Source of the DNA: Nitrosopumilus sp.
GTDB lineage: Archaea > Thermoproteota > Nitrososphaeria > Nitrososphaerales > Nitrosopumilaceae
DNA length: 64,000 bases
Assembly (NCBI GenBank): GCA_963662625.1
Contig: OY759726.1
Location: 1,472,001-1,536,000, forward strand
Reading direction: 5' to 3'
Under the pieces are notes generated by a model. That model saw nothing but the letters and a program-made list of their open reading frames with translations. It ran no database searches and was not told the DNA's origin. Of the stretch, positions 1-64,000 are shown in pieces (position 1 is the stretch's first letter; every line of letters begins with the position of its first letter). The translations under genes and the position numbers were made by a program.

Positions 1-627
1 CGACGGCACGTCGCAGGCGGCCCCCGGGATCAGCCGCGACATCGCCGCGCACAGCTCCGCGCTCGACTTGAAGTCGGGGCCCGCCCCGGCAGACTGGAAC
101 ACTATCACGATGACGTCCTGCCCGGAGACGCTGCCCTCGCTGAGCAGCATCCCGGGGATGCCCGGGACCACGCCCTGCCCCAGCGCCTCCAGCCCCGCCC
201 TGGACAGCTCCTCCCTGGCCGACTCCGTGCTGCCCACCGCGGCGATCCCGCCGGCGCCGCCCGCTGACTTTACGGCCGCGCTGCTCACGATCAGCCTGAT
301 CTTGTGCTTCCTTGCCCACGCGAGCATGGCCCTGGCCGCGCCCCTGTGCATCTGCTCGCCCAGCACGAGGTACGACAGGAACACGGAGACCCTGAGCCCG
401 TCGTTGGCGAAGATGCGCGTGGGGTAGCTGGGGACGCCCCCGCTCACCAGGCTGATGGGGGGGAAGCCGTCGGAGTCGACCACCCCGGCCAGCGTAAAGT
501 CGGACGTGCGCACCATCGACTCGGACGCGATCGAGCTGCTGAACCCCACCGACGGGAACCCGTCTATGAGGTAGCCGCCTTCCAGGTCCAGCGGCCTGGT
601 CTCCCTGATCCTGATCCTCGGGCGCAT
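1..627 (-). CDS. PAC2-family proteasome assembly chaperone (3' end runs off the window)
   Basis: Manual translation from ATG at 627: MRPRIRIRETRPLDLEGGYLIDGFPSVGFSSSIASESMV...VVDSDGFPPISLVSGGVPSYPTRIF, typical of archaeal PAC2/Pba proteins. Not in the ORF track because it is truncated. Confidence 0.85.
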   Translation of the reverse strand, partial: MRPRIRIRETRPLDLEGGYLIDGFPSVGFSSSIASESMVRTSDFTLAGVVDSDGFPPISLVSGGVPSYPTRIFANDGLRVSVFLSYLVLGEQMHRGAARAMLAWARKHKIRLIVSSAAVKSAGGAGGIAAVGSTESAREELSRAGLEALGQGVVPGIPGMLLSEGSVSGQDVIVIVFQSAGAGPDFKSSAELCAAMSRLIPGAACDVPS

Positions 628-678
628 CGCAGTGGTTGCCCTGCACGGTGTAATAGGCTTTTTCCCGCCGCGCGTGCC

Positions 679-1626
679 CTACCGCGCGCCCTTCAGCCTG
701 GCCGCCGCGGCGGCGTAGACGAACGGCAGGATGGTCGTGGCCTCCGCGTGCAGGGTAGCCTGCCTGGCCCCCTCGGTGACCTTCCCCCACGAGACGGCCT
801 CCCTGACCTCAGCGCCGCTCAGGCTGCCGTCAAACTCCTGCGCGGTGGTGACGTAGAACGCATAGTCCAGGCCGCCCCTGTACTGGTTCCACCACAGCGT
901 GTGGTGCTTGGATATGCCCCCGCCCACCATCAGCGCGCCGGACCTCTCCGCCTTGAAGATCATCCCCGACACCAGGTCCGCGTCCCCGATCAGGTCCAGC
1001 CTGAAGTCCCTGTGCTTCTGGGCGAACATCCAGACCTGGCTGCCCACCGCGCCGTCCACTATCCCGGGCACTATTACCTTGACGCCCTTCCTGCGGGCCC
1101 AGTGGAGGATCGAGTCCTCCCCGAGGTGCCTCCCTATCATGTCGCATATGCCGGCGGTGGACATCTCCCTCACGCCGGCGGCGTACTCCTCCTCCAGGAA
1201 CGACTGCACCTTCTCCTCGATCAGCGGGCCGTAGCTCCCGGCCGGCACCAGGACGTTCCCCAGCCTGTGCAGGCCGCTGCCCGCGAGCTCGCCGTCGTCC
1301 ATCGTGAAGGACCCCTCCCTGTAGTCCGAGAAGTGCCTCGCGATGTCGTGGTCCAGCGCGCCGCAGGTGGTGACCGCCACGTCGAACCACCCCTCCTTCA
1401 CCATGTCCCTGATGACGCCCCTCAGCCCCGTGGACGTCACGGCCGCCACGAACGAGACGAACCGCAGGCACCCCTCGTCGCGGACCATCGACGAGAGTAT
1501 GTCGACCCCGGCCGCGAGGTTCACCGACTCGAAGCCGCCAGACCGGGCCATCTGCGACACGACCTCGTCGGCCGTCGACCCGGCGCCCACGTGGATGTCC
1601 TTCACGGGCCTTCCGGGATCCACCAT
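679..1626 (-). CDS. dys: Deoxyhypusine synthase
   Basis: Motifs TTCGALDHD, HRLGNVLVP, GGGISKHH, DGSLSGA..EAVSWGK. Start moved to MVDPGRPV (ATG 1626). Confidence 0.93.
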   Translation of the reverse strand: MVDPGRPVKDIHVGAGSTADEVVSQMARSGGFESVNLAAGVDILSSMVRDEGCLRFVSFVAAVTSTGLRGVIRDMVKEGWFDVAVTTCGALDHDIARHFSDYREGSFTMDDGELAGSGLHRLGNVLVPAGSYGPLIEEKVQSFLEEEYAAGVREMSTAGICDMIGRHLGEDSILHWARRKGVKVIVPGIVDGAVGSQVWMFAQKHRDFRLDLIGDADLVSGMIFKAERSGALMVGGGISKHHTLWWNQYRGGLDYAFYVTTAQEFDGSLSGAEVREAVSWGKVTEGARQATLHAEATTILPFVYAAAAARLKGAR

Positions 1627-1733
1627 GCAGGGATCACCGGCGCCCGCTATAAAACCCTGTCTTGGGGCCGGGGCGGGGCTTTCCCCGCGCCCCCTACGAA
1701 GGCTTTTAATGGCATTGGCTGCAAGCGTACGCA

Positions 1734-2828
1734 ATGTCGTCCAGGATCAAGGTCGGCCTGGTGGGGATAGGGAACTGCTTCTCGGGCCTGATACAGGGGA
1801 TAGAGTACTACCGGCAGAACCCCTCGCAGGAGGTGATAGGGATCATCCACGACAGGCTGGCCGGCTACGGGATACACGACATCGACTTCGTCTGCGGGTT
1901 CGACGTGGGCGAGAACAAGGTCGGCAAGACGATAAACGAGGCGATCTACGAGCACCCGAACCTGGTCGACTGGGTCGAGAGGGGCTCGGTGCCGGAGACG
2001 GGGGCCATGGTGCACGAGGCGCCCGTGCTTGACGGCGTCGGGCTGTGGGTGGAGAACAGGATAAGGCCGGTGGCGAGCACCAAGACCGACGAGCAGCTGG
2101 CAGACGAGATAAGGCGGGTCGTGAGGGACACGGGCGCCGAGATCCTGGTGTCGTACCTGCCCGTGGGCTCGGACAGGGCCACGCGGTTCTGGGCCCAGGC
2201 GTGCCTGGACACGGGCGCCGCGTTCGTCAACTGCACCCCGTCGTTCATCGCCTCGGACGCGCGGTGGGCCGCGAGGTTCGAGGAGGCCAGCATACCCTGC
2301 ATAGGCGACGACATCAAGGGGCAGGTAGGCGCCACCATCGTCCACAGGGTCCTGGCGAAGATGTGCAGCGACCGCGGGACGCGGATCGAGAAGACGTACC
2401 AGATCAACGTGGGGGGCAACACCGACTTCCTCAACATGAAGGAGCAGGAGAGGCTCGCCTCCAAGAGGATCTCCAAGACCGAGAGCGTCCAGAGCCAGCT
2501 CAGCAGGCGGCTGGACGACGACCAGATCTACGTGGGCCCGTCGGACTTCATACCGTTCCTGGGCAACACCAAGATCATGTTCATGCGGATCGAGGGCAGG
2601 CAGTGGGCCAACGTGCCCTACAACATGGAGGTGCGGCTCGACGTCGACGACAAGGCCAACTCGGCGGGGATCGTGATCGACGCGGTCAGGCTGGCGAAGA
2701 TAGCCCTGGACCGGGGCGTGGGCGGGCCGCTCAGGCCGGTCAGCGCGTACCTGATGAAGCACCCGATCGAGCAGATGTCCGACGCCGGGGCGAAGGCGGC
2801 CTGCGAGGAGTTCGTCGCCGGCGGCTGA
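1734..2828 (+). CDS. ino1: myo-inositol-1-phosphate synthase
   Basis: VGIGNC, SYLPVGS, GDDIKGQVGAT, QINVGGNTDFLNM, SKRISKT, DKANSAG motifs. Confidence 0.95.
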   Translation: MSSRIKVGLVGIGNCFSGLIQGIEYYRQNPSQEVIGIIHDRLAGYGIHDIDFVCGFDVGENKVGKTINEAIYEHPNLVDWVERGSVPETGAMVHEAPVLDGVGLWVENRIRPVASTKTDEQLADEIRRVVRDTGAEILVSYLPVGSDRATRFWAQACLDTGAAFVNCTPSFIASDARWAARFEEASIPCIGDDIKGQVGATIVHRVLAKMCSDRGTRIEKTYQINVGGNTDFLNMKEQERLASKRISKTESVQSQLSRRLDDDQIYVGPSDFIPFLGNTKIMFMRIEGRQWANVPYNMEVRLDVDDKANSAGIVIDAVRLAKIALDRGVGGPLRPVSAYLMKHPIEQMSDAGAKAACEEFVAGG

Positions 2829-2952
2829 CGGCCGCCCCGGGGACGGCGCCCAGCCGCTACGAAAAAACCGGTTGCAAAACAAGAAAAATGACCGTTGTGT
2901 CAACTAAACTTGTCAGTCATTGGTTATCCTGAGGCGCGGGAGTATAACGCCA

Positions 2953-5900
2953 TTGGTGCACATAAAGAAGGCCGAGATATTCGGCTTCAAGTCGTTCGGG
3001 TTCAGGAACACGGCCGTCCAGTTCCGGCCCGGGCTGGTCTCGATATCGGGCCCCAACGGCTCGGGCAAGAGCAACATCCTCGACGCGATCATCTTCGCGA
3101 TGGGGGAGAACAAGCCCAAGGTGATGCGCGTCGACAGGCTGCGCTCGCTCATACACGACATAGAGGGGGGCAGGCGCGGCCCGAAGATCGCCCGCTCCAG
3201 CGTCCAGTTCGACAACGCCGACAGGAAGATACCCGTCGACTCGGACACGGTCGAGGTGACCCGGGAGCTCGACTCCAAGGGGGAGAACACCTACTACCTC
3301 AACAGGAAGAAGACCACCAGGGGCCACGTCCTGGACCTGCTCGACATGGCGAACGCCGGGCTGGGCCAGCTCAACGCGGTGCAGCAGGGGACGGTCACGA
3401 GGATCTCCGAGATGACCCCCGACGAGAAGCGCTCCACCATCGAGACCATGATCGGCCTGTCGTACTTTGACGAGAAAAAGTCCGAGGCCCTCGAGCAGCT
3501 CGACCGCGCCGACAGGCAGCTGCAGATAGTCCTGGTGAAGATGGGGGACATGAAGGCGAGGATCGACGAGCTCGAGGAGGAGCGCAACCAGCAGCTGCGG
3601 CACGACCTGCTGGGGAGGGAGCTGGCGAGGTACCGCGCCATAGACACCGTGAACAGGCTCAGGGCCCTGGCCGCCGAAAAGTCGGGGAAGGAGGCCGCCC
3701 TGCGGGAGGCCGCGGCCGGGATCGGCAGGCTAGGCGGGGAGAGGGACTCCGTGCGGGCCGAGATGGAGGGGCTCGACTCCGAAAAGTCCAGGATCATGGC
3801 CGAGGCCAACGACTACAACAGGGCCAAGGCCGAGATCGAGATGGAGCTGAGCGGCGCCAAGGACAGGTACGAGTCGGCCAGCAGCGAGGTGAAGGCGTCC
3901 CGGAGGCGGGTGGGCCAGATCGACGCGAGGCTCTCCGAGGTGAGGTCCGAGCTGGGGGAGGCGTCCTCCAGGCGGGACGGCGCCGCCTCCCGCGCAGCCG
4001 AGGCCGAGGGGCTGCTGGAGGCCGCGGCCGGGAGGAAGGCGGAGGCCGGCCGGGGGCAGGCGCGGGCAGACGCCGCGCGGCAGGCCGCGCTCGACAGGCA
4101 GTCCAGGGCGGCGGCCAGGAAGGCGGAGGTCGACGGGGAGGTGGCCGGCCTGACCTCGCAGATGAACGAGGCCAGGCTGGCGCTGGAGCAGGCCAGGAGG
4201 GAGAGGCGGGACGCCGGGGAGAGGATGGCCTCCAACGCCTCCAGGCTGGAGGGCCAGGAGCGGGCCGTGGCGAGCCTGGCCGTGTACAGGGACAGGCTGG
4301 ACGCCATGGCGGCCAACCACGCCGCCTCGATATCGGAGCTGAAGGGGCGCATCGGGAGGCTCGAGGCGAAGAGGGCGAAGGTCGCCGGCGACGTCGAGGA
4401 GCTCGGCGCGCTGCTCGAAAAGTCCAGCAGGGCGGCCAACCAGTACGAGTCCAGGATAAAGACAGTCAAGGGGTTCATGCACGAGGACTACACCGTGGCC
4501 AGGCTCAGGGAGGACGCCGGCAGGCTCGGGATCCTGGGGCTGGCCTACGAGATGATATCGTGGGACAGGAGGCACGAGCGCCCGGTGCTGGCGGCCAGCT
4601 CCGACTGGCTCAAGGCGGTGGTGGTGCGGGACTTTGAGGCGCTGCTCGGGGTGGCCGAGTTCGCGCGGTCCAGGAAGCTGCCCAAGCTGAAGATAATACC
4701 GCTCGAGGCGATGCCGGAGCTCGCCCCGGAGGCGCCCAGCGGCCCCGGGGTGATCGGGGCGCTGTCAGACTACGTCCGGTGCGACCCGGCCCACCGGGCC
4801 CTCAGGGCGTTCCTGTTCGGCGGCGTGGTGCTGGCCGACTCGCGCGGGTCGGCCCGCGCCCTGTCCCGCGCCGGGCACAGGGCGGTCACGCCGGACGGCG
4901 AGTTCTTCGAGGCCAGGGCGGGCACCGTCGTCATCGACATCAACTCCAAGATATCGAAGCTGACCCGGCTCATCTCGATGAGCACGGACATCGACGGGCT
5001 GTTCCACTCCATCGGCCTGATCCGCAGGTACATGGCCAGGAAGAAGGCGCACGCGGCCAGGCTGGAAAGGTCCATCCGGTCGGCCTCGGGGAGGCTGTCG
5101 CTGTCGGAGCGGAACCTGGCGTCCGTCGCCGAGAACCGCTCCCACCTGGAGTCGAGGATCGCCTCGGCCGGCCGCGCCGGCGGGCAGATGCGCGCCAGGG
5201 TGGGGGAGCTCTCGGCCAGGTCGTCGGAGCTGGCCGCCGAGATCTCGAGGCGCGGGTCGCAGGTAGAGTCGATCGCCGGGAGGATCAGGGCGGCCGAGGA
5301 GGGCTACGCCGGCGGCGAGCAGGAGGGCGTGGCCCGCGAGCTGGAGCGGGCCAACTCCGCGAAGCTCGAGGCCGACCGGGCGCACACCGCGGCGCTGCGC
5401 GAGCACGGCGAGGCCTCCTCGCGGCTGGCCTCGCTGCGCGCCGAGGCCCGGAGGGAGGGCTCGCTCGCCCGCGGGCTCGCCGCCGAGGAGTCGTCGCTCT
5501 CCGCCGAGCGCGCCGAGCTGGAGGGGCGGATCCGCTCGGGCGAGGAGGCCATGCGGCTCGGGGAGGAGGAGGGCGCCCGGCTGCGCGGGAGGGAGCAGGA
5601 GCTGATCGCCTCCTCTGGCCACTCCATGGACGACATACGGGGGTACGACTCCAGGCTCAGGGAGCTCTCGTCCAGGGAGCGCGGCCTGACCAAGGAGCTG
5701 GGCTCGCTGGAGAGGGAGTCTGACTCGCTGGGGAGGGACCTGCGCGACATGTCCGCCCAGGAGGAGGGGCTCCGGAAGGTGATCTCGGCCTCGGGGATCG
5801 GCCGGGACGCCGAGACGTTCGACGTCGGCCCGGTGGTGGAGGGGCTGTCTGCCGAGCTGGGCTCGCTGCCCGTGCTGAACGCCAGGGCGCCGGAGCTGTA

Positions 5901-6471
5901 CCCGGAGGTCTCCGACGGGTACGCGCGGTGGTCGCCGCGGAAGAACTCGCTCGAGGAGGAGCGCGACAAGATAGTCAGGTTCATCGAGGGCGTGGACAGG
6001 GAGAAGCGGCAGACGTTCCTGGACGCCTTCGACACGGTCGACAGGGAGGTGCGCCTCGTGTTCGGCAAGATGACCGGCGGCAACGCCTGGATGGAGCTGC
6101 AGAACGAGGACGACATATTCGGCTCGGGGATATCGTACCTGATCCAGTTCCCCAACAAGCCCAAGAGGGAGTCGACCTCGATCAGCGGCGGGGAGAAGAC
6201 GCTGGCGGCCATCGTGTTCGTGCTGGCGCTGCAGAGGCTCAAGCCGTCCCCGTTCTACCTCTTCGACGAGATCGACGCGCACCTGGACGCCCCGAACTCC
6301 GAGCGGCTGGCCAGGATACTCGAGGAGCGATCCCGGGAGAGCCAGTTCATCATGGTGTCGCTCAAGGACTCCGTGGTGAAGAAGGCCGGGCTCATATACG
6401 GGGTGTACCCCAAGAACGGCGTCTCCAACGTCATCGCGTACAAGGACAGGAGGGCCGCCGGCAGGGCGTAG
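2953..6471 (+). CDS. smc: Chromosome segregation ATPase SMC
   Basis: GFKSF, Walker A GPNGSGKSN, long coiled coils with hinge, signature ISGGEK, Walker B/D-loop LFDEIDAHLD. Probable TTG start at 2953. Confidence 0.96.
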   Translation: MVHIKKAEIFGFKSFGFRNTAVQFRPGLVSISGPNGSGKSNILDAIIFAMGENKPKVMRVDRLRSLIHDIEGGRRGPKIARSSVQFDNADRKIPVDSDTVEVTRELDSKGENTYYLNRKKTTRGHVLDLLDMANAGLGQLNAVQQGTVTRISEMTPDEKRSTIETMIGLSYFDEKKSEALEQLDRADRQLQIVLVKMGDMKARIDELEEERNQQLRHDLLGRELARYRAIDTVNRLRALAAEKSGKEAALREAAAGIGRLGGERDSVRAEMEGLDSEKSRIMAEANDYNRAKAEIEMELSGAKDRYESASSEVKASRRRVGQIDARLSEVRSELGEASSRRDGAASRAAEAEGLLEAAAGRKAEAGRGQARADAARQAALDRQSRAAARKAEVDGEVAGLTSQMNEARLALEQARRERRDAGERMASNASRLEGQERAVASLAVYRDRLDAMAANHAASISELKGRIGRLEAKRAKVAGDVEELGALLEKSSRAANQYESRIKTVKGFMHEDYTVARLREDAGRLGILGLAYEMISWDRRHERPVLAASSDWLKAVVVRDFEALLGVAEFARSRKLPKLKIIPLEAMPELAPEAPSGPGVIGALSDYVRCDPAHRALRAFLFGGVVLADSRGSARALSRAGHRAVTPDGEFFEARAGTVVIDINSKISKLTRLISMSTDIDGLFHSIGLIRRYMARKKAHAARLERSIRSASGRLSLSERNLASVAENRSHLESRIASAGRAGGQMRARVGELSARSSELAAEISRRGSQVESIAGRIRAAEEGYAGGEQEGVARELERANSAKLEADRAHTAALREHGEASSRLASLRAEARREGSLARGLAAEESSLSAERAELEGRIRSGEEAMRLGEEEGARLRGREQELIASSGHSMDDIRGYDSRLRELSSRERGLTKELGSLERESDSLGRDLRDMSAQEEGLRKVISASGIGRDAETFDVGPVVEGLSAELGSLPVLNARAPELYPEVSDGYARWSPRKNSLEEERDKIVRFIEGVDREKRQTFLDAFDTVDREVRLVFGKMTGGNAWMELQNEDDIFGSGISYLIQFPNKPKRESTSISGGEKTLAAIVFVLALQRLKPSPFYLFDEIDAHLDAPNSERLARILEERSRESQFIMVSLKDSVVKKAGLIYGVYPKNGVSNVIAYKDRRAAGRA

Positions 6472-6674
6472 GGGGGCCGAAAACCCCGCCCCGCTAGCGG
6501 TGGCGCTGGAACCCGCGGGCGCCCGGCCTGGCCGAGCGCCCCCCAAAGCGTTCCGGAGCCGCGCCCCAGGATCCTCCCGCGTTTTGCCGCGCATGTGCGT
6601 GTCCCGCCAGCACCTGCCCTTTCCACACTGCGGCCCCTGCCGCACCGGTACCTGGCGGGGGCTGGGGGATCCGC

Positions 6675-6786
6675 GTTAGGCACAGCCGATCACCTCGTAG
6701 GATGTGCCGGCCCCTCGGCCCACCGCCGGGCCTCCTCCCGCTGCTCCGGTTAGGCACAGCCGATCACCTCGTAGGATGTGCCGGCC
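6675..6786. repeat. Perfect 38-bp direct repeat pair with 36-bp insert (unit A)
   Basis: GTTAGGCACAGCCGATCACCTCGTAGGATGTGCCGGCC at 6675-6712 and 6749-6786; flanking bases mismatch on both sides; internal GGCACA/TGTGCC stem. Confidence 0.9.
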
Positions 6787-7015
6787 GCACGAAAACCAGT
6801 TCCCGTGCCCTGAGCCACACGTACGCATCTCACGTGCGCGCGCCGGCAATCCGTTACGGGCAGTCCGCATATGACGCGCCGTAGGCATGAAGCGCGGATC
6901 GGCAACACCACACGCTCGCAACAAATCCAAGAAATGCGGCAGTGACGTGACTCAGTATCCGTGACTAAAATCGGATCAGGCGCGGCGCGCCAGACTTACT
7001 GTGTTACTGCATGGG

Positions 7016-7126
7016 GCGGATGCGGGCACCGATGCAGGCCATGCTTGGCAACCTGATTATCTCCGGGAAGGTCGCGCCGACTATGATCGCGGATGCGGGC
7101 ACCGATGCAGGCCATGCTTGGCAACC
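7016..7126. repeat. Perfect 38-bp direct repeat pair with 35-bp insert (unit B)
   Basis: GCGGATGCGGGCACCGATGCAGGCCATGCTTGGCAACC at 7016-7053 and 7089-7126. Confidence 0.9.
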
Positions 7127-7174
7127 GGGCGGACAAGGCAGCCAAGACGGTCCAATGTTCAACGCCGTTACTGC

Positions 7175-7252
7175 GTCCCACGCCAACCTGGACGTCATGG
7201 GGCACACCGGCAGGAAGCCCTTGGCGCCCAGGAACTTTTGAGCGTTGCTATA
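7175..7252 (+). mobile_element. 3' end fragment of an unclassified IS (copy 1 of 3)
   Basis: Encodes ...HANLDVMGHTGRKPLAPRNF* followed by GCGTTGCTATA; homologous ends at 26666-26760 (minus) and 42125-42205 (plus). Confidence 0.65.
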
Positions 7253-7397
7253 CTGAGTCTGGCTGCCCTTGCTTTTCTTGATCGGTAAAGCGCAAGGCAA
7301 TCCTTTGCAAGCCTCCTCAAGCTCGTGTGACCTAATTTATGTACGGGCCCACAGCACAATTCATAAATATAAAACGGGGATACGGAAAATGGAGGCC

Positions 7398-7607
7398 ATG
7401 GATACAAGAAAGTTCACCCTGCAGGTAATCAAGTCGCCAGAGGGTGGATTCACCGGACGTTGCCTGGAACTGCCTGCGGCCATCAGTGAAGGGGACACGC
7501 TGGAGGAATTGGAGTCCAATATGAAAGAGGTCATCCAACTGGTTCTGGAATCGATTGAGGAGCAAGTGAAACCAGATCAAAAGAAGGTCATAGAGATTCC
7601 AAATTGA
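7398..7607 (+). CDS. hicB: HicB-family antitoxin
   Basis: EGGFTGRCLELPAAISEGDTLEELESNMKEVIQL is the HicB core; overlaps hicA by 4 nt. Start could be 7389. Confidence 0.88.
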   Translation: MDTRKFTLQVIKSPEGGFTGRCLELPAAISEGDTLEELESNMKEVIQLVLESIEEQVKPDQKKVIEIPN

Positions 7608-7819
7608 GCCTCAGGAACCACAATTGGCTTGATGTGGTCAAGGCAATGAGCAAGCTTGGGTATGCTGTCATCAGGCAACGGGGAAGCCACATGATTTTGG
7701 CAAGCAATAGCGGCAACATAGTTCCTGTCCCGAGGCATTCTCCAATACGGGAATCAACTCTGAGACTGATTTTGGAGCAGGCCAAAATCGCCAAAAGCGA
7801 CTCTCTAAAGAACGTCTGA
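7604..7819 (+). CDS. hicA: HicA-family mRNA interferase toxin
   Basis: LGYAVIRQRGSHMIL...VPVPRH...TLRLILEQA consensus. Confidence 0.9.
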   Translation: MSLRNHNWLDVVKAMSKLGYAVIRQRGSHMILASNSGNIVPVPRHSPIRESTLRLILEQAKIAKSDSLKNV

Positions 7820-7864
7820 TTCTGGATCAAGCTGGCTCTGTGGGAGCATACGGGACGTAGTGTT

Positions 7865-8190
7865 CACATTAGATAATCGCCCGTCTTGGCGGCCTGATCT
7901 CCCCCGTGCATGGCATCGTCCCTGCTGGTTCCTTCATCTCGCCGGCCGGCCCGCACGGCCCGTTGGCGGCGCGCAGCCCCGTGTTGCGCCACTGTCCCCC
8001 TGCCGGGCCGGGGTCTGGCGCGTGGGCGGGAAAGTGCCCGGGCACGGCGTCCCCGCCGTGGCCCCTGGCGGCTCCCGTCACCTTGCGCGGCTTGCGGCAG
8101 CCCGCGTTGTCCGCAGGGACGGGCGCCTTCCCGGACTCCCTGCGGAGCCTGCCGGGAAAGTCCGCGAGGCTGCCCCCGTTCGCCCTCTCG
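7865..8190 (-). pseudogene. Degenerate IS630-family transposase C-terminal fragment
   Basis: PGHFPAHAPDPGPAGGQWRN resembles a decayed LPPYSPELNPIE.W motif; similar to 9110-9190 in opposite orientation. Confidence 0.5.
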
Positions 8191-8192
8191 CA

Positions 8193-9326
8193 TAGTCAAC
8201 GCCTTATTAAACCGTTCAAACCATTGTGACAGCATTGCCTGGCCGAAAGATCCAGGCCGTGCGCGTGCCGACTGTCACCATGGAAAGAAAAAACATGCTG
8301 AAAAAGGGGCCGGCGTTCCTTCCCGGCACCGGCATGCCGTACCTGAAGGCATGCCACGGGAAGGAGGAATGCCCCAAGGCCCGCGAGAGGCTGCTGGCGT
8401 GCATGGCGGGGAAGGAGGGGCCCGCGGCGCGCCAGGCAGCGCCGGGGCCGGACCGCAGGCCCGCCGCCATGGGGGACTGGCCCGCGGGGGCCGGCCGGGG
8501 CGGCCCGCGGGAGGGGCGCGACGGCCGCAAGGAGGGGAGGCCGCGCAGGCCCGGCGGGCCCCAGGCCAGGGGGCCGGCAGCCGGCATGGAAAGGGGCCCC
8601 GGGGAATTAGGCTCCGGGCCCCCGCTGCGGGCCCCCAGGACGGTGCTGGCCCGCGCCGGGAGGGGTTCGGCGCGGGGTACGGGACAGGCGGCGCGCAGAA
8701 GCTCCCGGCCAGGATCGGCATGTCGCGGGAGAAGGCGGGGCCAAGCCGCCCCAAACCGGCCCCGAAAGGGGCGCAAGGCGGGTCCAAAAAAAGGCGGCGC
8801 GGCTGGCCCGCGGGTACGGCAGGCCAGGGCACGCCGCCCCCGCGGGGGACGGGGCCGCCGCCGCACCGGGCGGCAACAGGGCGCGCTGCGGCCGGCACGG
8901 GAGGGGGAAGGGGAAGGCCGCCCCCGTCACGCCCTCAGGGGACAGGAAGCGCGCGTTCGGCGTCCCCGGGGACGGGGAATCCTGCCGCATGTCCCGCGGC
9001 CAGAAGGATCCCGGCGTGTCCATGAGGTTCCCGGGCAGGGTCCGCGGGAGGTCCGGCAAGGTGCCCGTGTCCGCAGGCAACGCGCCGCGGCGCAAGCCCG
9101 GGGCGGTGCTGCGCCACGCGGGGGGCGCGGGGGCGTCCGGCCGGGGCACTTTCCCCCGCACGCCCCGGAGCCTGGCGGCACCAGGGTGCGGCGGGGGGTG
9201 ACGGGGAACCCCGTGGGCAACAGCCCGTGCGCTGACACCGGGGAGGCCGTGGGGCCCATGCGCGCCATGATCCGCAAGAGGGAGATCGTTCCGGTCAAAA
9301 TGAACGATTACTTAAGGCGTTGACTA
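8193..9326 (+). mobile_element. Degenerate IS630-family element with terminal inverted repeats
   Basis: TIRs TAGTCAACGCCTTA..AA.CGTTCA (8193) and TGAACG.TT..TAAGGCGTTGACTA (to 9326), TA at both ends; decayed HTH KARERLLAC...ARQAA and GHFPPHAPEP. Confidence 0.75.
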
Positions 9327-9700
9327 CGTACCTGGGTATCAGGTGGTAGTCCAGGGCCACGACGCAGCGGATCCGCCTGAGGATCCCCGGCCGCCTGGCA
9401 TCCCGCACGGTGGCGGCGAGGGCGCCGGAGCACCGCTCCCGCATGGCGTCCTGGCCGCCGCGCACCCCCCGTATCCTGGAGAGCACCCACGCCGACGACG
9501 GTACGCGGCGGGGCCCGTGGCGCACGGCGAGCGCCCCGGCGGCGCCCGACGCGCACGAGCGGTCCCTGCACATGGACACCAGCACGCGCACGGAGCCGGC
9601 CGTGCCGCACGCGGCGTTGTGCCGTCCCGAGAACCCGATGCCCGCCTTCCCAAGCAGCCGTGGCAACGTTTTAAACGCCTTGCCCACCACCTCAAGCCGG
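9327..9700 (-). pseudogene. ISH3/IS4-like transposase N-terminal remnant, cut by the IS630 insertion
   Basis: VRVLVSMC...PSSAWVLSRIR...VVALDYHLIPRY (catalytic-D motif resembling ISH3 'AIDxHxIPYY') stops exactly at the IS630 TIR. Confidence 0.55.
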
Positions 9701-9868
9701 TGCCCCCGTGGTTCGTTTTGGTGGTACACGATGGATGACAGGGGCGCCTGATCAATTGGCTTTTCTGTCCAAAACGTTCCAGTATCGGGCCAGGACATGC
9801 TGGCCGGCGTCCTGCTGGGGCACATTTCGATCTACTGGGCCAGGGGATCGTGCCTAGTTGTGCAACAA

Positions 9869-9979
9869 GCTAGCCCAACCGATACCGCTTTATTCCCTCG
9901 CGGCAGCATGTTTCTCGCGTTCCAAGTGCCTTGAGTCAACGGCTAGCCCAACCGATACCGCTTTATTCCCTCGCGGCAG
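9869..9979. repeat. Perfect 38-bp direct repeat pair with 35-bp insert (unit C), containing a TATA-like box
   Basis: GCTAGCCCAACCGATACCGCTTTATTCCCTCGCGGCAG at 9869-9906 and 9942-9979. Confidence 0.9.
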
Positions 9980-9990
9980 AGCATCCGCGT

Positions 9991-11154
9991 ATGGCGCCCT
10001 GTCTTGCCTACAAGCCCTGGCAGTCGGTCGACCCGGCCAGGCGCTACTGCCTGGTCGACACGATGGTGCTGCTCCAGCTGTACCGCCGCGACCGGACGCT
10101 GGCTGCCATGGCCGAGGCCGTCCTCGACGGCCGGGCGCTGCTGGTGGTCCCCAGCGTGGTCGGCGAGTGCTACAACGTGTTCAACGCCAACAAGCCGGGC
10201 GCGGGGGGGCCCGGGCCGCCCGGCGGGAAGGGCGGCCCCCGCGAGCTCGCCGCCGTGCGGGCCACGCGCGAGGACCTGGAGGTGGAGCCTGGATCGCGCG
10301 ACGGGTTCGACTGCCTCCTGGTGGACTGCCTGAGCGCGTGGGGGGCGGCGTTCGCGGCCGTCGAGCCGGGCGCGGGCACGCTGGCAGCCGCCAGGCGGAT
10401 GAAGAAGAGCGCGAGGTACGGGCCCCTCTCGCCCACGGACTGCCTCCTGCTGAGGCTGGCCGTCGAGAACCCCAACGTGGACGTCCTCACGGACGACAAG
10501 GACCTGGCCAGGGCCATCGCCTCCGAGTGCGGCCGGGGCAGGGCGTCCAACGTGTTCAACGACTACTTTGGCAGGCTGAACATGACGGCCCGCTTCCTCA
10601 GCATGGTCTCCGGGCTGGGCTTCGTGGACTGCAGGCCCGCCCGGGACAGGATAGAGTACTATGCCGACGACATGAGCGAGGACGAGACCGGCGCCCTGCG
10701 CCGCGACAGGCCCGGGCCCCACTCCCCGCCGGACAGGCGCCCGCCCCTGCTCCTCGCGGTGCGGTGCCTGCCGGGGCGCACGCGGGCCGAGGACGACGCG
10801 GTGCTCCGCCGCCTGAAGCCCGGCTCCGCGCCGGGCATAACGCGCGCGCTGCTGGACTTTGTCGACATGGTGGTGCTGGACTGGTACTGCGCGTGCGGCG
10901 ACCCGAACCTGGTCGCCTTTGACGGCAAGTGGGCCAGGGCCCCGCGCGGCACTGGCGCCGACGCGAGGCCGGCCCCGGACGCGCGCCGGGCCGGGCGGAG
11001 GCGGGCCCGGGCCGGGCGGGGGGGCCGCAGGCCGTACTATGACGCCGCCAGGGGCCTGCTGAGGGAGAAGCGCAACAGCCACTGCGCGTGCGCCAGGCCC
11101 GACGAGCGCCGCCTGCACGAGGCGTTCCGGGACATAGTGTCGGAGCCCCGGTGA
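9991..11154 (+). CDS. PIN-domain protein with uncharacterised Cys-containing C-terminal half
   Basis: LVDTMVLL, VVPSVVGE, LSPTDCLLL, VLTDDKDL give the PIN acidic tetrad; TTTAT about 25-30 nt upstream of ATG 9991. Confidence 0.75.
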   Translation: MAPCLAYKPWQSVDPARRYCLVDTMVLLQLYRRDRTLAAMAEAVLDGRALLVVPSVVGECYNVFNANKPGAGGPGPPGGKGGPRELAAVRATREDLEVEPGSRDGFDCLLVDCLSAWGAAFAAVEPGAGTLAAARRMKKSARYGPLSPTDCLLLRLAVENPNVDVLTDDKDLARAIASECGRGRASNVFNDYFGRLNMTARFLSMVSGLGFVDCRPARDRIEYYADDMSEDETGALRRDRPGPHSPPDRRPPLLLAVRCLPGRTRAEDDAVLRRLKPGSAPGITRALLDFVDMVVLDWYCACGDPNLVAFDGKWARAPRGTGADARPAPDARRAGRRRARAGRGGRRPYYDAARGLLREKRNSHCACARPDERRLHEAFRDIVSEPR

Positions 11155-11319
11155 CGGGCGCGGCGCCGCGCATGCCGGGGCCCGCCGGCGCACAAGCCGC
11201 GCCAGGCCTCCGCCGCCAGGCGGGCCGGGCCGGCCCGCAAGCCCCTGCAACCTGCGCGCGTGTTCCGGGCTGATCCAGCCAGCCATGTGGTCCGGCGATG
11301 CGGCCCATCACGGGCATGC

Positions 11320-11545
11320 CTGCGTCAACCTCCCGGGCGTGGCTGCCGCAATGCATCCAGCCACGTTTCCGGCCCGTGCACGGGCGCGCGGCGCGGGATT
11401 TGTAGCCGGTGCCGGCACGCGCCCGCAGGGCGCAGGCCCAACCACGCGGCAGCCCGGGCTGCCCCATTCGCGGGCAAGGGCGCCAGGCCCACGCGCCACA
11501 GGGGCCGATCCGTTCGGGCGACCGCGCCCGGGCGGTTACCATGCG
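11320..11545. mobile_element. MITE-like internally deleted derivative of the IS110/IS1111 element at 35.3-36.7 kb
   Basis: 11323-11420 resembles 35280-35380 and 11447-11541 resembles 36566-36662, in the same order, with the transposase missing. Confidence 0.7.
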
Positions 11546-11873
11546 CTTGCGGACGCCTAAGACAGCATGGGCGTGATCTTGTGCCTGCCTGATGCTTAGA
11601 GATAAATACGGTCTCTGCGTACCTGTGCCATGACCCCGGCTGAGAGGGAACGACTTGAGCAAGATGTCGAAAAAAGCCTGAAGAAGAACAGGATTGTATA
11701 CTCCATGCTCCATGACCTGTGAGCCGTACCTCCGGAAGGGGTTACGGCCACTCGCAGCACCGCTGAAAAAAGGCCTGGCGGCAGGCCACGTCGAGATCGG
11801 GGAGCTGGAAGGGCCGGCAGGCCAAGGATCAGAAGCGTCATGGAAAGTTGGGCGACTTGAATGCCCAGTCATT

Positions 11874-13577
11874 TTATCCGGGCCCAAGCCCAACTTCCAT
11901 TAAGCGTGTTGAGCCGGGTTCGGGAGCGACTGCCAGAAGCGCCCCGCGTACCCCGGTTAGCGGATCTGGCGCGGATGTTACCGTGTAGCCTGCAGGTATC
12001 GCCGCCTGGGCGAGCCAGTCGGCAGGAATCAGGTCCGGCTTAACCGCGGAGCCGTCAGGCCCGGTAACCACGGCTTCCAGTTCTGCCGTGGTGTATACGT
12101 ATGTGTGGATCGTCACTCCGGGAAATGCGGGTTCCCCGGGATCCCGCACGCCGTCAGAGTCGAGGTCGTGGTACGCCTCCACCGCAAGTGATGTCATCTC
12201 CGAGGATCCCACCTGACGGAAGCCGACATCCCACACGGCCACGGTGCCTGATTCGGGGGCCAGATACGCATAGAAGCTTCCGGTGGTGAGGACGTGGTCG
12301 AACGGGTAATACCATGCTTGCACCAGGGTGACATTAGGCGACGTGGCTACGCTGTAGAACGTGTAACTCCCGTCGCTCCCGGTGGTCGTGGTTCTGGCAT
12401 CTCCCGTCAGCAGGTCCACCGTGATCATGGTATAGCCCGGCATTGTCTGTTCAGACGCGTCCCTCACGCCGTTGGAATTGGAGTCTAGGAACACGGTGCC
12501 GTATATGGATGTCGGCGCCTTCCCAACCTCGTGGAATACAGAGTATCCTGTCAGGGGGATGGAATCATCGCCGGGGAAATCATATACGGTTACGGTGTAC
12601 GCCCCGGAACCGTGCGCGCTTAGGGTGTCGCCCAGGTCGGCTTTGAACTCGAACCCTTCAGTTGTCATATTCCACACCGCAGCTATTTTGTCCGGCACGA
12701 AGTATTTTTCAGTAGACGTGTAACATGCCGCCTTTGCCCTCTTGTGGTATTCCAGTGCCTCGTCGACGTCGCCGGGCGCGGGAGTTTCGGGCGGGACCAG
12801 GTACGGATCCGGGCACGTCCACCCCACCTCAGTATGGTATCCCAGGGAACCATAATGCCATCCGGGGGGCAACGGCTCCAGGAACCGTATGACGTCTTCG
12901 CCAAGTCCGTAGCCAGACGTGGATGCCAACTGGCCGCCGGTCAGCCCGTGCGGCACCCTGTCATAATATATGACGACTGTGACGTCGTCGGAAAATTCGA
13001 ACCCGTTGATGGCGGACAACGAAAACGACAGCTCGCCGCCACCGCTGATTGACGGCGCCGCGTCAAAGTGCACGTACCCGTACTCAAAGTGCTGTACCAC
13101 CTTCATGTTATAGTCATCATGCGCGATCCCGAGGCTGACCTTTTTGTGGCGGGGATCCAGTATGTTGTCCCTGTGGCCAGGGCTGCTCATGAAACCGTCC
13201 ATCGTGCTGATGATCCGCTGATCCGGGTTTATCTTCCTGTAGTTGTCGCCTTCCGTAACGCAATAGTCCAGGCCGGACACGTTCTCCGCGTTGTACTGGT
13301 GCCCGCCGGCAAGCGTATACCTCATGTACGGCTTGAGCCCGTCAGCCCCCCAGTGCGCGGAACTGCAGCTCTCCAGCATGTCGTCGGCGTGTGACTGCGC
13401 GGCGGAGTTCGTACCGAGCGCGACAGGCCCGAGTCCGGCAGCCATCCGTTCCTCGTTTATGAGGTCGAGCATCTGCAGTTTCAGTTCTGGTGCTGCCTGG
13501 GCATGCGCGGAACCCCCCCAGACAGCGACCAGGCTAACGACCAGCAGTACGACCAACGCTGTCTTTTGCCCCGCCAT
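11874..13577 (-). CDS. Secreted CAP/SCP-domain protein with C-terminal SdrD B-like repeats
   Basis: Signal peptide MAGQKTALVVLLVVSLVAVWGGSAHA; CAP motifs LINEER, AQSHADDM, ENV, SSPGHRDNIL; GTVFLDSNSNGVRD and YHDLDSDGVRDPGE. Confidence 0.85.
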   Translation of the reverse strand: MAGQKTALVVLLVVSLVAVWGGSAHAQAAPELKLQMLDLINEERMAAGLGPVALGTNSAAQSHADDMLESCSSAHWGADGLKPYMRYTLAGGHQYNAENVSGLDYCVTEGDNYRKINPDQRIISTMDGFMSSPGHRDNILDPRHKKVSLGIAHDDYNMKVVQHFEYGYVHFDAAPSISGGGELSFSLSAINGFEFSDDVTVVIYYDRVPHGLTGGQLASTSGYGLGEDVIRFLEPLPPGWHYGSLGYHTEVGWTCPDPYLVPPETPAPGDVDEALEYHKRAKAACYTSTEKYFVPDKIAAVWNMTTEGFEFKADLGDTLSAHGSGAYTVTVYDFPGDDSIPLTGYSVFHEVGKAPTSIYGTVFLDSNSNGVRDASEQTMPGYTMITVDLLTGDARTTTTGSDGSYTFYSVATSPNVTLVQAWYYPFDHVLTTGSFYAYLAPESGTVAVWDVGFRQVGSSEMTSLAVEAYHDLDSDGVRDPGEPAFPGVTIHTYVYTTAELEAVVTGPDGSAVKPDLIPADWLAQAAIPAGYTVTSAPDPLTGVRGALLAVAPEPGSTRLMEVGLGPG

Positions 13578-13649
13578 CGCCAGAGTCACAACCCAACGGG
13601 CATAAATACGTGACAACACAGTGCACGAGGTTGTACCTGTGCCGCCGCA

Positions 13650-13745
13650 CCGGCAGCCATGAATCCCACGACATGCGGCCCAGGCGCGGATCGGAAAAGC
13701 CGCGGGATGCGTTGCGGCGACCGCGCCCGGGCGGTTAACATAGGC
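13650..13745 (+). mobile_element. Solo end of the IS110/IS1111-like element
   Basis: CATGAATCCCA...CGGATCGGAAAAGCCGCGGGATGC.TTGCGGC...GCGGTTAACATAGG matches the reverse complement of 35277-35370. Confidence 0.7.
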
Positions 13746-13766
13746 GCTGCCCCAATGCGCGTGCCA

Positions 13767-14789
13767 TCAGGGTTTGGCGCCCGCGCGCCCCGGCGCGTCC
13801 GCGCCTGCCTCCTGCTCGGCGCCGGCCGCGTCGATGTCCACGTGGCAGGCGGCGAGCCGCCCCGGCCCCTTCTCCTCGAGCCCGGGCTCCTCGGAGCATT
13901 CCTCCACGGCGTACGGGCACCTGTCCATGAACCTGCACCCCGCGGCGGCCGGGGCCCCCCCGGCGTCCCTGATCCTGACCAGCTTCCTCCTCTTCCTGTT
14001 TTCCGGGTCCGGCTCGGATATGGCGTCGATGAGCGCCCGGGTGTACGGGTGCCTCGGGGACGCGAGCACCTCCCCTATGGGGCCCGACTCCACCATCCTC
14101 CCCATGTACAGGATGCCTATCCTGCTGCCAAAGTGCCTCGCGGTGGCGAGGTCGTGCGTGATGTACACGAACGATATGCCGTGCCTCTCCCTGAGGCCCT
14201 GCATGAGCTCGAGCATCTCTGCCCTGACGGAGACGTCGAGCATGGACACGGGCTCGTCGGCGATTATCACCTTGGGGCCGGTGGCAAGCGCCCTCGCCAC
14301 CACGACCCTCTGCCTCTGGCCGCCCGACAGCGTGTGGGGGTACTTTGCGGCGATCTCCTCGGCCGGCTCCAGCCTGACCTCGCGCAGCACCTCGAGCACG
14401 CGCCCCCGCCTCTCGGCCCCGCCGCCCGTCCCGTGGATCCCCAGCGGCTCCGACACGATGTCGCCCACCCTCATGCGCGGGTTGATGGAGTCGTAGGGGT
14501 CCTGGTGGATCATCTGGCAGTCCGCCCTGAGGCGCGCCAGGTCCCCGCCGTCCCTGACCTCCCTGCCCTCGAAGAAGACGCTCCCCGAGTCGGGCCTGGC
14601 AGATCCCAGGATCATCCTGGCCACGGTGGACTTGCCGGAGCCCGACTCGCCGGCGAGCACGAAGACCTCGCCCCTCCCGACGGAGAACGACACCCCGTCG
14701 GCCGCCCTCACCGTGGAGGCCCCGCGGCCGAGGAGGCCCCCCCCGGCGTAGTGCTTTTTGAGGTTCTCCACGCGGAGGATCTCGTCCAT
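13767..14789 (-). CDS. Oligopeptide/dipeptide ABC transporter ATP-binding subunit (OppF/DppF-like)
   Basis: GESGSGKS, LSGGQRQR, IIADEP, ITHDL, HPYT and C-terminal GCRF..RC...C..ACH. Confidence 0.93.
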   Translation of the reverse strand: MDEILRVENLKKHYAGGGLLGRGASTVRAADGVSFSVGRGEVFVLAGESGSGKSTVARMILGSARPDSGSVFFEGREVRDGGDLARLRADCQMIHQDPYDSINPRMRVGDIVSEPLGIHGTGGGAERRGRVLEVLREVRLEPAEEIAAKYPHTLSGGQRQRVVVARALATGPKVIIADEPVSMLDVSVRAEMLELMQGLRERHGISFVYITHDLATARHFGSRIGILYMGRMVESGPIGEVLASPRHPYTRALIDAISEPDPENRKRRKLVRIRDAGGAPAAAGCRFMDRCPYAVEECSEEPGLEEKGPGRLAACHVDIDAAGAEQEAGADAPGRAGAKP

Positions 14790-15028
14790 AAGTACGGCTG
14801 GACTCGGCGGTATATCAAGCGATCATGTGGTGCCTCGTACAGATTCCGGCCCGCCTGTTCCCCGCCTGGTTGGAGATGCTTGCGCTGGCTTTGCGCCGAT
14901 CAGACCCTGCGGCCTGGGTTTGTATGGGGATCCCAGGGCCGCCAAGCCGTGCAGGAGGACGGGGTGGCGGTGCCCCGTGCCATTAACAAGAAGGCATTTA
15001 AGTTCCTTTAATACCGTAAGATTGAATT

Positions 15029-15778
15029 TTGTTACTGGAAGCCAGATTTACCAACATAGGAGAATGGAAGGTGATCCTGCAGGCCATTGGGGATGTTACC
15101 GACGAGGCGATGTTCATCTGCAACCAAGACGGCGTCACTTTTCGAGGGATAGACCCCGCACACGTATCCCTGCTAGACATCACATTCCCTGCTTCGTCAT
15201 TTGCCCTCTACGAATGCAGCGCAACGTTTTTCGGCATCTCGGTCACCGACTTCAGAAACATTCTGAGCTCCGCCGCCAACGATGATTACGTGGAACTGGC
15301 CATCGAAAGTTCCCATAAGATGAGGATCTCAATCAAGGGGCGACTAGAAATCATCTATGATCTGAAGCTGGTCGAGAGGACGGAGGTCAGCACGCAGATC
15401 CCCAAGGTCGAAGCTACAAGCAAGATCTCGCTATCCCCGAGCACGCTTGCGAAGATCATGACGGACATTGAAAGAGTCTCGGAAAGCGTCACAATTTCAA
15501 GCATTCCGGAGAGGGTGCAATTTCTGGGATCGGGGGACATAGGGAGGGCCCAAGTCGACCTGGAAAAAGGCAACGCGGAACTGTCCCTGCTTGAGGTCGT
15601 CAAGGACAGCCATGCGGTGTACAGCCTCGAGTACTTGGCCAAAATCATCCGAAACATCGGAAAAGCCAGCAAGAACGTCAACATGGAATATGGCACCCAA
15701 ACCCCGATACGCATGCTCTTTGAGATGCCATCGATGGCCAAAGTCGACTATTACCTGGCGCCAAGGATCGAAAACTGA
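15029..15778 (+). CDS. pcn: PCNA (DNA sliding clamp), probably an accessory copy
   Basis: 249 aa; GIDPAHVSLLD, YSLEYL, C-terminal YYLAPRIE. Visibly lower GC than the flanking core genes. Confidence 0.9.
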   Translation: MLLEARFTNIGEWKVILQAIGDVTDEAMFICNQDGVTFRGIDPAHVSLLDITFPASSFALYECSATFFGISVTDFRNILSSAANDDYVELAIESSHKMRISIKGRLEIIYDLKLVERTEVSTQIPKVEATSKISLSPSTLAKIMTDIERVSESVTISSIPERVQFLGSGDIGRAQVDLEKGNAELSLLEVVKDSHAVYSLEYLAKIIRNIGKASKNVNMEYGTQTPIRMLFEMPSMAKVDYYLAPRIEN

Positions 15779-15835
15779 ATTTCCGCGGCGTGGGTTTTAG
15801 CAAGATTTATTCATAAACCGGCAATTGCTTTAGCA

Positions 15836-18800
15836 TTGGATATCTCCGAGCTTAAGGCTGGCACAATAATCGAAGGGCCAAAATGGCCAGAGCCCGTATC
15901 CATCAAGAAGATCGACAACTTCGGCGACGACGTCCACCTGGTTGGCGTAACGACCGTCAGCAACGATCACATCGACGCGCTTTTGTCCAACGCCGAACTG
16001 TCAAACATTCACCTTAGAACGGTACCGTGCGACTTCTCAAGCGAGCCGTGGAAGGTCTTTTTGGGGCTCGAGGCGCTTCGATACAGGTATGCGTCAGAGT
16101 ACGATCCGTGGCTTGCGATGAACACCTCGAAGGTTGATCCGCTGCCCCACCAAATCGAGGCAGTTTACGGCGTTGTCCTGAAAATGCCCAGGATTCGGTT
16201 CCTGCTTGCACATGATCCCGGGGCGGGAAAAACAATCATGGCCGGCCTGATCATCAAAGAAATGAAGCTGCGGAACCTCGTGAGCAGAATCCTGATAGTC
16301 GTCCCCGGGCACCTTAAGGACCAGTGGCGCAGGGAGCTCAAGGACAAGTTTGAGGAGACGTTCGTCGTCGCAGACCGGGCGACCGCGAACTCCCTCTACG
16401 GCCAAAACATCTGGGGCCACCAAAACCAGCTAATCACCTCGATGGACTTTGCAAAAAGGGATGACATCATCCCGTCCCTGGAGGCGCCGCAGTTTGATCT
16501 AATCATAGTCGACGAGGCCCACAAGATGGCCGCCTACCGGTATAACGACAAAACAACCAAGACGGGAAGATACAGGCTTGGGGAAACCCTGTCCAAGAAC
16601 ACCGAGCACCTTTTGTTTCTGACTGCGACCCCGCACAAGGGGGACGCGGAGAACTTCCGGCTGTTCCTGGACCTGCTCCAGCCGGGGTTTTTCGCGACAT
16701 CCGACATGCTTGAAGAGTCCATCGAGAGGGGCGAGAACACACTCTTCCTGAGGAGGATCAAGGAGGACATGAAAAACTTTGACGGGGCCCCGCTCTTCCT
16801 GCCAAGGCACGTCTCGTCGTGGCCATACGACCTGTCCGGCCCCGAGAGGGAGCTGTACCGCAAAATCACAGAGTACGTGAAAACCCAGTTCAACAGGGCG
16901 CTGACGTCGGAAAACAAGACTAACATAGGATTCGCCCTGATGCTCCTCCAAAGAAGGCTGGCATCCAGCGCATACGCCCTGTGGAGGTCGCTGGTAAGGA
17001 GGCGCGGCAGGCTCAAAGAGATGCTGGAGGATTTCGAAAATTCCAAAAAGTCCAAGCCCAGAACGTTCGACTTTGACGAGATCGACGAAATGAGCGAGGA
17101 GGAAAGGTGGGAGCAGGAGGGCCGCTGGGAGGCGCTGAGCATCGCGGAAAACAGGGGGGAGCTGGAAAAAGAAATCCAGACCCTGGAGGATCTGGCCGCC
17201 GACACAAAAAGGGTGATCGACCAGGACGCGGAAGTCAAGCTTGAAAAGCTAAAAGAGGCCATGGCCGCACTGGAAAAGGAGGCCGGATCCGACAAAATCC
17301 TGATCTTCACGGAATCAAGGGACACCCTGGGGTACCTGGAAAAAAGAATCAAGAACTGGGGGTACTCCGTCAACGTCATACACGGCGGGATGTCCCTCGA
17401 CGAGAGGATCCGCGCCGAGAAGGTATTCAAGACGGAAACCCGGGTGATGATCGCGACCGAGGCCGCGGGGGAAGGGATCAACCTGCAGTTCTGCCACCTG
17501 ATGATAAACTACGACATCCCGTGGAACCCGAACCGGCTGGAGCAGAGGATGGGGCGCATTCACAGGTACGGCCAGAAATTCGAGGTGTTCGTCTACAACC
17601 TGCTCGCGCGCGACACAATCGAGGGGAGGATCTTCAAGAGGCTGTTCGAAAAGCTGGAGGAGATCAAGTCGAAGATGGGCAGCGACAAGGTGTACGACGT
17701 CATCGGGGAGATATACCGCAACAAGGATCTCGCCACGCTGCTGCACGACGCGGCCGTGGGAGCAAGAAGCGAGGAAGAGATTTTTGCGACGCTCGACATC
17801 AAAGTCGACGACGAGTTCATCGCAAAAGTCAAGGACAACCTGGGCGACACGCTAGCCACGAGGCACATAGACTTTACCCAGATAAGCGAGCAAAGACAAA
17901 GGGCCAGGGAAAACAAACTCATCCCGGAGTACACCGCGGAATTTTTCAAGCGCGCGTTCACAAAGGCCGAGGGGAAGATAAGGGAGCGGGGCCGCGGCCT
18001 CTACGCGATAGACTCGATCCCTTACCCGATCCGGAAGATCGCCGAAGGGGACGCCTTTAGGCAGTCATTCGGGCCGACGGTGAGATCCTACCCGAAGGTC
18101 ACCTTCGCGAAAGACGTGGGATCCCAGGACCAGGATGCGGAATTCCTGACCTTCGGCCACCCGCTGTTCGAGGCGGCGTTGGAATGGATCGGGAGGAATT
18201 TCGGCCCTGATCTGCAGACCGGGGCCGCATTCACCGATCCATCGGGGCGCCTGAGCGGCTTCATAGTCTTTTACGAGGGCCGCATCTCCGACGGGCTGGG
18301 GCACGTCGCGGGAAAGCGGCTGTTTGCATACTACGTAGAGCTCAAGACGGGGCTGGTGGAATTCATCGAGCCTTCGATCTTGTGGGATTTGCAGGAGTCA
18401 GGAGCCCGCTCGGGCCCGGCGGACGTCCAAGCGCTAAAGTCAAGAACCCAGCCCCTAATCGTCGAAAACCTGAGGAGCTACCAGCTGGAACTGCAGGAAG
18501 AAAGAAACAGGCAGGCAGAAATCAAGGAAAGATACGGGATAAAGTCGCTCGACAAGCTGATTTTTGACCTGGACGGGGACCTCGTATCTTTAAGACAGCG
18601 CCAGGCCGCAGGCGAAAACGTTGACCTCGTAATACGAAACAAGGAAGACAGGCAGCGCCAATACAGGGACAACAAGGCAGACTTGGCAGACTACATCCAA
18701 AGGGAGAAAAACATCACGATTTCCAGCCCCACCTTCCTGGGAATCATCAGGGTCTCGACCCCGCAGGTCGTCCAGGACGAGCTTAGGAGGGATCCGGAAA

Positions 18801-19165
18801 CCGAAAGGATCGCGATGAGGGTTGTCATGGAATATGAGGCCAAGCACGGGAGAAGGCCAAAGGACGTGTCAAAAGAGATCGGGCCTGGCTACGACATCAA
18901 ATCGCTCGACGGTGGGGGGAACGCGCGATACATCGAGGTCAAGGGAAGGAACGCCGTCGGGGCGGTGGCACTGTCCAAGAACGAGTGGTTCAAGTCAAAG
19001 CACCTTGCAGAGGACTACTACCTTTACGTCGTGTGGAACACGAAAGACCACCCCGGGACGGAACTAGAGCCGCTGATCATCCGCGACCCAGCAAACAATC
19101 TGGAGCCAAAATTAGACGTGCACTACCTGGTAGACCCGCGGCAAATCCGGGAGAAGTCAGAATAA
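15836..19165 (+). CDS. SNF2-family helicase with C-terminal DUF3883/NOV-type PD-(D/E)xK nuclease
   Basis: PLPHQ, AHDPGAGKT, DEAH, LTATPH, EGINLQ, PWNPNRLEQRMGRIHR; C-terminal GYDIKS...YIEVKG...LSKNEW. Confidence 0.92.
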   Translation: MDISELKAGTIIEGPKWPEPVSIKKIDNFGDDVHLVGVTTVSNDHIDALLSNAELSNIHLRTVPCDFSSEPWKVFLGLEALRYRYASEYDPWLAMNTSKVDPLPHQIEAVYGVVLKMPRIRFLLAHDPGAGKTIMAGLIIKEMKLRNLVSRILIVVPGHLKDQWRRELKDKFEETFVVADRATANSLYGQNIWGHQNQLITSMDFAKRDDIIPSLEAPQFDLIIVDEAHKMAAYRYNDKTTKTGRYRLGETLSKNTEHLLFLTATPHKGDAENFRLFLDLLQPGFFATSDMLEESIERGENTLFLRRIKEDMKNFDGAPLFLPRHVSSWPYDLSGPERELYRKITEYVKTQFNRALTSENKTNIGFALMLLQRRLASSAYALWRSLVRRRGRLKEMLEDFENSKKSKPRTFDFDEIDEMSEEERWEQEGRWEALSIAENRGELEKEIQTLEDLAADTKRVIDQDAEVKLEKLKEAMAALEKEAGSDKILIFTESRDTLGYLEKRIKNWGYSVNVIHGGMSLDERIRAEKVFKTETRVMIATEAAGEGINLQFCHLMINYDIPWNPNRLEQRMGRIHRYGQKFEVFVYNLLARDTIEGRIFKRLFEKLEEIKSKMGSDKVYDVIGEIYRNKDLATLLHDAAVGARSEEEIFATLDIKVDDEFIAKVKDNLGDTLATRHIDFTQISEQRQRARENKLIPEYTAEFFKRAFTKAEGKIRERGRGLYAIDSIPYPIRKIAEGDAFRQSFGPTVRSYPKVTFAKDVGSQDQDAEFLTFGHPLFEAALEWIGRNFGPDLQTGAAFTDPSGRLSGFIVFYEGRISDGLGHVAGKRLFAYYVELKTGLVEFIEPSILWDLQESGARSGPADVQALKSRTQPLIVENLRSYQLELQEERNRQAEIKERYGIKSLDKLIFDLDGDLVSLRQRQAAGENVDLVIRNKEDRQRQYRDNKADLADYIQREKNITISSPTFLGIIRVSTPQVVQDELRRDPETERIAMRVVMEYEAKHGRRPKDVSKEIGPGYDIKSLDGGGNARYIEVKGRNAVGAVALSKNEWFKSKHLAEDYYLYVVWNTKDHPGTELEPLIIRDPANNLEPKLDVHYLVDPRQIREKSE

Positions 19166-21831
19166 TGGAGCGCCGATTCATCGAGGAGCACTTTCCAATC
19201 AAGGAAATCAGCAAGGAATCCGCAAAGGAAAAAAGCATAAGGCATGGCCACATCTCTACCCTTCACTTGTGGTGGGCGAGGCGCCCGCTCGCGGTCACCC
19301 GGGCCACCGTCTACGCCTCGCTGATTCCGGCGACCGCCGACGCCAAGAAACTGAGAAACGCCAAAGACTCCATCGTCGAGCTATCGCTATGGAAAAACTC
19401 GCTGAACAAAACCGTGATCAACAAAGCCAGGAAACGGATCATGGATTGCAACAAAAGCGCCCCAAAAGTGCTGGATCCCTTCTCCGGAGGCGGATCCATC
19501 CCACTGGAATCCCTGAGGCTGGGCTGCGAGGCGTACGCGTCTGATTACAACCCTGTCGCGAGCTTGATCGCAAAAGCGACGATTGGGACCCTGTTCCGCA
19601 ACCAAACAAATGGACGCGGCGGCGCCAGCTTAAACCCGCAAACCAAGAACCGGCTCATTTCAGATGTCCAAAAGTGGAGCCAGCATGTGCTGGGAGAGGC
19701 AAAAAAAGAAATCGAGCCGTTCTTCCCAGACGACAAACGCGGGGAATCTCCGGTAGGGTACCTATGGTCGCGCAGCATCCCGTGCCAGAACCCAAAATGC
19801 AACAGAGAAATCCCGCTGATAAAGCAGTTCTGGCTCGCAAACAAGCCGACCAGAAAAATCGCGTTATTCCCGCACGTCGTCAATAAAACGGTCCGCTTCA
19901 AAATCGTGGGGGACGGCGCAGAGCTCCCCGAGGGATTTGATCCTAAAAAAGGAACGGTGTCCAGGGGGATCGCGACATGCCTGGTGTGCGGCTATGTCGT
20001 GGACGGGAAAAAAATCAAAGAACTCTTCGCAGAAAGAAAAAACGGCGAAACCTTGAACGCGGTCATCCTGAACTCTGCGGGCAAACCGGGGAAGAAATAC
20101 CGCGTTGCTTCCCCAAAGGACCTGGGGGTTTTTACAAAGGCGCAGCTAAAACTGGCAGAAAGGCAAAATGTATTGCGCGAGAAACTCGGTATGTCGCCTG
20201 TTCCAGACGAGCCCACTCCAGAAGGAAGGGGTCGTGGAGCCGAAAGAGCCTTCTCGCTGAGATCTTACAGCATGAACACTTGGGGAGAATTATTCAACGA
20301 CAGGCAAAAACTAGTTCTGCTGGTATTTCTGGAGAAGATCCTTGACGCGCATGAAAAAATCCAAAAAGAAGAAAAACCAGAAAGGGCAAACGACATCCTG
20401 CTCTACCTTTCAATAATCTTTGACAGGCTTGTGGATAAGAACTCTAATTTGGTTTTCTATAATGCAGTAGGGGAAAAAATCGAGCATGTTTTTGGCAGGG
20501 CCGCCCTAGGAATGGTCTGGGACTATGTGGAGCTGAACCCATTCACGGACGTGGGGTGGAAGAACATGGAAAAATGGGTCTTGGGCGTCTTGGCTCACCT
20601 GGCCCGGATCGACGGCAAACCGGGCCTGGCCAAACACGCCTCTGCCACACGGCTCCCGTTTTCCGACGGGTTCTTTGACGCCGTGATCACGGATCCCCCA
20701 TACTATGACAACATTCCGTACTCCCACCTCTCGGATTTCTTTTACGTGTGGCTAAAAAGGCTGGCCGGGAGGCAGTTTCCAGACTTGTTCTCAACGCCGC
20801 TGACGCCAAAGACCGACGAGATTGTGACGTATTCCAACGGCCCGGAAGGGTGGAAGGGGGGCAAGGATTTCTTTGAAAAAATGCTCAAAAAATCGTTCAC
20901 GGAAATGCACCGCGTTCTCAAGCCCGACGGCATCACGGTGATCGTGTATGCCCACAAATCAACCGAGGGGTGGGAAACCCTGATCAACTCGTTACTGCAG
21001 TCGGGTTTTGTCGTCACGGCCGCGTGGCCGGTCCACACTGAAATGAGGACCAGGCTAAGGGCCACGGACTCTGCCACGCTGGCGTCCTCAATCTACATGG
21101 TCGCGCGAAAGCGGAAAAAAGAGCCGGTTGGATTCTACGGGGAAGTAAAGTCCGAACTCAGGAAATACCTGAACGGCAAACTGGAGCACCTGTGGAAAGA
21201 GGGCATCTCTGGGGCGGACTTTTTCATCGCCGCAATCGGCTCCGCGATCGAGGTTTTTGGAAAGTACGAAAAGGTTGTCGATGACGGCGACGCCGAAATT
21301 AAAACGCTAAGGCTTCTAAACGACGTGAGAAGCATTGTTACGGACTATGCCATAGGCAAGGTCATCAGGGGGGAGTTCTCGGACAGGATATCTAAGATCA
21401 CCAGGTTCTACGTTCTGTGGCGGTGGGCGTACGGGGAAGCCAAGGTCCCGTTCGACGACGCGCTAAAGCTGGCGCAGAGCGTGGGGATCGACATCGGGCA
21501 TGAATGGAACAAGGGATTCATCCTAAAAGAATCCGAAAACATCCGCCTGCTGGGCCCGGCCGACAGGGACGCGGCCAAATTGGAAAAATCCACCGAGCTG
21601 GTAGACGTCTTGCACCACGTGCTGCTCCTCTGGAAAAACAAAAAAACGACGGAATTAGACAGGCTGCTAAAAGAAAGCGGATTGGACAAAAGCGACATGT
21701 TCAAAAGGGTGGGGCAGGCAATCTCCGAGTCACTGCCGCCGGACAGTGCCGAAAAGAGGTGGCTGGACGGATTCCTGACGGGATTCAGGGTACGCGATTC
21801 CCAGGATGGGACGCAAACCAAACTGTTTTAA
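19165..21831 (+). CDS. DUF1156-family adenine DNA methyltransferase
   Basis: HLWWARRPLA, DPFSGGGSIP, TDPPYY, LSDFFYVW; ATG overlaps the helicase stop (TAATG). Confidence 0.92.
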   Translation: MERRFIEEHFPIKEISKESAKEKSIRHGHISTLHLWWARRPLAVTRATVYASLIPATADAKKLRNAKDSIVELSLWKNSLNKTVINKARKRIMDCNKSAPKVLDPFSGGGSIPLESLRLGCEAYASDYNPVASLIAKATIGTLFRNQTNGRGGASLNPQTKNRLISDVQKWSQHVLGEAKKEIEPFFPDDKRGESPVGYLWSRSIPCQNPKCNREIPLIKQFWLANKPTRKIALFPHVVNKTVRFKIVGDGAELPEGFDPKKGTVSRGIATCLVCGYVVDGKKIKELFAERKNGETLNAVILNSAGKPGKKYRVASPKDLGVFTKAQLKLAERQNVLREKLGMSPVPDEPTPEGRGRGAERAFSLRSYSMNTWGELFNDRQKLVLLVFLEKILDAHEKIQKEEKPERANDILLYLSIIFDRLVDKNSNLVFYNAVGEKIEHVFGRAALGMVWDYVELNPFTDVGWKNMEKWVLGVLAHLARIDGKPGLAKHASATRLPFSDGFFDAVITDPPYYDNIPYSHLSDFFYVWLKRLAGRQFPDLFSTPLTPKTDEIVTYSNGPEGWKGGKDFFEKMLKKSFTEMHRVLKPDGITVIVYAHKSTEGWETLINSLLQSGFVVTAAWPVHTEMRTRLRATDSATLASSIYMVARKRKKEPVGFYGEVKSELRKYLNGKLEHLWKEGISGADFFIAAIGSAIEVFGKYEKVVDDGDAEIKTLRLLNDVRSIVTDYAIGKVIRGEFSDRISKITRFYVLWRWAYGEAKVPFDDALKLAQSVGIDIGHEWNKGFILKESENIRLLGPADRDAAKLEKSTELVDVLHHVLLLWKNKKTTELDRLLKESGLDKSDMFKRVGQAISESLPPDSAEKRWLDGFLTGFRVRDSQDGTQTKLF

Positions 21832-21857
21832 ATTCTACATGCCCCCTAAACTCACAC

Positions 21858-24431
21858 ATGGCCAATTTTCCCGAAATAGCTGTCCCGCACACGGACATCT
21901 ATGAGGGCAAACTAACCCTTGAGACCTATGCCGCAAACCTCTGGGACGTGTTCAACGACGAGGGCCCGAGCGAGTACAGGGATCCGAAAACCTTCTTTCA
22001 GAGGACCTATCCCACAAAAAACCTGACAAAAATCCTGGATTCGGTGAAATCGAGGCTAGACGGCGGGCCGGTAGACCACTTCAGACCGATCACGACCCCG
22101 TTCGGGGGAGGGAAAACCCACACGATGATCTACCTCTACCACGAATTCCAGGAATGGCACGGCAAGAAGCCCGTCGTCCTAGTCGGGACGGCGATGGATC
22201 CCGAAACCCAGACGATCTGGGGCGAGATTGAAAACCAGCTTACGGGCAAGGTCGACAAACTCTCGGGAAACGTCTCCCGCGGGGCAACCGCCATAAAGGA
22301 AATCCTGAAAGACCACCAGCCCATTCTGATCCTGATCGACGAACTGCTGCATTACGTGAACAGGGCTGCCGGAATCAAGGTCGAACAAACCAACCTGGGC
22401 GAGCAGACCATCGCGTTTGTCCAAGAGTTAGGCGAGGCAATAATGAACCTCGAAAACGTCTGCGTGGTCGTAACGCTGCCGTCCAGCGCAAACGAGCACC
22501 TGAACGACCAAATGACGGCCGCGCTATTTGAAAAGCTCAAAAAATTCTCGGGAAGGATAGAGGACTCTGTCTCGCCCGTGGATGATCACGACATACCGAA
22601 CATAATCCGGGCCAGGCTGTTTCAAAGCACAAGCGCCCAAATCCAGGACAGGGCGGAGCCAATCATAAGCGACTTTGCAGACTACTGCGAAGAAGAGGGA
22701 ATATTCCCCGAGGGGATGGAAAAGCCAGAGTACCGAAAGCAGTTTGAGCAAAGCTACCCGTTCCTCCCCCAAGTGATCGACGTGCTGTACAAGAGATGGG
22801 GCACCCTGCAAAGATTTCAAAGGACGAGGGGCGTACTGCGCCTGCTGTCCATAGTGGTGAATGATCTCCTCAAAGCCAACAGGCCCTTCATCAGCCTGGG
22901 GGACTTTGACCTGTCAAACGAGCGCCTAAAGGGCGAGCTGACCGGGTACCTCGACGACCAGTTCCAAAGCGTGATCGCCCAAGACATCGCGGGTGACGAC
23001 TCTGGGGCCGCAAAGGTGGACAAGATGATGCCCCAAACCCTGTGGGCCGCAGAACTCGGGACGCGCGCGGCCAGGGCGATTTTCATGTATTCGCATTCCG
23101 GCGCGGTCACCTCCAAGGGGGCGACCGACGCGGAAATCATGAGGGCGACAGTCTCCCGCGGCATAGAATCCGCAAACGTCAACACCGTGCTGGAGAAGTT
23201 CCGGAACCAGCTGTTCTACCTAAACGTCGAGGAAGGCAAGTACATCTTCACAAAAGAGGCAAACATCCTAAAAATGAAGCTCGACAAGATGGAGAACATC
23301 GGCCCCAGCGCAATCGAAGAGTCAGAAAGAAGGCTAATCAAGGAAAACACCACGAGCAACAGGCTCAAGGTAATCCTGTGGCCAAAAAACTCCAAGGACG
23401 TTGAAAACTCCCACCCCATGAAACTGGTAATCCTCAGGGAAAACGACGCCAGGCTCGTCGAGTCTATATATGACTACGTGGGGGAGCAGACCAGGGTCTA
23501 CAAAAACAACATCTTCATCTTGGCGCCCTCCGAGGGGGAGAAAAGCAAGTTCCTAGCTTCCCTGAAAAGCAAACTCGCGTGGGAGCAGATCAAAAGCGGC
23601 GACGCCCGGCTAAGCGGCGAGCAAAAGAAAACGCTGGCACAAGAACTCGCAAGGGAAAACGACTACCTGAAGGACTACGTAAAGGAGTATTACAGCACGC
23701 TGTACGTACCAGGAAGGGAATCCGCGAGCGGCAGGCGCGTAAGCGTCCCGCTGTCGACGTCGCAAACGATAGATCAAATCGTGTTCGACCACCTGAGGCA
23801 GGAATCGCTAATCAACGAGCAGCTGGGGCCACTCCTAATCAAGACGCAGTACCTCGGGGAAAACGAGTACGTCGACACCGACAATCTCTACGAAACCATG
23901 CTGAGGACCCCCGGCGAGAGGAGGCCGGTCTCAAAGGACGTTCTCAAAGACGCGATTACGGACGGTGTGCTGAAGGGCGAATTCGGGCTCGGGGAAATCG
24001 AGGACGGAAAGCCAGTATGCAAATACTTTGGAAACGGGTCATACCCGGAGGTGTCGCTTGATCCCGGCGAGAAAATAATCAGGGCCCAAACCTGCCAATC
24101 CCAGATGGGGCCACGGGCAAAAGAAGAGCTCGGGTGTCCGGAGTGCGGGTACAAAACCACGGACGCCGATGACCTGGCGGGGCACAAAAGATCGCACGCG
24201 AGGGAATCGCCCCAGGACATCACAAGCCTGAACTATTCGTTTTTCGTGCCGCAGGGGGCCGTGAACCACACCGGCGGGATGTTCCTCAGCATAGCCGCAA
24301 AATTCAGCAAACTCCGCCTAACCGTCGAGGCCGATGGCGGCAAAATGACAAAGCAGGACGTTGAAAACCTAAAAGAGGCATTGAGGCAGATGGGCGCCGA
24401 CTCGGACCTGTTTGATCAGTTCGATGAATGA
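21858..24431 (+). CDS. DUF499-family AAA+ ATPase
   Basis: FFQRTYPT, FGGGKTH, ILIDE, YPF.P, FQRTRGVLRL; C-terminal CxxC-12-HxxxH finger. Start moved to ATG 21858. Confidence 0.92.
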   Translation: MANFPEIAVPHTDIYEGKLTLETYAANLWDVFNDEGPSEYRDPKTFFQRTYPTKNLTKILDSVKSRLDGGPVDHFRPITTPFGGGKTHTMIYLYHEFQEWHGKKPVVLVGTAMDPETQTIWGEIENQLTGKVDKLSGNVSRGATAIKEILKDHQPILILIDELLHYVNRAAGIKVEQTNLGEQTIAFVQELGEAIMNLENVCVVVTLPSSANEHLNDQMTAALFEKLKKFSGRIEDSVSPVDDHDIPNIIRARLFQSTSAQIQDRAEPIISDFADYCEEEGIFPEGMEKPEYRKQFEQSYPFLPQVIDVLYKRWGTLQRFQRTRGVLRLLSIVVNDLLKANRPFISLGDFDLSNERLKGELTGYLDDQFQSVIAQDIAGDDSGAAKVDKMMPQTLWAAELGTRAARAIFMYSHSGAVTSKGATDAEIMRATVSRGIESANVNTVLEKFRNQLFYLNVEEGKYIFTKEANILKMKLDKMENIGPSAIEESERRLIKENTTSNRLKVILWPKNSKDVENSHPMKLVILRENDARLVESIYDYVGEQTRVYKNNIFILAPSEGEKSKFLASLKSKLAWEQIKSGDARLSGEQKKTLAQELARENDYLKDYVKEYYSTLYVPGRESASGRRVSVPLSTSQTIDQIVFDHLRQESLINEQLGPLLIKTQYLGENEYVDTDNLYETMLRTPGERRPVSKDVLKDAITDGVLKGEFGLGEIEDGKPVCKYFGNGSYPEVSLDPGEKIIRAQTCQSQMGPRAKEELGCPECGYKTTDADDLAGHKRSHARESPQDITSLNYSFFVPQGAVNHTGGMFLSIAAKFSKLRLTVEADGGKMTKQDVENLKEALRQMGADSDLFDQFDE

Positions 24432-24918
24432 CAGGATGGATCCGAGGTACAGGATCAACATAGCCCCCGGAATGAGGGTCATGATCCGGGAGGGGGACGG
24501 GCCCGGGCTGGAGCCTAGGGACGCGATCGGGCGTTTCGGCACGCCTGCAACCATGCTCTCCGACAACTACCCGTGCCTCGTGGGCTGGAACGGCCGCAGG
24601 AAGGCCCCTCCCCGGCCGTGGAAGCCCACCGCGTCTGGGGCGGGGCTCCTGGACAGGGGCGCCGGGCCCATGAACTCCAAGCCGCGCCACCCTCAGACCA
24701 ACGGGAAGGCCGGGAGGTTCTTCCGGAGCGTGGAGGACAGGACATGGCGCCACGGGAGCATGCCCGAGCACGTGGCGTACTGCAACGAGGACAGGCTCCA
24801 CTTCTCCCCGGACACCGGCAACTGCCCGACCCCGCTGAAGGCCTTCCATGCCAAGAATGCCACGTACGCGATCAGGGAGAGCAACCCGAGATGGATGGAG
24901 GCGGAGACGGATGACTAG
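24428..24918 (+). pseudogene. IS481-family (rve integrase) transposase remnant
   Basis: TMLSDN and HPQTNGKAGRFF...YCNEDRLHFS match the rve C-terminus; N-terminus missing. Confidence 0.75.
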
Positions 24919-25040
24919 CGGACCGACTTTTCATACACTACCGTCTTTAAATGGAAACACATGTTCAGAAATGTTTGAATCAAAAACCAGCGGCGGTAAC
25001 ACATGGTTGGCATTAATTCTGGCTACGGTGGCGAACAATA

Positions 25041-25568
25041 ATGCTTGATGAATTTTGGCAAATCATAGGCATTGTAGTTTCAATTCTTGGTGTGCTGGGC
25101 TCAGTTGGTATTGCATTTTATCTTAAGCATTTGGATGGAAAACGACGTAGACGTGAGGAAACTTTCTATGTCACTACAACTGTAGGATACATCCAACAAC
25201 TAAAGGATCATTTGATAAGCATACAAAACATTTCAGAAGACGACGATACGATTCCCGAAATGGAAGTACGTGCTGAAATTACTAGAAATTTGGTAAATTA
25301 TGGCGGTAAAAACAAACAACAAATCGAGTCATTGATATCGCGGACACAACTTTCAATGAGTAATTGGATGAGCTTGGCCAGTTCTGAAAAAAGAGACGTG
25401 GAAAGTTTTATTGCTACCGTTAATTGGGTTTTGGAAAATTATCTCCCCAAGCATGATGAAAGCGATGAAACCCAAACTCGACGGTGGTCAAGTTACTTGG
25501 AAGAATTTCAGGAACGTAAAAATAACTCCATTGAAAAAATAAATTATTTGCTACGAAAATATGGTTAA
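25041..25568 (+). CDS. Hypothetical protein with N-terminal transmembrane helix
   Basis: 175-aa ORF in AT-rich DNA; IIGIVVSILGVLGSVGIAFYL hydrophobic run. Confidence 0.7.
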   Translation: MLDEFWQIIGIVVSILGVLGSVGIAFYLKHLDGKRRRREETFYVTTTVGYIQQLKDHLISIQNISEDDDTIPEMEVRAEITRNLVNYGGKNKQQIESLISRTQLSMSNWMSLASSEKRDVESFIATVNWVLENYLPKHDESDETQTRRWSSYLEEFQERKNNSIEKINYLLRKYG

Positions 25569-26356
25569 AATTTTAAAGTGGGTTTCATTGTTTCAACCAC
25601 GAATCTATTCCATTCCGTAAGGTCTTTGTCAATCCCGAATGATACCGACGCGTCTTTGTTTAATCTTAGCAAGTAACTTTTTTCTAACTGCTGATCTAAT
25701 AATCCATTGCATTTATGAACTCTTAAGACACAACTCCAATGAGTGCAATTGGCGTAATGTTTGTTAAATAATAAGTGCTCAGTTCCACAATAATCTGGTA
25801 TAGTTGTAAATGATAATTTCTTTAGCTTCTGTAATGGCGTATCATAATGATAAAATCTAGCTTCTTCAAGATTGTTTTTACCTTTTCTCATATCGAGAAT
25901 TTTATTCATGAGATCATGCAGTTTTTCCTTACGGATTGTGATTGATTCAAAAAGATCATCTCCATTATGAAGTATGTCAGTAAAAAATTTCAATAACCGA
26001 ACTTGGAATGTTGGATCACCTTGTAAAATAACTATACCTGATAATGGATCAAATAGAAAACTAAATTCCTGAATTGTTACATCATACACCCCTTTGCCCC
26101 TAAACTCATTTTCCTTTTGGAAGTGATATTGGATGTCTCCTTGGACTCCAAAACTACTCCGTTTCAAATTTGAGATTTCATGCGTTAGCTCAATTGTTTT
26201 GTCATAGCCATTTTTGTCTTTGTATTTTAGTTTAAATTTTTTTTTACTTAATTTAGTGTATATGTTACCACTGCTTAATGGGATCTTATATTTTACAATT
26301 AAAATAGAACGTGCCACTGTCTCTGCATTTACTTGGTTTAATATAAAATCGATCAT
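25565..26356 (-). CDS. Hypothetical protein
   Basis: 263-aa ORF in very AT-rich DNA, convergent with the previous gene (4-nt overlap); no motif recognised. Confidence 0.7.
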   Translation of the reverse strand: MIDFILNQVNAETVARSILIVKYKIPLSSGNIYTKLSKKKFKLKYKDKNGYDKTIELTHEISNLKRSSFGVQGDIQYHFQKENEFRGKGVYDVTIQEFSFLFDPLSGIVILQGDPTFQVRLLKFFTDILHNGDDLFESITIRKEKLHDLMNKILDMRKGKNNLEEARFYHYDTPLQKLKKLSFTTIPDYCGTEHLLFNKHYANCTHWSCVLRVHKCNGLLDQQLEKSYLLRLNKDASVSFGIDKDLTEWNRFVVETMKPTLKF

Positions 26357-26665
26357 ATTCTCAATATTTCTAGTACATCATTGATACAGAGGTCTCAGAG
26401 TTACAGTATCATCCTGTAACCAAACACATGTAAGAGCAAAACATGTCGCTGGATCGTGTTACGTCATTAAGGGATCCCTTGCGCTAAGCATGTGTCCTAA
26501 CAAAGTGTTTGATATGTTCTACACATCAAAGATATCTATCTAGCACATAAAGTGCAGAATTTCTAGAGAAAGGATCTTTGCTATGGATCCTGATCCCTGT
26601 ACCATCTATTGTGGGCCAGATGGGATCATGCTGATATCCAGGACCAAACCTGCGTCATGAGAAAG

Positions 26666-26845
26666 TATAACAACGCTCAAAAGTTCTTAAGCGCCAAGGA
26701 TTCCCTGTCAATGTACCTCATGACGTCCAAGTTGGAGTGAGGCATCCTCAGGCATTCGGACGTGGTGCGCCCGCCACCCCCGAACGTCTTGCAATGCCCC
26801 GGGACCGGGACGTCGCGCCTTGGCCGGGAGCCAGCTATTGCTACA
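26666..26845 (-). mobile_element. 3' end fragment of the unclassified IS (copy 2), possibly a MITE
   Basis: HSNLDVMRYIDRESLALKNF* then GCGTTGTTATA; imperfect inverted counterpart GCTATTGCTACA near 26834-26845. Confidence 0.6.
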
Positions 26846-27295
26846 CCTTGGTGCTTGGGGCGTGCGGGACGGTGCCAGCCCGCCGCATCGCGCATGCTGG
26901 CCGCACGGGAGGCGGTTGCCGCACGCTGTGGATTTGTAACCCGCACCGAAATTTGTGGAATTCATTCATGGTGCCGCGTGTAATGCACAGCGGCGCTCAA
27001 AGCACCTTGAGGATCACGGACTTCCTGGCGTAACCACACGTGCCCCGATCAAAGCAGCCAGGTGGTGGCATCGACCTAAGAAAGCGCAAGACGGGGCCAG
27101 GAAGGCCGAAAGCAAACAAACACACAACGGCGAATGGGAGGGCGTCAGTATCAGGGGCGAAACCCGCCGGGACGGGCGCGCACAAGAAGGCGATCCGGGC
27201 GTCGGCCATGGGTGGCGCCGACCCACGATTCCATGGCTGGGGGATCTCAATGCGCCCCGGCTGCGTCTCAAAGATTATTATTTGCTGGGAGGGCC

Positions 27296-29062
27296 ATGCC
27301 CTTCGTGTTCATAGAAGAGGTTAAAATACGCAACATGCTGTCGTATTCGGACTGCGCGTTTCCGCTCAAGCAGAACAACGTGGTGGTGGGGCCAAACAAC
27401 TCTGGCAAGACAAACATACTGAGAATACTGGCCATGCTACAAAATGCAGACAGACCCGGAACGGTTCGCTTGCCTGCAGAATCAAGGCTGGACAAAGGCC
27501 CCTCCGTGCTGTCCGTAAGTATCTCACTGACTACAGACGAGCCAAAAATGCTAGAACAGTCGGTGTTTCATGATTCACTCGGTACGCTGGAACCGTCCCA
27601 GGAATTTTCAAAAATCCAGGTTGCCATGAAATGGAATGCAGTGGAGGGTGCCAATTCTGAGCTGCCAGCCGAGGTGATCCTGAGGATCTCCAACGGGTTC
27701 ACGGTTTCTAACAGGCATAAAAAATTCGTGTTTTACACCGATGAGATTCCGGCCTACGGCGAGCCTACGGTGGTGCCTCCTCCGCTCACCGATCGTGATG
27801 TCGCATATGCCACGTATGAAAAAATACACGGAATTAAGCCTGAGCAGCTTTTCTCAAAGGAAGGATCTGAAACCGAGGTTAGAAAAAAACCCAAGCCCTA
27901 CTTTATGGTAGGCGAAGAAGAATACTGCATTCCATTCAGGTCGGAACTGGACAGTGACATGGACACGCTGGCGTACAGCTACTTGAAAATCAACCGGAGT
28001 AGCGGTGCCACGATCACGGTATTTGATCTGGTTGCTGGATTATTCAGGAACTGCATGTCGATATCTGGGGAGACTCCTCCCAGCATCCGGGATATGGCGG
28101 GGTTGCTATTTGAAATGAAGAACGCGCACGAGCCGGACTACGAAGAGGTAAAGTCAAGCTTCTCAAAAATCTTTACGGGAGTAACCCTAGAGGTGCGGAC
28201 ATCTGGCAATCAAGAGCACAGCATAATGATCCACGAACACGGTGGGGAGTTCCCCATCAGCATGTCGTCATCGGGATACTTTGCGACACTCTGCCTCCTT
28301 TACCAGATACATGGCAAAATAGGGCAATCGGTGTTTTTTGACGAGCCGGAAACACACCTGCACCCAAACCATGTCCGGAAGATGGCAAGTTACATAGACA
28401 ATTACCGGAAAAACGACAAAGACGGCGTGGCGGGTTCCCGGCATGGCAGATTCGACAACCGGAGGGAACGCGAAAACCAGATCACAATAATAACCCACTC
28501 GCCTGCACTGGTAAGCCGTCCGCTGCTGCGAGACGGATCAAGAAGCCTGCTTTATGTCAGGAGAGACGGAAAACGCAGTACCGTAAATACGGCACGCGAG
28601 GGATTTGAAATGCCAGTCAAGGCAAACCACTTCGAACCGAGTATATTTTTTGAGAAGTGCGTGATCCTGGTTGAGGGGCCAAGCGACGAGCATGCCGTGA
28701 AGGGGCTGTCCGACAGGCGTGAAGACGTATTCGGGCAGAACGATATAATCGTAGTCAATACCGGCGGCAAGGATCACATTCAGCACCACGTGTCGCTTCT
28801 TAAGGAATACGGAATCCCGCACGTCGCCATGGCGGACTCTGACTATTCTGGTGGCATGGACGGCGTGATCAAGCTTGGCGGCACGTTGGAGGACGAACTT
28901 CGATCGCACGGGTGGAAAAGCCGCGCACAAAAGATCTCTGCCGACGAGGCGTACACGTTCACATCCGAAGACATGGATGAACAAGAGATGGTGAAGTGCG
29001 CGCTGTACGGGGTAATGGAAAAGGCCGTCCAGCTCGCGGGTGGCGCCGTCACCCAGCCATGA
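27296..29062 (+). CDS. OLD-family ATP-dependent nuclease (ABC ATPase + TOPRIM)
   Basis: GPNNSGKT, SSSG signature, FFDEPETHLHP, ITHSP, TOPRIM LVEGPSD and ADSD. Start moved to ATG 27296. Confidence 0.88.
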   Translation: MPFVFIEEVKIRNMLSYSDCAFPLKQNNVVVGPNNSGKTNILRILAMLQNADRPGTVRLPAESRLDKGPSVLSVSISLTTDEPKMLEQSVFHDSLGTLEPSQEFSKIQVAMKWNAVEGANSELPAEVILRISNGFTVSNRHKKFVFYTDEIPAYGEPTVVPPPLTDRDVAYATYEKIHGIKPEQLFSKEGSETEVRKKPKPYFMVGEEEYCIPFRSELDSDMDTLAYSYLKINRSSGATITVFDLVAGLFRNCMSISGETPPSIRDMAGLLFEMKNAHEPDYEEVKSSFSKIFTGVTLEVRTSGNQEHSIMIHEHGGEFPISMSSSGYFATLCLLYQIHGKIGQSVFFDEPETHLHPNHVRKMASYIDNYRKNDKDGVAGSRHGRFDNRRERENQITIITHSPALVSRPLLRDGSRSLLYVRRDGKRSTVNTAREGFEMPVKANHFEPSIFFEKCVILVEGPSDEHAVKGLSDRREDVFGQNDIIVVNTGGKDHIQHHVSLLKEYGIPHVAMADSDYSGGMDGVIKLGGTLEDELRSHGWKSRAQKISADEAYTFTSEDMDEQEMVKCALYGVMEKAVQLAGGAVTQP

Positions 29063-29481
29063 TGGAATCAGATGAGCGCAGGCGTCCACACTTTTTATAC
29101 TAATACTGACACGGAGGTGTGAGATGCTTGGGACGGTGGCAAAGATGGTGCATGGGTGGAGGCACGCGTACCGTGCATACTTTCATGTATATAGACCGAT
29201 CCAAAAACACTGCGGCCTCGGTGGGGGCGAGGCTGTGTATACTTGGGATGGTGTGTGGTATGTTGAAAAGACAAAGGCTAGGGCCATCTGGCAGGATGGG
29301 TGCCATAAAGAGGGCGATGAAGAAAACCAAATGGCCAACTGCAATATTATAATTGGCGAGAATCTAGGCCCCCATTGCGTGACTGAACGTTCATTCACGT
29401 TAATTCACGTTATAACAGATGCATTAATTCCAACACTTCACAGCATGGAGACGTCCATGCCCAAGCCGGGGGCGCCTGCAA

Positions 29482-32400
29482 TTGAGGGGCGGCAGCCCCC
29501 CGGGCACGTTCGACTCCCTCCTAAAGCGGATACGTGAGGAATCAAAGAGTAAGGCTGACCTTGGAGCCCGGTTCGAGAAGATAACGAAGGAATTTCTGGT
29601 CACGGATACCCAGTACAAAACAAGGTTCAGGAAGGTATATCTCTGGAAGGAATGGAGGCGCAGGGCCACCGTATCCCCCCACGGCGGAGACATAGGAGTG
29701 GACCTGATGGCGGAGGAAAGGGATGGGAGCTGGTGCGCAATCCAGTGCAAGTGCTATGCCGACGACGGCACCTTGGACTACAGGATCCTCAGCACGTTCT
29801 TTGCCACGGCAGGCCTGATCAGAGAAAAACACAGGAGAAAGGTCAACACGGTCCTCGTTTACACCGGGGATCGCACCACGCCAAACGCCGACAGGGCAAT
29901 CAGGATAAACCACTGCCATGTCATAGGGCAGGACGAGTTCCGGGACAGCACCATCCTCTGGGAGGACTTCCCGCGACTCCATGTCAGAAAGCCGAAGTCC
30001 CTATACCCGCACCAGCAAAAGGCGCTTGACGACGTCCTGGCAGGCCTGAAAAAAGCCGACCGCGGCAAGCTGATCATGGCATGCGGCACGGGCAAGACGC
30101 TGACGTCCTTAAGGATAGCAGAAGGGCACGCGGGTGCCGGAAGGGCAGTGCTGTACCTGGTGCCCTCGATCTCCCTGATCCACCAGACCATGAGCGAGTG
30201 GAGCGAAAATGCCCGGCTAGAGCACCACTATGCCGTGGTCTGCTCTGACCGTACCGTGGGAGGCGACGAGGACGGCGACATAAGCCAGCTAGCATTCCCC
30301 CGACCACGGACACGGATGAGCTCAGGCGGTCGTTCTCCTCCAGAAAAAAAACCTCCATGGGCGTGGTGTTCTCCACGTACCATTCCATAGACGTGGCAAA
30401 GAATGCCATAGACGGCGAGTTCGACCTGGTACTGTGCGACGAGGCGCACAGGACGACGGGCGCCGAGGATAAGGGGAGCGCGAGCTACTTTACGAAGGTG
30501 CACGATGACGGGAGCGTCAAGGCCAAGAAGAGGCTCTACATGACCGCGACCCCGAGGGTGTACGGGGAGGCGGTAAAAAACAGGGTCGAGGTCTACTCCA
30601 TGGATGACGAGGACACCTACGGGAAGGAGATGCACAACTACTCCTTTGACGCGGCTGTGGACGACAAGCAGCTGTCAGACTTTAAGGTCAGGATACCCGT
30701 CATCCCAGGGGAGGATCTGGCCACATACACCAACGAGAGCATCGACGGGGAGGACGGCACGGTGGACGAGAGGGTACTCCTTGCCGCGGTGTGGCACGGG
30801 TTCAACTACAACGGGGAGGAGAAGCGGCCCCTGCTGCAGAGGGTGATATCGTTCTCAAACAAGATACGGGCGTCAAAGCAGTTTGCGGGCGTCTACGGCG
30901 GGGACGCCCGCACCCAGGACGAGGATCGTTATGAAAAGCGCATCCTGGAAAACGAGGACGACGACAGGGTGAGGGAGGATCGCAGCTTTGGGAACACAGT
31001 GAAAAAATACGAGGCGGTCAGCAACCACAAAACCGGGAACACGGTGTCCGTGCGGCACATGGACGGCACCATGAGGGCCAGCATCCGGAACAACAAGATG
31101 CGGTGGCTCAAGGACAGCGATCAGGACCAAGGGGAGTGCCGCATACTGTCAAACGCCAGGTGCCTCTCGGAGGGGGTCGACGTCCCGGCCCTCGACGCGG
31201 TGATATTCCTCCAGCCCAGAAAGTCAAAGACGGACGTGATCCAGAGCGTGGGACGGGTGATGAGGAAGTCTCCCGGCAAGGAGTACGGGTACGTGATACT
31301 GCCCGTAGTGATACCCACCGGCATGACGTTTGAGCAGTCACTCCACGACAACAGGGCGTGGAAGACCGTGTGGCAGGTCCTCTCTGCCCTGAGATCCCAC
31401 AACCCTAACTTTGCAAACGAGATAAACAGGGTGAACCTCGACCGCAGCCCAGGAGGCGGCCCGGCAAAACTCGAGAACGTGGAGATCGTCTGGATGGGAA
31501 GCCACCACCGGATGGAGCCCGAGCACGAGATGTTTGGGAGGCTTGTCACGCGGATGGTCGAGAAAGTCGGCGACAGGACGTACTTTGAGGACAGGGCAAG
31601 GCAACTCGGGGAAAAGGCAAGCGAGATACGCGACAGGATCAAGACCACGTACGAGACCGGCGGCCACCCGAGCGTGGCAGGGGCGGTCGACTCGCTGTGC
31701 ATGGGGCTCAGGTCAATCATAAACCACACGATAAACGAGGCCGGGACGATCAACGTCCTTGCGCAGCACCACGCGCTCTCGCAGGTGTTTGACACGCTGT
31801 TTCCGGAGGAGTTCAGATCGGCCAACCCTGTGGCCGCCGCGCTTGACGACTCGATAGGAAAAATCGGCATGCGGGGGGAGCTTGAGGACTTTGAAGGGTT
31901 CTACGGGGAAGTAAGGCGCGAGGCAGGCAAATTCCAGAGCAGGGGCGGCAAGCAGGAGTACATCCGCAAGATATACGGGAATTTCCTGCTGGGGTTTGAC
32001 AAGAAAAAACAAGAGTCGGAGGGGGTAGTCTACACGCCGGGCGAGGTCATCGACTTTATAATACACAGCGTGGAGCATGTACTGCGTGAGGAGTTCGGAA
32101 CTGGATTTAACGACAGGAGGGTCAAGGTGTTTGACCCGTTCACGGGAACTGGGTCGTTTGTGACCGGGCTGCTAGAGTCCGGTCTGATAACGCGGGAGAA
32201 CCTCCCCCGCAAGTATTCCAACGACATGTGGGCAAACGAGATAAACCTGCTGGCGTACTATGTGGCGTCTGTAAACATAGAGTCAGTCTTTGAAAAGGTA
32301 TCCGGGAAGGGCATGCACGTCCCGTTCCGGAACATCAACTACACCGACACCCTGAACCACAACCCCCGGTACAGGCTGGATGAGAGGCACCGGTATCGGA

Positions 32401-34260
32401 AGGGGAAACTACACGGGCGGGTGGAGAAGATCGTCGAGAACATCAAGCGGCACAACTATTCCCACATACACGTCATCTTCGGCAACCCCCCGTACTCCGC
32501 GGGCCAGAGCGACTTCAACGACCAGAACCAGAACGTGGAGTACCCGGTGATTGACGACCGCATAAAAAAGACCTATCTTGAGAAACTCAATAACAGCAAT
32601 CAAAAAATCGGGAACGTCAACTCAATCTATGATTCCTACATCCGCTCGATCCACTGGGCGTCAGACAGGATCGGGAATTCGGGGGTCATAGGGTTCGTCA
32701 CGAACGCCGGCTTTTTGCGGGCCGACGCCGCGGCCGGGATGCGCGCCTGCCTGCGGGAAGAGTTCTCCGGCGTGTGGGTCTTCGACCTGAGGGGGAACCA
32801 AAGAACCCAAGGTGAAATCTCCAAGAAGGAGGGCGGGAAGATATTCGGTTCAGGTTCCAGGACCCCCGTCGCCATCACGATCCTGGTGAAGAATCCCGAC
32901 AGGATGAAGAAGGACAAGAAAGGAAGGCCCAGGGGCACCATACGCTACAAGGACATCGGCGACTACCATTCCAGGGAGGAGAAGATCCGGATCATCAGTG
33001 ACGCCAAGTCCGTCCAAGGAATCACGGGCTGGAAGACCATACGCCCGGACAAGCACCATGACTGGCTGGATCAGAGGGGCGGCGGCTTTGCAAAGTACCT
33101 CCCGATGGGCAGCAAGGAGGCAAAGGCGGGGAGGGGGGACGCGGTATTCGGGGTTTACTTCAGTGGCGTCAAAACACAGCGTGATGCGTGGGCCTACAAT
33201 TCGTCCGAACCTGAACTTTCCAGAAACATGAAGAAGCACATAGACTACTGCAACCAACAGGACTGGGACGACCCGGAAATTGATCCAAAGAAGGCCAAAT
33301 GGGATGAAGAGTTGTCAAAAAAATTAAAAAAAGCAGGAAGGCAAAAGTTTGAAAAATCCAAGATCCGCCGTTCCCTGTATCGGCCGTTTTTCAGGCAATT
33401 CCTCTATTTTGACAAGATGTTCAATGTTCGACAGTACCTCATCCCAAAATTCTTCCCCCGCAACGACTCTGAAAACATGGTGATCTGCGTGCCGCACAAG
33501 GGCAGGAGTGGGATGTTCTCCACACTGGTGACTGACGTCACCCCCGACCTTCACGTAATCGAACAGTCACAGTGCTTCCCGCTCTATACTTACGACGGTG
33601 GGGAGAAAAGGTACAACATCACCGACCACGCGCTCCACTCGTACAGGAAGCACTACGGTGACGATTCCATCAAAAAGATCGACATCTTCCACTACGTCTA
33701 CGGCCTGCTGCACCACCCGGGCTACAGAAAAAAATTCGCAAGCAACCTGTCCCGCGAGCTGCCGCACATCCCGATGGCGCCGGACTTCCGCGCCTTTTCG
33801 AGAACCGGGAGGGAACTGGCGGACCTGCACCTCTCGTGGGAGACATGCGAGAGGCACAACCTGGGAACGCCTAAACACAACCCCAAAAAGTTCAGCAAGC
33901 TCTCGTTTGGCAGGACGACGGTGGAAAAGGACGGCAAGAAGAATCACCACGCCGACCCGTTAGTACTCCTTGCCGACGGCGACATCGTGTTTGACAACCT
34001 TCCCGACGTCAAGTACACGGTCAACGGCCGCGCCCCCGTGGCGCGGGCAGTCGACAGGTACGAGCTATTGAAAGATAAGGGCAGCGGCATAACCAACGAC
34101 GCCACGGGGGTCGACCTCGTCCCACTCATAGAGAGGCTCGTCCACGTCGGGGTGGAGTCTGACAGGCTCATCTCAGGGCTGCCCGAAGAGTTCGAGCCGG
34201 AGGGCTGGGAGCCACGCAAGGTTGGACTGGACGCGCACATGGGGGTGGCCCAGGTACTTT
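29482..34260 (+). pseudogene. Type ISP (LlaGI/LlaBIII-like) restriction-modification enzyme, split by a frameshift near 30300
   Basis: Mrr-type nuclease DIGVDL...AIQCK; helicase MACGTGKT, DEAH, TATP, LSEGVDVP, QSVGRVMR; MTase DPFTGTG, GNPPY; ISP C-terminal TRD. One extra C in the C5 run at 30297-30301 would join both ORFs. 3' end approximate. Confidence 0.85.
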
Positions 34261-34397
34261 CCAGCGTCATCCCCACACCCTGTTGCACAATTCGATCTTC
34301 AGGTACGAAAAGCACACCAATGAAGACGGGGACGGGCAGGGTTGCGCGACAGCCCCCATCACACACACTTTTATGCCTCTGCGTCGGGCCATTGGCA

Positions 34398-35240
34398 ATG
34401 ACGAAATCAAAGACGATGCTGACCGTGCTGCTGGCCGTCAGCCTGGCCGCCGTGGGGGGTGGGAGCTCGCATGCCGTATCCGATGACTCTCCGCCGCCAG
34501 TGTCCAAACAAGGCCAGATCGGCAGCCCGACGCCAGAAACATCCTCGATAACAAGTTCCACCTACGTCCCCCCGGACGTGGTCTCATACGAAAAGGCAAT
34601 CCATGTCGACAGGTGGGGGACCGCCAATACCGTGGAAATGCCCACCGTTTGCTGGTACGACGTCAACGACACATGCCCCGATCTTTGGATCGGCAGCCTG
34701 TTTTATGACATGGGCGACCTCTTGTATTTCTACATGAATCAAGACTGGAACGCGTCCGTGGCCAATTCTGGCGGGTTCGAAATTTTCGACAGCGAGACAG
34801 GGAATTCCATCTATAGGAACAGTTACCTATCGGGCGCCAGCCATGAGGTTTATGTGAGGCTGTCAGGCGAACTGTTTGAGCCGAAATGCTACGACATCGC
34901 CGTCTGGTACGGCCCGGTCACCGAGATCCAGAAACGGTTCTGCATCGCGGTCGAACCCGACAGTCCGCCGGCACCGACCGTCGGGGTCTCCGGGAAGGTC
35001 TACACGGACGCGAACGGCAACGGAAAACTGGATCCCGGGGAAACCGGACTGTCCGACATGACAGTGGTGGCGTACAGTTACGCGGACCTGGACACCAGAA
35101 AGGCCACCACCGACGCGAACGGCGACTACTCGTTCGGGCTGCCCCCAGGGGGATACATGGTGCAGGTAGAGGGGACCAATGCCATAGCGTACGGCACGAT
35201 CATCGACGGGACCATCTCCGAACAAAATCTTGGGCTCTAG
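34398..35240 (+). CDS. Secreted protein with SdrD B-like domain (in frame with the upstream ISP ORF)
   Basis: Signal peptide MTKSKTMLTVLLAVSLAAVGGGSSHA; GKVYTDANGNGKLDPGETGL...TTDANGDYSF. Confidence 0.75.
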   Translation: MTKSKTMLTVLLAVSLAAVGGGSSHAVSDDSPPPVSKQGQIGSPTPETSSITSSTYVPPDVVSYEKAIHVDRWGTANTVEMPTVCWYDVNDTCPDLWIGSLFYDMGDLLYFYMNQDWNASVANSGGFEIFDSETGNSIYRNSYLSGASHEVYVRLSGELFEPKCYDIAVWYGPVTEIQKRFCIAVEPDSPPAPTVGVSGKVYTDANGNGKLDPGETGLSDMTVVAYSYADLDTRKATTDANGDYSFGLPPGGYMVQVEGTNAIAYGTIIDGTISEQNLGL

Positions 35241-35276
35241 CCCTCCCTTTTTTATTCATCAGGTAAAAACATCACA

Positions 35277-36665
35277 CCTATGTTAACCGCCAGCCGTAGT
35301 TGCCGCAATGCATCCCGCGGCTTTTCCGATCCGTGCACAGGTTGCACCGCATGGGATTCATGACTGGCGCTGGCAAGACGGTCCGGGATGCGGGCAGCGC
35401 GGGGGGCCGCCCCCGGCGCGCCTTCCACGTCCTGGCCAGCTTGCGCCGACACGGCCCACCGTTGCGGGACCCGTGGGGCGTCCTGGTGGCCGGCATGTGC
35501 CACATCACGGTGGCCATCTTGTGGGCCACCGCCGTGATTGCCGGCCCATGCCTGTCCGCGTGCCCCCGGCGCGCGGACGCGTACATGGCCACCATTCCGG
35601 CGTCGTGTCGTGCGGAGGTGTACGCGGCCCCGCGCATGGCCAGGCTGCCGGGGTCGATCTTCTTGATCCGCCCCGCAGCGGCCGGTTCCCCGACTGGCAG
35701 GCCGCCGGGCACGGCCCGGCCCACGACGCCGCCTGCCTTGGCCCCCTGGACCCCGGGGACGTCCCGATCCCGGGGGCCGTCGGCACCGCGGCGAGCGCGC
35801 CGGCGCCGGCCGTGCCGGCCGGCAGCCTCGCGTCACCGTTGCGGGCGGCCCCCGTCCCGGGGAGCCCCCCCGTCACGGAGATCTCCCCCGTCAGGTGCCC
35901 CGCCTGCCGGGCGCGTCGGCCCGGGACCGACCCGTCGTGCCCGGGGCCTGGCCCCGCGGACTCCGGCTGCCCCAGGGCCCTTTCGGGGTGCATGGCGGGG
36001 GCGCCCGTTTGGACGTCGTGGCGGCCCGGGAGGCTGCGGGCGCGGCTTGCCGCGCGCGCCCTGTCCCGGGCCGGCCCCGCCCCCTGCCCGGCCACCGCGC
36101 GCATCCCCCCGGCGTGGCCCGGGGGGACGCAGCGCCCCGGCACCATGCCCGTCCCCGGCACCTGCGCCATCTTCCCTGCGCCAATCCTGTCGGTCTTCTC
36201 GGCGGTCCTGGCCATCAGGGCCATCCTGTGCGTGTTGGCCAGTCTGGTGCCGGTCCCGGCCGCCCCGGAGGCGCCAGGCGCCCTGTCCCGCATGCTGCCA
36301 GTCGTCCCGCGGGCGGCCCTGCAGGGGCCGCCGCCCAGGCACCTGCGCGCCATCGCCCCCGCGAACTTCGCCGCGCCGTCCCGGGCGTCGGGGTACCGCC
36401 CCCTCCCGGGAACCTTCCCGTTCCCGCCCGCCACGCACGCGCCGCGCTTTCCCTGCCCCATGCCTGCCCCCATGCCTGTCTTTCCCGTCCTTTCCTGTCG
36501 CCTCCTTCCGGATGCCTGGCGGATCGGAAGCCGCGCACGCCCATCAGGGCGCGAAGCCCAGTGACGCGGCGGCCCGGGTTGCCCCATTCAACAGAAAGGG
36601 CGCCAGGCCCACGCGCTACCAGGGGCCGGTCCATCGGGGCAACTACGCCTGGGTGGTTATCACGT
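35277..36665 (-). mobile_element. Degenerate IS110-family (IS1111-like) element
   Basis: Multi-frame remnants RLANTHRMAL...KTDRI, APGIG, GRIKK, AITAVAHKMATVMWHM; subterminal IRs TTAACCGCCAGCCGTAGTTGCC / GGCAACTACGCCTGGGTGGTTAT. Confidence 0.8.
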
Positions 36666-36971
36666 GTTCAACAGATTACTAGCGGACAGACTTTTTATAT
36701 ACTACATCAGCGCTTGGCCATCCAAAATCCTTTATACCCACTGATGAAAAACTGAATCTGGATTTGACTGGCAGCCGATCGGATCATCTTGTACTAGAAT
36801 GGTCATTGCCCCTAGACTGGGGGATCGGGGCCTGGAGGAACTGGGCATGATCAGGCCCACGGTTGGACATTCCAGAAACCAGGCATACGCCTGGAAGGAG
36901 GTGGTGTCGCTCTGGGCATCGCCAGAAATGATCAGAGACGCGCGTGGATGCGTGGTTTCGGGACCGGTTTC

Positions 36972-37895
36972 ATGGCACTGAGCGTCTTGGAACTGTGTTC
37001 CGGAGCAGGCGGCCAGGCGCTGGGGTTTGAGGATGCAGGATACCACCACGAGGCCCTAGTGGATAACAATCAATGGGCGTGCGCCACGATCAGGGAGAAC
37101 CGGCCCAACTGGGACGTGGTGGAAGGTGACATATCGGGGATCGATGCAGTTGGTTGGCGCGGAGTGGATGTGGTGGCAGGGGGTCTCCCCTGCCCCCCGT
37201 TTTCCGCAGCCGGTAGGCAGCTTGGGGAGGACGATGAGCGGAACCTATTTCCTGCCCTGTTCAGGATACTGGAAGAGGTGCGCCCGGAGGCCGTGGTAAT
37301 AGAGAACGTCCGCGGGCTGATGATGCCCAGATTCGTGACGTATCGGGAGGTGATAAATTCTATGCTGGAGTCATTGGGCTTCCGAACATACTGGGGGATG
37401 GCAAACGCGGTCAACTTTGGAGTTCCGCAGAAGCGGACCAGAACGTTCATCATAGGCCTGCGCGACCACGACAGTGAGTTTTTGTGGCCTGCCGGGGACG
37501 GCGCAGTGGGGACCGTTGGGGAAGCCATCGGGGACATGATGGGTGAGGACGGCTGGCACATGGTCGACGAGTGGGTAAGGGGGGCCAACAGACCTGCACC
37601 CACACTAGTGGGGGGTTCCAAAAAACACGGGGGTCCGGATCTGGGACCCACACGAGCAAGGAGGGAGTGGGCGGAGCTGGGGGTGGACGGCATGGGGGTG
37701 GCAGACTCCCCCCCACACCGCGACTTTGAGGGCATGCCGCGCCTCACAACCGAAATGGCTGCCACGTTGCAGGCGTTTCCAAAGGACTGGAAGTTTGCGG
37801 GCGGGAAGACTCAGCGGTACAGGCAGGTGGGCAACGCGCTCCCCCCGAACCTGGCACGCGCGGTGGCATCGGAGGTTGCACGGTGCCTCGCGTAG
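36972..37895 (+). CDS. DNA (cytosine-5) methyltransferase, M.NaeI/M.NgoMIV-like
   Basis: LCSGAGG, GLPCPPFS, ENV, QKRTR, QVGNA; target-recognition segment APTLVGGSKKHGGPDLGPTRA as recalled from GCCGGC-specific MTases. Confidence 0.92.
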   Translation: MALSVLELCSGAGGQALGFEDAGYHHEALVDNNQWACATIRENRPNWDVVEGDISGIDAVGWRGVDVVAGGLPCPPFSAAGRQLGEDDERNLFPALFRILEEVRPEAVVIENVRGLMMPRFVTYREVINSMLESLGFRTYWGMANAVNFGVPQKRTRTFIIGLRDHDSEFLWPAGDGAVGTVGEAIGDMMGEDGWHMVDEWVRGANRPAPTLVGGSKKHGGPDLGPTRARREWAELGVDGMGVADSPPHRDFEGMPRLTTEMAATLQAFPKDWKFAGGKTQRYRQVGNALPPNLARAVASEVARCLA

Positions 37896-38452
37896 GCTCG
37901 CGGGCCACGCTTGCGGAATATCTCCGCTCCCGAGTGGGTCAGGTGCTGGACGCCGATGAGCTTCAGGAAGCAGCCGGCGGGGCGACGGAATGGGCCCGCC
38001 GCCTGCGGGAATTGAGGGCCTCCGGCTGGAGCATAAGCTCCAACAACGACAGGAACGACCTCAAGCCAGGACAGTACGTGCTTGAGGCGGAGCCACCAGA
38101 CAAGGGCGAGTACGTCTTTGAGCGCCCAATATCAGGCACTACGCGGGCACGGGTGTTGGAGAGGAACGGATACACCTGTCAGATGTGCGGCGCCTCCGCG
38201 GGAGACGCGGATGAGCTCAACCCTGGTCGCAAGATCCGGTTGCACATAGGCCACATAACGGATCGTAGCCATGGCGGGGACGATTCGGAGCACAACCTGA
38301 GGGCATTGTGTAGCACCTGCAACCAGGGCGCAAAGAATCTCACCATTGAGCCACCAAGACACAGATGGCTTCTAGCACAAGTCCGCCGGGCCAATATGGA
38401 CGACCAGAAAAAGATCCTGAAATGGCTCAAGAAGCGCTTCAATGAAGAATGA
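37883..38452 (+). CDS. HNH restriction endonuclease (wHTH + HNH, KpnI-like layout)
   Basis: EWARRLRELR; CQMCG...HIGHI.DRSHGG...NLRALCSTCN; overlaps the MTase stop. Confidence 0.85.
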   Translation: MPRVGSRATLAEYLRSRVGQVLDADELQEAAGGATEWARRLRELRASGWSISSNNDRNDLKPGQYVLEAEPPDKGEYVFERPISGTTRARVLERNGYTCQMCGASAGDADELNPGRKIRLHIGHITDRSHGGDDSEHNLRALCSTCNQGAKNLTIEPPRHRWLLAQVRRANMDDQKKILKWLKKRFNEE

Positions 38453-38891
38453 GTACGTTTGAATAATAGGCGAGAAGGGTGGCCTCGCATGAGTCGGTCA
38501 GGAGCAATGGCGGCCGTCGCAGACGACCCTGTCGGCAAACAGGATAATGCCGCCAGAACCTACGACGCCCTTTCCCGTGACGTCAAGGCAGCTCACACCG
38601 GCCATTCCACTGTCGCTACTGCCTGTGGCGGAATGGTTTGCCGCCACGATGCCCGATGTCATACCCAGCGTTGCGACAAGCGCGCCCATCGCTGCGGCTT
38701 TGCCGTCGTCACGCCTTTCAGTATGGGTGGAACCGTGGTGTTTGCCGTAGTTGCCGTGGATCCGGGGTGGGAAAATGAAATGTTTCGAATACTTCAGTGT
38801 AATGAGCGTCACTCTAGCGCGCTTTCCTCCAGCATACGGGCAATCCTAGTGGCAGTGAAATCAAAATAAGAGCGCCAAACTACCAATACAG

Positions 38892-39296
38892 ATGACCGAC
38901 ATCTTCAGCAAAGAGAAAAGGTCTTGGATAATGTCACGCATACGCAGCAGAAACACCAAGATAGATCTCAAAATGGACTGCATGCTCAGAAACATAGGAA
39001 TTACATACGTGATGTACCCAAAGATGTTTGGAAGTCCGGACTTTGCACTGGAGGCCAAAAAGATTGCGATCTTTTGTGATGGTGATTTCTGGCACGGATA
39101 CAACTACGCCAGAAAGAAGCCACTAAAAAAATACTGGAGGGAAAAGATTGAGAGAAACATGAAGCGCGACAGATACGTCTCTAGAAAGCTGAGGCGTGAG
39201 GGGTGGTCGGTTTTGAGGTTCTGGGAGCACGACATTGATAAAAGAGCGACGGCTTGCACGAATCGGATAATTAGAAAAATAATGGAAAAACCATAG
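38892..39296 (+). CDS. vsr: Very-short-patch repair endonuclease
   Basis: RSWIMSRIRS, GSPDF, IFCDGDFWHG, YWREKIERN, LRFWEH. Confidence 0.93.
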   Translation: MTDIFSKEKRSWIMSRIRSRNTKIDLKMDCMLRNIGITYVMYPKMFGSPDFALEAKKIAIFCDGDFWHGYNYARKKPLKKYWREKIERNMKRDRYVSRKLRREGWSVLRFWEHDIDKRATACTNRIIRKIMEKP

Positions 39297-39299
39297 CCG

Positions 39300-39660
39300 G
39301 TGCTCCACGGTTATCCGCCCCCGCAGGATGGTACATCGTCAGGTCCGGGGAACCTGCAGTCGCCGCATGCGCTCGCCATGTGGAACCGTCGCCCCGGCGA
39401 AAAATTAAATCTTGCTGATCTTGCGGCTGGGCGCAAAGCACGCCAAGCAGTGCCCCGACAGGGTGTCGTCCTGGGTGGAACGCTTCAAGGAGGGCGCCAG
39501 CACCGCCTTCCCCGGAACGTCCCGCCCATAACGACACTCTGTCGGGGCACCGCATGGGGGAACCTGCGGCGTCCCGGACGCCCCTGTCGCGGTTGCACAC
39601 CGTGGCCGACGTGTTCCGCTCGGAACCCAAGATCCCTTGGCATGCGGCCCTTGCCGCGCC
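39300..39660 (+). pseudogene. Degenerate transposase HTH remnant
   Basis: Broken frames containing VSSWVERFKEG, typical of IS630/IS481 HTH segments. Confidence 0.35.
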
Positions 39661-39665
39661 GACGG

Positions 39666-40889
39666 TCACTTGAGCCCACCGGCCTCGACCCACTCGTCTG
39701 GTGTCAGCACGTGTACGCGTAACTCCTCCAATATCTGGTCGCGGATCAGGAGAAAGTCCGCGTCCTCGGTCATCAGGATCTTGGTCTTGCTATTGTCCCT
39801 GAGCTTGGGATGTGACGCCTTGGCGAGTATCGCCTTGTCTATCGTCAGATCGAACATGCAGACCTCCCAGGTGTATTCTTGCCGTACGCCGCCTCCATCC
39901 ACATTCTTATGGTGCTTCTGCTTGACATGCTTCCTCCAGGTCTCGTCACGGAGGAACGCGTTCCGAAGTAAGGCCGCCACCTCGTCCTTTCGCTTCTCCA
40001 TCCCGTTGCTGTCGCCCACCGTACGGGAATCCGCCCCACTTCCCGGAACCAGCCTGCGCGCCTTCTTCACGCACTTGCTCGCAGTCTTCTCGCTACCGTT
40101 GATCCCCAATACCACCCCACGCAACTCTTCAAGCGTGTTGCTTGCCACATACAACCTCCCGCTTTCCGAGAGGGACTCGACGATCTCCTTAATCCTGGGG
40201 CTTGGCGGATCATCGCCGGGCTTGGGCGCGATTTCCCCTATCGCCACCATGTAATTCACCATCACGTTGGTGTCCGGCATCACGATACATCCCTCCGGGT
40301 CTATCTTCGGGGGCCACCGGAGTTCCTCGTCTGCGGGGACTGCCGACTCCCGGGGACCCCCGCCCACGATCTTTTCTGGGCTCGGCGCGCCGGTGGGGGC
40401 CACGGCGGGCCGGGCAGGCCGCTCCTGCGTATGGGGGGCACGGTGTGACTTTGGGGTTTGTCCGGGTTCTGCAGCCACCGGCTTCTGGCATGCCTGACTT
40501 TTGATCGCGCCTTCTGGGTTTGTGACGGCAGGTTGAGATCCCTGCTTGCGGGTGGCAGCTGGTTTCTTTCCTTCGATCAGGCCATCCAACACGCGCATGA
40601 GATCGGATCTCTGCTCGGAGTTGATCGGCATTAGGTTCAGCTTGTACCCCGTCTTGGTTATGAGAAGGAGCTTTTTACCCGCCAAGGTGTCCCACACGCG
40701 CATTTTTTCATAGGGTTCTGCCCTCTTACCATATGAGCGCATGTGGTTTGCTATGACGGCTTGGGGCCTCTCTTTTGGATACGATTCCAGCAGCGCTTTA
40801 ACCGCTAACAGTCCTGGGGATCCCGTCACCATCGTTTGAATAATGTCCCTAAACACTTCAAACGCAAGGGACTCTTCCAGCCCTTCCAC
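39666..40889 (-). CDS. Protein with unknown N-terminal domain, Pro/Ala-rich linker and C-terminal PIN domain
   Basis: VMPDTNVMV, VASNTLEE, DKAILA, LMTEDADF. Confidence 0.7.
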   Translation of the reverse strand: MEGLEESLAFEVFRDIIQTMVTGSPGLLAVKALLESYPKERPQAVIANHMRSYGKRAEPYEKMRVWDTLAGKKLLLITKTGYKLNLMPINSEQRSDLMRVLDGLIEGKKPAATRKQGSQPAVTNPEGAIKSQACQKPVAAEPGQTPKSHRAPHTQERPARPAVAPTGAPSPEKIVGGGPRESAVPADEELRWPPKIDPEGCIVMPDTNVMVNYMVAIGEIAPKPGDDPPSPRIKEIVESLSESGRLYVASNTLEELRGVVLGINGSEKTASKCVKKARRLVPGSGADSRTVGDSNGMEKRKDEVAALLRNAFLRDETWRKHVKQKHHKNVDGGGVRQEYTWEVCMFDLTIDKAILAKASHPKLRDNSKTKILMTEDADFLLIRDQILEELRVHVLTPDEWVEAGGLK

Positions 40890-41179
40890 GCAGTCTGGCG
40901 TGTGACATTTCTAATTAATTTTTCCTGGCAGCCAGCGTACATCATTAGGTCCGCGGCACGCGGTTGCCACCTACTAGCCGACACGGGCGATGCGGCTGGC
41001 CGGCACCGCCCCGCCCGATCCCAGTAACCATATGTGCCCCGAAAGAAGCCGGTTTCAGATGGTACCTGCCATAAGCGCGCCAGGAAGCAAACAAGCAGAT
41101 TGCCGGCTCCGGCAAGGAAGCGCGTGAAGGCTTCCGGGGCGGGTAACCAGTGCACGGACGACGGAGAGTACGTGGGGAC

Positions 41180-41360
41180 GCCATATTCCGGGAGGACAAA
41201 AAATACGTCGGGGAATGGGCGCTGATTGTCGACGAGAGGGTGGCGTACCACGGGCCTGGCGGGGACGAGCTGCTGGCCTAGGTGAGGAAGGCCCAGAAAC
41301 GCGGCGTCTCCCCGCTGGTGCATTATGTCGGGGACGAGCACGACGCATTCCTGCTGTGAG
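41180..41360 (+). pseudogene. DUF5678-like small protein with internal stop
   Basis: KKYVGEWALIVDERVAYHG...ELLA*VRKA. Confidence 0.5.
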
Positions 41361-41369
41361 GCCCGCGCC

Positions 41370-41782
41370 ATGTCTGCCACATTCAGGTACATTCCTTTGA
41401 ATTACGGCGACCAACGTCTGAGGAGGCCTGCATTGGAGGTCGGCTTACCCACAAGTACAGCATCAACATTCACGCATACGTGGACAGCGGCGCATCGCAC
41501 ACATTTGTCCCACAAAGGCACGCAAAACTTGCCGGGCTTTTAGATGAAGGCAACACAGTGAAGGTTCAACATACTGAAAGATCATACGAGGCCAGGATGA
41601 TAGCTGTCAGGTCAATAGAGATAATGCGGGGCCAGGAAGTGTTTGAGAACATGCGTGGCCAGACGGTGCTGGTTGGAGAGAGCTACATCCAATTCTGCAT
41701 TCTTGGCCGGAATTCGGTCTTTAGGTATTTTGACATCACTTTCTATGAAAAGCGCAGGAGGGTTACGCCGATCCGTGTTTAG
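41370..41782 (+). pseudogene. Retropepsin-like (clan AA) aspartic protease, frameshifted
   Basis: MSATFRY...RRPALEV in one frame, then VDSGASHT...ILGRNSVFRYFDITF in another. Confidence 0.65.
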
Positions 41783-41784
41783 TG

Positions 41785-42205
41785 GAGACGTCAGTATTTG
41801 GCGGAACGGGCTGGCCGCTGGCGGCGCAGGCATTCCGGGGCGCATGAAGTATCCTGCAGGGACGCGTTCCTGCCGTGCTCCAGGGGGCCGCGCCGGTGCT
41901 TCGGGAAGGTGCACGCAATGATGGACGGCGCGTTGCCCCACACGGCCGGGGTCGTGAAAAAACGCGTCCCGCGCATCCCCGGCGCGGGGACCGCGTGCCT
42001 ACCCGCCGCCACACCGGAGCAGGACGCCGGGGGAGTGCCGGCGCAGGCCAGGGTGCGGCGTCCAGGCGCCGGGGATGCGCGGGAAGTTCGGGGGAACGGG
42101 GCGCACCCTGTCCGAATACCTGAGGACGTCCCACGCCAACCTGGACGTCATGAGGTACATCGACAGGAAGTCCTTGGCGCTCAAGAGCTTTTGAGCGTTG
42201 CTATA
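41785..42205 (+). mobile_element. 3' part of the unclassified IS (copy 3)
   Basis: HANLDVMRYIDRKSLALKSF* then GCGTTGCTATA; GC-rich decayed upstream part. Confidence 0.65.
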
Positions 42206-43177
42206 GAAGGGGTGGATCCTCCGTAACGTACAACTGCACCGAAAATTTGCAGACAAACTTGGCGCCGAGAATAGGCTCGCCTGAAAGCCGGACAATCTGA
42301 TACGGGGGGTTCGACGTGAGATGCGCCCTACACAACGCGTGCATGATCCTGCGGGAGTTCTGGTTCTCCCACGAGGGGAATGTCGCGGGGCTCCCCCGAA
42401 ATCCTATCAGGACGGGGCAAAACGGAAGCATGCCTATGTGGAAGGACGATGGCATGGATTTGCCATCGCCGCAAAGGAGGATCCGCATTCAACATGATGG
42501 GCACGAGCGGGAAGGGCCTGCTTACATACAGAGAACCGGGTAACCCCATGCGCAAAAAGCTTGTCTGCAGGCATGGCCGTGCAGCACCCTCATGATCCTG
42601 TGGGAATGGGGTTCAGCTCTAAGAGGCCCATCATCAGATACGCTGCGGCGGCAGACGACGATGCGGTACGGCAGCGGTGAGCCGATTCCACATGCGCGAT
42701 CTTGCGCGTAAAGAGGCGAAAAATGGCGATAGTGGTGCGGGACGGGCCCATGTTCATCTGGAGGGGATCCACTGGATGCGGTAGTGTCCCCGCGTCAGGG
42801 AAGGGGTTGCGGTCGGGAGGCCCGGCAAGAGGGCAGAACCGAGGCATGCGGCTCAATGGATAACGGGGCAGGACTGGCGTAAAGATATGGCAGGTCTGAC
42901 AGGGGCCTCATGAGTTGGCTAGAAGGTGAGTCCAAGGGCTGCATGCCTGCAAACAAGAGCCGCGACTTGGATACCGTGTTAAGGCAATCCGTGCCCGCAA
43001 GACTGTTTGAATATAACATGTACGGGATACAGTTAAGCAAAAAGTGGCCTAACCCTGGCATCGGGGGGACGCGCTCTGGCATTGCATCAGCATGAACAGT
43101 GTACAGATCATGGCGCCTTTCACTTAACTGGGATACCTGCAAGATTTATTTACGCCAGGTGCAGACTCTAATGACCC

Positions 43178-44689
43178 GTGAGTGAGCTAACCCCGCGCCA
43201 AGCAAAATTAAAAGAAAAGTTAGAAACATTCTGCGACAGGGTAATGTGCTGGCCCCTTCCGCTAAAAATTGAGGAGATATGGGGGTTTGGAAGCTTCTTT
43301 AGACTAAAGGACATCCCCACAGACATTGATCTGGTTTTAAAATACTCAACCCGCAACCCGAGTTACGAGACATTCGAATCAATTTTACACAAATCACTCA
43401 AGCTGGTCAGCACCATCGAATCCCCCAAGGAGGCGTTCACCCATGTCGCAAAACAAGAGCTGGCTAAAGGAGAGTTCGATACACTGATGCCTGCCTTTAC
43501 ACAATGGATCGAGAGATTCACATGGGATATTATATTTGGAGGAATAATGTCCATCCCTCAGGCTGCCATCAATGAAGAGACAATCACGAAGAGGGTTCTG
43601 GTGCACGAGCTCAAGGGACTCCAAATATTTAAAATCGTTTCAATGCAGCAATCCCTGGATTGGCTGAACGCAGAAAGCATCCACAAGGTGTGGGACAGAG
43701 CCTACCCGGATGCACCCGCAAACCTGGGCGCGATATTGTCCCCCGAAACCGTAAGGGCGACTAGGATCAAGGAGGCGAGGAACTTTGCACGGCAAATATC
43801 CAGCCACAGGCAGGAGTATGACATCCTAGCAATGCTGATAAGCCACATAAGGGCGCTCAAAAGCGCAAGCGCAGGGCGTGAAAATTTTGAAAAAATATTG
43901 AGTAAAAAAACCGCGGAAAAACACCCCGACATGCCCAAAAAAACCACCGACCAAATCATCCGCAACATTACTTTGGCACGTCCTAACGAGCGCGCCATCC
44001 CCCCGCTGGAGACGCCTGACGAATACCAGGCGCTCTCAGATCCGAAGATAAAGGAGTGCGTTGAAAAGAAGCGCCTGGAGTTGAAATGCGTATACAAAAG
44101 CGTCATCGTGGCACGAAAGACACTGCACCATCTGTACGATCTCAAAAGCACCCCAAAAACCGAACGACTGCAAAAGTTCGGAGACGACGAGCTTACTGCC
44201 TGGAGAGTCATATCAGACATACCAAAAAAGCAAGTGGACGAGGACGCAATCCGCAAGACCTTGAGGGAATTAAGGTTCCCGGAGGAAAAAGTGCTCGAAA
44301 GGAAAGGGCGTGGAAGATACCGGTATTTCATCCCCGCCACCGAAAAGGAAAGACTGGATGCCATCCGCTGGAACGAGAAAAGCGACGCCGAGGCAAAATA
44401 CCGCCGCATGTTGCGCCCGGCCGCTACGGGATTCGGCAGGCACGTGAGTTTTTTAGTCAATCTTGATCGCAAGCTAAACCCCGCCAGCGTAGATCTGTCG
44501 TTTTACCATTACTGCCATGGCGAGGAAATCCCAGAGTCGGTGAACAAGGAGGTCGAGTTCCTAAAGGGTAGGGGGTTTGCAGTCGACCGCGGCAGGTCGC
44601 ACGTATATGCCAAACTGACAATCGAACTGGCTGAATGCAATACAAACAAAGGGATGCGGGAAAAAATAAGAAACGCGTTACGGCGGTAG
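43178..44689 (+). CDS. Protein with N-terminal Pol-beta-type nucleotidyltransferase motif and long unknown C-terminus
   Basis: IEEIWGFGSFF...TDIDLVL fits hG[GS]x(9-13)DhD; 503 aa. Confidence 0.7.
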   Translation: MSELTPRQAKLKEKLETFCDRVMCWPLPLKIEEIWGFGSFFRLKDIPTDIDLVLKYSTRNPSYETFESILHKSLKLVSTIESPKEAFTHVAKQELAKGEFDTLMPAFTQWIERFTWDIIFGGIMSIPQAAINEETITKRVLVHELKGLQIFKIVSMQQSLDWLNAESIHKVWDRAYPDAPANLGAILSPETVRATRIKEARNFARQISSHRQEYDILAMLISHIRALKSASAGRENFEKILSKKTAEKHPDMPKKTTDQIIRNITLARPNERAIPPLETPDEYQALSDPKIKECVEKKRLELKCVYKSVIVARKTLHHLYDLKSTPKTERLQKFGDDELTAWRVISDIPKKQVDEDAIRKTLRELRFPEEKVLERKGRGRYRYFIPATEKERLDAIRWNEKSDAEAKYRRMLRPAATGFGRHVSFLVNLDRKLNPASVDLSFYHYCHGEEIPESVNKEVEFLKGRGFAVDRGRSHVYAKLTIELAECNTNKGMREKIRNALRR

Positions 44690-44809
44690 CGGGCCCCGTG
44701 TGGGCCCGCCCAAAACACGTCCTGCGGTGCCCCCGCCCGCGGCGCGGCTATTTTTTCGGGATCCGGAGACTGCGGGATTCTGGCGCCAGGTTGCCTGCAT
44801 GCAGTTTGG

Positions 44810-45450
44810 TGTGGACCCCGCTAGAAGGAGGCCGATCGCCGATGCACACTTTAACGATGGGAGGCAAGACAGGGCATGAAGGACAAGAAAACCCAATGGA
44901 GCACGGACGAGAAGGCACGCATGGTGCTGCAGACGTTCAGCCCCGGGGCCAGCGTGGCCGGGCCGTGCCGCCAGCACAACCTGGCCCCCAGGACGCTGTA
45001 CAACTGGAAGGAAAGGTTCCTTGCGGGCGGGCGCGGTTCCTTGGAGGGCTCCGACGCGGCAGCACTGGCCAGGAGCCACAGGAGGGGGGCGTCCTCCCTC
45101 AAGCGGATAATAGGCGAGTGCGCCGTGGCAAACGAGGCGTTAAAAAAAACCTTGGGGGGAGAGCGAGAGCGGGCGCGGCGCGCATGATACGTGACGTGGT
45201 CGGGCCCAACGCGTCCCTCAGGCCGTGCGGCGCCTCGAAGAAGGCGTGGCACTGCGTCCCCGGGCCGAGGGACGTCCCGCCGGACCCGGAGGTGCGGGAC
45301 GCGGTGCGCAGGATCGCGCCCGCAAGGCCCACGTACGGCACGCGCCGCATGGCGGCCCAGCTCTCCGGGGACATGGGCCGCCCGGTGAACCGCAAGGCCG
45401 TGCGGCGCGTGTTCCGGGCACTGGGATGGGGTGCCCCCGCACGCACAAAA
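44810..45450 (+). mobile_element. Truncated IS3-family element (orfA plus start of orfB)
   Basis: WSTDEKARMVL...RTLYNWKERF...ALKKT; A-run slippery site near 45142; orfB PTYGTRRM...VNRKAVRR; left end TGTGGACCCCGCTAG. Confidence 0.8.
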
Positions 45451-45505
45451 CGGATCATGTCGGGTCCGTTCCCGGCTGATCCGTTTGGAACTGTGATGGT
45501 TGCAT

Positions 45506-45542
45506 ATTTGACGTACATTTGACGTACATTTGACGTACATTT
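45506..45542. repeat. 11-bp tandem repeat (ATTTGACGTAC), 3.4 copies
   Basis: Read directly from the sequence. Confidence 0.9.
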
Positions 45543-45922
45543 CGTGTTACTGATTATTACTAAAGCAGTTATGTACCACGGACGCCTAAGTGAGGCATGA
45601 TGCGCCCCCACGCGTGCACAAAACCCGCGCCGCCAGGCCCGGCCAGCATTTCGCCAAACCGGGAAAACGGGGCCGGGAGGGCAAGCGGGGGGACGCGCGC
45701 CTGGCGGCCGGGACTTGCAGGGGCCCGCGGCGTTCCCCCGGCCGCCGCCGCGGCCAACGCCGCAAGCGGCCCGCCGCGGGGATCGGCTGCCAAGCGCCGC
45801 AACGCGAGGTGCCGGGAGTGGGCGGCGATCCCGGCCGCGCCCCCCGGACGCGGCGGGGCGCCGGGGGGCATGGCCTGGCGGCGGCGCGGGGATGCCGCGG
45901 TGCAGGCGGGGGGCGCGGGGGA

Positions 45923-47143
45923 TTGAGGGAGACGCCGCCGGTCGAGGGGAAGTTCTTCTGCGTGCACGTGGCAAGGGACGTGTGCGACCTCGTCGAGATC
46001 GCCGTGCGGAAGAGGCGCTTCTACAAGATAGCGCTCTTCAGGGTCACCGGAGCCAGGCACCGCAGCGCCCAGAGGCTGCTGGAATACTATTCGTGCAAAA
46101 AATGCTTCACGTCAGTCGTGGAAAAGGCCGCCGGGCCCAAGAACGCGGAAGGGGGAGCCGGGCACGGATACAAGGTCACGTGGAGCGGAATGCGGTACGC
46201 GGAACGCATGCACCTCCGCGCGAAATACGTGCCGGGCCGCGGCGCGGTAGCGAGCTGGAACGGCCTTACCCTGGGCTCGTACCATGCGGTAAGGGACGGG
46301 GTCGGCTCTACACTGGGATCGGGGTATGACATAGACGCGCGAGGGGCGGGGGCGGCGTGGCGCCGGGCGCTTGGCCTGGCACTTGACGAGTACGGCCGCA
46401 TGGCACGCATGCGGCGCCCCGGCAAGTGGGGGGCGGGCAGGCCGCTGGACGAAAACTGGCTCAGCGGCCAGAAGCGGCCGGTAAGGATCCTGCTGACCAG
46501 GATGGCCAAGGCCAAGCTGGCGTCGCTGGATTACGGGGAAAGCCCCAAGTTTCACCGCGCGTTCGGCACGTTTCCAAGCATCGCGGGGGGCAGAAAGTGC
46601 GCCGGGTGCGGCGTATACCTGGAGAGGAGGGCAAAAGACAGGTGCAGGTTCTGCAGGAAACCCAGAAAAAGCAGGTACGTGGCCGTCCCGAAGGCCGCAA
46701 GGAGGATGGCCGCAAGGACCGCGGGAGCGGAGGGCAGGAAGGAGAGGAGGGCAGAACGGTTCGAGAGCGAAGGCGAGCGCACCGTGATATCTGAGAGCGT
46801 CGAGGCGAAGGGGATCCGCGAGACTGCCTCGGAGTTGTCCGAGGACTACGGCAGGCCAGAGGCCCTGAGGATGCTGAGGGAGACAGGGGTAGGAAAAGAC
46901 GAGCTGGAGGACTATTACGAGGACATGGACCCCTGCGAGAGGGAGGGCGAGCGCCCCGTGGCGTCTGAGAGCGTCGAGGCGAAGGGGATCCGCGAGACTG
47001 CCTCGGAGTTAATCGAGGACTACGGCAGGCCAGAGGCCCTGAGGATGCTGAGGGAGACAGGGGCAGGAAAAGACGAGCTGGAGGACTATTACGAGGACAT
47101 GGACCCCTGCGAGAGGGAGGAGAGCGAGCGGGACTCGCGGTAG
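45923..47143 (+). CDS. Hypothetical protein: wHTH-like N-terminus, CxxC..CxxC Zn motif, duplicated acidic 58-aa C-terminal unit
   Basis: YKVTWSGMRY wing motif; CAGC...CRFC; probable TTG start at 45923. Confidence 0.6.
   Translation: MRETPPVEGKFFCVHVARDVCDLVEIAVRKRRFYKIALFRVTGARHRSAQRLLEYYSCKKCFTSVVEKAAGPKNAEGGAGHGYKVTWSGMRYAERMHLRAKYVPGRGAVASWNGLTLGSYHAVRDGVGSTLGSGYDIDARGAGAAWRRALGLALDEYGRMARMRRPGKWGAGRPLDENWLSGQKRPVRILLTRMAKAKLASLDYGESPKFHRAFGTFPSIAGGRKCAGCGVYLERRAKDRCRFCRKPRKSRYVAVPKAARRMAARTAGAEGRKERRAERFESEGERTVISESVEAKGIRETASELSEDYGRPEALRMLRETGVGKDELEDYYEDMDPCEREGERPVASESVEAKGIRETASELIEDYGRPEALRMLRETGAGKDELEDYYEDMDPCEREESERDSR
46762..47120 (+). repeat. 174-bp near-identical in-frame tandem duplication
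   Basis: TCTGAGAGCGTCGAGGCG at 46790 and 46964; SESVEAKGIRETASEL...YYEDMDPCERE twice. Confidence 0.9.
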
Positions 47144-47472
47144 TGCCGGACGGGGGACCAAAAAAACCGCCATTTCGGCGGCCTCCCCGCCCATGGCGGC
47201 GATCGAGGATCCCCGCCGGCGCGCCTCCGCCGCGCCGGGCCCGGCGTGGAACTTGCCGTACCGCTCCATCAGGTGCACGCCCACCGCAGCGCCGGGATTC
47301 TAGTCCTCGCCGACCTGCCGCGGCGGCCGCAGGGTGCGCAGCTGCCGCAACACCATGTCCGCCATGCGGCCGCACGCCTCCCGCCGGATGGTCCCGGACG
47401 ACGCGTCCCGCGCCAGCCCGCCGCCCCGGGCGCCGCGCCTGTATTTTTATAACGTTGCCGCGTACCGGCGGC

Positions 47473-48156
47473 GTGGACCGCCTGCACCTTGCGCTCTTGA
47501 TCGTGCTGGCCGGCTGCGCCACGACGGCCGCGTCCCTCGCCCAGGGAGACCCGTACGTGCCGCCGTGGGTCAGGGACGCCGCCCTGTGGTGGGGCCAGGG
47601 GCTCGTCAGCGACTCGGAGTTCCTAGGCCTGGTGCAGTTCCTGGTGGACAGGGACATGATCACGGTGCCACCCGGCGGGCCGCAGGTCCGGGAACTGCAA
47701 GGCGAGGTGGACAGGCTGAAGGCCTCCAACGCGGCTGGGCTCCGGGACGCCTATGACAGGGGGTATGCCGACGGGCTGGCCGCGGCCCCGCCAGACCCGG
47801 GGGTCGTGCACGGCACGGTCACCAGAAACATCGACGGCAACACCATCGAGATATCCGGGCAGAAGATACGGCTCCCGTTCGTAGACGTCGAGGACTCCGG
47901 GAACGCGAGCATGCCCCACGCAAAGTACGCGAGGGAGCTGTGCCCCGTGGGCGCAAAGGCGCACTATGACGTCGACGACGACAAGCCGGTCGGCAAGTAC
48001 GGGAGGACCATCGCGATGGTGTGGTGCGGGGACCACGCCAAGCCGCTTGACCAGCTCATGGTGGAGTCCGGCCTGGGGTGGATCAGCAAGTACTGGTGCG
48101 AGAGATCGGAGTTCCAAAGCCTGGACTGGGTCGACGGCTGCCGCGCGGGCAGGTGA
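47473..48156 (+). CDS. Secreted thermonuclease (SNase-like) with thaumarchaeal 'PxW...WW' domain
   Basis: Signal peptide; VPPWVRDAALWWGQGLVSDSEFL; IDGNTI, IRLPFVD.E, KYGRTIAMV; TTTTATAA about 25 nt upstream of GTG. Confidence 0.8.
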   Translation: MDRLHLALLIVLAGCATTAASLAQGDPYVPPWVRDAALWWGQGLVSDSEFLGLVQFLVDRDMITVPPGGPQVRELQGEVDRLKASNAAGLRDAYDRGYADGLAAAPPDPGVVHGTVTRNIDGNTIEISGQKIRLPFVDVEDSGNASMPHAKYARELCPVGAKAHYDVDDDKPVGKYGRTIAMVWCGDHAKPLDQLMVESGLGWISKYWCERSEFQSLDWVDGCRAGR

Positions 48157-48303
48157 CGGGCTTGCATTCCTGCCCTTCTTCGGCACCGGGGGGGGGGGGG
48201 CGGCCGGCAGCGGCCATGTGTCAGCAGGCAAAATTGAGGCCGGTTTTCCGATCTATTCCTGCGAATTTCCGGCGTTATCGCACTATAATGTCGATTTAAA
48301 CCT

Positions 48304-48860
48304 TATAGCATTACGAACAAAACGTGCGAAAACATATAGAATTCCCGCACGCCAACCTGTGAAGGCCAAGGTGGGGGTTCCTTGCCGCCCATCCTTGTCA
48401 CGCCTGTGGGCGCAGCTGCGACCCGGAGTCCTACCGGGGCCGCTCTCCCAAAACGCCCCGCGCGTGACGCCCCGGCACCGCACAGCATGGAGTCCCGGGC
48501 CCCGCGTGTCGGGGGATGGCGCGCAAGCGCGCCTGCTGCCCGCGCCCCGCACGTTCCCGGCGGGCCAGCCAAGACCCGCCGCGCGGCGCCCTTCGGGCAT
48601 GCCTTTTTGGACGCCGACAACGCGGGCGGCGCAATTCCTACGAATGGGAGCTCAGGCCGATGCAGTCCGGGTCCATCTCCTCGCAGCCGTCGAGCGAGGG
48701 CCACCTGCAATATTTTCCAAGGCCGCGCCGCCCTGCCCAATCCGCGCCGTCTGCATGCCTACTATGTTTTGCCATGATAGGGCAAGTTTCCACCGTGCCG
48801 ATAAATACATTCCCTGGACGCCCGTCTTCCCTGAAGTGCCTCACGGATACGTCGGGGGCA
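48304..48860 (-). pseudogene. Degenerate transposase remnant
   Basis: GC-rich broken frames ending at a TATAGCA terminus similar to the other IS ends; family not assigned. Confidence 0.35.
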
Positions 48861-48864
48861 GGGG

Positions 48865-49011
48865 TTCCGGCGGCACATATCGGCCACGCTGGCCCCCTGG
48901 ATGAACGCCTGCAGCACCACGCGCACCTTCTCGTCCGTGCTCCGTCGTGCCCTCCCTTGCCCCCATCGCTAAAGCGCGCAGCGGAGATCTGCCTCCTAGC
49001 GGGATCCGCAC
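48865..49011 (-). mobile_element. Second IS3 left-end fragment, inverted relative to 44810
   Basis: Reverse complement TGCGGATCCCGCTAGGAGG...GGAGCACGGACGAGAAGG matches 44810-44940. Confidence 0.7.
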
Positions 49012-49102
49012 CGCATCTCATGCTGAACAAACCCACGACGCTATGCCTCTAGGATGCCGACATGATTTTTTAAGGGCGGCGCCACACGACCGGTGCCGCC
49101 CC

Positions 49103-49519
49103 ATGGTTCCAGACGTCTTCTCGAAGGAAAAAAGATCCGAGGTGATGCGGGGCATAAAGGGCAAGGGCACCAAGCTCGAGCTGGAGACGGCCCGAATGCT
49201 GCGCCGCGCCAAGATCAAGTACAGGTCGCATCCGAAGATCTACGGATCCCCGGACTTTTTGGTGGATGGGAGGCTTCTGCTCTTCTGCGACGGCTCGTTC
49301 TGGCACGGCAGGAATTGGAAGGTGCTGAGGGCGCGGCTAGCCGCCGGCAACGATCCCGGCTATTGGGTCAGGCACATCGAAACCAACAGGAAACGCGACA
49401 GGAAGGTCAACCGGATCCTGGCAGAACGGGGGTACCAGGTGCTCCGGCTCTGGGATACGGACCTGCAGAAGCGACCCGAGAAGTGCGTGGAGAAGATCAA
49501 AAAAGCGCTGCGTTCCTGA
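49103..49519 (+). CDS. vsr: Very-short-patch repair endonuclease (second copy)
   Basis: DVFSKEKRSEVM, GSPDF, FCDGSFWHG, YWVRHIETN, LRLWD. Confidence 0.9.
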   Translation: MVPDVFSKEKRSEVMRGIKGKGTKLELETARMLRRAKIKYRSHPKIYGSPDFLVDGRLLLFCDGSFWHGRNWKVLRARLAAGNDPGYWVRHIETNRKRDRKVNRILAERGYQVLRLWDTDLQKRPEKCVEKIKKALRS

Positions 49520-49900
49520 ACGGCGAGCAATGCTGATTTTTGACCGTGGAGCCTGGAATGGTGATCATCGAAAACCTCGCCCCGGGTGTAACGGTACAGA
49601 AATTTGCACAATGCCCAGCTTGATCGGCTGCGCCCTGAAATGCTCTGAAACTGCACGCTTTACCTCCCCCGGCGCCTCGCAGTGCATGGGAGTGGCCGGT
49701 TCGTGCCTTGCCCAATTTCGTACCGCCACCGCCGTGGTGAACTCCGATGTGGCAGTAGGCATGTGCGGCATGTCGATTTCGTGTGTTCCTTGGTATGCTT
49801 ATAACACGCAGCCTGGCGATCAACAAGCTTTTCTGCTGTGCTACCCTTTATAGGGGGGTTCTCTGCGAGCGCCATTCTAGCACCCTACTAAAATATCATA

Positions 49901-50887
49901 TTGGAGAGTAAAATGCATATGAAAAAGGAAACCATGGATATGTCTGACGCTGAACGAGGGATATCGGATATTGCCTCATCCGAAGGCGATTTATCTGATT
50001 TCACAGCAATCTGCAGGTTGATTTGTAATAATCGCGCAATCTCAAAAGACAGACTTTTCAAAATCATCAAGAATTCCATTATAAACAAATCAGACGCCGT
50101 GATTGAGCGAAAATTAAACATTATGTGCAAATTAGACCTGTTAGATTTGGCCAACCAAAAATTTGTACTCCGCGCTAATGGTAAAATATTGGTTGAAATA
50201 AGCAACAAACAATCTGTTTTTTCAGAAAAAATAGAAAAGGCATTTTATTTTATAATATTATTCAGTTCGAAAGCAAGACTGCAACTCACCTCGCTCCTTC
50301 AATCTATAAACGAACAAAATGGAGACGATAAAAGGGAAAACATTGCAAGATATTTTAAAGCAAATATAGTCCAGGAGATATGGAATAAAAAAACAATCGA
50401 AAAGAATCTTACCGCTTTAGAAACAACACAAAGATTGCCAAGCATGCTTAACAATAAATTTTCTTGCATGGAAAAATGGTTAGAGTTTATTGATCTAATA
50501 GAAATAAGAAAAAATGGCCTGCACGCAAATTTGACTTCGGGGCTGATTAGCTCGCTGCTAAACCCAGAAAACAAGAAAAACATATTTGGCGAAGCCGCAA
50601 CAAAGTATTACACCGAATCCAAAGAATTCCGCATTAAGCAGCACTATCGAGATTTGTGTACGTATTTTCTTGAGGGCCATGGTAAATTCCTCACCCCTGC
50701 CGGAATCAGTGACGCCGAAGCAGTAGCAAAATTCGTGTGCTTGCAATTACTCAAATCAAACATAATCTTGGAAGAGAACGGTTTTTTCAAACTGACCAAG
50801 AAATTAAAAAAAGACAAAATCCTTCGCTCAGTAATGATGGGCAGGGACGGCACGCCTAAGAATTTCGGCGTGGATTACTATACCTGA
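49901..50887 (+). CDS. Hypothetical AT-rich protein, possibly tandem winged helices; convergent partner of the TGT operon
   Basis: 328-aa ORF; LDLL...FVLRANG and WLEFIDLI segments resemble wHTH wings; overlaps the next gene's 3' end by 32 nt. Start may be 49913 or 49919. Confidence 0.7.
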   Translation: MESKMHMKKETMDMSDAERGISDIASSEGDLSDFTAICRLICNNRAISKDRLFKIIKNSIINKSDAVIERKLNIMCKLDLLDLANQKFVLRANGKILVEISNKQSVFSEKIEKAFYFIILFSSKARLQLTSLLQSINEQNGDDKRENIARYFKANIVQEIWNKKTIEKNLTALETTQRLPSMLNNKFSCMEKWLEFIDLIEIRKNGLHANLTSGLISSLLNPENKKNIFGEAATKYYTESKEFRIKQHYRDLCTYFLEGHGKFLTPAGISDAEAVAKFVCLQLLKSNIILEENGFFKLTKKLKKDKILRSVMMGRDGTPKNFGVDYYT

Positions 50888-51971
50888 GAATGTTTTTGTT
50901 CCTAGCGACAAATTCCGAATTAATATGATCGAGATCTTTTTCAGCCGCCTCCCGCACCAGCCGTCCACAGTTGGGGAGAAGAAACCCCGGATAGTGGTAT
51001 TCGGGGCCCATCAGCCCGAATAATCCGTCTAAGGCATCATCACAAAAGGGAAGCAGTTTGTCTCTCTGCGTGTCTGATTCCCCCAAATAAAGACTGTGGT
51101 GAACACGCAAAAACTCTGAAACATGCTCAGCGCCAAGACTGTCAAGCGGCACCAAGTAATCAAATCTTCTTGAGAGCTGCTCGGAAAACCCGATGTCATA
51201 CCACTCGTCTTCTTTCTCAGCTGTAAATGATGCGATTAGCGCAAAATTTTCTGAAAAATCGTCCAGGAGGGCTCTTAAACTGTCGCCTATGGCGTTGCTA
51301 ATTCTGATTGGAGTGTTTTCTAATTCGTCAATGACCAGTACTACCGGCCCAAAATTTTTGCAAAGGTGGGCGATTAGCTCCTTTAGCATCGTTAGTCTTT
51401 TGTAATCGCCGTCTAAGGCATAAGTAATGTCCAATTTGTCAAGCTCTGAGACTGAAAGGCGCTCGCCGAACAACCATTTTTTTGCAAGTTCGGGTTCCCT
51501 CAAATTAGTGCTAATCATATAGAGGGCTTTTGCCAATTCGGTGTTTGGAATTAACTTCTCCCAATTCGCGGTAGAGCCGTTACCATATTTTGCCTTAATA
51601 AAATCTGCTATATTTTTAAGGTTGTTTTTCATGAAATATGAAATGGCTTCCCTATACATTACTGAAAAAGATGGTTCTACTGCAGGGATCAGCGTGTAGA
51701 TAAAAATGATGTTCTGGGAACCGTGCGAGCGTCTGACTAGCTCCTTGCTGATGATTTTCGTAAGCCAGGTTTTGCCGCTGCCTGTCTGGCCAAAAATTCT
51801 CATTCCCACGCGAGCCCCCCCCGAAACATCCTCCAAAAACTGATCCAATTTTTTCCTTGCGTCCGCCAAGTCCGGCCTATCCCACTCGAGAAATTTTTCA
51901 TCAATCTTGTAAGGGTTGGTTGATTCGTAGGGATTTTGAACAAAATGGTACTTTTCAAAATATCTGGACAT
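50856..51971 (-). CDS. AAA+/P-loop ATPase (BrxD/Orc-like)
   Basis: N-terminal NPY, Walker A GQTGSGKT, Walker B LVIDELE, LSRRF arginine finger. Confidence 0.85.
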   Translation of the reverse strand: MSRYFEKYHFVQNPYESTNPYKIDEKFLEWDRPDLADARKKLDQFLEDVSGGARVGMRIFGQTGSGKTWLTKIISKELVRRSHGSQNIIFIYTLIPAVEPSFSVMYREAISYFMKNNLKNIADFIKAKYGNGSTANWEKLIPNTELAKALYMISTNLREPELAKKWLFGERLSVSELDKLDITYALDGDYKRLTMLKELIAHLCKNFGPVVLVIDELENTPIRISNAIGDSLRALLDDFSENFALIASFTAEKEDEWYDIGFSEQLSRRFDYLVPLDSLGAEHVSEFLRVHHSLYLGESDTQRDKLLPFCDDALDGLFGLMGPEYHYPGFLLPNCGRLVREAAEKDLDHINSEFVARNKNILRYSNPRRNS

Positions 51972-52004
51972 GATTTTACTGATCTCGTATTTTGTACCCT
52001 TGTC

Positions 52005-52475
52005 TTATACTTTTCCTTGTATTTCGCTAATGTATTTCTGGGCATTTGAGATGAGATCGCACCGCTCGTTTTCTATGAATATCCCCGCCTCTTTATTTTC
52101 GTGAATCGCGGTATTACTAATGTTTAAGCTTGAAACTAAAAGGCTGTCAGTAGCGCCTGTTAGCAAAACCATCTTTGCGTGTACTGATCTTCTAAACATA
52201 ATGGTCACTCCTAGGTTTTCAATCAAGTCAGAAACAAATTCCTGCTCAGTAGGATCATTTTTGAGCGTTCTTTTGTTTATTATGATTATGACCTTTACCT
52301 GACTGCGGATCAACTGCTCCAATTTTTTACGAAATGGCACTCCGTTAATTGTGGCGTTGTGAATGTGCTGGCTAACGATTTTAAGTTGCTTCAGGCCCCT
52401 CCTTGCGGTTATCATTTGGTTTAGGCGAAATTCTAGGGAATGGCCGGAAACAAATTCTATCACCATGCATCTCAC
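52005..52475 (-). CDS. Phospholipase D-family (Nuc/DpdK-like) single-domain nuclease
   Basis: VHAKMVL...SSLNIS...NKEAGI (HxK, SxN, E); the HKD aspartate is replaced. Confidence 0.8.
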   Translation of the reverse strand: MRCMVIEFVSGHSLEFRLNQMITARRGLKQLKIVSQHIHNATINGVPFRKKLEQLIRSQVKVIIIINKRTLKNDPTEQEFVSDLIENLGVTIMFRRSVHAKMVLLTGATDSLLVSSLNISNTAIHENKEAGIFIENERCDLISNAQKYISEIQGKV

Positions 52476-52498
52476 CCTGTATTTTTTATCCCACGATC

Positions 52499-53527
52499 TT
52501 ACTGCCTCATGTTTTTTAAGGATTTAAACAGGCTTGCAAAATTCGTTTTTCCCATGATTCTTTCAACGTATTCGTCGTAGCGGTTCTCGTGAATTAGCTT
52601 TCTTGCCTTCTTTAGCTCCTGCTGGTGAGTCCAAGCGTTGTGAATCGCCCTGGCGTAAAAATCATCCTCCAGCCCCTTCATACCATGGCGCCTGCACATG
52701 GGGCACCTGCAGTTTTCCAGCTTTTTCCCCTCTTCTTTAGAAAGCCGCGGGTATAGTTTTTTTCTTGCCACCTTTGAAACCCACCTGTCGCCCATCCCGG
52801 GCATCTGGATTGCGCCAAACGCCGCCTTTGTCCTCCAGGCAGAACTGTCAAGGGAGTCTGCGCCAGCATAGTACATCAAGTGCATCGTGAGCGTGCCGCC
52901 TGTGCCAAAAACGTGCAGTTTTGCCCTAGGAATTTGCTTTCGAACCTCCAAGATCACCTTCATTACGTTGAGGATCCCGCCCACCCCCTTGACGTTATAC
53001 ATGGCAGGAACCAGGCTGCCAATGCCGTAAATTGGGAACCTGTCGATTTTTTTCAGCCTTTTCACATAATCCCGAATTTCTCCTGCGTCATAACCATGAA
53101 TAACCGGCACCAGAACGGGATTTTTTGTAACTTTGTTTTTTAGCATGATCCTTGTATTTTGTAGCGTTTTTGATTTCCGCCTTTCGTTTTCTTCTTTAGG
53201 TAGGGTGGGAAACAGGGGATGGTCCAAAACCACGCCAAAATTTGGTTTAGCCCTTTCGTAGAAACCAATAATTTCTTCTGCAGAAACATCCATGTGTTTT
53301 CTTTTCATGAATAAAAACCCGCCAGAATCCATCATGATCGGACCACGAAATCCCAAAAAGCCATGAATTTTTTCCTCTTGCGCTGTTTTGAATGCGTGTG
53401 GGTGCTGCATAAAGTCATGCGCATTCATTAAAACACCACCCACTCTGAAATAATTCCAAGGCGCGCTCTTTTTATCTGCGACCATTTGGCTAAACCACAG
53501 CATCGGGTATTCTATTTTGTGTTTCAT
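52499..53527 (-). CDS. tRNA-guanine transglycosylase-fold protein lacking PUA (DpdA-like base-exchange enzyme)
   Basis: MDSGGF, VLDHP, PVIHG, GIGSLVP, HVFG, ADSLDSSAW nucleophile motif, Zn site CRCPMC...HN; 342 aa. Confidence 0.9.
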   Translation of the reverse strand: MKHKIEYPMLWFSQMVADKKSAPWNYFRVGGVLMNAHDFMQHPHAFKTAQEEKIHGFLGFRGPIMMDSGGFLFMKRKHMDVSAEEIIGFYERAKPNFGVVLDHPLFPTLPKEENERRKSKTLQNTRIMLKNKVTKNPVLVPVIHGYDAGEIRDYVKRLKKIDRFPIYGIGSLVPAMYNVKGVGGILNVMKVILEVRKQIPRAKLHVFGTGGTLTMHLMYYAGADSLDSSAWRTKAAFGAIQMPGMGDRWVSKVARKKLYPRLSKEEGKKLENCRCPMCRRHGMKGLEDDFYARAIHNAWTHQQELKKARKLIHENRYDEYVERIMGKTNFASLFKSLKNMRQ

Positions 53528-54258
53528 GTCGTCTTTATCTGCCTAAGAAGCGATTTGAGCACCTTTGGGTGGGCCACACCGTACATGTCCCATGCAAATG
53601 TACCGCGCTCGTTGACCAGGTTTTTAATTTGATTTTTTGTTGGTAATATTTCTATGTCTAAATGATATCTCCGAGATGCTAATTCCAACATTCTCCTATG
53701 AGTATGATCGTCTTTTTGATCCAAAGCAGAAGAGTACGTTCTCACACACGCGATTATTTTTTTGTATTCTTGTCCTACTCTTTTTAGTGTCTTTCCAACA
53801 TTGTCAGAAATAATCTCAATGCTTCTATCCAAGTATTCTTTATCGTACTCTTGCTTGTATCGACGGCACCACCATTCAAAAAGCCCTGGGCAATCATACC
53901 ATTCGAACCCAGAAAAATACTGGTCTGGTACTAACCCGAAAGGCTCTGAAATAGTCATCACCTGAATTTGCTCTCTTTTTCCATTAAGCCTATCTAGATA
54001 TTGGTACAGCTGTTGGTATGAGCGTGATCTGTTGTATGGCTTAACTGTAGAGCATGGATAAATCAGCAAAACGTCTTTTCTTTCTGGGACATACGTTTTG
54101 GCCATGAAATTATGCCATTTTTTGATATCCGGGTTGGACGCTAGTCCTTTGTAGACCTCTTCTGGCGAATAGAAGCACAGGGACTTCTTAATTTTGACAC
54201 CTTTGCCAACTCTGGAAGAAACTGTTCGGTATAGTTCTAACTTTGACATTTCCACCAC
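53524..54258 (-). CDS. Stand-alone DUF5591 (archaeosine synthase ArcS-type) domain protein
   Basis: LLIYPCSTVKPYNRSRSY, TISEPFGLVP, YDCPG match the ArcS 'LPCS..KPYS.S.SH / SP.G.VP / YD.P' motifs; 4-nt overlap with the TGT gene. Confidence 0.8.
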   Translation of the reverse strand: MVEMSKLELYRTVSSRVGKGVKIKKSLCFYSPEEVYKGLASNPDIKKWHNFMAKTYVPERKDVLLIYPCSTVKPYNRSRSYQQLYQYLDRLNGKREQIQVMTISEPFGLVPDQYFSGFEWYDCPGLFEWWCRRYKQEYDKEYLDRSIEIISDNVGKTLKRVGQEYKKIIACVRTYSSALDQKDDHTHRRMLELASRRYHLDIEILPTKNQIKNLVNERGTFAWDMYGVAHPKVLKSLLRQIKTT

Positions 54259-54279
54259 GGTTCAATGTGTACGGGGGTT

Positions 54280-57200
54280 CTAGCCATGATCTTCCACCTC
54301 GTCCGAATTCAAGGCAATGCCTAACTTGACAAAGCCTTTCTCATACAATATTTGAACAGATTTTGTAACGGCAGGATCAAATAAATTATTGCCAACTTTG
54401 TTTAGTCCCGGTTCTAGCTTTCCCGGATCCACGTAATCCTTTCCAGATGATACGTCCGAAACGAGTTGTAATAAACCGGCAGATCCTCTGTCGATATCTA
54501 ATTCTTGGATAATTTTTTTCATGAAAACATCTCTCCGCCTATTTAATTCATTGACCATTTTAATCCATGTCATTTTATTCATCCTTTGTAAATGGTCTTT
54601 TAATTTACTTGAAAATTTTTCGAAATCCATTCTTGATTCTATCAAGACAACTTGCTTTGATTCAGGTAAATTTTTTGAACAGATATTTACAAAATTAACG
54701 AGTGTTTTTGTTTTCGCTTCGACAGCTTCGATAAATTTTTTAATAATTTCATGCAACGCTATATTGATCTGCTCTATTTGCTCACTCAAATCCTTCATGT
54801 TAGAATTAATCTCTGTCACGCATTTAACAAATATCACAATTTCTGATAAAGACGTTGGCAGTTCTAAATATTCTTTATTGGCAGAATTCAAAGATTTTTT
54901 CATATCATTAATTTTCTTTTGGATTGCCACAGTGTTGATCGTTGAGTCTGACACATCTTCAGAACCCACTATAAAGTCACTTAAATCCTCTAAACATTTT
55001 TTACATTCCTCATAATGCTTAAGGAAAGTGCATTCATGCTGATCCACTTCTTTTATTTTCTCTAATATTTCGCCCCTGCGTTGATTAAAAGCTGCTAGTT
55101 TTTGGCTAACAGTAGAAAAATACTCTTCAATTTGTTTTAAATCCTTTATTTTTGTGGTTTTTGGAAGTGCCGGTGGTTTGATTTGGGTAGCTGACTTGTG
55201 TAGGCCGCTGGAAATTTTATGTGCACTCGGAAAAACAAAAGTTGCGGTTGCAGCCTTAATTTCTCGGTAGGATTCCTTGATACTTTGTGCAAGGCTATTG
55301 GTTTTGTCAGTTGTGCGCTTCATCGCGTCAAGTTCAGCATCAAAACATTCTACAGCCTTTTTTAGATTATGATAGGGTAAGCTAAAGTAATATGCATCGT
55401 CAGCACTTTTCTCAAAATAAAAGGCGGATTTTTTATGATCTTTTTTAGAGTCTTTCATCCCTATAGATTGAGTTTCTTCTGTGACGAGTCTTCGTTCGTA
55501 AGTTTTTTCATATTCGCTCTGAACTAAATCGACAAATTTCTTTTGGATGCTCTCCAAAATAATTTCAGAAGTGATATGTTGTTCTTTATTGGATACTAGC
55601 TTGTTAAATGTTAAAATAATTTCATCTATTTGATGTTTATAGCTTTCAAATTTAGACATGGTATCCTTGAATAATTTGGCTTTTTGGTTATTTGCCTCGG
55701 TAATTATTGGACGAACATTTTCTTGATAATAATCGTAAATTGCAATTATTAATTTGGAAAGACGAAGCTCTTCGTCACCGTCTGAATCATTTTTTTTATC
55801 AAGTAATCCTTGTAAAACATGAATGTAATCTGATTCACTTATTACCCTACATTCTCTCATTTTTGTTTGCGAAATAAAGTGACCGTTTGAATTATCTTGA
55901 GGATATGATTCATTCATGTATTTTTCAACAGCATTAATTTTTGGTTGAAATACTGCATCGCCCTTCTTTATTATGGCGTAAGTGTTATTGGTTTTTCTAA
56001 TTTTTCCCTTCTGGATCAATGTGTTTAGATAATAATTCTGCAATGCTCCCTCGGCGTTAGACTGGTTTACGAATTCCTGTTCCAGTCCAGCCTGTGAATT
56101 TTTATTTTTTCCTAGTAATCGAATAACCCTTTTTTCTACAGGTGTGTCAACTGACATGATTACGGAGTTAATGTCCTTTAAAAATTGGTTGTTAGTTAAT
56201 CCATATGCCCAAGATTTCCATTCGTCTTTAGTTTCAATATCTATCGGGCAAAATGATCCTTTACTACCAAATAACTTGATTGATTTTAATTTTTTATAAA
56301 ACTCCCATTGCTCATCGATTGGAAAATTGGATGTACTTATAAAAGAAGAGATCGCTTCTCTGATACTGCTCTTACTGTAATCTCCCAATTCTTTGAGTAA
56401 CGGAATTATGATTCCGGAAGCTTCCGCCTTTGGAATCCAAAAATTTTCAATGCGTTGCTTCAGCTTTAATTCATTTATTATTGCAGAAATGCGGGATTTT
56501 TCAGTGATGCGATTAATTTGGATTTTTTCCACTTTTGCACGTTTCCAACAAAGTAACTGCTCGACATTAATTCTGTCTATTGGAATTCGCTGAATCTCAC
56601 CCACACCCTCCAGTAATTCATGAACGGGTTTTTCCAAATGTGTTTGGTAGAATAACAAAGTCAGAACTGCAGGAGTGGCATCAACAAGCTTTCTAATTTT
56701 ATCAATTTTTTCTACAGAAATATTCTCGATGATTCCTTCAATTATAATGGGAATTGGATTGTCCCGTTCATTTAACTTTAAAAGAAAATACTCCTCCTGC
56801 GGCTCACAATTAATATCTGAAAGTTTTATCGCATCAATTAGTGCGTACTTGAGATCATGATGAATCTTATCACGGTTTTTCACATCCCCCAAATCCCTTT
56901 GGATTTTTCTTCTTAACTCTAGCCGTTTACTTCTGTCTTTAATAAAATCAAATTTAATTAAGTTTGGAGATGGAAAGACGTTTTCTAGAAGATTTACTGA
57001 AACACGGTAAAATCTATTCGAGGTATCGAAATTATTTTTCACGGAATGATAGAATTTTCCAGCAATGGTACTATCAATACCTAACAATCTAGATAATTCG
57101 TGTGGGTCTTTTGGAATTACAATCTCTTTATCAAAATAATTCTTTGATAAATTACTGCTTATAACATAGTTTGTAAATGATTCTTTTAATGTAGCGATCA

Positions 57201-58542
57201 GGATAGAATTATAGTCAACAGTTATGTACTGATTCTTGCCTTGTTCGATTTTTGTATAGTTTGATAAAATTGAATCGAAATCCCGCCCTTCTTTCAATTT
57301 ATAATATACCCCAAAAGCAGAATCAAGTTTGTTTTGGTTTTGAAGATTTTCATTAATTTGATTAACCAAATTGCTGATATCTTTTTTAGGAATACTTAAT
57401 CTTTCAGAAATTTCATCGATGGAAAAGGCCTTGTTTTCTCCTGTTAGCAATTCAAAGATTTTAATTAATTTTTCCGAATTTCTCCTTGAATTACTTAATG
57501 ACTTTCTGAAACCATCTAGCATGTTAGCTTCAATTGCGGACGTGGATGATCCATAAACGGAAACTTTGACATCATTTAATTCTTTAAACAGCTGTGTGTA
57601 ATCAATGCAGCATATCGTGGTTTTATCATAAGGGATCGCCTTGCTCATTAGCTTGTAGAGCAGCTGGATTAATGCCCTGGGGTTTCTTTGAGAAATATTT
57701 ACAATAGTTTCAAAAATCCCGGCACTAGCAATTGGCAACTTTTCTAATTTTCCAGCATAGCTAACTTTTACTAGCTCAGATAAAAAGTGGTAGCAATCAA
57801 ATCTCGAGAGGAGAGGTAATTCAATCAAATTGTAGGCGAGTCTTTGTTCAGTGCTCCCCATTACTTGAGAAAAATTAGGATCTTCAGTAATCGTATTCCA
57901 TGCATACGGCGTACACGCAACAAAGATGTGCAACCTTCCCTCGTATTTACCTCCTTCAGATAATGATCCAAATTTTTTGTTGATGACTTCTTTAATTCCT
58001 GAAATCACATCAGCTTTAATATCCTCATTGTAGAGAATTTCTTCAAACTCATCTAAAAATAAATACATTTTTTTTTGATTATTTTCAAACAATTCTGCAA
58101 GTTTTTCATTCAGATATCTTACTGGATCTTTTATCATATCTTTGTAAAACAGTCCTTTATCTCCCTCCTGAGAATATAGATCGTCACCCACTGCAGTTAA
58201 TAATGCTGTTAAAAAATTGGTGGCGGTGTTTGAATGATGCGTATAGCTTTCATTCCTACGTAATTTCTTTGCCAGTGTACTGGTAGATACCGAATAGCAA
58301 TAGTGATGTTTTAGAACCGTTGAGATATAGCGATCAAATGCATCAGTCTTACCTTCCCCCCATTCTGCTTTAATCAGACATATCTGGATGTTCTTATCAT
58401 TACGAGTTTTTTCAATAAAGCCGTCGATTAAATTCGCGACTGATTCGCGCCCAGGAATCTTTGCATTTTTAACTCCTTGGAAAGGAACGCCTTTGGGGTC
58501 TGGTAGATTTCTGAGATCGAAAACTGGTGCAGTGCTAACCAT
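54280..58542 (-). CDS. Large (~1420 aa) P-loop ATPase with HTH and long coiled-coil C-terminus (BrxC/DpdH/SspC-like layout)
   Basis: Walker A AEWGEGKT, Walker B LFLDEFEE, NPRALI sensor, FSIDEISERLSI HTH. ATG at 58542, or GTG at 58554. Confidence 0.8.
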   Translation of the reverse strand: MVSTAPVFDLRNLPDPKGVPFQGVKNAKIPGRESVANLIDGFIEKTRNDKNIQICLIKAEWGEGKTDAFDRYISTVLKHHYCYSVSTSTLAKKLRRNESYTHHSNTATNFLTALLTAVGDDLYSQEGDKGLFYKDMIKDPVRYLNEKLAELFENNQKKMYLFLDEFEEILYNEDIKADVISGIKEVINKKFGSLSEGGKYEGRLHIFVACTPYAWNTITEDPNFSQVMGSTEQRLAYNLIELPLLSRFDCYHFLSELVKVSYAGKLEKLPIASAGIFETIVNISQRNPRALIQLLYKLMSKAIPYDKTTICCIDYTQLFKELNDVKVSVYGSSTSAIEANMLDGFRKSLSNSRRNSEKLIKIFELLTGENKAFSIDEISERLSIPKKDISNLVNQINENLQNQNKLDSAFGVYYKLKEGRDFDSILSNYTKIEQGKNQYITVDYNSILIATLKESFTNYVISSNLSKNYFDKEIVIPKDPHELSRLLGIDSTIAGKFYHSVKNNFDTSNRFYRVSVNLLENVFPSPNLIKFDFIKDRSKRLELRRKIQRDLGDVKNRDKIHHDLKYALIDAIKLSDINCEPQEEYFLLKLNERDNPIPIIIEGIIENISVEKIDKIRKLVDATPAVLTLLFYQTHLEKPVHELLEGVGEIQRIPIDRINVEQLLCWKRAKVEKIQINRITEKSRISAIINELKLKQRIENFWIPKAEASGIIIPLLKELGDYSKSSIREAISSFISTSNFPIDEQWEFYKKLKSIKLFGSKGSFCPIDIETKDEWKSWAYGLTNNQFLKDINSVIMSVDTPVEKRVIRLLGKNKNSQAGLEQEFVNQSNAEGALQNYYLNTLIQKGKIRKTNNTYAIIKKGDAVFQPKINAVEKYMNESYPQDNSNGHFISQTKMRECRVISESDYIHVLQGLLDKKNDSDGDEELRLSKLIIAIYDYYQENVRPIITEANNQKAKLFKDTMSKFESYKHQIDEIILTFNKLVSNKEQHITSEIILESIQKKFVDLVQSEYEKTYERRLVTEETQSIGMKDSKKDHKKSAFYFEKSADDAYYFSLPYHNLKKAVECFDAELDAMKRTTDKTNSLAQSIKESYREIKAATATFVFPSAHKISSGLHKSATQIKPPALPKTTKIKDLKQIEEYFSTVSQKLAAFNQRRGEILEKIKEVDQHECTFLKHYEECKKCLEDLSDFIVGSEDVSDSTINTVAIQKKINDMKKSLNSANKEYLELPTSLSEIVIFVKCVTEINSNMKDLSEQIEQINIALHEIIKKFIEAVEAKTKTLVNFVNICSKNLPESKQVVLIESRMDFEKFSSKLKDHLQRMNKMTWIKMVNELNRRRDVFMKKIIQELDIDRGSAGLLQLVSDVSSGKDYVDPGKLEPGLNKVGNNLFDPAVTKSVQILYEKGFVKLGIALNSDEVEDHG

Positions 58543-58543
58543 C

Positions 58544-60220
58544 CTAACCCTCACCTAGTAAACCCTTCACTACATCAGTAGTTCCAGCAGTGTGTGGGAT
58601 CACCCTGTCATTTGAGCTCACTTTAATCGTTAATGGAATGGGTAATTTTTTGGACATTTGCCCCGTAACAATTACTTGGCCTTGAGAAAGATTCGTTAAT
58701 TTGTTTTCTCGTGATTTAGGCAAACCTCCTGTCACTTTTCTCACAAAACTAATATCACCAAATGCGATTCTATGGATAAAGAATGTATTTACCATGGAAA
58801 CGACCACTTCATCTAAAAATGCAGGTCTTTGAGAGATGAGGCATAACCCAATTCCAAATTTTCTTCCTTGTGTTGCAATAACGTGTAATTTTCTTCTAGC
58901 TAATCCTGCACCTACCTTGTACACGGAATCATTGGGTATATAGTTATGTGCTTCCTCAATTGCAAAAATAATGTATTTCTTTGCTTTATCAGTTTTATAG
59001 CGGGTGAAGGTTTTATAAATTAAAGATGCGAAATACCCCACTACTGCTTGCTTTAACTCTGGGGAAATTCCCGGCGCGCCATCAGATGAAAAATCTATTA
59101 TTGCAATTTCGCGGTTATTTGTAAGTTTGTCAAGGAAATTACGAGTAATTGTGGGATCCTCATCGAAAAGTTTTGATGTTAAAGCTTCGCGTCTAAATTT
59201 TTCTAATGCTCTTCGTATTGCACCTGCAACAGAACTATGAATTTCTGGATTTTTACCAGTTGAGAAATCGTTTAATTTAGTAGTTATGCGTTCGAATTTG
59301 GCTTCATCAGTGAATAACTCACTATAACGGAATTCTGGAGGTTCTTGGTTTGGATTTCCGATATCATTTTGTAGTTCCATATATTCAATCACTCTTTCCA
59401 GTCCCGTAATTTGAAGTTCGGGCAACTCCCCACCCGTATAAAACTGCATTATGATTTCCGCTAATTCAGTTCGTGATAGTGTACCTAGATCAATTCTTAG
59501 TTCAGCGACGTTTGCATCTCCTCGTTGTGTGGATACAGGGAAAACATATCGTGTAATATTTTTACACGCGCCATCTAAACTATCTCCATTAACTGCATAA
59601 TCAGTATAGTCGCCATTAGAATCTATTATCAGCATGGGCATAGCTACTAGTCGGGTTGGTCCTGCAGGGACATTCACAAATTTTTCAATCAGTGCACCCA
59701 CGTTGTAGGATTTCCCACTACCAGTAGTCCCAAAAACTGCCATATGCATCGGTATTTCTTCTATACTCAGCGGAATTGGGGCCTTTTGATATCCAAGTAG
59801 TGTACCATACCACACGTATCCTGGTTCGTTTCTTCCAATCCCAAAAATCGTTTCAGGATCAGACACGTCAACTTCAAAAACAGGGTCGCCTGGCAGCGGA
59901 GGATGGTTAAGCAGGGCCAGATGTGGAATTTCGCCTAAAAGCTCCAGTGTACAGGTTACATATTGCCGGGCTACGTTTGAAGGGATACTGAAATCCTTTC
60001 TTCTGGATTCTGACCACGCATCCCCTTTGGTGTAGAAATCATTGTGAGGTTCTACGCTTTCTACATGAGCAAGAATGTCTTTGCCTCTAGATTCAATTAA
60101 GACTAATTTGCTCTCCGTTATTTTATGCTCAAAGTTTTCAAATAACTGAAATTTTGCTTCAGAAGAAGAACCGGCAGTGAGGATGACTCCTATTTTATCC
60201 CCTTTTGGGTTTCTGGCCAT
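58544..60220 (-). CDS. herA: HerA-family DNA translocase
   Basis: N-terminal HAS barrel; HMAVFGTTGSGKS, IEEAHN, GRKFGIGLCLISQRP. Confidence 0.92.
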   Translation of the reverse strand: MARNPKGDKIGVILTAGSSSEAKFQLFENFEHKITESKLVLIESRGKDILAHVESVEPHNDFYTKGDAWSESRRKDFSIPSNVARQYVTCTLELLGEIPHLALLNHPPLPGDPVFEVDVSDPETIFGIGRNEPGYVWYGTLLGYQKAPIPLSIEEIPMHMAVFGTTGSGKSYNVGALIEKFVNVPAGPTRLVAMPMLIIDSNGDYTDYAVNGDSLDGACKNITRYVFPVSTQRGDANVAELRIDLGTLSRTELAEIIMQFYTGGELPELQITGLERVIEYMELQNDIGNPNQEPPEFRYSELFTDEAKFERITTKLNDFSTGKNPEIHSSVAGAIRRALEKFRREALTSKLFDEDPTITRNFLDKLTNNREIAIIDFSSDGAPGISPELKQAVVGYFASLIYKTFTRYKTDKAKKYIIFAIEEAHNYIPNDSVYKVGAGLARRKLHVIATQGRKFGIGLCLISQRPAFLDEVVVSMVNTFFIHRIAFGDISFVRKVTGGLPKSRENKLTNLSQGQVIVTGQMSKKLPIPLTIKVSSNDRVIPHTAGTTDVVKGLLGEG

Positions 60221-61389
60221 CAATGAACATCTCCCATCATTTTCATTTGAATTATGTTTTCCACATCTTCATTACTCTTAGAACCGGTAATAAATTCCCT
60301 AAATAATATGTCTGCCGCTCCTTGTCCAATATTGCACTTTTCATGTGCTAAAATCACAGGAATAGGGATGTGTCTTCCGGGTGCAGCCCACCTAACGATA
60401 GATTTGATTGCTTCGATTACTAAATCATTTTTAACAAATTTTTTGCTTGGAGACAACGCAATATCTACACGAATAGGGCTGGAGACATAGCCATTTGCCA
60501 TCAGAAATGTTAAAACATCCACACCATTGTTCTGATATTCATTTGCGGCTTTTTTACCAATTTCGCCAGTTTTTCCTTTAGAGTTAATCTCTGAAAGTAA
60601 AATTGGTTCAGTGTAAGCAAGACAGTCTTTATCATTTTTTAGATACTCTGTAAAAATATGTACTGCTAAATTTTTATCTGAAAGCATATTTTCAAATTCA
60701 ACTGATTCGCTTAAAGGAAAAAATGATTTGTAATGGTTGGAGAATAATGTTCCGCTAATTCTTTTTACGATTCCAATTAACTGTGCTCCTCTCGAAAAAC
60801 CCTGTTTGATCGCAAATGTCCTTCCTTCAACGTATTGTTTTTGATTTTCGAACGGAGGATCAATAATTGGACCATCAAGAAAAATAATTCCATCGCTTTC
60901 TTTTTTCCTAGACATCGCCGTAACCTTTAACGCTTCTGTTTCCATATCCATCATGAATTTTTCCGCCGCAGCGCCTGCGCCTTTCTCGTCAATTTGATTT
61001 ATTGTTCGAATTGCTGGAGTTACTAGAACATCAACGTCAGAATCATAACCTTGGGGATACCTTATTCTTGCGACGCTGTAAAAAATCATCCACCCGCCAT
61101 CTGGTCTGGGGTATTTTTGCAGACTTCCATCTACGGCATCTGTAAGCGTTTTGGCATATTCAGAAAGATCTGTTTTTGTCAAATCCATTTTATGAATAAT
61201 GCTTTTCGAAACCATTAGTGAGAGAGCTTTCTTAGCACTTTTGCGATATTCTTTGGCAGATTGCTTCATTGCCTCGGATTGTTTTGATGTTTCCTCAACA
61301 AATTTTACCATGGCTTCTGCAGGAAGCTTGTTGAAGCTAAGCATGTTGAGTTCTCTACGAAGCTGTTCTTCTTTGTATAAATCAGGCAT
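60220..61389 (-). CDS. nurA: NurA-family 5'-3' nuclease
   Basis: AVDGS, IFLDGPI, GIVKR, RVD, PIPVILAHEKC; stop overlaps the herA start. Confidence 0.88.
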   Translation of the reverse strand: MPDLYKEEQLRRELNMLSFNKLPAEAMVKFVEETSKQSEAMKQSAKEYRKSAKKALSLMVSKSIIHKMDLTKTDLSEYAKTLTDAVDGSLQKYPRPDGGWMIFYSVARIRYPQGYDSDVDVLVTPAIRTINQIDEKGAGAAAEKFMMDMETEALKVTAMSRKKESDGIIFLDGPIIDPPFENQKQYVEGRTFAIKQGFSRGAQLIGIVKRISGTLFSNHYKSFFPLSESVEFENMLSDKNLAVHIFTEYLKNDKDCLAYTEPILLSEINSKGKTGEIGKKAANEYQNNGVDVLTFLMANGYVSSPIRVDIALSPSKKFVKNDLVIEAIKSIVRWAAPGRHIPIPVILAHEKCNIGQGAADILFREFITGSKSNEDVENIIQMKMMGDVH

Positions 61390-61410
61390 AAATATAGGAT
61401 GATCTTGCTA

Positions 61411-61424
61411 TGTTTATAATATTT
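61411..61424 (-). promoter_or_regulatory. Putative archaeal TATA box of the nurA-led operon (leaderless)
   Basis: AAAATATTATAAAC on the minus strand, with TTATAAA 24-30 nt upstream of the nurA ATG. Confidence 0.5.
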
Positions 61425-61828
61425 TAGTGTGGATAATGCGGCAGTCTGTACACATGATAACCAACCAGACGTATCTGCATCAACGGATCGACTCTTTGCA
61501 TGTGGGCCCAGTGCCCTTGAGCTTGAGTGGGGCAACCGAGCTGGTTGTGTATTGGGCCTAGTGCCTTAACAGGCGTGTGTATATTCCTGCCCGTCAGACA
61601 TTTGAAAGGATGTGATGGGAAAGGATTAGAAAGACAAGCACAGGGATAGACATAGGGGAGGAAAACTGCGACATGTGCATGGTGGATATGCCGGGACGAT
61701 CCTCGAGGGAGGGCATTACCCCAACACCCGGGACGGAGCGTGGAAGTTTGTGAGAGTGATGGCGCGCAGGTGCCTGGGGGCGGCTCCCGGAGCATAGAAA
61801 ATAAAAGTATCATGCGTACCTGAAACCC

Positions 61829-63886
61829 ATGCGCCTGGCAAGCTTTCATATAAAGAAGTACCGCTCCATCGAGGACTCTGGTGAAATACGAGTTGATGAA
61901 AACGTCACGACTTTTGTAGGGATCAATGAAAGCGGCAAGACAAACGTCCTGCGAGCACTAAAGAGGCTAAACCCTATAGAGGACACCTGCTTCAATGATC
62001 TTGCCGAACAGCCCACATGGCACTTTGAAAGCATGGATCCGGAGGAAGTCTTCGTCACCGCAACTTTCAAACTAAGCGGTAAAGAAAGAGACAGGGTTAG
62101 TGAAATCAGCGGCAGGCTGGTGCAACTAGACGAAGTCAAGTTCAGCAGGAGAAAGAATATGAATCTTATTTGTGATCTTGAGGCCGAGCAAGAGGCGATC
62201 CACTTTGATGCGTTTGACAGGAACTACCTGCAACCCATACTCGCCATCCTTAACTCTGTTAATCCGAACGCCTTTGAGCGTGGTCAGGGGCAGAAGGACA
62301 TCATCATAGGAATATTCGAAGACATAGTACATGGTTACGAAGGGAAGTCAAACGTGAGGCAGCCACAAACCCTTGCTTCAATAAAGCAACGCATGAAGTA
62401 TTTCACACACACGTTATCTGTAATTTCGGGCGACCACGCAAAAAAAGCCTCGATTAATTCTGCGATTGAAAGGATATACTCCGAAGTGACGGAGGATCCT
62501 ACAGAAAAAATAAAGGAATACCTTGTCAAAGCTCTGCCCCGGTTCATTTATTTTGCAAACGTTGCCATAATAGACAGCAGGATTCACCTGCCGACGTTTG
62601 TCAAAAAACTTGATGCGAGTGGGCTGAGCGAAGACGAAAAAACTGCAAAGACTCTACTGGATCTGGCAGGTTTGGACGCAAAAGACCTGCACAAGCTAAG
62701 CACGGATGGAAATGACCGCGCAGAGGTTCGAGAAAACCATGACAGGTTGGATAGGTTGCTGAGTGGCGCATCAACGAAGGTCTCCAACGAGATTGACAGT
62801 ATCTGGGATCAAAACGACCACGACATAGAGTTCAGGGTTCAAGGAGAGAATTTCAGGGCATGGGTGATCGACAGGAAAGACAAGACAAAACTCCAACTGG
62901 AGGAGGGAAGCAGGGGATATCGGTGGTATTTTTCCTTCTACGTGATTTTCAGCGCAGAATCAAAGGGGAGACACAAAGACGCGATAATTTTGCTTGACGA
63001 GCCGGCGCTGTACTTGCACCCGAAGGCGCAGTCGGACCTTCTCAAAAACGTGCTTCCAAAGATGGCGGAAAAAAACCAGATCCTATACACCACGCACTCG
63101 CCTTTCATGGTGAACCTGAGTGATCCGGCCAGCATCCACACTGTCACGCTAAAGGACATCGAACTGGAAGGCCGGGCCGCTAGGAAAGTCACGCAGATAT
63201 CTGACAAAGTATGGGACGACGACCGCATGGCACTGTTCCCATTACAATCTGCGCTTCATTACACAATGGCACAATCTATGTTCATCGGCAAAAAAAACCT
63301 CATAGTGGAAGGCGTCACAGATCTTTGGATGCTGGGCGCTGCTTCGGCCCTCTTGGAATCTGCCGGCAAAACTCATTTGAAGCAGGATTTCGTGCTTGTC
63401 CCGGCCGGGGGAGCAACCAAGTCGGTATTCTTTGCGAGCACGTACAAGTCACAGGGATTGGACGTCGCGGTCCTGCTTGACGCCGATCCAGAGGGGGAAA
63501 CTGCACATGACTTGCTTGTTAAGAACAAGGTACTCCGAGGTCAGAAGGTCGTCCTGATCAACGAGATGCTGGGCAAGAATGGCAACATGTCGATTGAAGA
63601 CGTGTTTCCGGAGGATTACTACCTGAAATTCGTAGAATCAGCCTATCAAAATGAACTCAATGAAAAGAAAATCGAAAGAATCACGCTTACGTCGCAAGAT
63701 CCGATGGTGCTGAGGAGAATAGAAGAATTCTTCAGGGAGAAAGGCCTGCCAGAATTCCACAAGGGTAGGCCAGCGCGTGCTATACTGGAAGAGTTTGGTC
63801 AAGCCGATACGAATGCCCTTCCTGAGGTTCTTATCTGCAGGCTTGAGAAACTGTTTGCGGGGATTAACAAACTGATGGGCGGTTGA
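61829..63886 (+). CDS. OLD-family ATP-dependent nuclease (ABC ATPase + TOPRIM; GajA-like)
   Basis: YRSI, GINESGKT, GSRG signature, LLDEPALYLHP, TTHSP, TOPRIM IVEGVTD and LDAD, IED. Confidence 0.9.
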   Translation: MRLASFHIKKYRSIEDSGEIRVDENVTTFVGINESGKTNVLRALKRLNPIEDTCFNDLAEQPTWHFESMDPEEVFVTATFKLSGKERDRVSEISGRLVQLDEVKFSRRKNMNLICDLEAEQEAIHFDAFDRNYLQPILAILNSVNPNAFERGQGQKDIIIGIFEDIVHGYEGKSNVRQPQTLASIKQRMKYFTHTLSVISGDHAKKASINSAIERIYSEVTEDPTEKIKEYLVKALPRFIYFANVAIIDSRIHLPTFVKKLDASGLSEDEKTAKTLLDLAGLDAKDLHKLSTDGNDRAEVRENHDRLDRLLSGASTKVSNEIDSIWDQNDHDIEFRVQGENFRAWVIDRKDKTKLQLEEGSRGYRWYFSFYVIFSAESKGRHKDAIILLDEPALYLHPKAQSDLLKNVLPKMAEKNQILYTTHSPFMVNLSDPASIHTVTLKDIELEGRAARKVTQISDKVWDDDRMALFPLQSALHYTMAQSMFIGKKNLIVEGVTDLWMLGAASALLESAGKTHLKQDFVLVPAGGATKSVFFASTYKSQGLDVAVLLDADPEGETAHDLLVKNKVLRGQKVVLINEMLGKNGNMSIEDVFPEDYYLKFVESAYQNELNEKKIERITLTSQDPMVLRRIEEFFREKGLPEFHKGRPARAILEEFGQADTNALPEVLICRLEKLFAGINKLMGG

Positions 63887-64000
63887 GTTGGAGTACAGCA
63901 CAAGTGCACGAGGCGGGATTTCTGCCATGTGATTTACGTGATCAGGATCCGTCCCGAAATACACCGAGATGTCCAAAAACACCCCCGCCACGAGCCCCGT

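Follow-up and report, generated by a model that had tools for sequence, protein, structure and literature searches.

Casposons are integrated by a casposase, a homologue of Cas1, with a target duplication of 14–15 bp. For Cas1-Cas2 itself, off-target spacer integration giving rise to 'neo-CRISPR' units was reportedly described in 2018 by Nivala, Shipman and Church (said to be Nat Microbiol 3:310) in E. coli with over-expressed type I-E Cas1-Cas2. According to the accessible part of a citing preprint (10.1101/148544), the natural evidence in Nivala et al. is circumstantial and concerns two other species. Closer in enzyme type is the Cas4/1-Cas2 module of Geobacter sulfurreducens, of type I-G (formerly I-U), for which the available portion of the study gives spacers of predominantly 36 bp and the PAM TTN, flanking ~50% of the unique spacers; that portion deals with integration into the array of spacers mostly derived from a plasmid and makes no mention of chromosomal off-target products (Almendros et al. 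2019, PMC6547450). In Pyrococcus furiosus, the self-protospacer hotspots named in the available text are OriC, transposons and CRISPR loci (Shiimori et al. 2017, PMC5737086). Our literature search, which did not extend to supplements, where natural cases are possibly listed, returned no account of solitary units spread across a genome, either for Nitrosopumilaceae or for type I-G systems.

Here we describe solitary repeat–insert–repeat units in a Nitrosopumilus genome of 1.86 Mb, in which a period scan left 27 loci, three of them in the window (the whole stretch of 64,000 nucleotides that was analysed). With high probability, these units are scars of ectopic integration, in which the genome's type I-G Cas4/Cas1-Cas2, whose catalytic role is inferred without an assay, placed spacers off target. 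As in the E. coli neo-CRISPR units, ordinary DNA is duplicated over the length of a repeat on either side of an insert as long as a spacer, an adaptation module is present, and new repeat-spacer-repeat units can be seeded. Unlike them, they arose naturally and not through over-expression, they belong to an archaeal Cas4/Cas1 fusion of type I-G with an inferred 36-bp stagger, they number 27 loci in one genome and recur in the sampled parts of three other species, their donors and empty sites are both readable in the same genome, and their junctions carry excess microhomology. Casposons offer a parallel in that an integrase of the Cas1 family duplicates their target site, but they are kilobase-sized elements bounded by terminal inverted repeats, and their duplication is short, whereas the inserts here measure 31–38 bp and all differ, and the sole cas1 belongs to CRISPR. 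With G. sulfurreducens the genome shares the Cas4/Cas1 fusion plus Cas2 and spacers predominantly of 36 bp; a TTN-compatible flank also occurs on part of the protospacers (4/11 donors here), the PAM of this genome's system not being established. The likeness to P. furiosus, as far as the available part of that source goes, lies in captured DNA that is mostly self and in favoured sources that are origin-proximal and mobile or multi-copy; in that species the spacers go into arrays and show up only transiently in cultures, whereas here they are fixed outside the array and escape autoimmunity.

Three units in the window

The initial annotation had listed three exact 38-bp direct-repeat pairs with periods of 74, 73 and 73 and inserts of 36, 35 and 35 bp, the repeats being mutually unrelated, all of which was verified. 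The features are as follows (window coordinates unless stated otherwise):

6675..6712: unit 1, target copy 1 (38 bp, exact; pair period 74)
6713..6748: unit 1, insert (36 bp, spacer-sized)
6749..6786: unit 1, target copy 2 (38 bp, exact)
7016..7053: unit 2, target copy 1 (38 bp, exact; period 73), inside a multi-copy non-coding element
7054..7088: unit 2, insert (35 bp), a copy of genome 502680–502707
7089..7126: unit 2, target copy 2 (38 bp, exact)
9869..9906: unit 3, target copy 1 (38 bp, exact; period 73)
9907..9941: unit 3, insert (35 bp)
9942..9979: unit 3, target copy 2, overlapping an uncertain 5' extension of a PIN-domain ORF
40149..40181: donor (protospacer) for the insert of the unit at genome 1,638,825, inside a 407-aa ORF

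The annotation had also called all three units intergenic, which by crude gene calls holds for unit 1; the only overlap of unit 2 is with a weak 76-aa ORF lacking a Pfam match, and the second repeat of unit 3 reaches into the PIN-domain ORF extension, which begins at a TTG start. Unit 3 begins 22 nt past the end of a multi-copy element (9327–9846). No cas1 lies inside the window, as had been noted; the only one in the genome is found ~158 kb past the window end (genome 1,694,231–1,695,190). A CCGAT motif, taken earlier as common to the repeats, does occur in all three (starts 12, 14 and 11), but it is confined to these units (3/28) and was rejected as a general recognition motif; CCG at repeat positions 11–15 was counted in 13/28 units against 8 expected (P = 0.03, post hoc).

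Since the genome itself is probably a metagenome assembly (an inference), an assembly artefact had to be considered. Contigs from independent runs contain the duplications: Logan contigs from three runs branch at the repeats as a real duplication predicts, and in runs X1 and X2 the k = 31 contigs start or end exactly 30 nt into the repeats. At unit 1 the contigs break 30 nt into each copy, fitting a real 38-bp duplicate at k = 31, and at unit 3 a contig of both runs begins at 9950. Contigs built at k = 31, shorter than the 38-bp repeat, cannot separate filled from empty alleles, and none of those listed spans a unit. The precise branching in X1 and X2, the presence of units with diverged copies and the occurrence of the same unit type in four separate assemblies leave an artefact with practically no credibility.

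A genome-wide set matching the geometry of the CRISPR array

The genome has a single CRISPR array with 135 identical 36-nt repeats and 134 spacers of 34–40 nt, giving periods of 70–76, most commonly 72–73. Its only cas1 encodes a Cas4g/Cas1g fusion of type I-G in an open 561-aa frame without stops, with a score of 727 bits that exceeds the curated cut-off of 560; cas2 adjoins both cas1 and the array, and type I-G effector genes were found as well. The initial annotation had named a lack of cas1 as a refuting condition; an intact cas1 is present, together with cas2. No megablast match was obtained for the whole array among 50,697 phage records.

In a filtered scan of periods 45–139, 27 solitary pairs fell at periods 70–74 and only five at the other 90 periods, well outside what chance would give. 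This is the sharp genome-wide length peak that had been predicted, and it matches the spacing of the array in this genome (70–76). A candidate at genome 1,083,394 was dropped as a tandem duplication because its period-73 identity continues for at least 80 nt. Because the units are spread over the whole chromosome, no special local mechanism is needed for the three events in the window. Allowing terminal mismatches, the apparent duplication measures 36–39 bp in 22/28 units, and shorter ones extend to ~36 bp once one terminal mismatch is tolerated. Lengths of 37–38 bp are commoner than 36 bp. Most simply, the true staggered cut is 36 bp, equal to the array repeat, with the apparent 37–39 bp arising from extra identical bases at the junctions; this stagger is inferred and not demonstrated. 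The period minus 36 leaves an insert of 34–38 nt, within the spacer range of the array (34–40 nt); the agreement in geometry is a direct observation. The inserts are 31–38 bp long and every one of the 28 is distinct from the others.

Several other candidates were tried and rejected. Tandem duplication or slippage does not apply, the identity of the insert to the next or previous period being only 0.14–0.45 in all 27 units. A transposon, MITE or IS footprint was discarded since no inserted sequence recurs among the 28. A preference for hairpin or palindromic targets was not supported either, the folding energy of the duplicated targets not differing from that of GC-matched controls (Wilcoxon P = 0.87 and 0.49). 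The units are not genuine CRISPR arrays or mini-arrays, as their repeats are mutually unrelated host sequences; only a three-repeat locus at genome 463,591–463,770 has an 11-nt core in common with the true array repeat.

Self-derived inserts, empty sites and relatives

Protospacers were sought for all inserts and were found for 11/28, in every case at another place in this chromosome. Hundreds of kb separate the donors, which occur on either strand, from the inserts, and in 10/11 of them the matched length of 35–39 nt is the size of an array spacer; one donor is a multi-copy element. The insert of unit 2 matches genome 502680–502707, within a 242-aa ORF, at 28/28 positions, or at ~35/37 when reading through two mismatches and 2 nt of the repeat, and the donor in the window (40149..40181) matches the insert at genome 1,638,825 at 33/33 positions, the match continuing to 39 nt. 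Self-matching is far commoner among ectopic inserts (11/28) than among array spacers, of which 2/134 have a full-length perfect match elsewhere in the genome (Fisher P = 4e-8). Among 12 donor sites, three are located within 6 kb around the cdc6/orc1 and PolD genes (P = 0.007) and six within 90 kb (P = 0.001). The cdc6/orc1 region is likely the replication origin; GC skew gave no clean origin or terminus. A TTN-compatible flank was present at 4/11 donors against 1.3 expected (P = 0.03), the system's own PAM not being established. Neither self-matching array spacer has a TTN flank, and these spacers are uninformative about the PAM because they would be tolerated only without a working one.

The initial annotation had also called for empty single-copy alleles, and these exist as paralogous copies for six units, including unit 2: each has 2–17 paralogs with a single 'repeat' and without the insert (6/28; the remaining units lack a usable comparison). 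For unit 2 they lie at genome 690120–690276 (-) and 1061823–1061979. Such pairs of filled and empty sites directly document an insertion with duplication of the target. Empty sites were not recovered from relatives: in a search of 41 genomes with window 6000–10500, relatives matched almost only in the SMC coding stretch (65–80% identity), the rest giving a few short fragments in relatives and otherwise only copies within this genome; a metagenome scan with SMC returned relatives at 55–59% identity only. For units 1 and 3, no empty site was found and no donor was detected in this genome, nor was there a match in five related genomes, and the centres of their inserts (30 and 29 nt) had no exact match in viral_contigs. 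Their assignment as putative scars rests on their geometry and on analogy with the remaining units. Crude gene calls occupy 82% of the genome, yet 19/28 units fall outside them (P = 7e-9); in two cases the unit interrupts an ORF with a frameshift.

The same type of unit recurs in three related Nitrosopumilaceae with the closest Cas4/1 (G002, G041 and G042, 742–754 bits): four units in 460 kb sampled of G002, one of them with self donors, eight in 400 kb of G041 and six in 400 kb of G042. A 36-nt repeat lies beside the cas genes of G002, and the cas loci of the other two carry the same repeat family with periods of 73–76. In G016, by contrast, no unit was present in the first 400 kb, although its Cas4/1 is related, if more distant (63% identity, 725 bits), and its repeats are of the same family; a further genome, G019, gave none in 95 kb, too little to count. 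The same period scan, run on unrelated marine metagenome loci totalling 927,058 bases, detected no unit. The units thus go with the closest Cas4/1 lineage, which is only a correlation, there being no cas1-free relative among the genomes scanned.

Competing explanations and biological meaning

Some of these observations could also be produced without Cas1, through templated insertion during replication or repair, with template switching guided by microhomology, or break repair, copying a short stretch from elsewhere and part of the target a second time. Inserts that duplicate the genome's own DNA would be expected under it, as would the compensation between duplication and insert lengths (r = -0.86) and the junction microhomology, with a sum of 20 nt for the 22 junctions where 8.1 would be expected (P = 0.002). 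This excess remains unexplained, as a plain transesterification model does not predict it. However, three of ten well-matched donor junction pairs show no microhomology whatever, the donors are far from the target and on either strand, and templated insertion gives broad lengths, whereas the periods observed are confined to 70–74, the period of the array; the empty scans of the 927-kb control loci and of 400 kb of G016 speak against it as well, and we regard it as very improbable. The length compensation would equally fit a process of 'fixed total length', that is, an unknown non-CRISPR activity that always adds ~72 nt, made up of a short copy from the genome and a target duplication that compensates for its length, and the sum of duplication and insert indeed varies less (SD 1.2) than either part (SDs 2.1 and 2.4). 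We attribute the compensation to ambiguous boundaries, since a fixed 36-bp duplication with chance-matching bases gives the same pattern; moreover, the apparent duplications begin at 36 bp with terminal mismatches allowed, the total is what one repeat and one spacer of this genome add up to, and the inserts are ordinary gene fragments and not hairpins. We know of no candidate enzyme for such a process besides Cas1, and very little speaks for its existence.

The repeat-spacer-repeat form, together with the three repeats and array-like core at genome 463,591–463,770, might instead suggest that the units serve a function, as mini-CRISPR arrays or regulatory elements taken up or evolved for it. 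This is highly unlikely given that the repeats all differ and represent host sequence with empty-site paralogs, hairpins are not enriched, many inserts match the host's own genes, and an Rfam search of the part of the window with the three units (and of the array) gave no family at gathering scores.

Ectopic integration by Cas4/1-Cas2, anticipated in the initial annotation as a promiscuous Cas1-type activity, is supported by the period peak, its match to the array, the cas1 gene, the donors, the empty sites and the contigs of independent runs, all of the annotation's checks that were run having come out in its favour; the donor pattern, the scarcity of units in genes and the recurrence in relatives add to this. 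Points that weigh against it are the missing assay, the excess of junction microhomology, the length compensation, the preponderance of apparent duplications of 37–38 bp over 36 bp, a TTN flank at no more than 4/11 donors, the empty 400 kb of G016, and units 1 and 3 with neither donor nor empty site. In the mechanism that we propose, Cas4/1-Cas2 would capture fragments of ~35–39 bp, many of them from its own chromosome and with a bias towards the surroundings of cdc6/orc1 (the likely origin) and multi-copy elements. It would occasionally attack ordinary DNA rather than the leader-repeat junction, and two staggered strand transfers ~36 bp apart followed by gap filling would duplicate the target around the fragment, the predicted product being a 'repeat'-insert-'repeat' unit with a period of 70–74. 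As the duplicated target is not the cognate repeat and has no leader, the inserts are probably not working guides, and therefore self-derived inserts would be harmless there; the neutrality of the units is inferred. Selection would then purge insertions in essential genes, so that the survivors would be those in intergenic DNA, in repeated elements and in two already redundant ORFs.

The best reading is that the process is natural, abundant and lineage-wide here. A bolder extension, which we consider possible but doubtful, is that this Cas4/1-Cas2 lineage is habitually promiscuous and inserts spacer-sized samples of any captured DNA throughout the chromosome, that the units form a record of naive adaptation in uncultured archaea unfiltered by autoimmunity, that some of them become arrays and that the second strand transfer is positioned by pairing of a few bases between the spacer end and the target. 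The three-repeat locus hints, as part of this extension, at units growing into new arrays. If true, a pairing-positioned second transfer would be a variant of integration not yet described.

Most demonstrations of off-target integration come from E. coli over-expressing Cas1-Cas2, and its natural frequency and consequences are open. The genome analysed here offers a natural case with many events, in which donor and empty site are directly readable, and a route to the intrinsic target choice and ruler of an integrase from genomes alone. The proportion of self-derived sequences, 11/28 in ectopic inserts against 2/134 in the array, fits heavy sampling of self DNA with autoimmunity purging the arrays. 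CRISPR finders tend to discard one-spacer 'arrays'; in such lineages these may be real integrase products, and the units provide material on the origin of new CRISPR arrays.

Solitary repeat–insert–repeat units across the genome

Three sites in the window, proposed in the initial annotation to result from ectopic CRISPR spacer integration, were confirmed as exact 38-bp direct repeats enclosing short inserts:

Unit 1, window 6675-6786: period 74, insert 36 bp
Unit 2, window 7016-7126: period 73, insert 35 bp
Unit 3, window 9869-9979: period 73, insert 35 bp

Scanning the entire Nitrosopumilus sp. genome (G000; single contig, 1,858,698 bp, 63.4% G+C), of which the window covers 1,472,001-1,536,000, for exact and near-exact repeats placed these units in a larger group. 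For this, one filter was applied to each period from 45 to 139 (repeat of 28–46 nt with at least 27/28 matches, insert itself unrepeated, at most two nearby copies of the repeat's core, CRISPR array left out). The length peak expected for a fixed-size insertion was found at periods 70–74, with 27 solitary pairs as compared to five over the remaining 90 periods; several of these five resemble protein-coding repeats. Marine metagenome loci retrieved for other reasons, 927,058 bases in total, yielded no solitary pairs with the same filter. The repeats show no relationship from one unit to the next. The curated list comprises 28 pairs at 27 loci, including an older, mismatched pair at 506,436 and counting a three-repeat locus (463,591/463,664) as two pairs; a candidate at 1,083,394 was dropped as a tandem duplication, because its identity runs for at least 80 nt. 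The genome also encodes many repeat proteins with periods of 75 nt (25 aa, DUF285/BspA-like) and 204 nt (68 aa, family unidentified), which together predominate at the remaining periods of the repeat scans.

The window duplications do not stem from misassembly. The region is covered by Logan contigs (k = 31) from three runs of one study, one of these runs being possibly the sample behind the assembly. In two of the runs (X1 and X2), contigs end or begin precisely 30 nt inside the 38-bp repeats (window 6704, 6757, 7045, 7097 and 9950), the branching expected when the reads contain each repeat in both of its contexts.

The type I-G locus and its array

The genome harbours a single CRISPR array, flanked by the following genes:

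1,683,977-1,693,742: array of 135 identical 36-nt repeats and 134 spacers of 34–40 nt, periods 70–76 (commonest 72–73)
One side of the array: type I-G effector genes Cas7g, Csb2, Cas3g and Cas8g1/Csx17
Same side, beyond an IS481-like transposase gene: second Cas7g-Csb2-Cas3g set
Opposite side: cas2 and a Cas4g/Cas1g fusion

The fusion has an open frame, and no other cas1 occurs in the genome. From the repeat orientation, the location of cas2 and the presence of a degenerate repeat remnant at the low-coordinate end, we infer that the leader lies at the high-coordinate end of the array. The period of the solitary units matches that of the array (mean 72.0 vs 72.6), the units being slightly shorter (Mann-Whitney P = 0.04).

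At 1,664,001-1,684,000 (locus L001), the two effector sets lie in tandem, separated by the IS481-family transposase gene and a nucleotidyltransferase-like ORF. Within the array (locus L119), about half of the spacers start with C on the + strand, and four spacer pairs show overlap or similarity (sp30/sp129, sp49/sp102, sp69/sp96 and sp78/sp105), as expected if one target is sampled repeatedly. The three-repeat locus is a mini-array with two inserts (463,591-463,770, locus L095), whose 36-nt repeats have the core ATGGGGCCG..AA in common with the true CRISPR repeat; it represents either an ectopic unit extended by a second spacer or what is left of a decayed array. Window 50000-62000 is a low-G+C island (34–43% vs 63% for the genome) with defence-like genes coding for TGT/DUF5591 (DpdA-like), HerA-like, NurA-like and AAA_15/AAA_21 ATPase proteins, and for a 1424-aa protein whose match to STAND NTPases is weak and below threshold. 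The region is probably a defence island of foreign origin.

Donors, empty sites and junctions

A search for protospacers identified a donor in the same chromosome for 11 of the 28 inserts, including that of unit 2 (502,680-502,707), but none for units 1 and 3. Six donors match without mismatch, four with one or two and one more weakly (32/36). When read on into the flanking repeat for as long as identity lasts, the matched length is 35–39 nt in 10 of the 11, the size of the array spacers. Donors lie hundreds of kb from their units, on either strand and mostly within ordinary genes; one is a multi-copy element, and one lies inside the window (40,149-40,181) and is the source of the insert of a unit at 1,638,825. 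Full-length perfect self matches were found for only two of the 134 array spacers (vs 11 of 28 inserts; Fisher P = 4 × 10−8), a scarcity from which we infer that autoimmunity removes self-derived spacers from the array, while they do no harm in units from which no functional guide is made.

Donor location was analysed for 12 sites, namely the donors of 10 single-copy inserts and of the two self-matching array spacers. Three, one of them that of an array spacer, lie within 6 kb around cdc6/orc1 and the two PolD genes, probably the replication origin (P = 0.007), and six within 90 kb (P = 0.001). In Pyrococcus furiosus, OriC and transposons are described as self-protospacer hotspots (PMC5737086). 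TTN is given as the PAM of the Geobacter sulfurreducens Cas4/1 system (PMC6547450); a TTN-compatible flank was present at 4 of 11 donors (1.3 expected, P = 0.03), but the support from this is weak.

Empty single-copy sites were recovered as paralogs for six units, including unit 2, but not for units 1 and 3. In these multi-copy sequences of the genome, other copies contain one "repeat" and no insert, and alignments show the filled copy to differ by a clean extra block of 70–74 nt:

Units with empty-site paralogs (genome coordinates)
395,288
396,382
457,709
1,020,047
1,479,016 (window unit 2)
1,578,421

According to crude gene calls, two of the six split an ORF by frameshift, another unit adds 72 nt in frame to the coding sequence of a DUF285 repeat protein, and 19 of the 28 units lie outside calls that cover 82% of the genome (P = 7 × 10−9). 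The duplicated segments begin with G in 17 of 28 cases (P = 0.001) and end with C in 16 (P = 0.005). CCGAT, pointed out as common to the three window repeats, is indeed present there but is confined to those three among the 28 and is not a general motif; hairpins were not enriched among the duplicated targets.

Frequent landing sites of the units are several families of 1–1.5-kb multi-copy elements, 84–97% identical (394,000-402,800, 456,500-459,500 and paralogs), whose ORFs have no Pfam match and which may be uncatalogued mobile elements. Two adjoining multi-copy elements occupy window 8193-9846, one (8193-9327) with 93–94% identity to genome 1,606,500-1,611,694 and the other (9327-9846) with 88–90% identity to five or more other sites; Pfam matches are likewise missing for the ORFs of both.

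Identity to the donor extends into the flanking duplication by 20 nt over 22 junctions (8.1 expected, P = 0.002), mostly at one side of the unit. As a consequence, apparent duplication and insert lengths compensate each other (r = -0.86), their sum varying less than either. This is most simply accounted for by a fixed 36-bp stagger plus extra identical bases at one junction, so that apparent duplications start at a minimum of 36 bp and cluster at 36–39 bp. The preference for identity has no explanation so far; conceivably, pairing of a few bases between spacer end and target helps the second strand transfer, or its stabilisation, at sites without the repeat's ruler motifs. A rival reading takes the near-constant total of about 72 nt as the mark of a non-CRISPR process. 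In this genome, the total corresponds to the length of repeat plus spacer, donors are fragments of ordinary genes and there is an intact cas1, for which reasons the CRISPR reading was retained.

Taken together, the analysis supports the reading of the three window units as ectopic spacer integration, and we consider it very likely that the units arose by off-target Cas4/1-Cas2 integration. For units 1 and 3 taken alone our confidence is somewhat lower, because neither has a donor or an empty site.

Related genomes and known precedents

The presence of PolD, Cdc6 and FttA genes identifies the organism as archaeal. The closest homologues of its Cas4/1 are found in Nitrosopumilus, Nitrosopumilaceae, Thaumarchaeota and Cenarchaeum MAGs (56–75% identity), followed by those of Caldilineaceae and Dehalococcoidia. 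Partial samples of five related genomes, all encoding Cas4/1, were scanned with the same filter:

Solitary units in related genomes
G002 (same genus, 42% G+C): Cas4/1 742 bits; 36-nt repeat of the same family; 460 kb sampled; 4 units, periods 72–75
G041: Cas4/1 754 bits; 400 kb sampled; 8 units, periods 70–75
G042: Cas4/1 750 bits; 400 kb sampled; 6 units, periods 70–75
G016: Cas4/1 725 bits, 63% identity; same repeat family; 400 kb sampled; 0 units, periods 70–75
G019: Cas4/1 712 bits; 95 kb sampled, too little to judge; 0 units, periods 70–75

Across G002, G041 and G042, 18 of 22 hits fall at periods 70–75. The absence of units from the 400 kb of G016 has a probability of 0.003 at the density observed in G000. 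The insert of one G002 unit matches three other loci of that genome. In G041, two of the eight units are the two copies (C1:37,377-37,604 and 243,192-243,419, 94% identical) of a dispersed repeat about 228 bp long that holds a complete repeat–insert–repeat unit, indicating that the ectopic unit itself was copied.

Off-target integration yielding repeat-spacer-repeat units has been reported in Escherichia coli with over-expressed Cas1-Cas2 (Nivala et al. 2018); a citing preprint (10.1101/148544) describes the natural evidence in that study as circumstantial and from two other species. Our literature search turned up no account of such scars at genome-wide scale for Nitrosopumilaceae or type I-G systems. 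The kind of event is already known, and the genome analysed here is a new and unusually rich natural case, with 27 loci in one genome at which both donors and empty sites can be read, and with units of the same type recurring in the sampled parts of the genomes of three related species.
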